Positions 1 to 32,000 of a stretch of DNA of 32,000 bases are shown here, piece by piece. The notes under the pieces are model-generated. The model ran no database searches. It was not told the DNA's origin and saw only the letters and a program-made list of their open reading frames with translations. The stretch spans positions 1,500,001 to 1,532,000 of the forward strand of contig NZ_CP015137.1 in NCBI RefSeq assembly GCF_001644705.1, given 5' to 3'. Positions within the stretch are counted from its first letter, which is position 1, and each line of letters begins with the position of its first letter. Source of the DNA: Dickeya solani IPO 2222 (GTDB lineage: Bacteria > Pseudomonadota > Gammaproteobacteria > Enterobacterales > Enterobacteriaceae). The position numbers and the translations under genes were made by a program.

Positions 1-2
1 GC

Positions 3-1895
3 TTCTACGTGGTCAACGCGGTGGACATTGCACAACAGCTCGGGCTCGGCGGCCGCTTCAACATGATCATGCAGGCGGCGTTCTTCAAGCTGACCGGGAT
101 CATTCCCGCCGAGACCGCCGCCGACTACCTGAAAAGCGCCGTCACCCATACCTATGGCAAGAAAGGCCAGCACGTGGTGGCGATGAATCAGGCCGCCATC
201 GATCAGGGCATGTTAGCGCCGGTTCAGGTAGCGATTCCGGCGCACTGGGCCGACCTGCCGGAACCGACGGTCTCCGCCGCCGCGCTGCCCGAGTTTATCC
301 GGCGCATTCTGACGCCGATGAACCGGCAGGAAGGCGATAGCTTGCCGGTCAGCGCCTTTACCGGCATGGAAGACGGCACCTTTCCGCTCGGCACCGCGGC
401 GTTTGAGAAACGCGGCATCGCCATCAGCGTGCCTGCCTGGCAGCCGGAAGGCTGCACCCAGTGCAACCAGTGCGCGTTTATCTGCCCGCACGCCGCCATC
501 CGCCCGGCGCTGTTGACCGACGAGGAGCGCGCGCTGGCGCCCGACACCCTGCTCAGCAAACCGGCCACCGGCGCCAAAACCCTGCACTATCATCTGGCGG
601 TGTCGCCGCTGGACTGCTCCGGCTGCGGCAACTGCGTGGATATCTGCCCGTCGCGCGGCAAATCGCTGACCATGCAGCCGCTGACGTCGCAGCAACCCAA
701 AATCGCGCTGTGGGAACAGGTGCTCGGCCTGCAGCCCAAGCCGAACCCGTTCAATAAAACCACCGTCAAGGGCAGCCAGTTCGAGACGCCGCTGCTGGAG
801 TTCTCCGGTGCCTGCGCCGGGTGCGGCGAAACCCCGTACGCCCGGCTGGTGACCCAGTTGTTTGGCGACCGCATGCTGATTGCCAACGCCACCGGCTGTT
901 CCTCCATCTGGGGCGCCAGCGCGCCGTCCATCCCTTATACCGCCAACCACCGCGGACACGGCCCCGCCTGGGCCAACTCGCTGTTTGAGGACAACGCCGA
1001 ATTCGGGCTGGGGATGCTGCTTGGCGGCAACGCCATCCGCGAACAGTTGGCCAGCGACGCCGCGGCGGCGTTGATGCGGCCGCTCAGCCCGGCGCTGACC
1101 GACGCGCTCAATCTGTGGCTGGAGCTGAAAGACCGCGGCGACGGCACCCGCGAGCGGGCCGATCGAGTCATCGCCCTGCTTGAGCATGAAAAAGGCGACG
1201 ACCCGTTGCTCAACCGTCTCTACCAAAACCGGGATTACCTCGCCAAACGTTCGCAATGGATTTTCGGCGGCGACGGCTGGGCTTACGACATTGGCTTCGG
1301 CGGGCTGGACCATGTGCTGGCCTCCGGCGAGGACATTAACGTGCTGGTGTTCGACACCGAGGTCTATTCCAACACCGGCGGCCAGTCGTCCAAATCCACC
1401 CCGGCGGCGGCGATGGCGAAATTCGCCGCCGAAGGCAAGCGCACCCGCAAGAAAGACCTCGGCCTGATGGCGATGAGTTACGGTTACGTGTACGTGGCGC
1501 AGGTAGCGATGGGCGCGGACAAGGCGCAAACGCTACGGGCTATCGCCGAAGCGGAAGCCCACCCCGGCCCGTCGCTGGTCATCGCCTACGCCGCCTGCAT
1601 CAACCACGGACTGAAAGCCGGCATGGGGTGCAGCCAGCGGGAAACCCAAAAGGCGGTGGAGTCGGGATACTGGAACCTGTACCGCTTCAACCCACAACTA
1701 CAGGCGGCAGGCAAAAACCCGTTCACGCTGGACTCCGACGAGCCGGAAGCCGATTTCCAGGACTTCCTGATGGGCGAAGTTCGCTACAGCGCACTGCAAC
1801 GCCAGTACCCGGAGCTGGCAAGCCAACTGTTCGCCAAAACCGAGCAGGACGCCAGGGCGCGTTTCGAGCACTATAAACGTCTGGCGGAAGGGTAA
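3..1895 (+). CDS. nifJ: Pyruvate:ferredoxin/flavodoxin oxidoreductase (PFOR, NifJ/YdbK family), C-terminal ~630 aa; the 5' end lies outside the window
   Basis: The frame is open from the window edge (FYVVNAVDIA...). It has two 4Fe-4S ferredoxin motifs (CTQCNQCAFICP, CSGCGNCVDICP), a TPP-binding motif (GGDGWAYDIGFGGLDHV...DTEVYSNTGGQSSK) and a C-terminal tail typical of enterobacterial YdbK. The stop is TAA at 1893-1895. Confidence 0.93.
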   Translation, partial: FYVVNAVDIAQQLGLGGRFNMIMQAAFFKLTGIIPAETAADYLKSAVTHTYGKKGQHVVAMNQAAIDQGMLAPVQVAIPAHWADLPEPTVSAAALPEFIRRILTPMNRQEGDSLPVSAFTGMEDGTFPLGTAAFEKRGIAISVPAWQPEGCTQCNQCAFICPHAAIRPALLTDEERALAPDTLLSKPATGAKTLHYHLAVSPLDCSGCGNCVDICPSRGKSLTMQPLTSQQPKIALWEQVLGLQPKPNPFNKTTVKGSQFETPLLEFSGACAGCGETPYARLVTQLFGDRMLIANATGCSSIWGASAPSIPYTANHRGHGPAWANSLFEDNAEFGLGMLLGGNAIREQLASDAAAALMRPLSPALTDALNLWLELKDRGDGTRERADRVIALLEHEKGDDPLLNRLYQNRDYLAKRSQWIFGGDGWAYDIGFGGLDHVLASGEDINVLVFDTEVYSNTGGQSSKSTPAAAMAKFAAEGKRTRKKDLGLMAMSYGYVYVAQVAMGADKAQTLRAIAEAEAHPGPSLVIAYAACINHGLKAGMGCSQRETQKAVESGYWNLYRFNPQLQAAGKNPFTLDSDEPEADFQDFLMGEVRYSALQRQYPELASQLFAKTEQDARARFEHYKRLAEG

Positions 1896-1934
1896 CTCCG
1901 CCAGACATTGCTAAAGCTAAAGATTGGCAAGGAT

Positions 1935-1968
1935 CGCCGGTTTATCCGGCGCCTGCGTTGCAGGCGCC
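1935..1968. terminator. GC-rich overlapping inverted repeats in the gap between convergent nifJ and the PPTase gene; possible bidirectional terminator
   Basis: CGCCGG(1935-1940)/CCGGCG(1946-1951) and GGCGCCTGC(1948-1956)-gtt-GCAGGCGCC(1960-1968) form mutually exclusive hairpins. Neither strand has a clean U-tract after them, so confidence is low. Confidence 0.35.
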
Positions 1969-1994
1969 ATCTGAAAACGGAGCGGAACGCCCGA

Positions 1995-2711
1995 TCATTC
2001 GGCGAATGTAGCGGAGCAAGCCGTTAACTCCACAACCGTGACATACTGCCGCTCAGGCAATACTCTAAAATAACCACGTGCGGTTTTACCTTTGACAAGC
2101 TGCGGACTCAGTGTCTCTTTTAAGACAAAATCCATACTCTGGTTAACAAAATCAATCTTGAATATTGAAATCGCTTCAAAACCAAAATAGTGACCAACAT
2201 TCCCGTAAGCCGCCTTAAAAAAACTTTCTTTGAGGGAAAAGAATAAGGTAAAACATGCCTGAAACCGCGCAGAGTCAGCCGAAATCAACGCAATTTCATG
2301 CTCATCAAGCGTTTGTGCCAGTACATTGCTAATTACCTCATGGCTGATTTCATCTTCAACATCAATGCCGACACCGATTTTCCCCGTAGCATCGCCGACC
2401 AATGCCACTGCCCGGTTATGACAATGGCTGATCGAGCCGATCATCCCCTCTGGCCAGAGCGGCTCACCACGCTCGCCCCGACCGATATGCCGCACATGAA
2501 TCCCCCATTTTTTTAATGCCTGTGCGGCACAGAAACGACCCGCTAAATACTCAGCGCGCCTTTTGACCACGGCGCGGTCCAAATACCCGGCTTTATCTAT
2601 CTGATATAAATGGAACAAGCTATCGTGATAGTGTTCTCTGGCAAAAATACAATGATAAAGTTCAAAGTCGGTCTCAAACCAATCACCGGACCGATTTTCC
2701 TGAAAAAACAT
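1995..2711 (-). CDS. 4'-phosphopantetheinyl transferase, EntD/Sfp type (activates the PKS carrier proteins)
   Basis: 238 aa with PPTase motifs GSISHC, GIDVE and FSLKESFFKA. An AAGGA RBS lies 8 nt upstream of the ATG at 2711. It is the last gene of the minus-strand operon. Confidence 0.9.
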   Translation of the reverse strand: MFFQENRSGDWFETDFELYHCIFAREHYHDSLFHLYQIDKAGYLDRAVVKRRAEYLAGRFCAAQALKKWGIHVRHIGRGERGEPLWPEGMIGSISHCHNRAVALVGDATGKIGVGIDVEDEISHEVISNVLAQTLDEHEIALISADSARFQACFTLFFSLKESFFKAAYGNVGHYFGFEAISIFKIDFVNQSMDFVLKETLSPQLVKGKTARGYFRVLPERQYVTVVELTACSATFAE

Positions 2712-2762
2712 CGTTCAAATCCTTTTGGCCGCCATCCCGCCTCATCACACAGAATATTCGCC

Positions 2763-3893
2763 TTATACCGGTTTTAGCTCATCCAGTTCGAAATAGCCGT
2801 TATAACCTTTCAGATAGATCGCCGCACGGTGCTGAAACAGCAAAACAGCTTCTGTCCGGGTCTCCACTTCCGTATTCAAAATACTGGAGCGAACCTTTTG
2901 CCCGATCTGGAACCGGCTGTTCCATTGAGCAACCTTCTGGGCCGCCGCTAGCGTTCTGTTATGCATCGACCCGTCGGTAGATTCAGCAGCATTCGCTCCA
3001 TCGGCGTCACGTTGTAAGCGAATGGCCTGTAGTTCGGCTTCTGTCGTCTCTGCTTTTATTTTCTCGACCAGACTACGCACCACTTCACTATGACCCAATT
3101 CCGTAAATTCAACCGTTCCCAGGCTCATTAGATACTGGATACTTTCGGCCCAGCGAACCGGGCTGGCAATTTGTTGAGCCAGACAGCTAAACAGCGTTTC
3201 ATCCTGATATGGCCGGGCCGTGGTATTGGCAATCACCGGGATTTTCAACGCCGAGAACTGAAAGTTTTGCAGGTATTTTTCAAATTTCTCCATTGAGCCG
3301 CGCATTAGCCTGGAGTGAAAAGCACCACTGGTATTTAAGGGAACATATCTGATGTTGCTATGTTCGAAGTCATCTGCGGCATTCATGATATCGTTACGGG
3401 GACCCGAAATCACAATTTGCGATGGCGTATTAAAGTTAGCTAAATCAATATGATCTAGCCTTTTGGTTTTCAATAATTCCCGCACCTGAGCTTCACTCGC
3501 TCCCAGTACCGCCGCCATACCACCGCCGTCGGCCTGCCCCATCAATTCACCGCGTTTTTTCACCAGCTTCAGACCAGTGGCAAAATCAAAACATTCTGCG
3601 GCCAGCAATGCGTTAAATTCGCCTAAGCTATGGCCTAAAACAAAATCCGGACGGGTGCCGGTTTCTTTCAGTTTCCTGAAATAAGACAGCGCATTGACAA
3701 CATAAATTGCCGGTTGGGTATATTGTGTCCGGTTCAGATTTCCGTCAGGATCATCAAGACAGAGTGTCTCAATGGAATAACCCAGAATCTCGTTGGCAAT
3801 GCGGGTCAAATCAGCAAACTGACCGAACAACCCCTCTCCCATGCCTCGTTGCTGGGAGCCTTGTCCCGGAAACATATAAACTCGAATTGACAT
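2763..3893 (-). CDS. Discrete (trans-acting) acyltransferase, malonyl-CoA:ACP transacylase type, with a ~95-aa C-terminal extension
   Basis: FPGQGSQ, GHS(89)LGE, R114 (KKRGELM) and GAFHS(190-194) form a malonyl-type signature. A GGAG RBS precedes the ATG at 3893. Residues 281-376 lie beyond the AT fold. Confidence 0.9.
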   Translation of the reverse strand: MSIRVYMFPGQGSQQRGMGEGLFGQFADLTRIANEILGYSIETLCLDDPDGNLNRTQYTQPAIYVVNALSYFRKLKETGTRPDFVLGHSLGEFNALLAAECFDFATGLKLVKKRGELMGQADGGGMAAVLGASEAQVRELLKTKRLDHIDLANFNTPSQIVISGPRNDIMNAADDFEHSNIRYVPLNTSGAFHSRLMRGSMEKFEKYLQNFQFSALKIPVIANTTARPYQDETLFSCLAQQIASPVRWAESIQYLMSLGTVEFTELGHSEVVRSLVEKIKAETTEAELQAIRLQRDADGANAAESTDGSMHNRTLAAAQKVAQWNSRFQIGQKVRSSILNTEVETRTEAVLLFQHRAAIYLKGYNGYFELDELKPV

Positions 3894-3961
3894 GACTGCT
3901 CACTCCTTTGAATTGATTCTATTAGGTATTTCTGCTTAACAGCCTGTTCAACAGCACGTCC

Positions 3962-5881
3962 TCACGCCTTCAACTGCGACAACAGAGATTCAAGAGATTT
4001 CATCCCGTCACTGAACTGGTTCAATACATAGCCATGCCGGCAATCAATCCCTTTCGAATACTTCAGAAAGTTGGACAAACTGCCTGTAGCCGATACATCA
4101 ATAAAAAAGTGGTCCTGCATTGCCGTAAACGTCGAGCGGGCAAGGGCAGAAAAGTCAATTTTGTCTCTGACAATCTGCCATAAATACGCGCGAGCATCGG
4201 CTGGTTGTAACGAGCCGACGGACCGCCCCAATACAGACGAATACACGGGAATGGCAGGAGTAAAGACCGGTGTCTTATGCAGCAATTCCTGATATGCAGG
4301 TTTGATAGCGTCAATCGCATCCGAATGGAAGCCGTAGCGAACCGGCAGTGCGATCGACAGAATGCCTTTATCAGCCAGCTTCTGTTTAACGCCTGTTATG
4401 GCGGCGTGATCCCCGGAAATGAAGAAATTATTGTCGAAATTCACGCCGGCCAGCGTACAACGGGAAAAAACATCAGCGCAGCTATAGAAAATTTCCGGTG
4501 AGGCCAGTACCACGACCAAACCACCTTCAGGAGCAGACTGAACCAGCAAACGAGCCTGCTCAACAACCAACCGAAGCGCATCATCCAGCCGAAGCATACC
4601 GGCGACAACGGCAGCAATGTACTCACCCAAACTATGGCCGACAACGGCAGTGGGCTGGATGCCACGGGCAATCAACATCTGAGTCAGGCTGTATCCCAAA
4701 CAAAAGAGTGCCGGATGGGTATAGCGAATATCATCAAACTCAGTCCCGTAATCGCTTTCACCATAGAGTTTTTCCAGCAGATTCACGCCACTGAGCATAT
4801 GCACTTTGTGACACAGGCTGTCCATCGTCTGCCGGAAATGCCCATCACAATGGTAAAAAACCCGTCCCATCTGATAGTACTGACTCCCCTGACCTGCATA
4901 CATGAAAACACACTTATTCGGCGTTGCCGGTGTCGGTCCGATTGACTGATTCTGCATCGGATTGTCTTCCTGAATCGTGGTGGACACCGGAGAGACTAAA
5001 GGCGTAGAGCGCGCGTCGCCGATCGGCATCGGATCGTCGACAATACGCTGATGGAGTTTGGTCAACACCTCTCCGGGGCCGACTTCCATGAAATCATCAT
5101 AGCCTTGAGCCAGCAGCCAGGAGATCGATTCATACCAACGAACCGGATGGGAAATTTGCCGGGTCAACAGTGTCTGATACCCCGTGGAGGGATAAGCCCT
5201 GGCCGTTACATTCGATATAACGGGAACAGACAAGGGATGAAAAGTAAATTCAGCCAGGAAATCGGCAAATTCCCTCTCAATATCCACCATGCAGCGGGAA
5301 TGGAACGCCGCACTGACATTCAATTGGACAAAGCGTGCGCCGGCATCGAGAAAACGCTGTTCCAGCTCCGGCGCCAGCACTTCGTCATAATTCCCCGAGA
5401 TAATGCACTGCTGGCGGGAGTTGATATTGGCTATATCCACATGCTGAAAGCCGCTATCGGCCAAAATACGCTCAATCTCATCCAGATTAATTTCCAGCAA
5501 TGCGGCCATTGCCCCCTTCGGAGCCTGGCTCATCAACTGACCGCGTTTTTGTACCAGCCGAAGCCCGGTAATAAAGTCAAAAGCGCCGGCGGCAAACAGC
5601 GCGTTGTACTCCCCCAGGCTGTGTCCGGCCAGAAAATCCGGCGCCGCCGCTCCACGGGCCTTACGTTCCAGATAGGTCAGCGCATTCACGGTATACAATG
5701 CCGGTTGGGTATACTGAGTGTGGTTTAGAACCCGCTGAGGATCTTTCACACAAAGGTTGGCAATGTCATACCCGAGAACCTGATTTGCCTGAGCAACCAG
5801 CTCTGGATAGTGATCGAATAGGTCATAACCCATCGTACGATATTGCGACCCCTGCCCTGGAAAGGTATAGACTGTCTTCAT
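3962..5881 (-). CDS. Tandem AT-AT protein (two acyltransferase-fold domains; one may be an acyl hydrolase or an alternative-extender AT)
   Basis: 639 aa. Domain 1 has FPGQGSQ, GHS(88)LGEY, R113 and AAFHS. Domain 2 has YAGQGSQYYQMG, GHS(417)LGEY, R444 and YGFHS. Confidence 0.9.
   Translation of the reverse strand: MKTVYTFPGQGSQYRTMGYDLFDHYPELVAQANQVLGYDIANLCVKDPQRVLNHTQYTQPALYTVNALTYLERKARGAAAPDFLAGHSLGEYNALFAAGAFDFITGLRLVQKRGQLMSQAPKGAMAALLEINLDEIERILADSGFQHVDIANINSRQQCIISGNYDEVLAPELEQRFLDAGARFVQLNVSAAFHSRCMVDIEREFADFLAEFTFHPLSVPVISNVTARAYPSTGYQTLLTRQISHPVRWYESISWLLAQGYDDFMEVGPGEVLTKLHQRIVDDPMPIGDARSTPLVSPVSTTIQEDNPMQNQSIGPTPATPNKCVFMYAGQGSQYYQMGRVFYHCDGHFRQTMDSLCHKVHMLSGVNLLEKLYGESDYGTEFDDIRYTHPALFCLGYSLTQMLIARGIQPTAVVGHSLGEYIAAVVAGMLRLDDALRLVVEQARLLVQSAPEGGLVVVLASPEIFYSCADVFSRCTLAGVNFDNNFFISGDHAAITGVKQKLADKGILSIALPVRYGFHSDAIDAIKPAYQELLHKTPVFTPAIPVYSSVLGRSVGSLQPADARAYLWQIVRDKIDFSALARSTFTAMQDHFFIDVSATGSLSNFLKYSKGIDCRHGYVLNQFSDGMKSLESLLSQLKA
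4007..4918 (-). other. AT-like domain 2 of the AT-AT protein (divergent)
   Basis: Residues ~322-625: FMYAGQGSQYYQMG, VVGHSLGEYIAAVVAG, EQARLLV, RYGFHS. It follows a P/T/S-rich linker (residues ~290-322). Confidence 0.75.
5012..5881 (-). other. AT domain 1 of the AT-AT protein (malonyl-type motifs)
   Basis: Residues ~1-290: GHSLGEYNALFAAGAF, QKRGQLM, NVSAAFHS. Confidence 0.8.
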
Positions 5882-5943
5882 AAATTTCCCCGCTGTACTA
5901 TTCTGTTATCTCTTCTGTCATCTCTGCCAGCAGCTCACCGTTG

Positions 5944-5970
5944 TCCGCCATCTGCGCGCTGCAGGGCGGA
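5944..5970 (-). other. Intercistronic stem-loop between the ER and AT-AT genes
   Basis: TCCGCC-(AT)-CTGC gcgct GCAG-GGCGGA gives a 10-bp stem with a 2-nt bulge, within the 109-bp gap. There is no U-tract, so it is not a canonical terminator. Confidence 0.3.
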
Positions 5971-5990
5971 TACGTCTGCTCAGAGTGTCA

Positions 5991-7454
5991 CTAAGAAGAT
6001 AAAGAGTGGCTTTCTATCAAACTGATTTGTCGTGACAACATCAATGCGGCTTCCTGCATCAACATTTCCCCGATTTCATTGACATGACGAGCACGCCAGC
6101 TTTCATAAGCAGAGCCTTTCACCCACTGATTGAAAGCGCCCAGAGCCGGCCCGCAATGCACCTGATAATCGACTTTGTTTTCCCGATCGCCAGCCAGCGC
6201 CAGGCGCGAGCTATAGGCAAAATACCAGCGAAATACCGCTGCCATTTTACGTTTGGGATGCTCTTCTATTTTCGCCAACACCTGAGGACGGCTCGCCTGA
6301 TAGTATTGCCTGACGTCTTGCCAGACATCGGATAGCGGACGTTTAAAGTACTTGTCTTCGAGCTGCTTTTTAACGACCTGCGGTATCGCTTCCAGCGAAG
6401 CATATTGTTGATAGAGCTGATAAAGTTTATTAGCCCGTGATGGGAAAAACACACCGCGCCGGAGCACCTGAACTTTGGCGCCCTGTTCAAACATATCTCC
6501 GGCCGGAGCATAATCGGTATCCTGAATATTGATACTTTGCAGTAAATCCTTCACCTCATCGCTGGTAGCCGCCTCCACCGAGCACTGATTCACGGAACCG
6601 GTGACAATAAAATCAGCACCAAGCATAAAAGCAGCCATCACCGCTTCCGGCGTACCAATACCACCTGCGGCGCCGATCCTGACTGGTTTTTGGTATCGCT
6701 GGCGGGCCGAAACATCCCGGCAAAGCCGGGAAATGGCCGGGAACAGTACATAAGCATTACCCTGATCGGTGTGGCCTGCCGAATCAGACTCGACACAGAC
6801 ATCCTGAGCCATTGGCACCAAAGGAGCCAGCTCAGCCTCCTGCCCGGTAATCAACCCTTGCTGATATAACCGGGCAACCAGCTCAGGCGGCGCCGGGTGG
6901 GCAAAAACCTCAGCAACTTCGGGGCGTGACACTTTCGCCATCAGCGTATTGGGAATAATAATGCGCTGATCTTCCCCCCGATGAACACCACACAACCGGT
7001 AACGCACTAACGCTGGGGTAATCGCAATATAGGCAGCCGCTTCAATAAAACGAATGCCGTGGGTCAGAAACAGCTCGACCCGCTGCATTTCCTTTTCAGG
7101 GAAATCATAATCTGCCAGCAGATTCATGCCGAAAGACTCCCCGCTCAAATCAGATTGAATCCCTAAAATCGCGTCTTCCAGAACACGAAGACTCAAGCCT
7201 CCTGAACCGAAAAAGCTCATCATTCCGGCCCGCGCCATCGCCACAACCAGCTTACGGGACGCAATCCCCTGATACATCGCACCGCTGACATAGGCATATT
7301 TAATCCCATAATCCTGACGAAACGCCGGACTTCCCAACTGTTCGGCCTGAACACGCTGCTCTTGTCGGCGGTCTACCCCCTGAGGGGGTAGACCTTCACG
7401 GCGTTCAGCCGGCCTCGTTTGTTCAACATGTGTCATCATCGCGCTCTCCCCCAT
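5991..7454 (-). CDS. Trans-acting enoyl reductase, PfaD / FMN-dependent 2-nitropropane-dioxygenase-like family
   Basis: LGSPAFRQDYGIKYAYVSGAMYQGIAS, FFGSGGL and RIGAAGGIGTPEAVMAAFMLGADFIVTGSVNQ are typical of PksE/PfaD-type trans-ERs. The true start may be the ATGATG at 7439/7436, which follows a GGGGGAGAG RBS, rather than 7454. Confidence 0.88.
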   Translation of the reverse strand: MGESAMMTHVEQTRPAERREGLPPQGVDRRQEQRVQAEQLGSPAFRQDYGIKYAYVSGAMYQGIASRKLVVAMARAGMMSFFGSGGLSLRVLEDAILGIQSDLSGESFGMNLLADYDFPEKEMQRVELFLTHGIRFIEAAAYIAITPALVRYRLCGVHRGEDQRIIIPNTLMAKVSRPEVAEVFAHPAPPELVARLYQQGLITGQEAELAPLVPMAQDVCVESDSAGHTDQGNAYVLFPAISRLCRDVSARQRYQKPVRIGAAGGIGTPEAVMAAFMLGADFIVTGSVNQCSVEAATSDEVKDLLQSINIQDTDYAPAGDMFEQGAKVQVLRRGVFFPSRANKLYQLYQQYASLEAIPQVVKKQLEDKYFKRPLSDVWQDVRQYYQASRPQVLAKIEEHPKRKMAAVFRWYFAYSSRLALAGDRENKVDYQVHCGPALGAFNQWVKGSAYESWRARHVNEIGEMLMQEAALMLSRQISLIESHSLSS

Positions 7455-7463
7455 TTAGTCTGT

Positions 7464-8291
7464 TCAGAAAGCGTCGCCTTTCATATCAAAGGGGGGATAA
7501 GCAGGAAAATCTGTCGTCGAAGGGTACTTACTGAAAGTCATCACCTCACGACCATTTGTCAAAACGGTATTGCTGCCACGTAATTCAAACTCATAACTCA
7601 CGTAACTTTGCCCTTCGCCCCAGAGTTTGCTGTGAGTTCTGGTATTAAACGTCGTTCGCAGACGGTCTGGAGATATCACCGCCATCTCATTCGACTCATA
7701 ATTAATAATGATCTCTCTCGGTTTATTGAAATCACTGGTCACCAGAATGTTATAGCTCCCGTAATACATCTGGTTCAGCGGTGTCGCCGTTTCACCGCTA
7801 TGGTTACCGGCCAGAGGAATTCCATTACTATCAAGTACCGAAATGTAGAAACCGCCGTCACGGGCAATCCAGCCTTCGGAGGGTAAGATAGTCCCGGCCA
7901 GCGAATACAGCCGATAATGGCCATCCGGGTTGCCGGTATATGTTTTCAGCTCAATACGTTTTTGAGCCAAGAGCGCCTCAACATCAATACCGAATTCGCG
8001 ATTAAAATAAGCAATCGCCTCTTCTCTTTTTTGTGCTAATTCACTCTCATTCAGCCCCATAATATGGGTGTAGAAATAATCACTGCTGCATAACGTTCCC
8101 TGACACCCGGATATGCCGGGGAATGGTTCAGTATTCGCAATATTGAGCGAGCCGGTCCCCATAAAAACCAGTACCTGCTTAAATCCCATGGGCTTAGGTA
8201 AACGCTCGCCGGCGTGCGCATTAAATGTCATCAAGGCCATAGAGAAAACGGCGATGGCAGCGGCTTTTCGTTTAAATTTATGTAACATCAT
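7464..8291 (-). CDS. Secreted/periplasmic protein of unknown function (Sec signal peptide, no recognised domain)
   Basis: The N-terminus MMLHKFKRKAAAIAVFSMALMTFNAHA|GE has a K/R n-region, a hydrophobic core and an AHA signal-peptidase I site, with no lipobox. A Cys pair (GCQGTLCS) sits near the mature N-terminus. A GGAG RBS lies 8 nt upstream. The gene is packed tightly between the PKS and the ER (gaps of 81 and 9 bp). Confidence 0.7.
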   Translation of the reverse strand: MMLHKFKRKAAAIAVFSMALMTFNAHAGERLPKPMGFKQVLVFMGTGSLNIANTEPFPGISGCQGTLCSSDYFYTHIMGLNESELAQKREEAIAYFNREFGIDVEALLAQKRIELKTYTGNPDGHYRLYSLAGTILPSEGWIARDGGFYISVLDSNGIPLAGNHSGETATPLNQMYYGSYNILVTSDFNKPREIIINYESNEMAVISPDRLRTTFNTRTHSKLWGEGQSYVSYEFELRGSNTVLTNGREVMTFSKYPSTTDFPAYPPFDMKGDAF

Positions 8292-8317
8292 AGATATGCT
8301 CCTTGTTGTTTTTCACT

Positions 8318-8352
8318 GATAACCGGCAAGCCGGTTATCGATGGTTTTTTCG
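8318..8352 (+). terminator. Near-perfect 10-bp inverted repeat plus T-tract; terminator-like on the + strand only, which is antisense to the operon
   Basis: GATAACCGGC-aa-GCCGGTTATC (8318-8339) is followed on the + strand by GATGGTTTTTTCG. On the sense (minus) RNA the same hairpin is flanked by A-rich sequence. Confidence 0.35.
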
Positions 8353-8372
8353 TTCCCTAAGACTTCCGGACG

Positions 8373-11300
8373 TTAAACATCCAAGACCGTCAAGGTCGAT
8401 ATATCCTCTGGCGACAAACGTTCCGCCAGCATTGTTGGGACAGGAATTTCATCCACTGTCAGTTCTGGCTGTTCCACCATCATGTCCAGTAAGACCAGCA
8501 CGTGGTCGGCAAGCATTTGGATCACGTCCGGTGAAAAATAACTACGGTCATACATAAACGGCAGGCTCAGCTTTCCGTGGGTTTTCAGCAAACCAATCAG
8601 CAATGGTGCGACAGGCTCCCTTTCTTCCAGCGACATGGGTAGCAATCTTTGGGCGAAAGTCGTCACCTCGACAAAGGTATCCCGGTCATTACTGTCAATA
8701 GAAAGGCTGCCCAACAGGGTATGGTCGTGGGCATCCAGCCCTTCAGGGGCGAGTTGCTGATGCAGTGCAACAAAATCAAAGTGCTTATATTTCTGTACTT
8801 GCAACAATGCTTCGTCATAAATGCGCCACACTTGCCGCAGGCTGAAATGAGCGTGCAGCGTTAACACCAGCGGAACCGATGAAGAGAAGTCACCGTAAAC
8901 CGGTTCAAATTCATATCGATCCCTGAGGTTATATGCCATCTGAATCGGCATATTTTCTCCGGTGATCCGATACATTAACGTCGCCAGAGCACAGGTAACG
9001 AGTTGTGTGAGCGTGGTATTTTGGCGACGATTTGATGACTGCAACCGATTAAGCATCTCATCAGAGATATCCAGAGAATAGGCACCCGCTTTTTCCGGCT
9101 TCCCATGCTGTTTATCCGGGCTTCTGCTCAGTGCGATCTGTTTATCCCGTAGCGTAAAAGACGTTCGTTTGTCATGTAATTTGCTCAACCAATATCGGGT
9201 CGCTATCTCCTGATGTTCCCCGAACTGACTCAAGGCAAAATGTGCATATTCAGCCGGCGGTTTGGGGCAATAAAAATCGATGCCGTTGCGCAGTGCTTCA
9301 TAGCGGTGATAGAGCTCTTGCAGAAACATGAACAAAGTAAAACCATCGGCATGGAAATGGTGCGTAACAAAGTAAACGGCCCCCAGATCGGCACCGTTAT
9401 GGGCAAGATACAGCTCAAACATCGGCATCCGATCCGCTTGAAACAACTGCGCATTGACTGATTTCTGAAAACCCGCGAATGTCTGTTCAAACGTTTCTCT
9501 GTCAGAAATATAAGGCCAACAGACTTCCCTGCATTCCAGTATTAAGGCGTCATGAACAACCTGTGCCCATTGTTGACCCACGAATTCAGCACCGGTTCTC
9601 AGAATTGCGTGGTGGCGGACCATATCGTTCAGCGCCTGATTCAGCAATGACAGGTCAACCGGCATATCTATCCAAAAGCCCTGGCCGATATTAAAGGTAG
9701 AGCGCTTTTTCACCTCGGTCTCATGCAGAATAAATGCCTGAATATGGCTGACCGGATAGTAGCGAACCCCCGTCTCTAAACACGACCATAAGCAATCTGG
9801 CCGCTTCACGCGATCAAGCGCATCCCCGGCACGCAGAGCGTTTCGGTAGAACTCAAAACGAAAACCTGTCGCTTCTTTCCAGACGCCGATTCCCTGCTGT
9901 AATAGCAGGCTTAATTCAGTACGGCCCAACGTCATATCCTCGACAGGCGCTGCCGCCAAAGGTAAAGCCAGCGAGACCGACTGAATAAACGCCGGGCGAT
10001 TCTCCGGCATAGCATTGAGGGACACGTGCTCCGACGCCGACGCTGTGGCGAGCGGATAATACGTAGAGAGCGAGGAATCGTGAGCGGTATTTCGTGGACG
10101 ATGGGCAATAACCCAGGCAATCTCCCCGGCAATCAACCGAAGCGATTCTTTCGTCAGCAGATGGGCATCAAACTCAGTAACAAAAGCTGAATTGATCCTG
10201 TTTAGCAGACGTAGTCCCAACAGTGAATCGATACCGTAGCGGGTTACCGGTTCATCCAGATCAATTTCGGCGACAGACAAGCCGGCCAGCTCCGCCAGCA
10301 TACCTGTCAGTTGTTGCGCCAGTTGTTGCGGTACTTCTGCCTGTTGTGATGCTGCCTGTTGCTTCGTTTGGAAATCGGTTGCCTCTTGGCGTAATGCCCC
10401 GGCAGGTCCCTTCCGGACGGCACCGGCCCAGCACAGACGTTTGTCAAAAGGATACCCCGGCAGCGATAACGGGAATTTTTCCGCCGGAGAATAGGCCTGA
10501 TCCATACGGATTTCAGCGCTGAAGTCAGGAGAAAAAAAGTCGACCCCATTGGCATATAACCGGGCCAGAGCCAACAGATTATCGCGGTTTGTCGGAGCGT
10601 GAACCGCCTGACGAACATGTGCAACAGCGGACGAAGCCTCGTTCCCGGCTAATAACTGACGGCCCGAGCTGACTTTACCCTGATAGCCGTTGTCCTCCTG
10701 AGTCAATGCTGCCCCGGCTATCACCTTATCCAGAAAAGAGTGCAATGCATTGGCGTCGGAAACCACACAGGCACACCGATATGAGAAATGACTACGGCGC
10801 AATAATAGGTTTGCTGACAGTTGTTTCAGATCCAACCCATGCTGAGCCCGCATAAAATCTTGCAGATCCCGACAGCGTTGCTGCAAAGCGCGCTCACTCT
10901 TTCCAGACAGCACAATAAACACCGGCGGTTCACCACCGTGCGCCGGTGACTCTCCCTGTAGCGATGATGCGTTCGAAGAGATATTTTCTGGAGACCACTC
11001 TCGTCCCTCCCGATTTTTGTGAGGTTCAGCCACAACAAGGTGAACATTGATCCCCGTCGCCCCTAACGAGCTGATCGCCGCCCGGCGAACCTGTCCAGAG
11101 TCGACCGTCCAGGGAACGGTTTTCGAATTGATATAAAATGGACTTTGTTCCAGCGGTAGCAAAGAGGTCCGGTCTTCCGTATTCGGCGTTCCGGGAATGG
11201 TCCGATGCCGGAGCGCTAACAGCACTTTGAATAGATGATTCATCCCCGCACTGTGGAAAGCATGGCCGATGTTGTTCTCAACGCTCCCCAGCGCACAGAA

Positions 11301-14300
11301 TGGCTGCCTGCCTGATTGAACCAGCCCACCATTCTGCCGAAAGACGTTTGTCAGCGATTCAACTTCTGCGGCATCCGCGGCAGGCATCCCGGCGGCATGG
11401 GCTTCGACCAGAGTGATACTCTGCGGGCGGATATCAAACCGCTGGTATATATCAGATAACAGTTCTTCCTGAGCGCTGGCGCTCGGAGCCATAATCCCAT
11501 TGGTTTTACCGTTGTGATTACTGCCCCAGGCTTCGATCACACCATGAATTCTGTCGCCATCTGCCAGCGCCTGCTGCAATGGTTTTAGAATAACCACGCC
11601 AACAGACTCTCCGGGCATCATGCCAGTGGCATGTGCCGAAAACGCACAGCCACGGTCAGCCGGAGACAACAGTCCGAGACGGGAAGAACTGAGCAACATA
11701 TTCGGTGTGGAATAAATCAGGGCCCCGCCTGCAATCGCCACCTCACACTGGCCCAACACCAGCTGATCACAAGCCTGTGCAACAGCCAACAGCGAAGAAG
11801 CACAACCTGCCTCTACCGTCAGACAAGGCCCTTTCAGGTTCAGGCTGTAAGAGACCCGTCCGGGTACCTGAGACAAGGTAATATTCGGAGCGAAATGCTC
11901 TCCCTCGGCAAAACGTAGCGTATAGTCTCCCCCACTCCCACAGAAAACCCCCCAACGCTTGCCGGACAACGTCTCTGGAATAATCCCCGCATCTTCAATG
12001 GCTTTCCAACTTTCCTGTAAAAACAGGCGCTCACAGGGGTCTAACATTGATGCTTCATGCGGCGATATCTGAAAAAATAGCGGATCGAAATGTTCGACAT
12101 CAGAGAGAAAACCGCCATAGCCGGCATATTCACCATAATTCCCCGGGCTAACTGACCACCCGCGACTCTCCGGTGGCGCGGTAAACGCTGATTGCCCCTG
12201 TTCGAGCAGATGCCAGAAGTCATCGGGATTTTTCGCCCCGGGAAACTGCCCGGACATGCCGATAATCGCGATATGATCTCGGCCCTCCTTACGCGGCTGC
12301 GCTGCCCGTTTCCCGCTTTCACCCGGTGTGGTTTTCCCGGCAGACTTGCCCCGGTAAACCGCCCGACAGCGCTCAGAAATCATTTCAACGCTCTCGCGTT
12401 CAGACAAGAGATGAAAATGATCCCTGGCTTTGGTACGAAATACCTGAGCCCCCGGTAAATAGTGTAGCCATCGCTGACAATGGCTTTCATCGTGAGTCAG
12501 TTCTTCACCCAGAACATGACGATTATTTTCAGCCAGCGCAGACAACTTGCCTTGGTTCTCCGGTCTGTCATCGTATGATGATGTAATCGTCACATAGTGC
12601 AGGTCAATATCATGGGCATTCGGTAACGCGTTCACCGAATAGGCAGCCATAGCTTCGCGGTTGTGTTTAAGGATTTGAGCCATATTCTCAATTTTGTCCT
12701 TCACAACCGATAACGGCTGCTGCACTCCTTTTTTCAGGCACCCTTCAGCCAGCCATGTCACTTGTTTATCTACATCAACACGCATTAATTCCTGTTCGGT
12801 GTAGGCGATCGTGTCAAACGCTATCTGACCTGATGCCAACGCTTCACTCATGCTGTAGTGCAAAAAGAAGTTCGCACTCATCAGTAATGCATCTCGATAA
12901 TAAAACGGTGACGACGCGTGGTTATCCGGCTGCGGAAACGGGGGTTCCAGCAGAATCAGACTCGACACGCTGAACCCTGCCAGTTGCAGCTGTCTGGCCA
13001 TTTCATAGGCAATGATGCCGCCCATTGAATACCCTGCCAGCTCGTATGGCCCGGTCGCATTACTGGCTTGAATGATTTCAATATAGTAACGCGCCATGCT
13101 TTCGATGCTTTCCAGCGGCTGAAACCGGGTAAGAAATCCACGCGACTGAATTCCCCAGATGGCATATTCATCTGCCAGATTTTCAGCAATCTTCAGATAC
13201 AAACCCGTCGAGCCGGTCAGCGGATGAATCCAGAACCGTGAACTTTCAGGCGTCTGTTCATCTTTAATGTGTCTGTCCCGCAGTGGTTTGCTAAGAGGAA
13301 TGCACTCTGGATAGTGTCTCAGCCACGCTCTTTCCGGGCGCTGGCTTTGCAGTCCGGCTATTGTGTTGTCGGATGTCGCCTGCGAATCATCGGCCTCTTT
13401 TTTATCGCCTGTTTCGTGAGCGATAACCGACGCTGCCGCAAATGCGTTTCCCTGCCGGTTGATCGGCGAGGGCGGCATATGGTTGCCAAGATATAAAGAC
13501 AGCGCATCAATACTTGGGTAATCAAAAATGGCGTTGATCGTTAGCCCAGATGCAAACGCCCGGTTAACGGCTTCAATAAAGCCAACCGCATTGATTGAAT
13601 TGAGCCCCAGTTCGGTAAACAGTTGATGGTTCTCGATTTCACTCTCTTCAAAATACAGCGTTTGCATCAGTAAAGAGCGAACCTGACGGGTGATGGCGTC
13701 AAGCTGTGATGTGCCGCTTTTATTCACCGCAGCATCACCCGAAATCACAGCCTTTTTCTCACCAGTAACCGTAGACCGGCTGGTTACCTGGGTCTGAGCC
13801 GTTACCTCGGCAGGTGGAAGATTGGCCCAGTAACGTTTGCCCTGAAAAGGGTAGACCGGCAGACTTATCCGTTGCGGTACTCTCTGCCGCGGTACTCTCT
13901 GTTTCGGTACTATCTGTTTCGGTACTATCTGTTTCGGTACTATCTGTTGCAGCGAGAATGTCTCACGGTATAAATCAAACCAATCCACATTGACGCCGTT
14001 AACCCATGCATCCGCCAGTTCCTGCCATTGTTCCGCGGCGATCCATCCCTGAATCTGGGCAATCTGAGCCGGAGAGTTCTCCTCATCCCATTCATTCTCT
14101 CTTGCCGACCCGGTTACCTCATCGCTGCGTGGTTCGCCATGATAATACGCACCGGGAGCAATATCGCCGCGAATGAACAACGCTAATTTGTCACGCAGCT
14201 CCGTAGTATCAGACACCACAAAAGCCACTCGTTTTGCCATCGCATCTCGCCCGGTTTGCAGGCTATAGGCCAGTTGATCAAGCCGCGTTGCCGGGTGACG

Positions 14301-17300
14301 CTGCAGGAATTGCACAAAGGCCTGAGCATAGGCTTGCAGCGCTGCGGTGGTTTTCGCCGAAATAGGGACGAGCGACGGGCGTGCGGCGATGCCCAACGGA
14401 CGCCGGGCGCCCTCTTTCGGCGGATAGCTATCCGTTCCTGTTAAAGATTCGGGGTCATCGGCAATGTATTCTTCAATCACCGCATGAGCATTGGTGCCGC
14501 TGATCCCCGTCGCGCTGATTGCGCCAAGCCTGGGCTGCTTGCCCTGACGCAACCAAGGTTGATTCTGTTGGTGAATCGTAAAGGGAGTCCGCTCTAATTT
14601 AATGTAGCGGTTACAGGTATCAAATCTATGGGTTGCCGGAATCGTCTGATGAGCCATCGCCTTGAGCATGGCAATGAGGCTCACGACACCGGAAGCGGCA
14701 AAAGTATGCCCAATTAAGGGTTTAATCGAGCCTAAAACACAGCGATGCGAATCGCTGCATCGGCCGGCAAAGGCATCGGTGAGCGCCTGAACCTCAATCG
14801 GGTCACCCAACTGAGAACCGGTGCTGTGGGAAATCACATAGTGAATATTTCCCGGGTCAATCCGGTATCGGTCATAAATATTTTTCAGCAGTTCAGCCTG
14901 GCGAACCGGGTTCGGCGCCGTGATGCCATTGGTTTTTCCATCGTAGTTCACCCCGCTGGCTTTGATGCAGCCATAGATTCGATCGCCATCGGCTTTGGCT
15001 TTTGACAACGGTTTGAGTAAGACTACTGCGACAGCTTCTCCCAGAACCAGCCCATTTGCGCGTTGATCAAACACGCTGGCCTTGCCGTCGGGAGAAAGCA
15101 TTCCCGTCCGGTTCATACTCTGGTACACCCACGGAGTCATCAACAGATTGATTCCTCCGGCCAGCGCCATCTCACAATCCCCCTGACGCAGCGCCAGACA
15201 CGCCTGATGAACAGCAACTAACCCTGATGCACAAGCGGCTGTGAGGGCCATATTCGGGCCTTTCAGATCCAGCGCATAAGAAATACGCGCTGCCAGGGTC
15301 GCATTTTGATTACCGTTTATCGACCCCTGATCGCCGACAATAGCGCCATAATCACTCTCTTCCGCGCCGACATACACACCACAGGACATTCCCCGGATGC
15401 GTTGCCCCATATAGCCGGCATCCTCAAACGTGTGCCAGGCTTCCTGCAGGAAAATGCGCTGCCTGGGGTCCATATCCATCGCGTCTTTTGGCGCAATATC
15501 AAAAAATGCGGCGTCAAATTGCATGATATCCGTCATGAAAGCGCCCCATTGCGGGAGCGTTTCATGCTTATCCCGATCTTCTGACGATCCAGACGGCATG
15601 CTATCGGTGACAGACTGCCAGTCCCAGCGCGGTCCTGACATCTCACCAATACAACTTTCTCCCTGAATCAGTTTCTCCCAGAAGTCATCAATATTATCCG
15701 CCTGCGGAAAACGCCCGCTCATCCCAATCACGGCAATCGGCTCATCCATGACGTCTGAAGCAACCGTGTTGGTTGCCGCAGGAGCCGACTGATGATTCTC
15801 CGTGGTTGTCTTCATCTGCCCGAGCTCGTGGCCCGACGTTGGATTGACGTCTTCCCGCTCGACAGTCAGGTGATTGCTGTCAACTAGCGGGGACATGCTG
15901 ACGGTGTCCGTCTCCGGCGACACCTGACGCGAAAACATGGCATCTAAAGCCTGTGCATGTTCACGACAAAAATATTCCGTCAGCCGTTTAACCGATGAGT
16001 GACCGAAGAGCACAGCAGGCGTGATTTCAACATCAAAATATTTACTCAACTCCCGGGAAAATGATGCCAGCGAGATCGAGTCAAAACCAAAATCAGCAAA
16101 ACTGCTATTCAACCCGATCCGGTCAACCGGCGTGCCCAGTAACCGGCTAATCTGCGTTTTCAGGACGTTACTCACTTCTGTCCGCATGCCTGTCGCATCG
16201 GCGGGCAGCGGTGCACTATGCCCTCCGGAACGCGATGCCGTCTCATGGTCGTGTTTTTGCCCCGCATCACGGATAGCCGCTTGATTGGCGATATCTCCCT
16301 TGCCGCTTACCGGATGATGTTCGGTACGTCCGGCTACCGGCTGTTCTTTCAGCCCCAGAAACCGGGCAACACGACTGGGTTTTCCGGCCATCACCAGATG
16401 TTGCCCTTCGCTTTGCCGCAGCAGTTGTTCAAACACCAGCAACCCTTCTTCGCTTTCAAGGGCGCGTTGGCCACTGGACCTGAGATAAAATTCGGCGCTA
16501 TCCCTGTCACGGATGCCCATTTTCCCTTCTTTCCAGAAAGGCCAGTTAATAATCAGTGTTTTACCACGAAGTTTGCCTTGTTGAACCTGCGCCATCCGGT
16601 GTTTGCCATACCCCATCTGGAAACGGTTCCCCATGGCGTAATCACAAGAGCCAAAATCGCCTAAGAACGCGGCGCTGGAGGAAAAATAACAGACAAAATC
16701 CAACGGGTCCTGCATCAGCAGTTCGTCTAATAATTGCGTCCCTTCAACTTTCGGCCGAAGAATATCTTTGAACGCCTGGCGGGACTTCTCAAATACCGGT
16801 TCACTGGCTTCCAACCCGGCGGTGTGGATAACACCGAGGATCGGCCCCATCAATTGTCTGGCCTGTACCAGATTGAAACGCATGGCGCCGACATCGCAGA
16901 CATCGGCCTGGATATAATGTACCTGCCCCCCCAATTGGGTCAGTTCATCAGCAATCGCTTTGCGGTCTGTATCCATCGCTGAACGCCCGGTCAGTATCAG
17001 CCTGGCTGAATACTGCTGTGCCAGATATCGGGCAAAAATTAATCCCAGCCCACCGAATCCGCCGGTGATCAGGTAGGTTCCTCCTTGTTTAATCCCTGCC
17101 TCTGCCACCGCTGGCTCGGCCAGAGAAACCGGACTGGGTTGAACTTTCAGGATGTATCGCTCGGTGCCTTCATAGCAGACACTTTCGAAATGTTGCCCCG
17201 TCAGCTCCTGATAAAGTATTGATACATAATGTTTAGTGAAAACCGATTGTTTAGTGAAGACCGACTGTTTAGTGAAAACCGGCTGCCCGGTAAACGTCGC

Positions 17301-20300
17301 TTGTTCTCCGACCATACCGGATCCCGGAGCAACACTAACGGCAACCGCACATTGGGTTTTAGGTAATACGGAGGTCAGGGAACGTTCGATACCAATCCAT
17401 GACTCCAGATAAGCACGCTCCAGCGAATGGTGGCTGACACCAGCCAGCAGTAAGCGAGCCGGAGCCATGTTTGTCGCAACCATAGAAGACAACAGCACAT
17501 GTAGCGCGGCGAAGTCTTGTATCTGACCACGCGCCTCCAGTGGCCATAGATATAAAATCGCACTGTGTTGAGGTTGTATCCCGGCAGATTTCAACTGTGC
17601 AAAACAGTGCTGATAACTTTCGGTGTTTTCCTGCGTTGTATCTTGTTGTGGCAGATGAAAACCGCTCACCCCCTCTTCCAGCGCAAGGCGGGATACGAAC
17701 ACAATCGCTGTCTGTGGCGCCAACGCTTTCATCTGAGATTGCAGCAAACGCTGACTTTCCGGCTCCGACAAAAAGCAGATCAAGGTTTTAAACCCATGAT
17801 CTTGCGGGGATGTTGCCGGATGAGGCATCTTCTGCCAGGACTCGGTAAACAACATCAGCGCTTCACGCTCTTCTTGATGCGCTGATTCCGAAGTCAATGC
17901 AGTAGGGGATGATGTATCGGCAGGTGAGGTATCACGAGCAATCCGGCCCAGATCTTCCGGCGCCTGAATCCAATGCCTCTCTCTGGCAAACGGATAACCT
18001 GGCAGGCTGATACGACAGGGCGTCGCTATCGGGTATAGCTGATACCAGTCCACATGAAAGCCTTCCGTCCAGAACCGGGCAATCTTGTGAACGGCATTTT
18101 GTTCTACCCAGCGATGAAGCAGAGCGGTGCTGTCATCTGCTGACATAAATCCCGTATCCCGGCCACTTTCCCTACCGCCACCGCCACGCCAGCAGCGCTC
18201 AGGTAAGACGTCATCCTCGGCAAATGCGACCAGTTTTTTCTGTAACTCCCTGAGATCCTGTACGACAAAAACCACCCGCTCTTCCAGAACCCGCCGTCCA
18301 ACTTGCAGCGTGAAAGCCAGATCCGCAGGATGAATGCCGTCGATATCCGGGTGAGTCTCCAGGAACTGTGCCAGATTTCGGGCCATAACCCGAAGCCGCT
18401 CTTCATTTTTTGCCGATAAAGGGACAATTTTTGCCGATAAAGGAACGTCTTTCGCCGATAAAGAGGCAACCAGCGGCGTATTGTGCCGTTGACTGTTCTC
18501 CGATCTCCGGGAGAGGTGTGGCAGAAACTCTTCAACAATCAGGTGTGCATTCGACCCGGTGGCGCCAAACGAGCTGATCCCCGCCCGCCGCGGGACGTTG
18601 ATCTTTTCGCCTTCTTCGCCCACCGTCGGTTGCTCCCAAGCCTGGGTTTCACGCTGAATATAGAAAGGCGAATTATCCAGTTCCAGGTAAGGGTTAACCT
18701 GCTCTGAATGTAACAGTGAAGGAACCAGTGTCTTATGATGCAACTGGAGAATAACTTTGCTTAGCCCACTGATACCCGCCGCCGACTCAGCATGGCCGAT
18801 GTTCGATTTAACCGAACCGATCGCGCAAAACTGTTGGTCTTTCGTGTGTTGTCTGAAGGCTTTCACCAATCCCTGAACTTCGATCGGATCGCCCAGCGCC
18901 GTCCCCGTACCGTGCGCTTCGATATAACTGATGGTTCGTGGGTCAATTCCGGTTTTTTCGTAGCAACGCAACATCAAATCAGCCTGTGCAACCGGGCTTG
19001 GTACCGTAATCCCGCTCACTTGCCCAACGTGGTTGATGGTGCTGCCCTTGATTACCGCATAAATATTGTCCCGATCCTTAACCGCCTGCGACAGCGGTTT
19101 GAGCAATACAGCCCCCACCCCTTCGCCAGAGACAAAGCCATTGCCGCCGTCACCGAAAGTTCGGCAACGACCATCGGTGGAATACATATCGGCCAGCCCA
19201 TAAGTCATATACTTATAGGGATGCAACGACAGGTTTACCCCGCCGGCTAATGCAATTTTACTTTCTCCTCTGTGCAGACTTTCCAGAGCCAGATGCAACG
19301 CGGTCAGGGATGAAGAGCACACCGTATCTACGGCAAAAGAAGGGCCGTGGAAACCGCAGAAATAAGAGACTCGGTTAGCAATGGGGGCATAATTCATCGA
19401 TAGCGGCATTACCTGACCGCGATTGACGATTTCAGACGCGATCAAGGCGTAATCATTATGCATTACCCCAACAAAAACACCGACATCACGGCGCTTATTA
19501 AGCCCCTGTTCTGCAACCAGCGTCTCCGGGGTGTAGCCCGCATCTTCGATTGCCGCCCAGCATGTTTCCAGAAATAATCGTTCCTGAGGATCTAACCACT
19601 GCGCTTCTCTGGGAGAAACCCGGAAAAACTGTGCGTCAAAACAGTCCACATCCTCGATAAATCCCCCCCATTGAGGAATCGGTCGGCCAGAAGGCGACGT
19701 AATGCCATCCAGCACGCTTTTCTGCCATCTCGACCCAGGAATTTCGGTCACACAGTCCTTACCGGCTTTGAGATTCTCCCAAAACTCAGCCATATGTTTC
19801 GCACCGGGATAGCGCCCTGACATCCCGATCACCGCAATATCTTCGCTTTCCGATGCGTTCTGTATGATTGATGATGAATGGGAAGCGGCCTGCCTGGCGT
19901 TTATCGGCTCACTACCGGCCTGATTGATGCCTGCTGAAATGCCCGAATCCGGTAACGTACCCGATGCCAACTGATGCGCGTTGTCCCGTTCTGTGACCGT
20001 TGCAACATCAGGCGCCATGTCGGCAAGCGACCTGAACGATTCCGGGTACCGTTCCAGCAGATACTCGGCCAGTGCACCGACGGTGGCATATTCAAACAGT
20101 AAAGTCGGATTCAGCTTTACCTTGAGCGACTGTTCCAGTGACTGCACCATTTGCAACAGTCCCGCCGAATCCAACCCCAACTCGTAATAACCGATATCGC
20201 TCTCGATCTCTTCCGTGCTTTTCGCCAACGTATCGGCAAGTATCTTTTTCAGAATATTTTCAGCACGTTCCAATGCTGAATCATTCTCATCCGACGATAT

Positions 20301-23300
20301 GGATAAAGTCTCAGATGCCACAGGCAGGGTTCCATTCTTCATAGGCACAACTGGTTTGATAGGCATAACGGCAGACTCAGCGACCTGAGCCGCACGGGTT
20401 CTTGATGCGTTGATAGCCGCAGGGTCACGCACTCGCTTACAGGTGAAATTTTTCAGCTCACCAATCTTTTCACCGCCTGGCTTAAAAAATTCCATAGTCA
20501 GGTAAGAGAGTTGCTCGGTTTGCTTCAGTGATGCACGGCTGACGCGGGTAATACAGTGTCCCGACAGCGGTTCTGACGCGCGGAAAGACTCGTAATAAAG
20601 CGGCAAAAATATATCCTGCGCTTTGTTTTTCTCCAGAAACAGATCCCCGGACCCGATAGCACTACCGTCAATCAGAACCGGGTGAAACAGATAATGTTCT
20701 GCGCCGAAGAGTGATTCGTCTGGAACCGCAATATCGATCAGGTTTGCCGAAGGCAGGTGATAGATAACGCCGTCGCCGACCATCGGCCCGCAGTGACGGA
20801 TATCTTCTCCACCAAATTCCACATACGCGTCCTGCAACCTCATCTGACTGATTGCTGTCTTTTTCAACCCATCTACATCAAGTGTTTCATTAAATACCGA
20901 CACCGGAACTGGGTGCATTTCCGCACTCATATACAGCTTCAATCCTGACTGCTGTTGATCATCCGATACTTCCCGGCCTTCAACTTTCAGATGCCAGTAC
21001 CCTTGCGTGCTCTTTTGACAGCTGATTTGTGCATCCACCCCATAGTCATCACCGATAGTAAAGGGGTAATGAATCGTTAGGTTGCGCATTTCCAGTTGGC
21101 GGTAATCCATGCCCTGCCGATGGAAAAACTGAAACAGCAGATCGATGTATGCCAGTCCGGGCAGCAGCGATTGCCCAAACGCCTGATGGTTATGCAAAAT
21201 GCGGTGATGGTGGTTAAAAGGTTGACTCCAGGGGTGATTTTCCGTGAAGAACCCCGCACGGCCGATGGGGTAACGCCCCTCTTCAATGAGGTCGCCGTCG
21301 CCAGCGCTTTTTTCAGCCACGCCGGCTTCAGATGCAGGCAACGGGGCACGAAAGACGTCTTTCGCAAATACATAGCCGGGCAAATGAATTCGCGCTGGCG
21401 GTTGCAGATAGAAACTTTGCCAGTCAACCGGTTTTCCCTGCAGCCAAGCCTGTCCAATCGCTTCCAGTTCGGAACGGGACAATGAGTGTAGACGGCGATG
21501 TTGATAAGCATCGGCGGCCAGAGCTTGTTGTTTTCTTCCCGCAATCGGGGCGTGCCCGAAAAAATGATCCGTCGATATCTTCTGACGGCAGAATGCCTGT
21601 AACTGTTGCAGACAGTCGCGATGATCTTTTGCAATCAGAAAGAAGCGTTCTGGCATCGCTTCCCGTCCGACCTGCAACGTATAGGCTATTGATTGTATAA
21701 AGGACAAGGCATCATCGTCTGGTCCGCTATTTTGCCAGTCAGTACGTTGCCGATCCGCATCTTCAAGGTAAGCACACAGTCCCTGAATCTGAGCTTGCAG
21801 ACTTTGCGTCGTTTTGGCCGATAACGGAATAATCCAGCCTGCGGTAACCGGTTCAGTTGCTTGTACCCGATCCGGTAAATACTCTTCGATGACCAAATGT
21901 GCATTGGTCCCGCTGTGACCGAAAGAGTTCAGGGCTGCCAGTCGCGGCCTGTCTGCGTGGTTTTTCCACACGGACGTGGTGTTTTGAATATAAAAAGCGG
22001 AATCTTGCAACTCAAATAACGGATTTATCTGCTGATAATGCCTTAAGCCCGGTAGTTGACGATGACGCATCGACAACAATATTTTGATAAGCCCAATCAC
22101 TCCAGAAGCTGCCGATGTATGGCCAATATGAGATTTCACGCTACCCAGAGCACAATAATGCTGCTTGTCGGTTAATGCCTTAAATGTTCGCGCCAGGGCA
22201 TTGACCTCAATGGTATCCCCCAATTTACCGCCGGTAGCATGAGCTTCAATGTAACTAATCTCTTCAGGATTGATGTGGTATTTATGGTAGACCTGCTCCA
22301 GTAATTGTTGCTGAGCCGTTCCACTCGGAGCCGTAATACCGTTGCTCGCTCCATCCTGATTCATTCCAGAGGCACGAATCACCCCGTAGATGGGATCGCC
22401 ATCCGTGATAGCCTGATCAAGACGTTTCAGTGCGACTATCCCGATCCCTTCAGATAACAGCATGCCGTCGGCCATCTGCTCAAAAATGGGACATTCTGCG
22501 CGATGGGACAACATGCCGATACTGGACAAACTTGCCAACGCCCCGGCATCCAAAGCAGCGAAAACACCACCGGCCAGCGCCAGATCCGTCTCCCGGCGGC
22601 GCAGACTTTCACAGGCCAGATGTATCGCCACCGCAGAAGATGAACAGCCGGTATTCACAACCAGCGCCGGACCTTTCATATCCAGAAAATACGACACACG
22701 TGATGCAATAATCGCTTCAGACGAGCCAACAAAAGAGCCCTGATGGTAATTCGACGGTTCCGCACCAATAAAAACACCCGTATTGGTGCCAGCCAGAACC
22801 TTGGGGTTATAGCCCGCATCTTCCAGTGCTTTCCAGCTTTCTTGTAACACCAATCGCTGATGTGGACTCATCGACAACGCATCCTGATCGGTAATCCGGA
22901 AAAATTTCGCATCGAAGCAGTCTCTGTCTTTAACGATCCCCCCCCATTTGCAATAGGTTTTTCCGCTCTGCGTTGCGTCTTCTTTACCTGTATCGACTTT
23001 GTCTGTGTCGACTTTGTCTGTATCGACAAAATATCTGGTTTGATCCAGATAATGTTCGGGTAATTCTTCAATACCTGAACGATGTGCAGCCAGGTTCTCC
23101 CAAAAATGCCGGGTATCCTCAGCACCGGGGAACTGCCCTGCCATACCGATCACCGCAATTGCAGCCGGTTCGATTGGCCCCTTTTCTGGTGTCGGCCCCG
23201 GATCATTTATGGACGCTGGCAATGTGGCAGACGGCGACACCGCTGCAGGCTGCGGGGCGGGTTCCAACCGCGGTTGCAATTGCGGCTGAGGTTGAGAGGG

Positions 23301-25298
23301 TTGTGGTGATGAGGATAGCGCCTGAGGAATACAGATCCGATCGGCGCAAGTCAGGGCAATATGCGCACTCAACGTCTCGACCGTCGTATAATCATAGAGC
23401 AACGCCGGGTTTAAATTGATCCCCAGCGCTTGATTGACCTGATTGACGAAGTTAACACTGAGAATCGAATCAATACCAAAGTTAGAAAACGCCACCTGTT
23501 CATCGATTTGCTCAGACGACAGATTGACCGTACTGACTAATCCATTGATCACACAGGTCGTTATATATTCCTGCGTTATTTCGCCGCGCTTATCGGCTTG
23601 CCCGACAGCATGCCCCTGACGAACCAGAACCGCAGGCTGAGCTATCCGCTCTGAGTATTCTTCCCGTAGCGGCATATCATCACCGCGCCCAGAGGTGGTT
23701 TCCGTGCCTGAAAAAAGCGTATCCGGCGCGCGCTCAGCCAGAACATCATGTCCCGCAGTCCGGACGATATGGCCGCTCAGCAAGGTGACGGAACTGTAGT
23801 CATAAAGCGCGGCGGGATTCAGGCGAACCCCAAGCATATCATTGATTTTATTTACAAAATTAACACTTAGAATAGAATCAATTCCGTATTCGGAAAACGC
23901 GACTTCCGTATCGATCTGCGCAGTTGAAAGATTAACCGCTTGTGCCAAAGCAGACACGACCGCATCGTGAACACGATCGGCAATCTGCTGTTCTGTCATA
24001 GGCGCTTCGGGTGTTGCCGCCGCAACCGATGAACGTTCGGCGGAACGGGAGATGGCCTGTTGCTGTGCATCCACCGTAGAATATTGCGACTTATCAGCCG
24101 TCAGAACCTCAGCCGTCAGAGTCTCAGCCGTCAGCGGTTGAACCGCTGGCTTCCCCTGCTGGCGAACCATGCCGTCACTGAGGGCGACAATAATGGTTTG
24201 TCCTAGCGCATGGGCTCTTTGCGCCGGAAACTCAACCGCAAAGAACCCTTCTTCTTCCAGTATCTCCTGCCACGTTTCAGGCGCTATTGCCGGGCTGCCC
24301 GCAATGCGTAACGCCGAATCCTGATGTAACCACCATCCTTTAAGCAGCCCGAACGTCAAATGGGTAAAAACAGACTTATCGCTAAGCTCATTAATCACCA
24401 CCATTCCCCCGCTGCGTAAAGCGGCTTTGCAATGCCGCAGCGTGGCCCGGATATCCTTGGTGGCATGTAATACATTGGTCGCAATCGCTACGTCAAAAGA
24501 ACCCAGAGGAATAGGCTGTGTCGCCAGTGGTTGTTCAATATCCCACAAGGCATAGTCAAGAAACGGGCAATTCGGCCCATAGTGACTACGGGCGTGCATC
24601 AAAAATGCCTGGGAAAGATCCGTATACAGATATTCCTGAATATTGTGCTGATATTTCATCAACTCCGGCAAAACCATTGCCGTTGTTCCGCCAGTACCGG
24701 CACCGATTTCCACCAGATGCAACTGCGCGTCGTGATCAAACTGCAGCGCCTCATTCACGTAGTCGCCAACGGTTTTCGTCAATACCCGATTAAACAAATC
24801 AGCGACCGGATTATTTTTATAAATCCCTTCCACTTTCTCCATCGACGCATTGGGGAACAGAATCTCCGTCGCCTGCACCTGTCCTGTCAGAATCCGAGGC
24901 AGATTGCGCAAGCAGGTATCGACAAGATTCATTTGAGTCATACGTGCATGATCATGGCGATAACCGTCACGATAATCATCCCATGCCTGCCATATAGCCT
25001 CTGGTTGTTCCGCTAACGGCTGCCAGCGAACCAACGTTTCACCCTGCCGGGTTACCAATCCAGCCTCAAGTAACTGCGCCATCGACTCCAGCCACCAGAG
25101 TCGGAACTGATGATCAAGCCCCAAACGGTCGGCAAGCGTAGAAAAATCCAGAGGATTCAACGACGATGAAAAAACGCCAAGCCCGTCAAGCTGTACATAC
25201 AGCAGTTGGATTAACCATTGATTAATTGCATGAGGATGATGGGATTGCAGCAACGAGTCAGCCTCTTCATCCCATTGATTATCAGCGATATTATTCAT
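8373..25298 (-). CDS. Trans-AT polyketide synthase, 5641 aa: cMT-ACP-ACP-KS-DH-ACP-KS-KR-ACP-KS-ACP-TE-KS-ACP-C
   Basis: A single uninterrupted ORF with an AGGAGG RBS 7 nt upstream of the ATG at 25298. It has four KS active-site Cys motifs, six carrier-protein Ser motifs and no GHSxG AT between any KS and the next domain. See the domain rows below. Confidence 0.97.
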   Translation of the reverse strand: MNNIADNQWDEEADSLLQSHHPHAINQWLIQLLYVQLDGLGVFSSSLNPLDFSTLADRLGLDHQFRLWWLESMAQLLEAGLVTRQGETLVRWQPLAEQPEAIWQAWDDYRDGYRHDHARMTQMNLVDTCLRNLPRILTGQVQATEILFPNASMEKVEGIYKNNPVADLFNRVLTKTVGDYVNEALQFDHDAQLHLVEIGAGTGGTTAMVLPELMKYQHNIQEYLYTDLSQAFLMHARSHYGPNCPFLDYALWDIEQPLATQPIPLGSFDVAIATNVLHATKDIRATLRHCKAALRSGGMVVINELSDKSVFTHLTFGLLKGWWLHQDSALRIAGSPAIAPETWQEILEEEGFFAVEFPAQRAHALGQTIIVALSDGMVRQQGKPAVQPLTAETLTAEVLTADKSQYSTVDAQQQAISRSAERSSVAAATPEAPMTEQQIADRVHDAVVSALAQAVNLSTAQIDTEVAFSEYGIDSILSVNFVNKINDMLGVRLNPAALYDYSSVTLLSGHIVRTAGHDVLAERAPDTLFSGTETTSGRGDDMPLREEYSERIAQPAVLVRQGHAVGQADKRGEITQEYITTCVINGLVSTVNLSSEQIDEQVAFSNFGIDSILSVNFVNQVNQALGINLNPALLYDYTTVETLSAHIALTCADRICIPQALSSSPQPSQPQPQLQPRLEPAPQPAAVSPSATLPASINDPGPTPEKGPIEPAAIAVIGMAGQFPGAEDTRHFWENLAAHRSGIEELPEHYLDQTRYFVDTDKVDTDKVDTGKEDATQSGKTYCKWGGIVKDRDCFDAKFFRITDQDALSMSPHQRLVLQESWKALEDAGYNPKVLAGTNTGVFIGAEPSNYHQGSFVGSSEAIIASRVSYFLDMKGPALVVNTGCSSSAVAIHLACESLRRRETDLALAGGVFAALDAGALASLSSIGMLSHRAECPIFEQMADGMLLSEGIGIVALKRLDQAITDGDPIYGVIRASGMNQDGASNGITAPSGTAQQQLLEQVYHKYHINPEEISYIEAHATGGKLGDTIEVNALARTFKALTDKQHYCALGSVKSHIGHTSAASGVIGLIKILLSMRHRQLPGLRHYQQINPLFELQDSAFYIQNTTSVWKNHADRPRLAALNSFGHSGTNAHLVIEEYLPDRVQATEPVTAGWIIPLSAKTTQSLQAQIQGLCAYLEDADRQRTDWQNSGPDDDALSFIQSIAYTLQVGREAMPERFFLIAKDHRDCLQQLQAFCRQKISTDHFFGHAPIAGRKQQALAADAYQHRRLHSLSRSELEAIGQAWLQGKPVDWQSFYLQPPARIHLPGYVFAKDVFRAPLPASEAGVAEKSAGDGDLIEEGRYPIGRAGFFTENHPWSQPFNHHHRILHNHQAFGQSLLPGLAYIDLLFQFFHRQGMDYRQLEMRNLTIHYPFTIGDDYGVDAQISCQKSTQGYWHLKVEGREVSDDQQQSGLKLYMSAEMHPVPVSVFNETLDVDGLKKTAISQMRLQDAYVEFGGEDIRHCGPMVGDGVIYHLPSANLIDIAVPDESLFGAEHYLFHPVLIDGSAIGSGDLFLEKNKAQDIFLPLYYESFRASEPLSGHCITRVSRASLKQTEQLSYLTMEFFKPGGEKIGELKNFTCKRVRDPAAINASRTRAAQVAESAVMPIKPVVPMKNGTLPVASETLSISSDENDSALERAENILKKILADTLAKSTEEIESDIGYYELGLDSAGLLQMVQSLEQSLKVKLNPTLLFEYATVGALAEYLLERYPESFRSLADMAPDVATVTERDNAHQLASGTLPDSGISAGINQAGSEPINARQAASHSSSIIQNASESEDIAVIGMSGRYPGAKHMAEFWENLKAGKDCVTEIPGSRWQKSVLDGITSPSGRPIPQWGGFIEDVDCFDAQFFRVSPREAQWLDPQERLFLETCWAAIEDAGYTPETLVAEQGLNKRRDVGVFVGVMHNDYALIASEIVNRGQVMPLSMNYAPIANRVSYFCGFHGPSFAVDTVCSSSLTALHLALESLHRGESKIALAGGVNLSLHPYKYMTYGLADMYSTDGRCRTFGDGGNGFVSGEGVGAVLLKPLSQAVKDRDNIYAVIKGSTINHVGQVSGITVPSPVAQADLMLRCYEKTGIDPRTISYIEAHGTGTALGDPIEVQGLVKAFRQHTKDQQFCAIGSVKSNIGHAESAAGISGLSKVILQLHHKTLVPSLLHSEQVNPYLELDNSPFYIQRETQAWEQPTVGEEGEKINVPRRAGISSFGATGSNAHLIVEEFLPHLSRRSENSQRHNTPLVASLSAKDVPLSAKIVPLSAKNEERLRVMARNLAQFLETHPDIDGIHPADLAFTLQVGRRVLEERVVFVVQDLRELQKKLVAFAEDDVLPERCWRGGGGRESGRDTGFMSADDSTALLHRWVEQNAVHKIARFWTEGFHVDWYQLYPIATPCRISLPGYPFARERHWIQAPEDLGRIARDTSPADTSSPTALTSESAHQEEREALMLFTESWQKMPHPATSPQDHGFKTLICFLSEPESQRLLQSQMKALAPQTAIVFVSRLALEEGVSGFHLPQQDTTQENTESYQHCFAQLKSAGIQPQHSAILYLWPLEARGQIQDFAALHVLLSSMVATNMAPARLLLAGVSHHSLERAYLESWIGIERSLTSVLPKTQCAVAVSVAPGSGMVGEQATFTGQPVFTKQSVFTKQSVFTKHYVSILYQELTGQHFESVCYEGTERYILKVQPSPVSLAEPAVAEAGIKQGGTYLITGGFGGLGLIFARYLAQQYSARLILTGRSAMDTDRKAIADELTQLGGQVHYIQADVCDVGAMRFNLVQARQLMGPILGVIHTAGLEASEPVFEKSRQAFKDILRPKVEGTQLLDELLMQDPLDFVCYFSSSAAFLGDFGSCDYAMGNRFQMGYGKHRMAQVQQGKLRGKTLIINWPFWKEGKMGIRDRDSAEFYLRSSGQRALESEEGLLVFEQLLRQSEGQHLVMAGKPSRVARFLGLKEQPVAGRTEHHPVSGKGDIANQAAIRDAGQKHDHETASRSGGHSAPLPADATGMRTEVSNVLKTQISRLLGTPVDRIGLNSSFADFGFDSISLASFSRELSKYFDVEITPAVLFGHSSVKRLTEYFCREHAQALDAMFSRQVSPETDTVSMSPLVDSNHLTVEREDVNPTSGHELGQMKTTTENHQSAPAATNTVASDVMDEPIAVIGMSGRFPQADNIDDFWEKLIQGESCIGEMSGPRWDWQSVTDSMPSGSSEDRDKHETLPQWGAFMTDIMQFDAAFFDIAPKDAMDMDPRQRIFLQEAWHTFEDAGYMGQRIRGMSCGVYVGAEESDYGAIVGDQGSINGNQNATLAARISYALDLKGPNMALTAACASGLVAVHQACLALRQGDCEMALAGGINLLMTPWVYQSMNRTGMLSPDGKASVFDQRANGLVLGEAVAVVLLKPLSKAKADGDRIYGCIKASGVNYDGKTNGITAPNPVRQAELLKNIYDRYRIDPGNIHYVISHSTGSQLGDPIEVQALTDAFAGRCSDSHRCVLGSIKPLIGHTFAASGVVSLIAMLKAMAHQTIPATHRFDTCNRYIKLERTPFTIHQQNQPWLRQGKQPRLGAISATGISGTNAHAVIEEYIADDPESLTGTDSYPPKEGARRPLGIAARPSLVPISAKTTAALQAYAQAFVQFLQRHPATRLDQLAYSLQTGRDAMAKRVAFVVSDTTELRDKLALFIRGDIAPGAYYHGEPRSDEVTGSARENEWDEENSPAQIAQIQGWIAAEQWQELADAWVNGVNVDWFDLYRETFSLQQIVPKQIVPKQIVPKQRVPRQRVPQRISLPVYPFQGKRYWANLPPAEVTAQTQVTSRSTVTGEKKAVISGDAAVNKSGTSQLDAITRQVRSLLMQTLYFEESEIENHQLFTELGLNSINAVGFIEAVNRAFASGLTINAIFDYPSIDALSLYLGNHMPPSPINRQGNAFAAASVIAHETGDKKEADDSQATSDNTIAGLQSQRPERAWLRHYPECIPLSKPLRDRHIKDEQTPESSRFWIHPLTGSTGLYLKIAENLADEYAIWGIQSRGFLTRFQPLESIESMARYYIEIIQASNATGPYELAGYSMGGIIAYEMARQLQLAGFSVSSLILLEPPFPQPDNHASSPFYYRDALLMSANFFLHYSMSEALASGQIAFDTIAYTEQELMRVDVDKQVTWLAEGCLKKGVQQPLSVVKDKIENMAQILKHNREAMAAYSVNALPNAHDIDLHYVTITSSYDDRPENQGKLSALAENNRHVLGEELTHDESHCQRWLHYLPGAQVFRTKARDHFHLLSERESVEMISERCRAVYRGKSAGKTTPGESGKRAAQPRKEGRDHIAIIGMSGQFPGAKNPDDFWHLLEQGQSAFTAPPESRGWSVSPGNYGEYAGYGGFLSDVEHFDPLFFQISPHEASMLDPCERLFLQESWKAIEDAGIIPETLSGKRWGVFCGSGGDYTLRFAEGEHFAPNITLSQVPGRVSYSLNLKGPCLTVEAGCASSLLAVAQACDQLVLGQCEVAIAGGALIYSTPNMLLSSSRLGLLSPADRGCAFSAHATGMMPGESVGVVILKPLQQALADGDRIHGVIEAWGSNHNGKTNGIMAPSASAQEELLSDIYQRFDIRPQSITLVEAHAAGMPAADAAEVESLTNVFRQNGGLVQSGRQPFCALGSVENNIGHAFHSAGMNHLFKVLLALRHRTIPGTPNTEDRTSLLPLEQSPFYINSKTVPWTVDSGQVRRAAISSLGATGINVHLVVAEPHKNREGREWSPENISSNASSLQGESPAHGGEPPVFIVLSGKSERALQQRCRDLQDFMRAQHGLDLKQLSANLLLRRSHFSYRCACVVSDANALHSFLDKVIAGAALTQEDNGYQGKVSSGRQLLAGNEASSAVAHVRQAVHAPTNRDNLLALARLYANGVDFFSPDFSAEIRMDQAYSPAEKFPLSLPGYPFDKRLCWAGAVRKGPAGALRQEATDFQTKQQAASQQAEVPQQLAQQLTGMLAELAGLSVAEIDLDEPVTRYGIDSLLGLRLLNRINSAFVTEFDAHLLTKESLRLIAGEIAWVIAHRPRNTAHDSSLSTYYPLATASASEHVSLNAMPENRPAFIQSVSLALPLAAAPVEDMTLGRTELSLLLQQGIGVWKEATGFRFEFYRNALRAGDALDRVKRPDCLWSCLETGVRYYPVSHIQAFILHETEVKKRSTFNIGQGFWIDMPVDLSLLNQALNDMVRHHAILRTGAEFVGQQWAQVVHDALILECREVCWPYISDRETFEQTFAGFQKSVNAQLFQADRMPMFELYLAHNGADLGAVYFVTHHFHADGFTLFMFLQELYHRYEALRNGIDFYCPKPPAEYAHFALSQFGEHQEIATRYWLSKLHDKRTSFTLRDKQIALSRSPDKQHGKPEKAGAYSLDISDEMLNRLQSSNRRQNTTLTQLVTCALATLMYRITGENMPIQMAYNLRDRYEFEPVYGDFSSSVPLVLTLHAHFSLRQVWRIYDEALLQVQKYKHFDFVALHQQLAPEGLDAHDHTLLGSLSIDSNDRDTFVEVTTFAQRLLPMSLEEREPVAPLLIGLLKTHGKLSLPFMYDRSYFSPDVIQMLADHVLVLLDMMVEQPELTVDEIPVPTMLAERLSPEDISTLTVLDV
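8376..9776 (-). other. NRPS-type condensation (C) domain, C-terminal, with no following A-PCP
   Basis: Residues ~5175-5641: PVSHIQAFIL (C1-like), RHHAILRT (C2), and an intact active site H5313H5314FHAD5318G5319. Confidence 0.85.
10104..10331 (-). other. ACP
   Basis: Residues ~4990-5065: VTRYGIDS(5025)LLGLRL. Confidence 0.85.
11019..12278 (-). other. KS domain (divergent: EAGC4499ASS / EAH4634AAGM / GH4679A)
   Basis: Residues ~4341-4760: IAIIGMSGQFPGA...INVHLVVAE. The LGDPIE region has degenerated to AADAAE. Confidence 0.88.
12354..13241 (-). other. Thioesterase (alpha/beta-hydrolase) domain in an internal position
   Basis: Residues ~4020-4315: FWIHPLTGSTGLY, nucleophile elbow GYS(4091)MGG, LILLE(4118)PP at the position where type I TEs carry the triad Asp, and RDH(4294)FHLL. 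Confidence 0.8.
13479..13706 (-). other. ACP
   Basis: Residues ~3865-3940: FTELGLNS(3901)INAVGF. Asn replaces the usual Asp before the Ser. Confidence 0.8.
13871..13950 (-). repeat. 15-bp in-frame tandem repeat, ~5 copies, encoding (QIVPK)3(QRVPR)2 immediately before the LPxYPF motif
   Basis: gttgcggtactctct / gccgcggtactctct / gtttcggtactatct x3. The protein reads LQQIVPKQIVPKQIVPKQRVPRQRVPQRISLPVYPF. Confidence 0.95.
14463..15743 (-). other. KS domain (divergent: AAC3356ASG / ISH3491STGS / GH3531T)
   Basis: Residues ~3186-3612: IAVIGMSGRFPQA...NAHAVIEEY. Confidence 0.9.
15963..16196 (-). other. ACP
   Basis: Residues ~3035-3112: FADFGFDS(3074)ISLASF. Confidence 0.85.
16524..17846 (-). other. 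KR domain (structural plus catalytic subdomains)
   Basis: Residues ~2485-2925: TYLITGGFGGLG, K2850, SSS(2873-2875), Y2887AMGN2891. There is no Asp at the LDD position (HTAGLEASE), which suggests an A-type KR (tentative). Confidence 0.85.
17231..17284 (-). repeat. 18-bp in-frame tandem repeat, 3 copies, encoding (VFTKQS)-type hexapeptides upstream of the KR Rossmann fold
   Basis: gtttagtgaaaaccgatt / gtttagtgaagaccgact / gtttagtgaaaaccggct. The protein reads QPVFTKQSVFTKQSVFTKH. Confidence 0.93.
18408..18470 (-). repeat. 21-bp in-frame tandem repeat, 3 copies, encoding a triplicated (V)PLSAK heptad at the KS/flanking-subdomain junction
   Basis: tgccgataaag recurs at 18411, 18432 and (as cgccgataaag) 18453, a 21-bp period. 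The protein reads LVASLSAKDVPLSAKIVPLSAKNEE. Confidence 0.9.
18528..19844 (-). other. KS domain (fully canonical)
   Basis: Residues ~1819-2257: DTVC1994SSS, EAH2129GTGTALGDPIE, KSNIGH2169. Confidence 0.93.
20043..20276 (-). other. ACP
   Basis: Residues ~1675-1752: YYELGLDS(1711)AGLLQM. Confidence 0.85.
20424..21266 (-). other. DH domain (hot-dog dehydratase)
   Basis: Residues ~1345-1625: H1371xxxG1375xxxxP1380 (HQAFGQSLLP) and HPVLID1544. The DxxxQ position is Ile, so it is somewhat non-canonical. Confidence 0.75.
21879..23165 (-). other. KS domain (divergent: NTGC885SSS / EAH1020ATGG / GH1060T)
   Basis: Residues ~712-1140: IAVIGMAGQFPGA...NAHLVIEEY. It contains a repeat-encoded VDTDK insertion. 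Confidence 0.9.
22989..23027 (-). repeat. 15-bp in-frame tandem repeat, ~2.6 copies, encoding VDTDK-VDTDK-VDTGK inside the N-terminal part of a KS
   Basis: tgtatcgactttgtc / tgtgtcgactttgtc / tgtatcgac. Confidence 0.9.
23349..23576 (-). other. ACP (second of a tandem pair)
   Basis: Residues ~575-650: AFSNFGIDS(611)ILSVNF. It is closely similar to the preceding ACP at protein and DNA level. Confidence 0.85.
23763..23993 (-). other. ACP (first of a tandem pair)
   Basis: Residues ~436-512: AFSEYGIDS(475)ILSVNF. Confidence 0.85.
24094..24138 (-). repeat. 15-bp in-frame tandem repeat, 3 copies, encoding LTAE(T/V)-type pentapeptides in the MT-ACP linker
   Basis: tcagccgtcagaacc / tcagccgtcagagtc / tcagccgtcagcggt. 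The protein reads PLTAETLTAEVLTAD. Confidence 0.9.
24174..24851 (-). other. C-methyltransferase domain (SAM-dependent, class I)
   Basis: Residues ~150-375: motif I VEIGAGTGGTT, YLYTDLS, FDVAIATNVLHAT, LRSGGMVVINE. Confidence 0.85.
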
Positions 25299-28200
25299 TG
25301 ATCAGCCTCCTGCCGTGTTTGTCAGATGAAGATTGTTTGTCAGATGAAGATTGTTTGTCAGATGAAGATTGCTTGTCAGATGAAGATTGCTTGTCAGATG
25401 AAGATTGCGTTGATGACAGTTGACGTTGATGACTCAAAAGAACGGACTCATGCGGATGCAGGTTCATCAGTTGCTGTACCGGAGCAGAAGCATTCAGGGA
25501 CACCAACTGCTGCAGGCGTCCCTGCTGTAACAGCGTGGCAAAACGTTCAAAACAGGCAAAACCATCCGCATCGCTCAGAGCAAAAATACTCTGGCTGGCT
25601 GGCAACCCGGCAAGAGAGGCCTGCCAGAATCCCCAGTTGATAATCCCGACGGGAAAATCGGCGCGATGCTGTAAAGCACGCACCAACGTGTCGGAGAAAG
25701 TAATCCCGGCAGCATAAGCCGACAGCGTCGCGGCACCGGAGAAAGAGAAAGCCTGACAGGAAGAGAAATAAACCAGAAAATCCAGTGCTTCGTGCCGGAG
25801 CGCCTGATAGAAATTGAGACTTCCTGACGCTTTGACCTGAAGTATCCGCCAGAACGTCTCTTCCGTGGTCTGGCTAATGGTATTCTCGGCATCAAAGACC
25901 AGACCAGCGAATATCGCGCCATTGATGCGGGAATATTTCCGCTTGATCTGTACCACCGCAGCCTGCAGGGAGGCCAGATCCGTCGCATCCGCCTGAAGAT
26001 AATCCGGCCGGATACCGACGGTTTCCATCGCATCCAGTTGGCTCTGAACCGCAGGACTGGATGCAGGCTGACGTCCCAGCCAAATCACTTTTGCCTGATA
26101 ATGCTGCAGCAACTGCCGGGTCATCACACTGCCCACAGTCCCGCTGCCTCCCAGAATCAGGTATACACCGCCATGCTTGATACCATTCTCATCACTGAAA
26201 CTGTGAGGATCCAAGCGGAAGAAGGTTTGTCGGTAGCGACGTCCAGAAAGCAACCGAATCTGTTCGCCCCGTTCGCTGACCGCTTCATTGACGATCTGCT
26301 GCAGGAGTTTCTCCCGCCGCGCCGGCGTCTGCAGATCGCGTCTGGATACATCCAGATTTCTGACTCTGAAACGGTGATCCCCTTGGGCAACGGAGTAAGC
26401 CAGACCACTTATCCCGGCGCCGTGATAACGAACTTCCCAGGCAGATAATGGGTGGTTATCCTGCGTGATCACGGTAAGGTCTATCGTGGCATCTTTCGCT
26501 AACCCTTGTTGTAACGATTTCACCAGCCGCAGCAGTTGCAGTTCGTTGCGCTTCAGACTGGCCGTGACCGCGTCTGCATCGGCCAGATCCTGAGCTGAGC
26601 CGTCGCCGGCAATAAAGTCGCCAGCAATAAAAAAGACATGCTGTATCGCTCCCGCCGCATCCAGACAATGACCTATCGCTTTTTCATCCTGAATATCACA
26701 TGCCCAGTGATCCGGCCCAATCGGGTGCGTCTTCCGCTCGGCATCGCTGCCCAGAGAGAAACGCAACAGACGTTTGGCCTGACCGGTCAGTTTATCAACG
26801 AGCGCTTTTTCCAGTTCAGTTTCCTGCCGGCTCCCGACAACCAGAACCTTATCCGCCATTCGCGTTGCACTGATTCTGACAGGGGGGTTGTCATCCGATT
26901 CCCATAGCGCGACATAGCTGAAATAATCATCAGGCCTTGTCTTCTCCCTCACCATCGGAAGATGTCGCTCCGCCGAGTGCATCGGCAAGGTGGCTGGCGC
27001 GCTGATCTTTACATCAGTCGGCAAAGCAGTGGGATGCGGCGGCACATTCATTGCCACATGACGAGCCATCGCCGCATGACGGGCATTTTCGATCCAGTAT
27101 CGGTCGGTGGCGAAAGGATAAGTCGGTAAGCTGATCCTTTTTGGTCGCTGCTGCGGATATAACCGGTACCAGTCAACCGGCATCCCCCTGACCCATAGCT
27201 CCAGGAGCTTGGCGTACTTATGCTTCTGGAACCAAAGATCAAGCGTGGCCGCCATGTCTTCATCTGCCGCAACCACGGCCAGCATCTCTTTATTCTGTCT
27301 GACATTACCGAGAAAAAGATCATCAATGACGTCTTCTCCGCCCAGAAATTCTCTAAGCTTTTCAGCCAGCTCATCAATAGACGAGGTAAGAATTCCCAGA
27401 CGCTGTTCCATCGCATCCCGTCCGACCTGTAGGGTGTAGGCCAGTTCATCCAATTCCGGCTGTGATTTATTTTCTGCCGTAATTCGGGTTAGAAGATTCC
27501 CCGCTGCCGCCATGAGACGCTCGGTGCTTTTTGCCGAGAGAATGATCATGGAGGGTTCTGATTTGCCTATCCCCGGACCGGCATCGGACTTTTCCTTCCC
27601 CCCGGTATACTCTTCCAGCACGATATGCGCATTGACCCCACCAAAACCGAAAGAACTGACCCCGGCCCGGCGAGGCAGCACCTGTCCCTGCACATCCACC
27701 GGCGCCACCCAGGGCCTATTCTCCCGTACCACATAGAAAGGAGAATCTTCCAGCTTGATATAAGGATTCAGCTGTTCAGCGTGTAAACTTTTCACCAGAG
27801 TTTTATGCTGAAGTTGCAATAACACTTTGATCACGCCAGCAACGCCGGCAGACATTTCCAGATGACCAATATTCGTCTTAACCGAACCCAGACCGCAGTG
27901 TTGTGGATTGTTCCCCAGATCGGTTGTCGCTGGCGTCTTGCGGTATAAATCCTGAAAAGCGCTTTTCAGCCCATCAATCTCTATCGGGTCACCAAGCGGC
28001 GTACCTGTACCGTGCGCCTCAATGTATCCAACACTACGCGGATCGATCCCTGCTTTGGTATAAGCTCGCTTCAGCAAAACCGTTTGCGCTTTCGGATTCG
28101 GCGCCGTTAATGAGTTGGCCCGACCACCGTGATTTTCAGCACTGGCCCGAATCACACCATAAATATGATCCCCCGCCGCTTCAGCGACACTGAGCTTACG

Positions 28201-31200
28201 GAGAAAGAGCATACCGACCCCTTCTCCCCGCACATAACCGTTTGCCGCACTGGAGAACGTCTTGCAACGGCCGTCCTGACACAGCATTCCCGCTTTACTG
28301 AAGCTGATATAACCATCGGGGGTCACCAGCGTACTCACACCGCCGACAATGGCTTGTTCACATTCACCCGCGCCGATAGACTGCACAGCCCGATGAATCG
28401 CAATCAGTGATGAAGAGCACGCCGTTTCTATCGGCTCACTGGGGCCGTGAATATTCAGGAAAAAGCTCATCCGGTTTGGCCCGACCGAGGGAACGATACC
28501 CGTCAGAGAATAACCTTCGATCGGACGCTGGGCTTCTGAGATAAGGCTACCGTACCCACTCATGCCGGTTCCCACGAAAATCGCCGTGTCAGTACCGGAA
28601 ATCTCACCGGCGCTGTAACCCGCATCTTCAATGGCGTTCCAAATGTAGGTCATCAGTAATCTTTGCTGGGGATCCATCAACTCAGCTTCTTTCGGCGAAA
28701 TTCCAAAAAACAGGGGATCAAATTCATCAATACCCTCAATGAACCCTCCCCATTTCACATTGGATTTATTCACTTCACGAACCGGATCGCCATACAACGC
28801 CTGCCAGTCCCATCGCTGTTTCGGAATCTCCTGAATACAATCTTTTCCGTTGACCAGATTGTTCCAAAACGCGTCCAGATCCCGGGCCATCGGGAAACGG
28901 CCGCTCATTCCCACAATCGCTATCGGCTCAATCTCATGGGCAGTTGATTTTATAGATAATTGTTTTTTATCAGATAACTTTCCGGGAAGAGCCTGATTCA
29001 AACGCCCCCGCGCTCGAAGCGTGTCGCGCTGAGAGGGATCATCGTTTAAAGGGAATTCATTTATCGCTTCTTTCGCTTGCGGCTCTCCGGCATCTGCTGA
29101 CTCCGGAGACACGATTAACGCCGGCTGCACGAATGATTCATGCTCAGGAAACGGGTTTAAGAATGCTGCCGGATGTACTTCTGCCAGATAATCAACAAAC
29201 TCGCCCAACGTTGGATATTCAAAAAACACCGTCGGCGTCAGCGTCAGACGGTATTGGCGATTCAGTTGGTTGCTAAACTCTGTCAGCAGAATAGAATCCA
29301 GACCAAACTGAGACAGTTCAGTATTGAGATCGATCTGCCCTGGCCCCAGCTTGCGTAACCTGGACAGTGATTTTTGCATCAGAGGGATCAGCTTTTCCCG
29401 CAGTTTCTCTTTCGCTGTACCCGCCGTCGGTGCCGGTGCCGCCATTGGGTTATCAGTTTTGAAGGCGGGCTCATTCGTTTCGGGGACCGCTATCCTGGTT
29501 TTAGCCTCAGTTTTAACCTCAGTTTTAACCTCAGTTTTAACCTCAGTTTTAACCTCGGTTTCAGCCTCCGAGCTGACAGAAACAGCCGATTTCACGGCTC
29601 CAGCAGGCGCATCGTCAACCACCCTGGACGAAAAACCACTGAGTCTGACCCAGACATTGCCTGCCTCATCACATAAGTCATAATCCATTTTTCTGACTCT
29701 GTCGGCTTTAGATGACCCGGCTTTAAACCGCGCCCAGACCCAAAGGCTCTCGGGTAACGCAGCGGCGTTATCCCGCGGGAACATTTCCAGACTTTCCAAA
29801 GCAAACGGCAAGGCAAACTCAGGGTGCTCAGCATCCACCAACAAGCCCGCCGCTATCTGTAATGCCGAATCCATCAGGCTCGGGTGCAGGAAAAACTGAC
29901 GGCGGGTATCCGCTACGCACGCGGGTAATCCAATTCTGGCAATAGCCTGAATGTCGCCTTCATCGATCGATATCACGCCCTGATAAGCCGGGCCATGAAG
30001 GATGTCCATCGCCGTATAGGCGCGATAACATGCCGAGCTGTCCAGGCTTCTGGTGGTACACTGGGTCTGCAAAGCGCGGATATCGACCGGTAATGGTGTT
30101 GCCGGAGTAGAAACTGACTCCCCGTCATCAGGCAACGCTGTTACTCGGGCCTGCCCCCGACAATGTGTGATTCTGCCGGCCCCTCCAACAGCAGAATCCT
30201 CGCTGTAGATCTCAAAACTGATGTGGTCGTTATCTTCAGGACACAGATCGATAGACACGGTCAATCCCGCCGCCTGAACGCTCATCGGTCTCACCCAACT
30301 GATATTTTTCAGCATTATCTGGCTGGCATGACCTGCAGCATCAGTGATTGCGGCTCTGGCTAATTCCAGATAGGCAACCCCCGGCAGAACGTTCTGTCCT
30401 TTAACAACATGGTCAGCCAGAAAAAATTCGTGCCCGGTAAAAAAACTGCGGTAACGCTGGGTAGCGAAATCTGACGTGTTTTGCTGCACAAGCGGGTGTA
30501 TTTCTCGCAGCATCCGATCTCCACGAGAGTCCGGGGGCGATATCGCCGCGGTATCTGCCTTACTCCAGTAATGTTCAAGGTGGAAAGGATACCGAGGCAG
30601 AGAGCGTTTACTAAAACCAGACGTACCGAAGATCTGGGTCAGTGGGAAATCAACGCCTCTGACCCAGAGTTCCATCAGAAAACCTTTGTCATTCTCCCAG
30701 TCCAGCGTTTTCAGCAACTCAGACAGCCGGTTATGGCGGGTAAATATATCAAGCGCCTTATTTTCATCTTGCTGTCCGGTTTTCAGGTAGTAAGACTTCT
30801 GCCCATTGGCAGCAATAAACTGGGTCAGCTTATCCTGTAAATTGTCGATGCTGGTGTAACGGAAGACCGCCCGCTGATCAAACTTGTTTCTTGCCGTCAG
30901 ATAGAAATATTCCAATGCTCCGGGGTGAATGTCATGGGATTGCTGCAAAAAGGCCAGAATAGATTCAGCATAGTGAATCCACTGCCATTCATGCATCGTT
31001 GACAGCGCCAGAAAATACACATCACCCTGCGGCTCATCACCGACGGCTTTTCTATGCGCGTGGAGATCGGCGGAGCGGGGATATTCCTCCAGCAGCAAAT
31101 GGGCGTTAACACCGCCGGCGCCGAAGTTATTAATCGCGGCCCTGCGGGGAATTTCTTTGCCGTTATCATCCAGCAGAGGCGGCCACTCTTCTGTCATGTT

Positions 31201-32000
31201 ATCGATATAAAAGCGTGAGCCTTCCAGGCTGATTTTGTCGCTACAGGCTGAAAAATCTTTGATTCCTGGCTTTTTCCGCGTTTTAAATGCATGCAGTACG
31301 CGAACCAGCGAAACCATCCCGGAAGCCGAATTGGCGTGACCCATATTAGGTTTGAGCGTACTGACTTTACACGGGCTGCGCGTTGACGGTTCCACACTCG
31401 CGTTTAACTGAGCATCGGCACGCTTGAACCCTTTAATTTCTTCAGCATCGGCCAGAAGCGATGAGGCGCCGTGAGCTTCCACATAGGTAACGGTGTCCGT
31501 ATCAATACCGGCCTGACGGTATGCATTAACAATCACGCTCGCCTGTGATTCCGCCGACGGCATCGTCAGGCTGCCATAGCCTCCGGTATGGTTCACATCA
31601 GAGCCTAAAATCACCCCATGAATGTTGTCCCGATCGGCAATAGCCTGCGATAGGCGCTTGAGCAAAACCGTCGCCGTAGCCTCCGCAGGCAAGAAACCTT
31701 TAGCATCGGCCTGAAAAGGAGAACAGACTGTTGCTCCCCCGAGAATGCCTAAAGACTCCTGCCCCAAATACGATCCGGCCAGAGCATCGCCAAATAACAG
31801 ATTGGCGGCGCCAACCAGTGCATAATCGGCTTCCCCGCGCAGTAACGCTTCTTTCGCCTGATGCAGAGCAACACTGGCACCGGAACAGGCGGTATCGATA
31901 TAGAAGCTTTTACCGTTGAAACGAAAAGCATGGGAGAGGTAATTCGGCAGAGACCAGGACATCATGCCCAATATGGAATAACTCGTAAGCTCAGCTTTGG
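25291..32000 (-). CDS. Trans-AT polyketide synthase, C-terminal >2230 aa: ...KS-DH-ACP-KS-KR; the N-terminus lies outside the window
   Basis: The frame stays open from 31971 to the window edge (upstream codons read KAELTSYSI) and the first KS lacks its N-terminal half. The TAA stop at 25291-25293 overlaps the next gene's ATG (25298) by 8 nt. Confidence 0.95.
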   Translation of the reverse strand, partial: KAELTSYSILGMMSWSLPNYLSHAFRFNGKSFYIDTACSGASVALHQAKEALLRGEADYALVGAANLLFGDALAGSYLGQESLGILGGATVCSPFQADAKGFLPAEATATVLLKRLSQAIADRDNIHGVILGSDVNHTGGYGSLTMPSAESQASVIVNAYRQAGIDTDTVTYVEAHGASSLLADAEEIKGFKRADAQLNASVEPSTRSPCKVSTLKPNMGHANSASGMVSLVRVLHAFKTRKKPGIKDFSACSDKISLEGSRFYIDNMTEEWPPLLDDNGKEIPRRAAINNFGAGGVNAHLLLEEYPRSADLHAHRKAVGDEPQGDVYFLALSTMHEWQWIHYAESILAFLQQSHDIHPGALEYFYLTARNKFDQRAVFRYTSIDNLQDKLTQFIAANGQKSYYLKTGQQDENKALDIFTRHNRLSELLKTLDWENDKGFLMELWVRGVDFPLTQIFGTSGFSKRSLPRYPFHLEHYWSKADTAAISPPDSRGDRMLREIHPLVQQNTSDFATQRYRSFFTGHEFFLADHVVKGQNVLPGVAYLELARAAITDAAGHASQIMLKNISWVRPMSVQAAGLTVSIDLCPEDNDHISFEIYSEDSAVGGAGRITHCRGQARVTALPDDGESVSTPATPLPVDIRALQTQCTTRSLDSSACYRAYTAMDILHGPAYQGVISIDEGDIQAIARIGLPACVADTRRQFFLHPSLMDSALQIAAGLLVDAEHPEFALPFALESLEMFPRDNAAALPESLWVWARFKAGSSKADRVRKMDYDLCDEAGNVWVRLSGFSSRVVDDAPAGAVKSAVSVSSEAETEVKTEVKTEVKTEVKTEAKTRIAVPETNEPAFKTDNPMAAPAPTAGTAKEKLREKLIPLMQKSLSRLRKLGPGQIDLNTELSQFGLDSILLTEFSNQLNRQYRLTLTPTVFFEYPTLGEFVDYLAEVHPAAFLNPFPEHESFVQPALIVSPESADAGEPQAKEAINEFPLNDDPSQRDTLRARGRLNQALPGKLSDKKQLSIKSTAHEIEPIAIVGMSGRFPMARDLDAFWNNLVNGKDCIQEIPKQRWDWQALYGDPVREVNKSNVKWGGFIEGIDEFDPLFFGISPKEAELMDPQQRLLMTYIWNAIEDAGYSAGEISGTDTAIFVGTGMSGYGSLISEAQRPIEGYSLTGIVPSVGPNRMSFFLNIHGPSEPIETACSSSLIAIHRAVQSIGAGECEQAIVGGVSTLVTPDGYISFSKAGMLCQDGRCKTFSSAANGYVRGEGVGMLFLRKLSVAEAAGDHIYGVIRASAENHGGRANSLTAPNPKAQTVLLKRAYTKAGIDPRSVGYIEAHGTGTPLGDPIEIDGLKSAFQDLYRKTPATTDLGNNPQHCGLGSVKTNIGHLEMSAGVAGVIKVLLQLQHKTLVKSLHAEQLNPYIKLEDSPFYVVRENRPWVAPVDVQGQVLPRRAGVSSFGFGGVNAHIVLEEYTGGKEKSDAGPGIGKSEPSMIILSAKSTERLMAAAGNLLTRITAENKSQPELDELAYTLQVGRDAMEQRLGILTSSIDELAEKLREFLGGEDVIDDLFLGNVRQNKEMLAVVAADEDMAATLDLWFQKHKYAKLLELWVRGMPVDWYRLYPQQRPKRISLPTYPFATDRYWIENARHAAMARHVAMNVPPHPTALPTDVKISAPATLPMHSAERHLPMVREKTRPDDYFSYVALWESDDNPPVRISATRMADKVLVVGSRQETELEKALVDKLTGQAKRLLRFSLGSDAERKTHPIGPDHWACDIQDEKAIGHCLDAAGAIQHVFFIAGDFIAGDGSAQDLADADAVTASLKRNELQLLRLVKSLQQGLAKDATIDLTVITQDNHPLSAWEVRYHGAGISGLAYSVAQGDHRFRVRNLDVSRRDLQTPARREKLLQQIVNEAVSERGEQIRLLSGRRYRQTFFRLDPHSFSDENGIKHGGVYLILGGSGTVGSVMTRQLLQHYQAKVIWLGRQPASSPAVQSQLDAMETVGIRPDYLQADATDLASLQAAVVQIKRKYSRINGAIFAGLVFDAENTISQTTEETFWRILQVKASGSLNFYQALRHEALDFLVYFSSCQAFSFSGAATLSAYAAGITFSDTLVRALQHRADFPVGIINWGFWQASLAGLPASQSIFALSDADGFACFERFATLLQQGRLQQLVSLNASAPVQQLMNLHPHESVLLSHQRQLSSTQSSSDKQSSSDKQSSSDKQSSSDKQSSSDKHGRRLINE
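25321..25410 (-). repeat. 18-bp in-frame tandem repeat, 5 copies, encoding (SSSDKQ)5 at the extreme C-terminus of the upstream PKS
   Basis: gtcagatgaagattgttt x2, gtcagatgaagattgctt x2, gtcagatgaagattgcgt. It ends 27 nt before the stop codon. Confidence 0.97.
25477..26919 (-). other. KR domain (catalytic subdomain ~25612-26172)
   Basis: Residues ~1685-2165: VYLILGGSGTVG, K2047, FSS, Y2086AAGI (Ile where KRs normally have Asn). Asp2027 sits at the LDD position (AGLVFD), which suggests a B-type KR (tentative). Confidence 0.8.
26602..26631 (-). repeat. 15-bp in-frame tandem duplication encoding FIAGD-FIAGD
   Basis: gtcgccggcaataaa / gtcgccagcaataaa, within the KR structural subdomain. Confidence 0.85.
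27053..27088 (-). repeat. Imperfect 18-bp tandem duplication encoding ARHAAM-ARHVAM
   Basis: gccacatgacgagccatc / gccgcatgacgggcattt, about 14 of 18 positions identical. It lies just after the LPTYPF...YW motif of the second KS linker. Confidence 0.6.
27607..28929 (-). other. KS domain (fully canonical)
   Basis: Residues ~1015-1455: ETAC1185SSS, EAH1320GTGTPLGDPIE, KTNIGH1370. Confidence 0.93.
29176..29409 (-). other. ACP
   Basis: Residues ~855-932: LSQFGLDS(893)ILLTEF. Confidence 0.85.
29499..29570 (-). repeat. 12-bp in-frame tandem repeat, ~6 copies, encoding (TEVK)n in the DH-ACP linker
   Basis: + strand: ttttagcctcag, ttttaacctcag x3, ttttaacctcgg, tttcagcctccg. The protein reads SEAETEVKTEVKTEVKTEVKTEAKT. 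Confidence 0.95.
29617..30510 (-). other. DH domain
   Basis: Residues ~488-785: IHPLV, H521VVKG525QNVLP530, LHPSLMD701SALQ705 (canonical). Confidence 0.85.
31081..32000 (-). other. KS domain, partial (divergent: DTAC29SG / EAH167GASS / GH212A)
   Basis: Residues up to ~297 in ORF-track numbering. The LGDPIE region has degenerated to LADAEE. The domain ends GVNAHLLLEEY. Confidence 0.85.

Follow-up and report, generated by a model that had tools for sequence, protein, structure and literature searches.

The window, the whole stretch of 32,000 nucleotides analyzed here, is the 3' end of the ooc cluster of a Dickeya species. The gene that lies on its reverse strand between the last polyketide synthase (PKS) gene and the trans-enoyl reductase gene is, as judged by sequence comparison, oocT, a conserved accessory gene of the trans-AT PKS cluster for oocydin A (haterumalide NA). 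Its reading frame holds as first drawn, with an ATG start and a TGA stop (Table 1). The initial annotation had taken the gene for a possibly new cluster component and had missed that the locus is published. OocT appears as a hypothetical protein in Matilla et al. 2015 (PMC4552970), which makes no mention of its export, family, fold, or wider distribution. The gene is already catalogued; the protein family to which it belongs is without any described member. OocT of S. plymuthica A153 and of the Dickeya ooc clusters (Matilla et al. 2012, 2015) is the product of the same gene by orthology and position, with no substantive difference from the gene in the window. Orthologs annotated as hypothetical proteins in D. 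chrysanthemi, D. dianthicola, D. oryzae, Musicola paradisiaca, and Serratia marcescens are 72–96% identical to OocT. In S. marcescens MSU97, published as an oocydin producer (PMC5334600), the protein at the equivalent position is 72% identical, and the flanking oocS, oocU, oocV, and oocW genes are collinear.

The upstream gene oocS terminates in TE and NRPS-type C domains (PMC4552970, PMC11260071). A ribosome-binding site precedes oocT and 81 nt separate it from the oocS stop codon, both as the initial annotation had stated. The 9-nt gap that it gave on the other side of oocT holds for the first ATG of the trans-enoyl reductase reading frame only. Because alignments of oocU orthologs begin at residues 5–7 and GGGGAGAG lies upstream of an ATG-ATG at codons 6–7, the true start of oocU is probably at position 7439, which would place it ~24 nt from oocT. 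Co-transcription with the genes for cytoplasmic biosynthetic enzymes, as originally suggested, is supported by their co-orientation, their tight packing, and the finding that Serratia oocJ–oocW, oocT included, is reported as one transcriptional unit (PMC4552970).

Table 1. Features of the window around oocT, in order of position.
Feature	Position	Strand	Description and basis
Sfp-type phosphopantetheinyl transferase	1995..2711	-	Downstream of oocW; Pfam 4PPT_N and ACPS
oocW	2763..3893	-	Free-standing acyltransferase; Pfam Acyl_transf_1; synteny
oocV	3962..5881	-	Tandem acyltransferase AT-AT; Pfam Acyl_transf_1 twice; synteny
oocU	5991..7454	-	PksE-type trans-enoyl reductase; assignment PMC4552970; start probably 7439
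oocT	7464..8291	-	CDS, 275 aa, ATG to TGA
C63-QGTL-C68	8088..8105	-	oocT codons 63–68; probable structural disulfide, tight beta turn in model
Signal peptide MMLHKFKRKAAAIAVFSMALMTFNAHA	8211..8291	-	oocT codons 1–27; Sec/SPase I, predicted cleavage before G28; sequence reading, kept in orthologs
Shine-Dalgarno AAGGAG	8299..8304	-	7 nt upstream of oocT ATG
Stem-loop	8317..8340	-	In 81-nt oocS-oocT spacer; perfect 9-bp core ATAACCGGC/GCCGGTTAT; 10 pairs in scan
oocS	8373..25298	-	Last PKS, 5641 aa; C-terminal 900 aa 63–85% identical to orthologous loci
Upstream PKS ORF, probably oocR	25291..31971	-	Name inferred from published gene order; runs beyond window

The gene order oocS-oocT-oocU-oocV-oocW is common to D. 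oryzae, a Serratia sp., S. marcescens MSU97, and one metagenome contig. Co-occurrence of oocT with this PKS in other genomes, which the initial annotation had raised as a question, extends to every homologous cluster in a non-exhaustive census (the window, L004, L005, L006, and L026). Besides the named species, further Dickeya spp. carry a homolog. In the ooc clusters examined, oocT is under purifying selection like its neighbors, with dN/dS values of 0.08–0.14 compared to 0.08–0.18 for oocU, oocV, and oocW. Relative to D. oryzae, the dS of oocT (0.68) is more than twice that of the neighboring genes (0.26–0.30).

Export signal and predicted fold of OocT

The N-terminus of OocT has each element by which rules recognize a Sec/SPase I signal peptide, namely a positive n-region, an h-region of 7–15 residues, and small residues at positions -3 and -1. 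In our rule-based reading, the n-region carries K5, K7, R8, and K9; the hydrophobic core spans 14 residues (A10–F23; Kyte-Doolittle 11-residue mean up to 2.3); and the cleavage region reads N-A-H-A27/G28, with alanines at -3 and -1 (A25 and A27). Neither a lipobox cysteine nor a twin-arginine motif was found in the N-terminus by this reading, and the sequence downstream of the signal peptide contains no further hydrophobic segment. The signal peptide is kept in all seven ortholog clusters. By these features, OocT looks exported. C63 and C68, the only cysteines of OocT, are invariant among the orthologs and form a pair that is retained in 46 of 103 aligned family sequences; they probably form a structural disulfide. 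The classical signal peptide with its AHA/G site and the CxxxxC pair near the mature N-terminus (C63-x4-C68) had both been noted from the initial inspection of the sequence, and both are borne out.

Searches of Pfam and NCBIfam with OocT at E≤10 returned zero matches, and a phmmer search of PDB sequences returned no significant match (best E 0.19). Single-sequence and eight-sequence searches of Pfam, NCBIfam, and PDB likewise yielded nothing, and a profile search of PDB sequences gave chance-level matches to calicivirus P-domains alone (E 0.6). Across the Pfam, NCBIfam, and profile searches, OocT displayed no signature of a hydrolase, oxidoreductase, transferase, or other catalytic family, in agreement with the earlier impression that neither a family nor a catalytic motif is recognizable.

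An AlphaFold model of OocT built on a 94-sequence family alignment reached a pLDDT of 91.9; the model obtained with eight orthologs alone (pLDDT 44.5) was unusable. The mature protein, which had been described as beta-rich, is predicted to be so in its C-terminal two thirds, while residues 72–109 form three helices, the long one of which spans residues 82–100. Foldseek comparison of this model to PDB revealed no convincing counterpart (best E 4.6e-3), and comparison to BFVD revealed nothing. The structural check suggested with the initial annotation produced a confident model with no PDB match. As modeled, the fold of OocT is without a counterpart among solved structures.

The majority of the top 50 Foldseek matches, all of which are weak, are hydrophobic-ligand binders of the SRPBCC/START/Bet v1/PYL type. 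OocT has in common with these proteins, its commonest weak neighbors, the idea of a long helix against which a beta sheet packs to give a hydrophobic pocket. The alignments to SRPBCC/START/Bet v1/PYR-PYL proteins cover ~80–90 residues at 7–19% identity, however, and OocT is ~100 residues larger and exported. The best match of this type is 3put_A (E 4.6e-3, TMq 0.19, TMt 0.32, 92 aligned columns). Membership of OocT in SRPBCC (START/Bet v1/CoxG/PYL) is not supported, as the TM-score of ≤0.32 falls below the value of ~0.5 for global helix-grip similarity. Calycin-like barrels also matched weakly (AtDIR6, TMq 0.27, TMt 0.41, E 0.09; PloI4, TMt 0.27–0.29).

The signal peptide, the long meandering beta strands, and the C-terminal Phe of OocT could be read as those of an outer-membrane beta-barrel or surface export protein, and a few Foldseek matches are to outer-membrane barrels, although at low probabilities (0.08–0.2). 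This identity is very improbable. Among the orthologs, which end in SF, AF, EF, SR, or AH, neither the C-terminal Phe nor the alternating hydrophobic signature is conserved; in addition, residues 72–109 are occupied by the three helices, and charged residues abound in the strands. We rejected the barrel on the basis of the variable C-termini and the helical segment.

The initial annotation had set OocT beside ClbP-type peptidases and CarF/CarG, which like OocT are extracytoplasmic and encoded within antibiotic clusters, and had seen no motif-level likeness to ClbP. Its reading was correct: OocT exhibits no S12 peptidase or beta-lactamase match in Pfam or NCBIfam even at E≤10 and has no C-terminal transmembrane helices, which led us to reject a ClbP-type prodrug peptidase. 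Loss of ClbP blocks prodrug maturation, whereas deletion of oocT leaves activity intact.

The OocT family and its genomic contexts

The OocT family comprises about 196 representative clusters, most of which contain signal-peptide-bearing proteins of ~260 aa. No cluster has a match among Pfam, NCBIfam, or PDB sequences. An N-terminal hydrophobic stretch is present in 119 of the 136 members that are at least 200 aa in length. R127, D145, Y180, R248, and T252 are near-invariant over 94 diverse members. Of 103 aligned members, 85 have Cys at position 217, where OocT has Thr; read from this alignment, the cysteine that the family conserves best has been lost from OocT. Domain fusions in the family are limited to DUF6008 and CHRD and are uninformative on function. 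UniRef labels the Pseudoalteromonas rubra homologs DUF2291. We rejected this label, as P0008, P0157, P0158, and P0160 have no Pfam match at E≤10; none of the 94 aligned family members has a Pfam match at E≤0.01.

The closest relatives of OocT outside of ooc clusters (33–48% identity over full length) stand at the front of CFA-type (Cfa1-5 / AmcB,E,F,G,H-like) cassettes, which occur in Pseudomonadales, Cellvibrionaceae, Methylococcaceae, and Nitrosomonas. Their genes lie directly upstream of an operon that encodes, in order, an ACP, a 4HBT protein, an AmcE-like protein, an AmcF-like KS, a 180-aa protein, an AmcH-like ligase, a Lipocalin_5 protein, and an NmrA protein. This arrangement is found in seven loci, four from genomes (L007, L008, L010, and L011) and three from metagenomes (L028, L029, and L030), and L019/L020 carry a rearranged variant. 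Cassette proteins are only 37–70% identical between lineages, and their NCBIfam scores fall under equivalog cut-offs. CFA-type cassettes are widespread and orphan (PMC10698177). The relatives in these cassettes resemble OocT in their signal peptide, CxxxxC pair, and R127/D145/Y180/R248 set, as well as in sharing an operon with carrier-protein-dependent enzymes. They differ in that they retain Cys217, where OocT has Thr, and in that they accompany a five-membered-ring cassette of the type II PKS-like kind rather than a trans-AT PKS.

More distant contexts include a Pseudoalteromonas homolog in a coronamic-acid-like cassette of A / PCP / chlorinating enzyme (TIGR01762, 452 bits) / PCP / TE and a Nostoc homolog between an NRPS-like A-T-TE protein and an AurF-like oxygenase. 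Because other biosynthetic cassettes harbor distant relatives, a link of OocT to secondary metabolism is favored. Several family members lie in non-biosynthetic contexts, next to RdgC and a histidine kinase, GDSL lipases, merA/merR, or housekeeping genes. A tie between loss of Cys217 and halogenase clusters, which is seen in all three informative cases (ooc, Pseudoalteromonas, and Nostoc), was set aside as anecdotal, as it did not extend to the other Cys-less members that could be looked up: P0054 and P0094 lack a neighboring halogenase, and the contigs of P0029 and P0046 are too short.

Deletion phenotype and possible roles of OocT

In-frame deletion of oocT in S. plymuthica A153 resulted in bioactivity against Verticillium and Pythium that resembled the wild type's (PMC4552970). 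The wild type-like bioactivity of the deletion strain places OocT outside core biosynthesis; the result is equally compatible with OocT having no role in oocydin biology. The initial annotation had proposed a new immunity, binding, or extracytoplasmic tailoring component and had named the lack of a deletion phenotype as evidence against it. For bioactivity in S. plymuthica A153, such a lack is in effect what has been published (PMC4552970). The deletion speaks against prodrug maturation or tailoring by OocT as an essential step; the connection of the proposal to secondary metabolism is favored by the relatives in biosynthetic cassettes.

OocT might be an envelope- or lipid-related periplasmic protein unrelated to oocydin, whose work might be, for instance, thiol, redox, or lipid handling, and that is a passenger of the island or provides the host with some other service. 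Such a protein would account for the absence of a bioactivity phenotype (PMC4552970) and for the heterogeneous contexts of the family, whose members are found near mer genes, redoxins, and lipases, and the elevated dS of oocT hints at a partly separate history. We nevertheless consider an unrelated function unlikely, as the operon position of oocT is strictly kept from Dickeya to Serratia, its dN/dS resembles that of the essential genes, and, in several independent lineages, relatives are again linked to biosynthetic cassettes.

Cytoplasmic, assembly-line enzymes carry out the known steps of oocydin synthesis other than halogenation and offloading. Halogenation (OocP/OocQ) and offloading macrolactonization (OocS ACP-C) have also been assigned to cytoplasmic enzymes (PMC11260071). 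These assignments bear on the possibility of an enzymatic OocT that tailors or matures the exported polyketide in the periplasm, in which conserved Arg, Asp, and Tyr residues would be catalytic and the reaction would be ester hydrolysis or formation that gives rise to haterumalide congeners, or removal of a pro-group. The near-invariance of R127, D145, Y180, R248, and T252 over the 94 diverse members, the operon linkage to biosynthetic enzymes in several pathways, and the existence of natural oocydin congeners (PMC11260071, Fig. 2 legend) all speak for an enzyme. That role is made improbable by the wild type-like bioactivity of the deletion strain (PMC4552970), the absence of a hydrolase, oxidoreductase, or transferase signature, and the loss from OocT of the best-conserved cysteine of the family. 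The assignment of the chemical steps to other enzymes also counts against it.

Oocydin A targets oomycetes and fungi and is not known to target bacteria, which renders classical self-immunity less compelling as a function for OocT. The compound has been described as antifungal, anti-oomycete, and antitumor and not as antibacterial (PMC4552970), so an envelope protein that sequesters or neutralizes the product, or else some reactive by-product, would have no obvious target to protect in the producer. Export and cluster linkage are the classic pattern of self-protection proteins, and unaffected production in the deletion strain (PMC4552970) is expected when the test organism is a fungus. However, the mutant is viable and fully active, and relatives in CFA-type cassettes probably handle chemically unrelated products. 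We regard a self-protection role as quite unlikely.

The reading that we tentatively prefer, while holding it with low confidence, is that OocT is a periplasmic, non-essential binder or handler of the finished oocydin metabolite. Export and cleavage at AHA/G would generate a mature protein of ~248 aa that would fold in the periplasm, where it would be stabilized by the C63–C68 disulfide. The protein would bind the finished lipophilic carboxylic-acid metabolite in a putative pocket that, in the model, the long beta sheet and the helical hairpin may form and that the family-conserved residues R127, R144/D145, Y180/N181, and R248 may line. Binding would ease transit or sequestration of the metabolite between the inner and outer membranes and would entail no obligatory chemical step. 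A binder is favored over an enzyme by the absence of a catalytic family match, the loss of Cys217, and the prevalence of hydrophobic-ligand binders among the weak Foldseek neighbors. Against a binder stand the poor quality of those matches (best E 4.6e-3) and the non-biosynthetic contexts of several family members; moreover, near-invariant R127, D145, Y180, and R248 could equally mark an active site.

A broader and more doubtful proposal is that the OocT family constitutes an unrecognized class of new-fold exported proteins coupled to carrier-protein-dependent pathways (trans-AT PKS, CFA-type, and CmaA-T-like halogenase cassettes), in which each would serve its pathway from the periplasm by binding the product, maturing it, or handing it on. 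A conserved free Cys in the ancestral form might have captured electrophilic cyclopentenone-type products, and Cys-less forms like OocT might have been recruited to pathways for halogenated products. For the oocydin pathway itself, OocT is of little consequence; the gene is catalogued and its loss leaves bioactivity unchanged. OocT does provide a genetically tractable entry to an undescribed exported family, as S. plymuthica and Dickeya deletions already exist. This family has no Pfam model and no solved structural neighbor, and it repeatedly adjoins orphan biosynthetic cassettes. Should its members prove to be periplasmic product-handling components, they would provide a useful marker for genome mining, and models of how Gram-negative producers export metabolites would gain an extracytoplasmic step that they now lack.

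The spacer between oocS and oocT contains a stem-loop (Table 1) that is not accompanied by a U-tract on the mRNA strand. The D. oryzae and Serratia loci have a hairpin at the equivalent spot, with stem sequences that differ.

Genomic setting of oocT

The 275-amino acid gene is oocT, and the locus is the 3′ end of the trans-AT PKS cluster for oocydin A (haterumalide NA). The oocT locus is already known as part of this well-studied cluster, and the gene itself will not surprise a specialist. It is flanked by oocS, whose product ends in TE and NRPS-type C domains, and oocU, which encodes a PksE-like trans-ER (PMC4552970). OocT shares 96% identity with a hypothetical protein of Dickeya chrysanthemi and 79–89% with proteins from D. 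dianthicola, D. oryzae, Musicola paradisiaca, and other Dickeya; identity to Serratia proteins is 72–73%. The order oocS-oocT-oocU-oocV-oocW is common to D. oryzae (L004), Serratia sp. (L005), the oocydin producer S. marcescens MSU97 (L006; PMC5334600), and a metagenome contig (L026), which bears out the linkage to the cluster proposed in the initial annotation.

Features at the 3′ end of the oocydin A cluster (window coordinates)
Feature	Coordinates	Strand
PKS ORF running out of window	25291..31971	-
oocS, 5641-aa PKS	8373..25298	-
oocT, 275 aa	7464..8291	-
oocU, 487 aa	5991..7454	-
oocV, tandem acyltransferase	3962..5881	-
oocW, single acyltransferase	2763..3893	-
Sfp-type phosphopantetheinyl transferase	1995..2711	-
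Pyruvate:ferredoxin oxidoreductase tail	9..1895	+

The ooc genes and the phosphopantetheinyl transferase gene have a G+C content of 46–53%, compared with 64.6% (GC3 83%) in the flanking pyruvate:ferredoxin oxidoreductase gene. This sharp break, between 9..1895 (+) and 1995..31971 (-), fits a horizontally acquired island with a border near 1900–2000; horizontal acquisition of the cluster has been described (PMC4552970). The phosphopantetheinyl transferase gene lies 3′ of oocW in the window. In D. oryzae (L004, 15624..15856), the match to it is limited to the first 78 residues and is split between two segments that overlap and differ in reading frame, so that gene may be frameshifted or truncated.

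The ORF, signal peptide, CxxxxC pair, ribosome-binding site, and gaps of the initial annotation are all present. The 275 codons of oocT run from ATG to TGA, AAGGAG lies 7 nt 5′ of the ATG, and the gene is separated by 81 nt from the preceding stop codon and by 9 nt from the first ATG of the oocU ORF. Alignments of oocU orthologues start at residues 5–7, where GGGGAGAG precedes an ATG-ATG pair. The probable start of oocU is thus its codon 6 (ATG at 7439) rather than the first ATG (7454), which would make the true oocT-oocU gap ~24 nt. The N-terminus of OocT, MMLHKFKRKAAAIAVFSMALMTFNAHA/GER, combines four basic residues with a hydrophobic core of 14 residues, and Ala occupies positions -3 and -1; it contains neither a lipobox cysteine nor a twin-arginine motif. 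This segment is kept across all orthologues; by rule-based reading, OocT carries a conserved export signal.

Comparison of the window with the four orthologous loci yielded dN/dS values of 0.08–0.14 for oocT, 0.08–0.18 for oocU, oocV, and oocW, and 0.17–0.28 for the oocS C-terminus. Both position and sequence of oocT are conserved in ooc loci, and by evolutionary criteria the gene is functional. Against D. oryzae, oocT has a dS of 0.68, over double the 0.26–0.30 of oocU, oocV, oocW, and oocS, with similar dN/dS; recombination or different codon constraints could account for the increase.

The oocS-oocT spacer contains a stem-loop (8317..8340, minus-strand mRNA) about 25–45 nt 5′ of the oocT start, which is also found in L004, L005, L006, and L026 at about 9940..9975. 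The element is thus shared by Dickeya and Serratia, but its stems vary in sequence among the loci (ATAACCGGC/GCCGGTTAT; ATAACTA/TAGTTAT; GGCTAAC/GTTAGCC) in what looks like compensatory change. The mRNA strand has no U-tract after this stem-loop; on the plus strand, a scan scored it as terminator-like, followed by TTTTTT. The element may act in RNA processing, stability, or attenuation.

The OocT family and its predicted fold

The orthologue profile, run as an exhaustive HMM search over 1.84 billion representatives, retrieved 196 proteins at E<=1e-3 (117 of them at E<=1e-10), mostly 240–290 amino acids in length. An N-terminal hydrophobic stretch is present in 119 of the 136 members of at least 200 residues, and export is therefore a family trait. 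The 94 aligned members gave no Pfam-A match, and the family profile matched no PDB sequence. The earlier view of OocT as an exported protein of no known family holds up on both counts. OocT itself gave no beta-lactamase or S12 match in Pfam even at E<=10 and is not a ClbP-like peptidase; no evidence points to a CarF/CarG-like protein either. The UniRef label DUF2291 on Pseudoalteromonas rubra members was not reproducible. Family variants include a tandem duplication (homologue P0019) and fusions to DUF6008 and CHRD domains.

Residues G140 and G227 (OocT precursor numbering) are invariant among the 94 members, and R127, D145, G146, Y180, R248, T252, and F253 are conserved at or near 90% (84–90 of 94). 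A lone cysteine at OocT position 217 occurs in 85 of 103 aligned sequences; it is replaced by Thr in the OocT clade, Ser in a Pseudoalteromonas protein, and Phe in a Nostoc protein. The family cysteine is thus lost in all three homologues from clusters with a halogenase or haloperoxidase-like gene (N=3), of which we found no mention in the accessible literature. This link did not extend to other Cys-less members that could be checked and may be due to chance. The only cysteines of OocT, C63 and C68 (CQGTLC), are invariant among orthologues. The CxxxxC pair is present in 46 of 103 aligned sequences, which makes it a subfamily feature, and most plausibly forms a structural disulfide.

AlphaFold produced an unusable model from 8 orthologues (pLDDT 44.5); the 94-member alignment gave pLDDT 91.9 and pTM 0.84. 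In this model, the signal helix is followed by a short N-terminal beta unit (37–50), the disulfide turn, three helices (72–109), and about nine long strands in a meander (113–254). We consider it very improbable that this strand-rich protein is an outer-membrane barrel. Foldseek revealed nothing in the PDB at E<=1e-3 (best, 4.6e-3), with TM-scores of at most 0.27 (query-normalized) and 0.41 (target-normalized), and no match in BFVD. The top 50 matches were mostly SRPBCC/START/Bet v1/PYL proteins aligned over ~80–90 residues, with isolated matches to the dirigent protein AtDIR6 and the cyclase PloI4. At Foldseek sensitivity, the predicted fold has no close solved counterpart, and there is no more than a hint of a sheet-on-helix ligand pocket. 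The accessible literature contains no mention of OocT as a member of an exported family with a confidently predicted, PDB-unmatched fold.

Genomic contexts of OocT relatives

The nearest relatives outside ooc loci (33–48% identity) come from Pseudomonadales, Cellvibrionaceae, Methylococcaceae, and Nitrosomonas MAGs and three metagenome contigs, each immediately upstream of one shared operon. This operon encodes a small ACP, a 4HBT thioesterase, a FabZ/AmcE-like protein, and an AmcF-like ketosynthase, followed by a 180-amino acid protein (amcG/cfa4 position), an AmcH-like adenylating ligase, a Lipocalin_5 protein, and an NmrA-type reductase. An OocT-like secreted protein precedes it at all seven Gamma- and Betaproteobacterial loci (L007, 9797..18101; L008; L010; L011; L028; L029; L030); L007 and L008 also have an AraC regulator upstream and a DoxX protein downstream. 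NCBIfam scores point toward cispentacin/coronafacic-acid type II PKS-like machinery, yet fall below equivalog cut-offs, and in the terms of PMC10698177 the operon is an orphan CFA-type cassette. Between lineages, the cassette proteins are 37–70% and the OocT-like proteins 43–58% identical, which indicates that the linkage is old. The cassette is rearranged in L019/L020.

A Pseudoalteromonas homologue (36% identity) closes a cassette encoding an alpha/beta hydrolase, an A domain, a PCP, a chlorinating enzyme, a second PCP, a thioesterase, a GNAT protein, and an AstE/aspartoacylase-like protein, with a cupin after it (L009, 2882..11202, Pseudoalteromonas ardens R96; same in L003). The chlorinating enzyme is of the SyrB2/CmaB type (TIGR01762, 452 bits; cut-off 226). 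The gene arrangement is similar to that of the coronamic acid CmaA-T set, and the cassette is not known to have an assigned product. In L009, a weakly WelO5-like protein is encoded upstream. The accessible literature does not mention close OocT relatives heading CFA-type cassettes or in a halogenase cassette. On a Nostoc plasmid, the homologue (28% identity) has a gene for an A-T-TE protein on one side and one for an AurF-like diiron oxygenase on the other; a DUF6851/VCPO-like RTX protein is encoded next. At L023 (5579..8305), two OocT-family paralogues flank another secreted protein with no Pfam match. That protein belongs to a second secreted family (~290–360 amino acids), which co-occurs with OocT-like genes there and, in a different context, at L019 (13048..15124). 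The OocT family is a reasonable target for study of extracytoplasmic steps in Gram-negative natural-product pathways.

Other relatives have no biosynthetic genes nearby and lie beside RdgC and a histidine kinase, GDSL lipases, or housekeeping genes, or near merA/merR and thioredoxin-fold genes (Anaerolineae MAG, haloarchaeal plasmid). In the OocT-proximal subfamily, the association with carrier-protein pathways is strong; it is not universal across the family. Distant members in Chloroflexota MAGs and the haloarchaeal plasmid (L013, 5012..9593; L002, 2572..4083; L012, 14389..15660) have merA/merR and/or genes for proteins bearing a thioredoxin-like WCPDC motif at the N-terminus as neighbors a few kb away at most. 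Combined with the free cysteine conserved in the family, these neighbors might reflect a thiol or metal-related role of the ancestral family.

Possible role of OocT

In the third ooc transcriptional unit, OocP, OocQ, and OocT were listed as hypothetical proteins (Matilla et al. 2015; PMC4552970). Activity was lost in oocK, oocM, oocO, and oocP deletions and very low in the oocQ deletion; oocT proved dispensable for bioactivity (PMC4552970). Chlorination was later assigned to an OocP/OocQ heterodimer and offloading macrolactonization to the OocS ACP-C didomain (PMC11260071). With steps assigned to other Ooc proteins, no biosynthetic step appears left for OocT, and we regard a periplasmic tailoring enzyme as unlikely.

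The initial annotation proposed a role in secondary metabolism and named a deletion lacking a phenotype as evidence against it. OocT indeed has the look of an exported protein, falls in no known family, and is linked to the cluster; the role itself is weakened by the published deletion, which is null for bioactivity (PMC4552970). An envelope function unrelated to oocydin, such as the relatives remote from biosynthetic genes might have, seems to us as doubtful as a tailoring step. Self-protection, for which export and cluster linkage would also be expected, is rather improbable.

Our preferred reading, held tentatively, is that OocT would be an accessory protein of the periplasm that binds the finished metabolite, or handles it in some other way, for transit or sequestration. 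We favor a binder because OocT is not needed to obtain an active compound, every chemical step appears to be accounted for, OocT lacks the family's best-conserved cysteine while retaining the Arg/Asp/Tyr set, and its sole structural echoes are hydrophobic-ligand binders.

Follow-up and report, generated by a model that had tools for sequence, protein, structure and literature searches.

On the basis of its sequence, the condensation (C) domain that closes the protein OocS in this Dickeya locus very probably releases the chain as a macrolactone, OocS being the last megasynthase in the biosynthesis of the antifungal macrolide oocydin A (haterumalide). Since macrolactonization by the ACP-C portion of OocS has been published, the acceptor of the chain is predicted to be an internal hydroxyl rather than water, an external alcohol, an amine, or an aminoacyl-PCP. 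The gene, the product, and the role of the C domain are already known from the literature, and an active-site mutant as well as the use of the domain as a portable offloading part are likewise in print. The addition made by the present analysis is the recurrence of the KS-ACP-C arrangement in other giant polyketide synthases (PKSs) and of ACP-C in BryD.

Based on its synteny with the known producer Serratia marcescens MSU97 and on the published carriage of ooc in Dickeya, the window, i.e., the whole stretch of 32,000 nucleotides analyzed herein, was assigned to the ooc cluster for the trans-AT PKS of oocydin A, of which it covers the 3' end from oocR (as listed) through oocW. The genes concerned are as follows.

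25291..31971, minus strand: oocR (as listed), 2226 aa, KS-DH-ACP-KS-KR
8373..25298, minus strand: oocS, 5641 aa, MT-ACP-ACP-KS-DH-ACP-KS-KR-ACP-KS-ACP-TE-KS-ACP-C (Pfam)
7464..8291, minus strand: oocT, 275 aa, directly after oocS, no known family
5991..7454, minus strand: oocU, trans-acting enoyl reductase-like (Pfam FabD_helical_ins and NMO; synteny)
3962..5881, minus strand: oocV, tandem trans-acyltransferase, 639 aa (Pfam Acyl_transf_1, two stretches; synteny)
2763..3893, minus strand: oocW, trans-acyltransferase, 376 aa (Pfam Acyl_transf_1; synteny)
1995-2711, minus strand: Sfp/EntD-type phosphopantetheinyl transferase (PPTase), after oocW

S. marcescens MSU97 is a reported oocydin A producer, and strains of D. 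solani and D. dianthicola have been described to carry ooc and to show antifungal activity (PMC4552970). The same study named OocR and OocS as PKSs, OocT as a hypothetical protein, and OocU as a flavin enzyme resembling PksE/DifA. The enoyl reductase-like protein, the tandem acyltransferase, the single acyltransferase, and the PPTase encoded downstream of oocS together constitute a trans-AT PKS accessory set. The names oocV and oocW are tentative, being assigned from gene order and the cluster map.

When one genome per species was scanned, the same C domain was detected in three genomes only, namely those of D. oryzae ZYY5 (89% identical), S. marcescens MSU97 (75%), and Serratia sp. NPDC078593 (72%). 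As revealed by tblastn searches conducted for each domain and gene, the order TE-KS-ACP-C, OocT, OocU, OocV, and OocW was collinear in all three genomes with identities of 64-93%, the lowest of which (from 64%) were partial matches to the last ACP; the protein identities given for this conserved order as a whole are 71-93%. The C-terminal domain order, the downstream genes, and the HHFHADG and GYSMG strings were furthermore the same as those of S. plymuthica, and both strings and the ACP serines were conserved in all the Dickeya and Serratia orthologues. A word-indexed search, which returned five matches, gave "polyketide synthase, partial [Dickeya dianthicola]" (92% identical) as the closest named protein to the C domain. 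At closer range, the window was 100% identical to GCA_013339815.1 over 18.3 kb and 99.995% identical to CM001839.1, which is presumably strain MK10 of D. solani, and an exact-sequence look-up found OocT in many assemblies.

Several further observations were made on the locus. The product of oocT showed no match in Pfam or NCBIfam, and its N-terminus, read from the sequence by eye, has a Sec-type signal-peptide pattern (MMLHKFKRKAAAIAVFSMALMTFNAHA/GE). In each of the four species the gene adjoins oocS, with identities of 72-84%, and an oocT deletion mutant of S. plymuthica has been reported to behave like the wild type in bioactivity (PMC4552970). The PPTase gene had no counterpart in two Serratia loci, and its first 42 aa alone found a match in D. 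oryzae ZYY5; this pattern points to a gain specific to the lineage or to decay elsewhere. The stop codon of oocR and the ATG of oocS overlap by 8 nt (25291-25298), which suggests translational coupling of both megasynthase genes. Between positions 1-2000 and 2001-32000 of the window, the G+C content falls from 63-66%, as measured within the pyruvate:ferredoxin oxidoreductase gene at the flank (9..1895, plus strand), to about 47-55% throughout the PKS region, a drop consistent with a horizontally acquired island.

In addition, in-frame tandem DNA repeats with periods of 12-21 nt were present in oocS and oocR, where they encode short and apparently interdomain peptide repeats such as IVPKQ (five copies), SVFTKQ (three copies), PLSAK, VDTDK, and TEVK (five copies), with five copies of SSSDKQ at the OocR tail. 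They lie at 13866-13948, 17230-17285, 18407-18463, 22988-23027, 24094-24134, 25316-25407, 26602-26631, and 29498-29561. In one other strain, the linker that precedes the last ACP carries an extra QQAEI-type repeat block (about 10327-10361 of the window), and the linker length therefore differs between strains (OocS of 5661 versus 5641 aa).

The tail of OocS follows the order KS-ACP-TE-KS-ACP-C, and its features relevant to chain release were located as follows.

12399..13238, minus strand: TEB, thioesterase-fold domain, aa about 4021-4300 (Pfam PF00975)
13020..13034, minus strand: TEB active-site GYSMG
10929..12296, minus strand: last KS, aa about 4335-4790, with Cys 4499, EAHAAGM, and NIGHAFH
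10119..10331, minus strand: last ACP, aa about 4990-5060 (Pfam PP-binding), phosphopantetheine Ser in YGIDSLLGL
8445..9764, minus strand: condensation (C) domain at the OocS C-terminus, aa 5179-5618 (Pfam PF00668)
9342..9362, minus strand: HHFHADG active-site motif, aa 5313-5319, same in four Dickeya/Serratia orthologues

The Condensation profile PF00668, which has 456 positions, aligned to the terminal domain from position 4 to 445 and scored 133.4 bits (E=1.3e-38), the curated cut-off being 30.6. This full-length match and the presence of both the Asp and the second His of HHxxxDG place the domain within the NRPS condensation-domain superfamily. Recognizable versions of all the core motifs C1 to C7 were also found on reading by eye, and the HHFHADG string begins at aa 5313. 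The original prediction of a C domain with its core motifs and an intact HHFHADG was thus borne out by the profile match and both kinds of motif, and its numbering of the active-site residue as H5314 was correct. Its statement that the protein stops after the C domain, with no A-PCP, also held: the stop codon of oocS lies at 8373-8375, right after the C domain, and the next ORF is the 275-aa oocT with its signal-peptide-like N-terminus. In NCBIfam, the C domain matched nothing more specific than generic NRPS/PKS families. By sequence, the closest solved structures were the bacterial elongation C domains of McyB, bacitracin synthase 3, and PvdL (E about 1e-16), and the ester-forming SgcC5 (4znm) gave a weak match among the PDB sequences (E=9e-6).

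A stand-alone C protein of the VibH, SgcC5, or Bamb_5915 type was rejected as an identity for the domain, which is fused within a single ORF of 5641 aa. In the region equivalent to 8373-12000, CM001839.1 has 1 indel and JABAOQ010000001.1 has 3 relative to the window, owing to which OocS is called there as split ORFs and an ACP-C protein of 891 or 710 aa looks free-standing. Such split calls of OocS are an annotation trap when stand-alone C domains are sought.

An intact HHxxxDG motif without an A-PCP in cis would also suit a C domain that condenses the chain with an external amine, alcohol, or aminoacyl-PCP in the VibH or enacyloxin manner, as suggested in the original prediction, and release modes using external nucleophiles do exist in other pathways. 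This reaction is, however, highly improbable for OocS. No AMP-binding (adenylation) domain was found by Pfam in the ORFs of at least 150 aa in the window, the carrier domains detected there by Pfam were PKS ACPs only, with no PCP among them, and no NRPS component figures in the cluster as described in the literature. Among the PDB sequence matches to the C domain at E<=0.01, neither VibH nor the enacyloxin C protein (Bamb_5915) appeared. Furthermore, oocydin A is not known to carry an amide or a foreign ester at C-1.

The literature on the Serratia orthologue bears directly on the function of the C domain. Substitution of HHFHADG by HHFHAAG in S. plymuthica A153 resulted in the loss of oocydin A (PMC4552970), which shows that the C domain is required for oocydin A and, being evidence of requirement only, is silent on the reaction type. 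The active-site mutant proposed earlier as a check therefore has an equivalent in S. plymuthica, in which the product is abolished (PMC4552970). As to the reaction itself, PMC11260071, citing Hemmerling 2022, describes the OocS ACP-C didomain as offloading the chain by macrolactonization. When ACP-C was grafted onto a truncated OocR, the product was one C2 unit longer and was identified as a macrolactone by NMR (PMC11260071). The earlier proposal that a terminal C domain off-loads the chain with no A-PCP is in agreement with these reports, cyclization having been one of the options listed, while its view that the acceptor is undefined fails, given that PMC11260071 assigns macrolactonization to the OocS ACP-C. 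These experiments were performed in Serratia plymuthica, and the Serratia C domains compared herein, neither of which is from S. plymuthica, were 72-75% identical to the Dickeya domain.

The same engineering study also speaks to hydrolysis of the chain by the C domain in the crocacin manner, with the lactone formed later, either spontaneously or via another enzyme. Free acids of stalled intermediates were indeed seen in the engineered strains, but those acids arose without ACP-C, and the addition of ACP-C shifted the output to the macrolactone (PMC11260071). We accordingly give hydrolytic release very little credence. The ring of oocydin A is 14-membered, and spontaneous closure at this size would be chemically unlikely.

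The in-line thioesterase upstream of the last KS, which was absent from the original prediction, offers another candidate for ring closure. Mutation of its GYSMG to GYAMG led to the loss of oocydin A (PMC4552970), and PMC12979598 reports that OocS TEB O-acetylates a 3-hydroxythioester and is devoid of hydrolytic activity. The TE region matched PDB 7r0x ("Polyketide synthase") with E=1.1e-169, and this entry is probably the published TEB structure. By analogy, TEB in the Dickeya protein is predicted to be an O-acetyltransferase and not a release domain. The reversed assignment, with ring closure by the in-line TE and O-acetylation of the 3-hydroxyl by the terminal C domain, was left open by Matilla et al. 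(2012 and 2015), but is very unlikely now that O-acetylation has been assigned to TEB and thioester hydrolysis found absent (PMC12979598). In addition, an engineered line that had ACP-C but not the TE yielded a released macrolactone (PMC11260071), and the C domain stands at the very end of the protein, where a release domain would be expected.

Between TEB and the C domain lies the last KS, in which the catalytic Cys (EAGCASS) and the two His (EAHAAGM and NIGHAFH) are all present, with HAAGM in place of HGTGT, as in all the orthologues. Its HGTGT/GDP region is degenerate (HAAGMPAADAAE), and likewise in all the orthologues. In four of the five related KS-ACP-C cassettes described below, the first catalytic His is replaced by Asn (EANASGL or similar), a replacement by which non-elongating KSs (KS0) are usually recognized. 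Moreover, oocydin A bears its acetoxy group on C-3, in the beta position relative to the carbonyl of the lactone, so that no C2 unit can be added after TEB acts. Considering the Asn in the four related cassettes and the C-3 acetoxy chemistry, the last KS is probably a transfer-only, non-elongating domain, against which its intact Cys-His-His triad speaks. The original prediction had likened the divergent KS and its ACP to a KS0-ACP-C hand-over of the kind seen at PKS-to-NRPS junctions; calling the KS divergent is reasonable in view of the degenerate HAAGM, but the junction is not there. A PKS-to-NRPS junction was rejected on the grounds that OocS ends after the C domain and that the window ORFs of at least 150 aa hold no AMP-binding domain.

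Taken in sequence, the proposed reactions at the OocS tail would run as follows. The KS-KR-ACP module would make a 3-hydroxyacyl thioester, the chain would move to the ACP beside TEB, and TEB would O-acetylate the 3-hydroxyl, as published for Serratia. The last KS, with its degenerate HAAGM, would then transfer the chain, unextended, onto the final ACP, from which the C domain would receive it in finished form. There, the second His of HHFHADG would serve as the general base activating a hydroxyl located distally on the chain itself, and this hydroxyl would attack the ACP thioester so that the macrolactone leaves, a step published for the Serratia orthologue and transferred here by orthology. 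Neither an A-PCP partner nor an external nucleophile would be necessary for release.

An exhaustive HMMER search was used to place the C domain among its relatives. The nine closest relatives of sufficient length for its position to be judged (36-61% identical) all have the domain at the extreme C-terminus. Seven of them are giant PKSs (3476-6850 aa), and the other two are short proteins ending in ACP-C. Three shorter fragments (44-68% identical) join the same C-domain group, and the next relatives after this group were multi-module NRPSs at about 23% identity. In five of the giant proteins, the whole KS-ACP-C cassette of about 1200 aa was found at the C-terminus, with KS identities of 55-59%. 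According to a cluster look-up, the owners of the cassette are Gynuella sunshinyii YC6258 (WP_044617474.1), a Bryobacterales MAG (MBL8214817.1), and three further proteins. BryD shares ACP-C with OocS within its C-terminal about 650 aa, and its best KS match lies far upstream. The in-line TE had no BLAST match in the five KS-ACP-C giant proteins or in BryD. One metagenomic ACP-C protein is encoded on a 3.4-kb contig, too short for context.

Among the known systems, the OocS proteins of Serratia (S. plymuthica A153 and 4Rx13; S. marcescens MSU97) are the nearest, having the same TE-KS-ACP-C order, HHFHADG, GYSMG, and oocT-oocW; they differ in that the host here is Dickeya, that a PPTase follows oocW here, and that the copy numbers of the linker repeats vary between strains. 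BryD of the bryostatin pathway from Candidatus Endobugula sertula has a similar terminal ACP-C (C domain 37% identical, HHFCADG), and the PKS of G. sunshinyii YC6258 has a similar terminal KS-ACP-C (C domain 43-45% and KS 57% identical, HHFHADG). Unlike OocS, both are devoid of an in-line TE acetyltransferase, and they belong to other pathways with other products. The papers that could be searched yielded nothing on the BryD condensation domain and no function for either of these two C domains. Meoded 2018 contained nothing on OocS, and the lobatamide paper had no bearing on the C domain.

More distant parallels were drawn by description. The terminal C domains of lasonolide LasO, palmerolide PalD, phormidolide, and basiliskamide, for which a cyclizing release has been proposed from sequence only, share with OocS a C domain in last place, the lack of a release TE, and a proposed ester-forming release. 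The terminal CT domains of fungal NRPSs, which form amide bonds on peptidyl chains to give cyclic products, share the terminal C-fold and the internal nucleophile, and differ from OocS in the amide bond. SgcC5, VibH, and enacyloxin Bamb_5915 share the C-fold, the HHxxxDG chemistry, and the absence of a cis A domain, but they are free-standing and use external or separately tethered nucleophiles.

These relationships raise the idea that KS(0)-ACP-C is a mobile termination cassette defining a distinct macrolactone-forming C clade across unrelated trans-AT PKS macrolide pathways, for which we consider the case evenly balanced. Such a clade, which is structurally uncharacterized, may span oocydin, G. 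sunshinyii, the Bryobacterales MAG, and uncultured lineages, with BryD joined through its ACP-C.

For the annotation of trans-AT PKSs, a terminal C domain without an A-PCP should be read first as a macrolactonizing release domain, and a TE found in line upstream need not be the release domain. The recurrence of KS-ACP-C and ACP-C could aid product prediction and the choice of offloading parts for engineering, and, if the proposed clade is real, it could predict macrolide products from sequence and serve as a portable offloading part.

Follow-up and report, generated by a model that had tools for sequence, protein, structure and literature searches.

The oocydin A locus of Dickeya solani

The window, by which we mean the whole stretch of 32,000 nucleotides analyzed here, comes from Dickeya solani, where it makes up the 3′ end of the oocydin A (ooc) cluster. 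Of that cluster it has only the final ~32 kb (oocB to oocQ lie outside), and it includes part of oocR followed by the complete oocS, oocT, oocU, oocV, and oocW:

25291..31971, minus strand: oocR, assigned by position; 3′ portion of the PKS gene before oocS, with DH, ACP, KS, and KR (ORF list, Pfam)
8373..25298, minus strand: oocS, trans-AT PKS of 5,641 aa (ORF list, translation, Pfam)
7464..8291, minus strand: oocT, 275 aa; no family match
5991..7454, minus strand: oocU, trans-acting enoylreductase of the PksE/DifA type (Pfam FabD_helical_ins and NMO; role from PMC4552970)
3962..5881, minus strand: oocV, tandem trans-AT, AT1-AT2 (Pfam Acyl_transf_1 in two stretches; PMC4552970)
2763..3893, minus strand: oocW, single trans-AT (Pfam Acyl_transf_1; PMC4552970)

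The stop of oocR and the start of oocS overlap by 8 nt. Downstream of oocS, the order of a 275-aa protein of no known family, a trans-acting enoylreductase, a double AT, and a single AT agrees with that published for OocT, OocU, OocV (two ATs), and OocW (one AT) (PMC4552970). OocT has zero matches in Pfam or NCBIfam, and deletion of oocT is reported to leave bioactivity as in the wild type (PMC4552970). The exact OocT protein is also found in D. solani MK10 (GCA_000365285.1) and in other assemblies. The comparison with an oocydin A producer strain gives the same OocT as in MK10, and 6.8 kb of DNA that is identical or one base off. The zeamine and solanimycin clusters, both from Dickeya, were considered as the identity of the locus and rejected, as the gene order and the identity of the motifs with those of OocS speak for ooc.

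By Pfam, the domain order of OocS is MT-like, ACP, ACP, KS, DH, ACP, KS, KR, ACP, KS, ACP, TE-B, KS, ACP, C. Pfam finds no AT domains in OocS, and because discrete AT genes are present downstream, OocS is a trans-AT PKS, a property absent from the first-pass annotation of this DNA. The Cys-His-His residues are intact in all four KS domains by motif scan. We dropped the idea of calling the last two KSs non-elongating by motif, as all of them keep these three residues. Which of the last two KSs elongates and which only translocates does not show in these motifs, and for what the TE acts on (the length of the chain, and where its hydroxyl lies relative to the thioester) we follow the literature.

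An internal thioesterase domain

The part of OocS that concerns us here is the C-terminal one, in which Pfam PP-binding matches three stretches within the C-terminal half of the protein, and a TE domain is followed by ~1,330 further residues in frame:

13479..13694, minus strand: ACP directly upstream of the TE, ~residues 3869-3940 (Pfam PP-binding, motif positions)
12354..13241, minus strand: TE-B domain, residues 4020-4315 (PF00975; PDB 7r0x match)
12279..12353, minus strand: TE-to-KS linker RGKSAGKTTPGESGKRAAQPRKEGR, 25 aa, residues 4316-4340 (translation, motif positions)
11019..12272, minus strand: last KS, ~residues 4343-4760 (Pfam ketoacyl-synt and motif scan)
10104..10328, minus strand: terminal ACP, ~residues 4991-5065, with Ser5025 in GIDS (Pfam PP-binding, motifs)
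8442..9761, minus strand: terminal condensation (C) domain, residues 5180-5619 (PF00668, E = 1.3e-38)

The first-pass annotation had described a TE at these coordinates, a linker rich in K, R, and G, and a KS, an ACP, and a C domain in frame behind it, and all of this is borne out. PF00975 (Thioesterase) matches the TE segment with E = 5e-26 and 92.7 bits, for a gathering cut-off of 26.4 bits; 13 of the 25 linker residues are K, R, or G; and the Pfam matches for KS, PP-binding, and Condensation (E = 1e-38) all lie downstream of the TE in the same frame. The residues it had singled out are also where it placed them. In the TE these are Ser4091 in GYSMGG (nt 13026-13028), Glu4118 in LILLEPP (nt 12945-12947), and His4294 in RDHFHLL (nt 12417-12419). 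The last KS retains Cys4499 together with His4634 (in HAAG) and His4682, and the C domain has its HHFHADG motif at residues 5313-5319, which includes His5314. The phosphopantetheine residue of the pre-TE ACP is Ser3901, in LGLNS.

Glu4118 sits at Ser+27, where canonical TEs have the Asp of the triad, and it aligns with the Asp of 9f7b, another solved TE. The best structural match is chain A of PDB 7r0x, a "Polyketide synthase", with 77% identity over 339 residues (E = 1.3e-177). GYSMGG, LILLEPP, and DHFHLL are common to both sequences, and Ser, Glu, and His align to the same residues. From this match, and from the title of Fraley 2022, 7r0x is probably the structure of OocS TE-B. A literature search on the structure code 7R0X found no citing paper; PMC6174933 and PMC7586987 make no mention of the TE; and NCBIfam has no model specific to the TE-B domain or to OocT.

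Relatives of the domain

A homologue search with the TE had returned short TE fragments only, with OocS orthologues absent, and it is superseded by an exhaustive HMMER search of 1.84 billion representative proteins, from which we took the 24 closest of 3,745 matches at E ≤ 1e-10. In 22 of these 24 closest relatives the TE is internal and a KS comes next. All 22 internal TEs, as well as the TE in the window, carry Glu as the triad acid (in one of the 22 at Ser+26), while the terminal TEs of those same relative proteins have Asp in 17 of 17 cases. In at least 12 distant proteins the TE-KS-ACP-C cassette is found as a unit, and some of the TE relatives adjoin GNAT-type loading regions.

Function of the Serratia orthologue

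Serratia plymuthica has a domain, OocS TE-B, in the same cluster and with the same protein architecture. Its TE is 77% identical to the one in the window, and the two are orthologues with the same catalytic residues, in a syntenic cluster and in the same conserved fusion. They differ in that the host of the window TE is Dickeya, that ~23% of the TE residues are different, and that the published biochemistry is on the Serratia copy. TE-B of Serratia plymuthica was studied by Hemmerling et al. 2022 and by Fraley et al. 2022, whose work we take as summarized in PMC11260071 and PMC12979598.

According to PMC12979598, TE-B belongs to the penultimate module of OocS and O-acetylates a 3-hydroxythioester intermediate without hydrolyzing the thioester. 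It takes various acyl-CoAs but not malonyl-CoA, and TE-B domains draw on CoA thioesters and leave ACP-bound acyl groups unprocessed (same paper). For the other end of the protein, PMC11260071 gives the ACP-C didomain as the native offloading unit of OocS, acting by macrolactonization, and reports that the terminal ACP-C alone, grafted onto another module, also offloads by macrolactonization.

There is also genetic evidence. In Serratia plymuthica A153, OocS has the TE and an NRPS-C domain, and oocydin A is abolished both by changing GYSMG to GYAMG and by changing HHFHADG to HHFHAAG (PMC4552970). Thus, the Ser-to-Ala TE mutant that the first-pass annotation proposed to make already exists, together with a C-domain active-site mutant (PMC4552970). 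Both of the mutated motifs are identical in D. solani OocS.

Altogether, the segment is very likely the TE-B ("branching") in-line O-acetyltransferase of OocS, the last PKS of the oocydin A/haterumalide pathway. O-acetyltransfer, absence of hydrolysis, and macrolactonization by the C domain would carry over to D. solani OocS by the 77% TE identity and the cluster context. From the domain order, the KS-KR-ACP module would leave a 3-hydroxyacyl thioester on the line, and the pre-TE ACP would be the expected carrier presenting that intermediate. In the penultimate module, KS-ACP-TE-B, acetyl-CoA would acylate Ser4091, and the acetyl would then move onto the 3-hydroxyl of the chain held by the ACP, giving the O-acetyl branch of oocydin A. 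Because TE-B would not hydrolyze the thioester, the chain would remain on the enzyme, go through the final KS-ACP, and be released by macrolactonization at the terminal C domain with its HHFHADG motif.

OocS is therefore best read as having one TE-fold tailoring acyltransferase and one release catalyst, not two, because TE-B is reported to act without hydrolysis (PMC12979598) and release is assigned to the ACP-C pair (PMC11260071). The claim of two chain-release catalysts in one protein is not supported. What does hold is the suggestion that the TE transacylates in cis rather than releasing, which agrees with the published orthologue (PMC12979598), and also the argument that the Asp-to-Glu change and the internal position point to a non-standard role.

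Alternative explanations

Chain release is the usual role of a TE, and the Ser-His-acid triad is intact in the window TE. The domain might thus be a branch point that diverts some of the flux, by hydrolysis or cyclization, into a shorter product, with read-through to KS-ACP-C giving a second one, and oocydin congeners do exist (PMC11260071). We consider this very improbable. Thioester hydrolysis is reported as absent from the Serratia orthologue (PMC12979598), and the loss of oocydin A in both the TE and the C mutants (PMC4552970) fits two sequential essential steps better than two alternative exits. Moreover, the TE falls in a Glu-type clade whose members are consistently internal, and the TEs at the ends of the same proteins are Asp-type.

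The internal position and the intact triad would equally suit an editing TE that works in cis, clearing mis-primed or stalled acyl groups from the neighboring ACP in the manner of a type II TE. One would expect production to go on without such a domain, if perhaps more slowly, yet it is abolished in the Ser-to-Ala mutant (PMC4552970), and hydrolysis is reported as absent (PMC12979598). The cluster also has the AT2-type domain of OocV already, for which PMC4552970 weighed proofreading, as in the clade relatives PedC and KirCI-AT1, and favored acyl transfer. The chances of an editing role are slim.

About as slim are those of an acetyl donor made on the line, rather than acetyl-CoA, by which the last KS would decarboxylate a malonyl on the final ACP, and the post-TE KS-ACP would be a donor module. 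That the TE-KS-ACP-C cassette travels together in distant proteins, and that some relatives sit beside GNAT-type loading regions, speaks for it. On the other hand, TE-B uses CoA thioesters and not ACP-bound acyls (PMC12979598), and the grafted ACP-C offloads by macrolactonization on its own (PMC11260071).

Finally, there is the integrity of the TE-KS junction to consider. Over the 6.8 kb compared, which comprises the 3′ 2.9 kb of the oocS ORF and the downstream genes, two NCBI assemblies match the window base for base; the 5,641-aa product is called in one of these two. In the D. solani MK10 assembly oocS is split into products of 4,789 and 891 aa, and the source of the split is an A5 run at ~nt 11018 of the window that is one A longer in MK10; it lies where the last KS ends, away from the TE-KS junction. 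A scan of genome contigs gave a single relative, D. oryzae ZYY5, in which the TE is 90% identical (dN/dS 0.18, zero indels) and the TE-KS linker is in frame, of equal length, and 68% identical. The TE-KS-ACP-C order is also found in a protein 64% identical (P0023) and in at least 11 more distant ones. Thus the fusion, which several assemblies and D. oryzae all have in frame, is neither recent nor an artifact, and the proposals of a recent gene fusion or of an assembly or frameshift error joining an ACP-TE PKS to a separate KS-ACP-C protein, for which the MK10 split is the one point in favor, can be set aside as having a negligible chance of being right.

Comparison with other thioesterases

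The TEs of human FAS, EntF, and Pks13 have the alpha/beta-hydrolase fold and GxSxG like the window TE, and they match its N-terminal half with E = 1e-14 to 1e-5. Canonical terminal TEs are C-terminal, carry Ser-His-Asp, and release the chain, whereas the window TE is internal, has Glu, and has a non-hydrolyzing orthologue (PMC12979598). As a canonical releasing type I TE it fails twice, by not being the last domain and by having Glu instead of Asp. Nor is it a type II editing TE, which is a discrete protein acting in trans, as it is fused within the 5,641-aa ORF; the type II TEs RifR and YbtT match it weakly, with E = 1e-4 to 1e-3.

Other TE folds are closer in chemistry. FosTE of the fostriecin PKS is, like TE-B, integrated in a PKS and O-acylates the beta-hydroxyl of a line-bound intermediate using a CoA thioester (PMC12979598). 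FosTE is bifunctional (malonylating and lactonizing), uses malonyl-CoA, and has a Ser159-Asp186-His281 triad (PMC12979598), while TE-B is described as monofunctional and refusing malonyl-CoA, and the window copy has Glu. Sln9-TE, TrsA-TE, NecA-TE, Cong-TE, and Ela-TE, as well as ThiA-TE, also use the TE fold for O-acyl transfer; unlike TE-B, they put side chains on completed macrocycles or link assembly-line monomers to each other, and do not decorate a mid-line intermediate with a small acyl-CoA (PMC12979598). With OocS, a characterized PKS of the ACP-TE-KS-ACP-C arrangement and an explained function exists, one of the outcomes that the first-pass annotation itself had named as refuting its claim.

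Release by a C domain has a parallel as well. In the enacyloxin system a separate C-domain protein, Bamb_5915, offloads the polyketide and forms an intermolecular ester. The C domain of OocS is fused and macrolactonizing (PMC11260071), and in both systems release is of the condensation type and not by a TE.

Implications

The internal TE is real but already known, as OocS TE-B, and the window itself holds nothing new. It is a published case that breaks with the textbook, in which a TE fold is reused as an in-line O-acetyltransferase and a condensation domain performs the macrolactonization. The product of the pathway, oocydin A, is a macrolide of plant-associated Serratia and Dickeya that acts against fungi and oomycetes. 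The case is of practical use for annotation: where a KS follows an internal Glu-type TE, that TE should be taken neither for a chain terminator nor for an assembly error.

Internal Glu-type TEs occur in many orphan trans-AT PKSs, some within TE-KS-ACP-C(-TE) cassettes and others within GNAT/AprA-like starter modules. Could the Glu-for-Asp triad be the diagnostic signature of a broad, mostly uncharacterized clade of internal, non-releasing TEs? We regard this as rather unlikely. If it were true, in-line O-acylation or some other non-release chemistry would extend far beyond the one case of oocydin. The Glu-versus-Asp rule seen in these relatives could help genome mining to distinguish tailoring TEs from releasing ones.

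An internal thioesterase in OocS

The window's 5,641-aa protein is OocS, which makes oocydin A in Dickeya solani. The PKSs of the ooc cluster (oocydin A / haterumalide) are OocJ, L, N, R, and S, and either of two point mutants, GYSMG to GYAMG or HHFHADG to HHFHAAG, abolishes oocydin A (PMC4552970); the window's OocS carries both motifs letter for letter. The published gene order OocT-OocU-OocV-OocW, where OocT is hypothetical, OocU is trans-ER-like, OocV has two AT domains, and OocW has one (PMC4552970), matches the genes downstream of oocS. There, on the same strand, Pfam gives a 275-aa protein of no family, a PksE-type trans-enoylreductase, a tandem AT-AT, a single AT, and an Sfp-type PPTase. 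The window holds a trans-AT PKS cluster, and Pfam reports no AT domain anywhere in OocS.

Features of oocS in the window
8373-25298, minus strand: oocS, a single ORF of 5,641 aa (ORF list, translation)
12354-13241, minus strand: internal thioesterase (TE), residues 4020-4315
12279-12353: 25-aa TE-to-KS linker, RGKSAGKTTPGESGKRAAQPRKEGR, with 13 of 25 residues K, R, or G
13866-13948, 17230-17285, 18407-18463, 22988-23027, 24094-24134: tandem repeats

The Pfam domain order is MT-like, ACP, ACP, KS, DH, ACP, KS, KR, ACP, KS, ACP, TE, KS, ACP, C. The first-pass annotation had described this internal TE from the sequence alone, and ORF, script, and Pfam bear out its position, coordinates, residues, and linker in every detail. 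The TE fold that it proposed to check is found as Thioesterase PF00975 (E = 5e-26, 92.7 bits, cut-off 26.4). A script verifies the triad Ser4091 (GYSMGG), Glu4118 (LILLEPP), and His4294 (RDHFHLL), together with Cys4499 in the KS after the TE and His5314 in HHFHADG. All four KSs keep Cys-His-His, with unusual HSTG and HAAG motifs in the last two.

The MT-like domain at the start of OocS (Methyltransf_12, E = 3e-17, residues about 150-360, nt about 24400-24850) is followed by the two tandem ACPs, and the region also occurs in four relatives (P0023, P0025, P0034, P0039). The five tandem repeats are short and in frame (15-21 nt units, 2.7-5.5 copies). The peptides they encode, QIVPK, SVFTKQ, PLSAKxV, VDTDK, and LTAEV, are repeated in interdomain linkers, and in the alignment Dickeya oryzae has a 24-residue gap opposite the QIVPK linker.

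Age and integrity of the fusion

Could the junction between TE and KS be an assembly or frameshift artifact, or a recent gene fusion? Both had been offered as explanations, and both are ruled out by the junction in D. oryzae, by other assemblies, and by the cassette in distant relatives.

When each species is represented by one genome, the scan has D. oryzae ZYY5 as its sole relative, with the same TE within one continuous ORF, followed by the same downstream genes. The ZYY5 junction between TE and KS keeps both reading frame and length, and the TE there shows 90% identity, no indels, and dN/dS of 0.18 (0.11 for the last KS, 0.24 for the C domain).

Several D. solani assemblies call the identical 5,641-aa product. 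The OocT product has exact matches in D. solani MK10 (GCA_000365285.1; strain assignment from PMC10204066) and many other assemblies, two of which are base-for-base identical to the window across 6.8 kb. The MK10 assembly (CM001839.1) breaks oocS into two called products, of 4,789 and 891 aa, because an A5 run at about nt 11018 holds a single A more than in the window and in two other assemblies. This site is the end of the last KS, not the TE-KS junction. A homopolymer sequencing error is the probable cause; less likely is a real frameshift or phase variant in MK10, for which oocydin A production is reported.

An exhaustive HMMER search with the TE against 1.84 billion representative proteins yields 21 proteins at E ≤ 1e-30, and we annotated the best 24 relatives using the window's own domains. 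In 22 of these 24 the related TE has an internal position with a KS after it, and 12 have the full TE-KS-ACP-C order (borne out by Pfam for P0028 and P0036), usually with a further terminal TE after it. Hence the cassette is no local accident: it is old and widespread.

Glutamate at the acid position of the triad

The annotation had also remarked on Glu where Asp is normally the acid, and this generalizes beyond OocS. We located every TE nucleophile in the 24 relatives and read the residue at Ser+27. It is Glu in the window's own TE and in all 22 internal TEs, each with at least about 900 residues after it (in one the Glu is shifted by a single residue), and Asp in 17/17 terminal TEs, some within the same polypeptides. 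Thus, in this sample of 24 relatives, Glu marks the internal clade.

Ten distant PKSs among the relatives (P0024, P0025, P0028-P0030, P0032, P0034-P0037) have TE(Glu)-KS-ACP-C and then one or two Asp-type terminal TEs; in such lines the C domain is not last, and chain release may fall to another domain. P0025 combines two Glu-type internal TEs in a single polypeptide. In P0038 and P0040, a loading region, either GNAT or AprA-like MT-GNAT, and an ACP come just ahead of the Glu-type TE, which itself stands before the first KS, and P0042, P0044, and P0045 have the same placement by sequence. These TEs appear to lie within a starter module, a setting in which we know of no described role for them.

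Function of the internal thioesterase

The OocS TE is the orthologue of a biochemically characterized domain, and probably of a structurally characterized one. Its best PDB match is 7r0x, 'Polyketide synthase' (364 aa; E = 1.3e-177; 260 of 339 aligned residues identical, 77%), with nucleophile, acid, and His motifs all kept, against E = 8e-22 for the second-best match. A characterized PKS with the ACP-TE-KS-ACP-C arrangement and an explained function exists, and in this cluster and genus the domain has been described since 2012-2015.

For D. solani OocS we observe directly which domains it has, that its catalytic residues are kept, and its orthology and conservation. The best-supported chemistry would carry over from the literature on the Serratia orthologue, whose TE and C-domain roles we take from two later papers that summarize the primary work. 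PMC12979598, citing Fraley et al. 2022, states that OocS TE-B accepts various acyl-CoAs but not malonyl-CoA, and that TE-B domains have a single function and leave ACP-bound acyls unprocessed. The KS-KR-ACP module would leave a 3-hydroxyacyl chain; on the KS-ACP-TE module, the TE serine would load acetyl from acetyl-CoA and hand it to the 3-hydroxyl, giving the acetate branch of oocydin A with the chain not released; the chain would then move on via the last KS-ACP and be released by the C domain, which would close the macrolactone.

A non-standard role for the TE had been suspected, rightly, given the transacylation reported for the orthologue. Of the suggested in-cis editing or transacylating activity, it is the transacylating half that stands. 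The description 'two chain-release catalysts' was wrong, and branching release is not supported: the orthologue is reported not to hydrolyze (PMC12979598), and TE and C are both essential for one product (PMC4552970).

Genes around oocS and a possible island edge

Other genes in the window
7464-8291, minus strand: oocT, 275 aa
1995-2711, minus strand: Sfp-type 4′-phosphopantetheinyl transferase gene, directly after oocW on the same strand
9-1895, plus strand: pyruvate:ferredoxin oxidoreductase-type gene, within the high-GC part

OocT has zero Pfam or NCBIfam matches; its gene adjoins oocS in both D. solani and D. oryzae, and published work found bioactivity unaffected by its deletion. The PPTase gene may lie outside the described ooc cluster, because the term 'phosphopantetheinyl' is absent from the main text of PMC4552970. 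The PKS gene upstream, whose position makes it oocR, has a stop that overlaps the oocS ATG by 8 nt (25291-25298), which suggests translational coupling. At about nt 2000, GC content steps from 63-66% (1-2000) to 47-55% (2001-32000); the step resembles the boundary of an island gained by horizontal transfer, in line with the mobility by HGT that has been published for ooc.

Relation to known systems

Compared with a canonical releasing TE, the OocS TE fails on position, being internal, and on Asp, having Glu; nor is it a type II TE, which would be a discrete protein. Its nearest functional analogues are other O-acylating TEs, FosTE, Sln9-TE, and Cong-TE (PMC12979598), each differing from it in donor, acceptor, or bifunctionality. 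What novelty remains lies only in the relatives, outside the window: the family-wide rule that ties Glu to the internal position, the uncharacterized TE-KS-ACP-C-TE lines, and the equally uncharacterized Glu-type TEs embedded in apparent starter modules of GNAT or AprA-like type.
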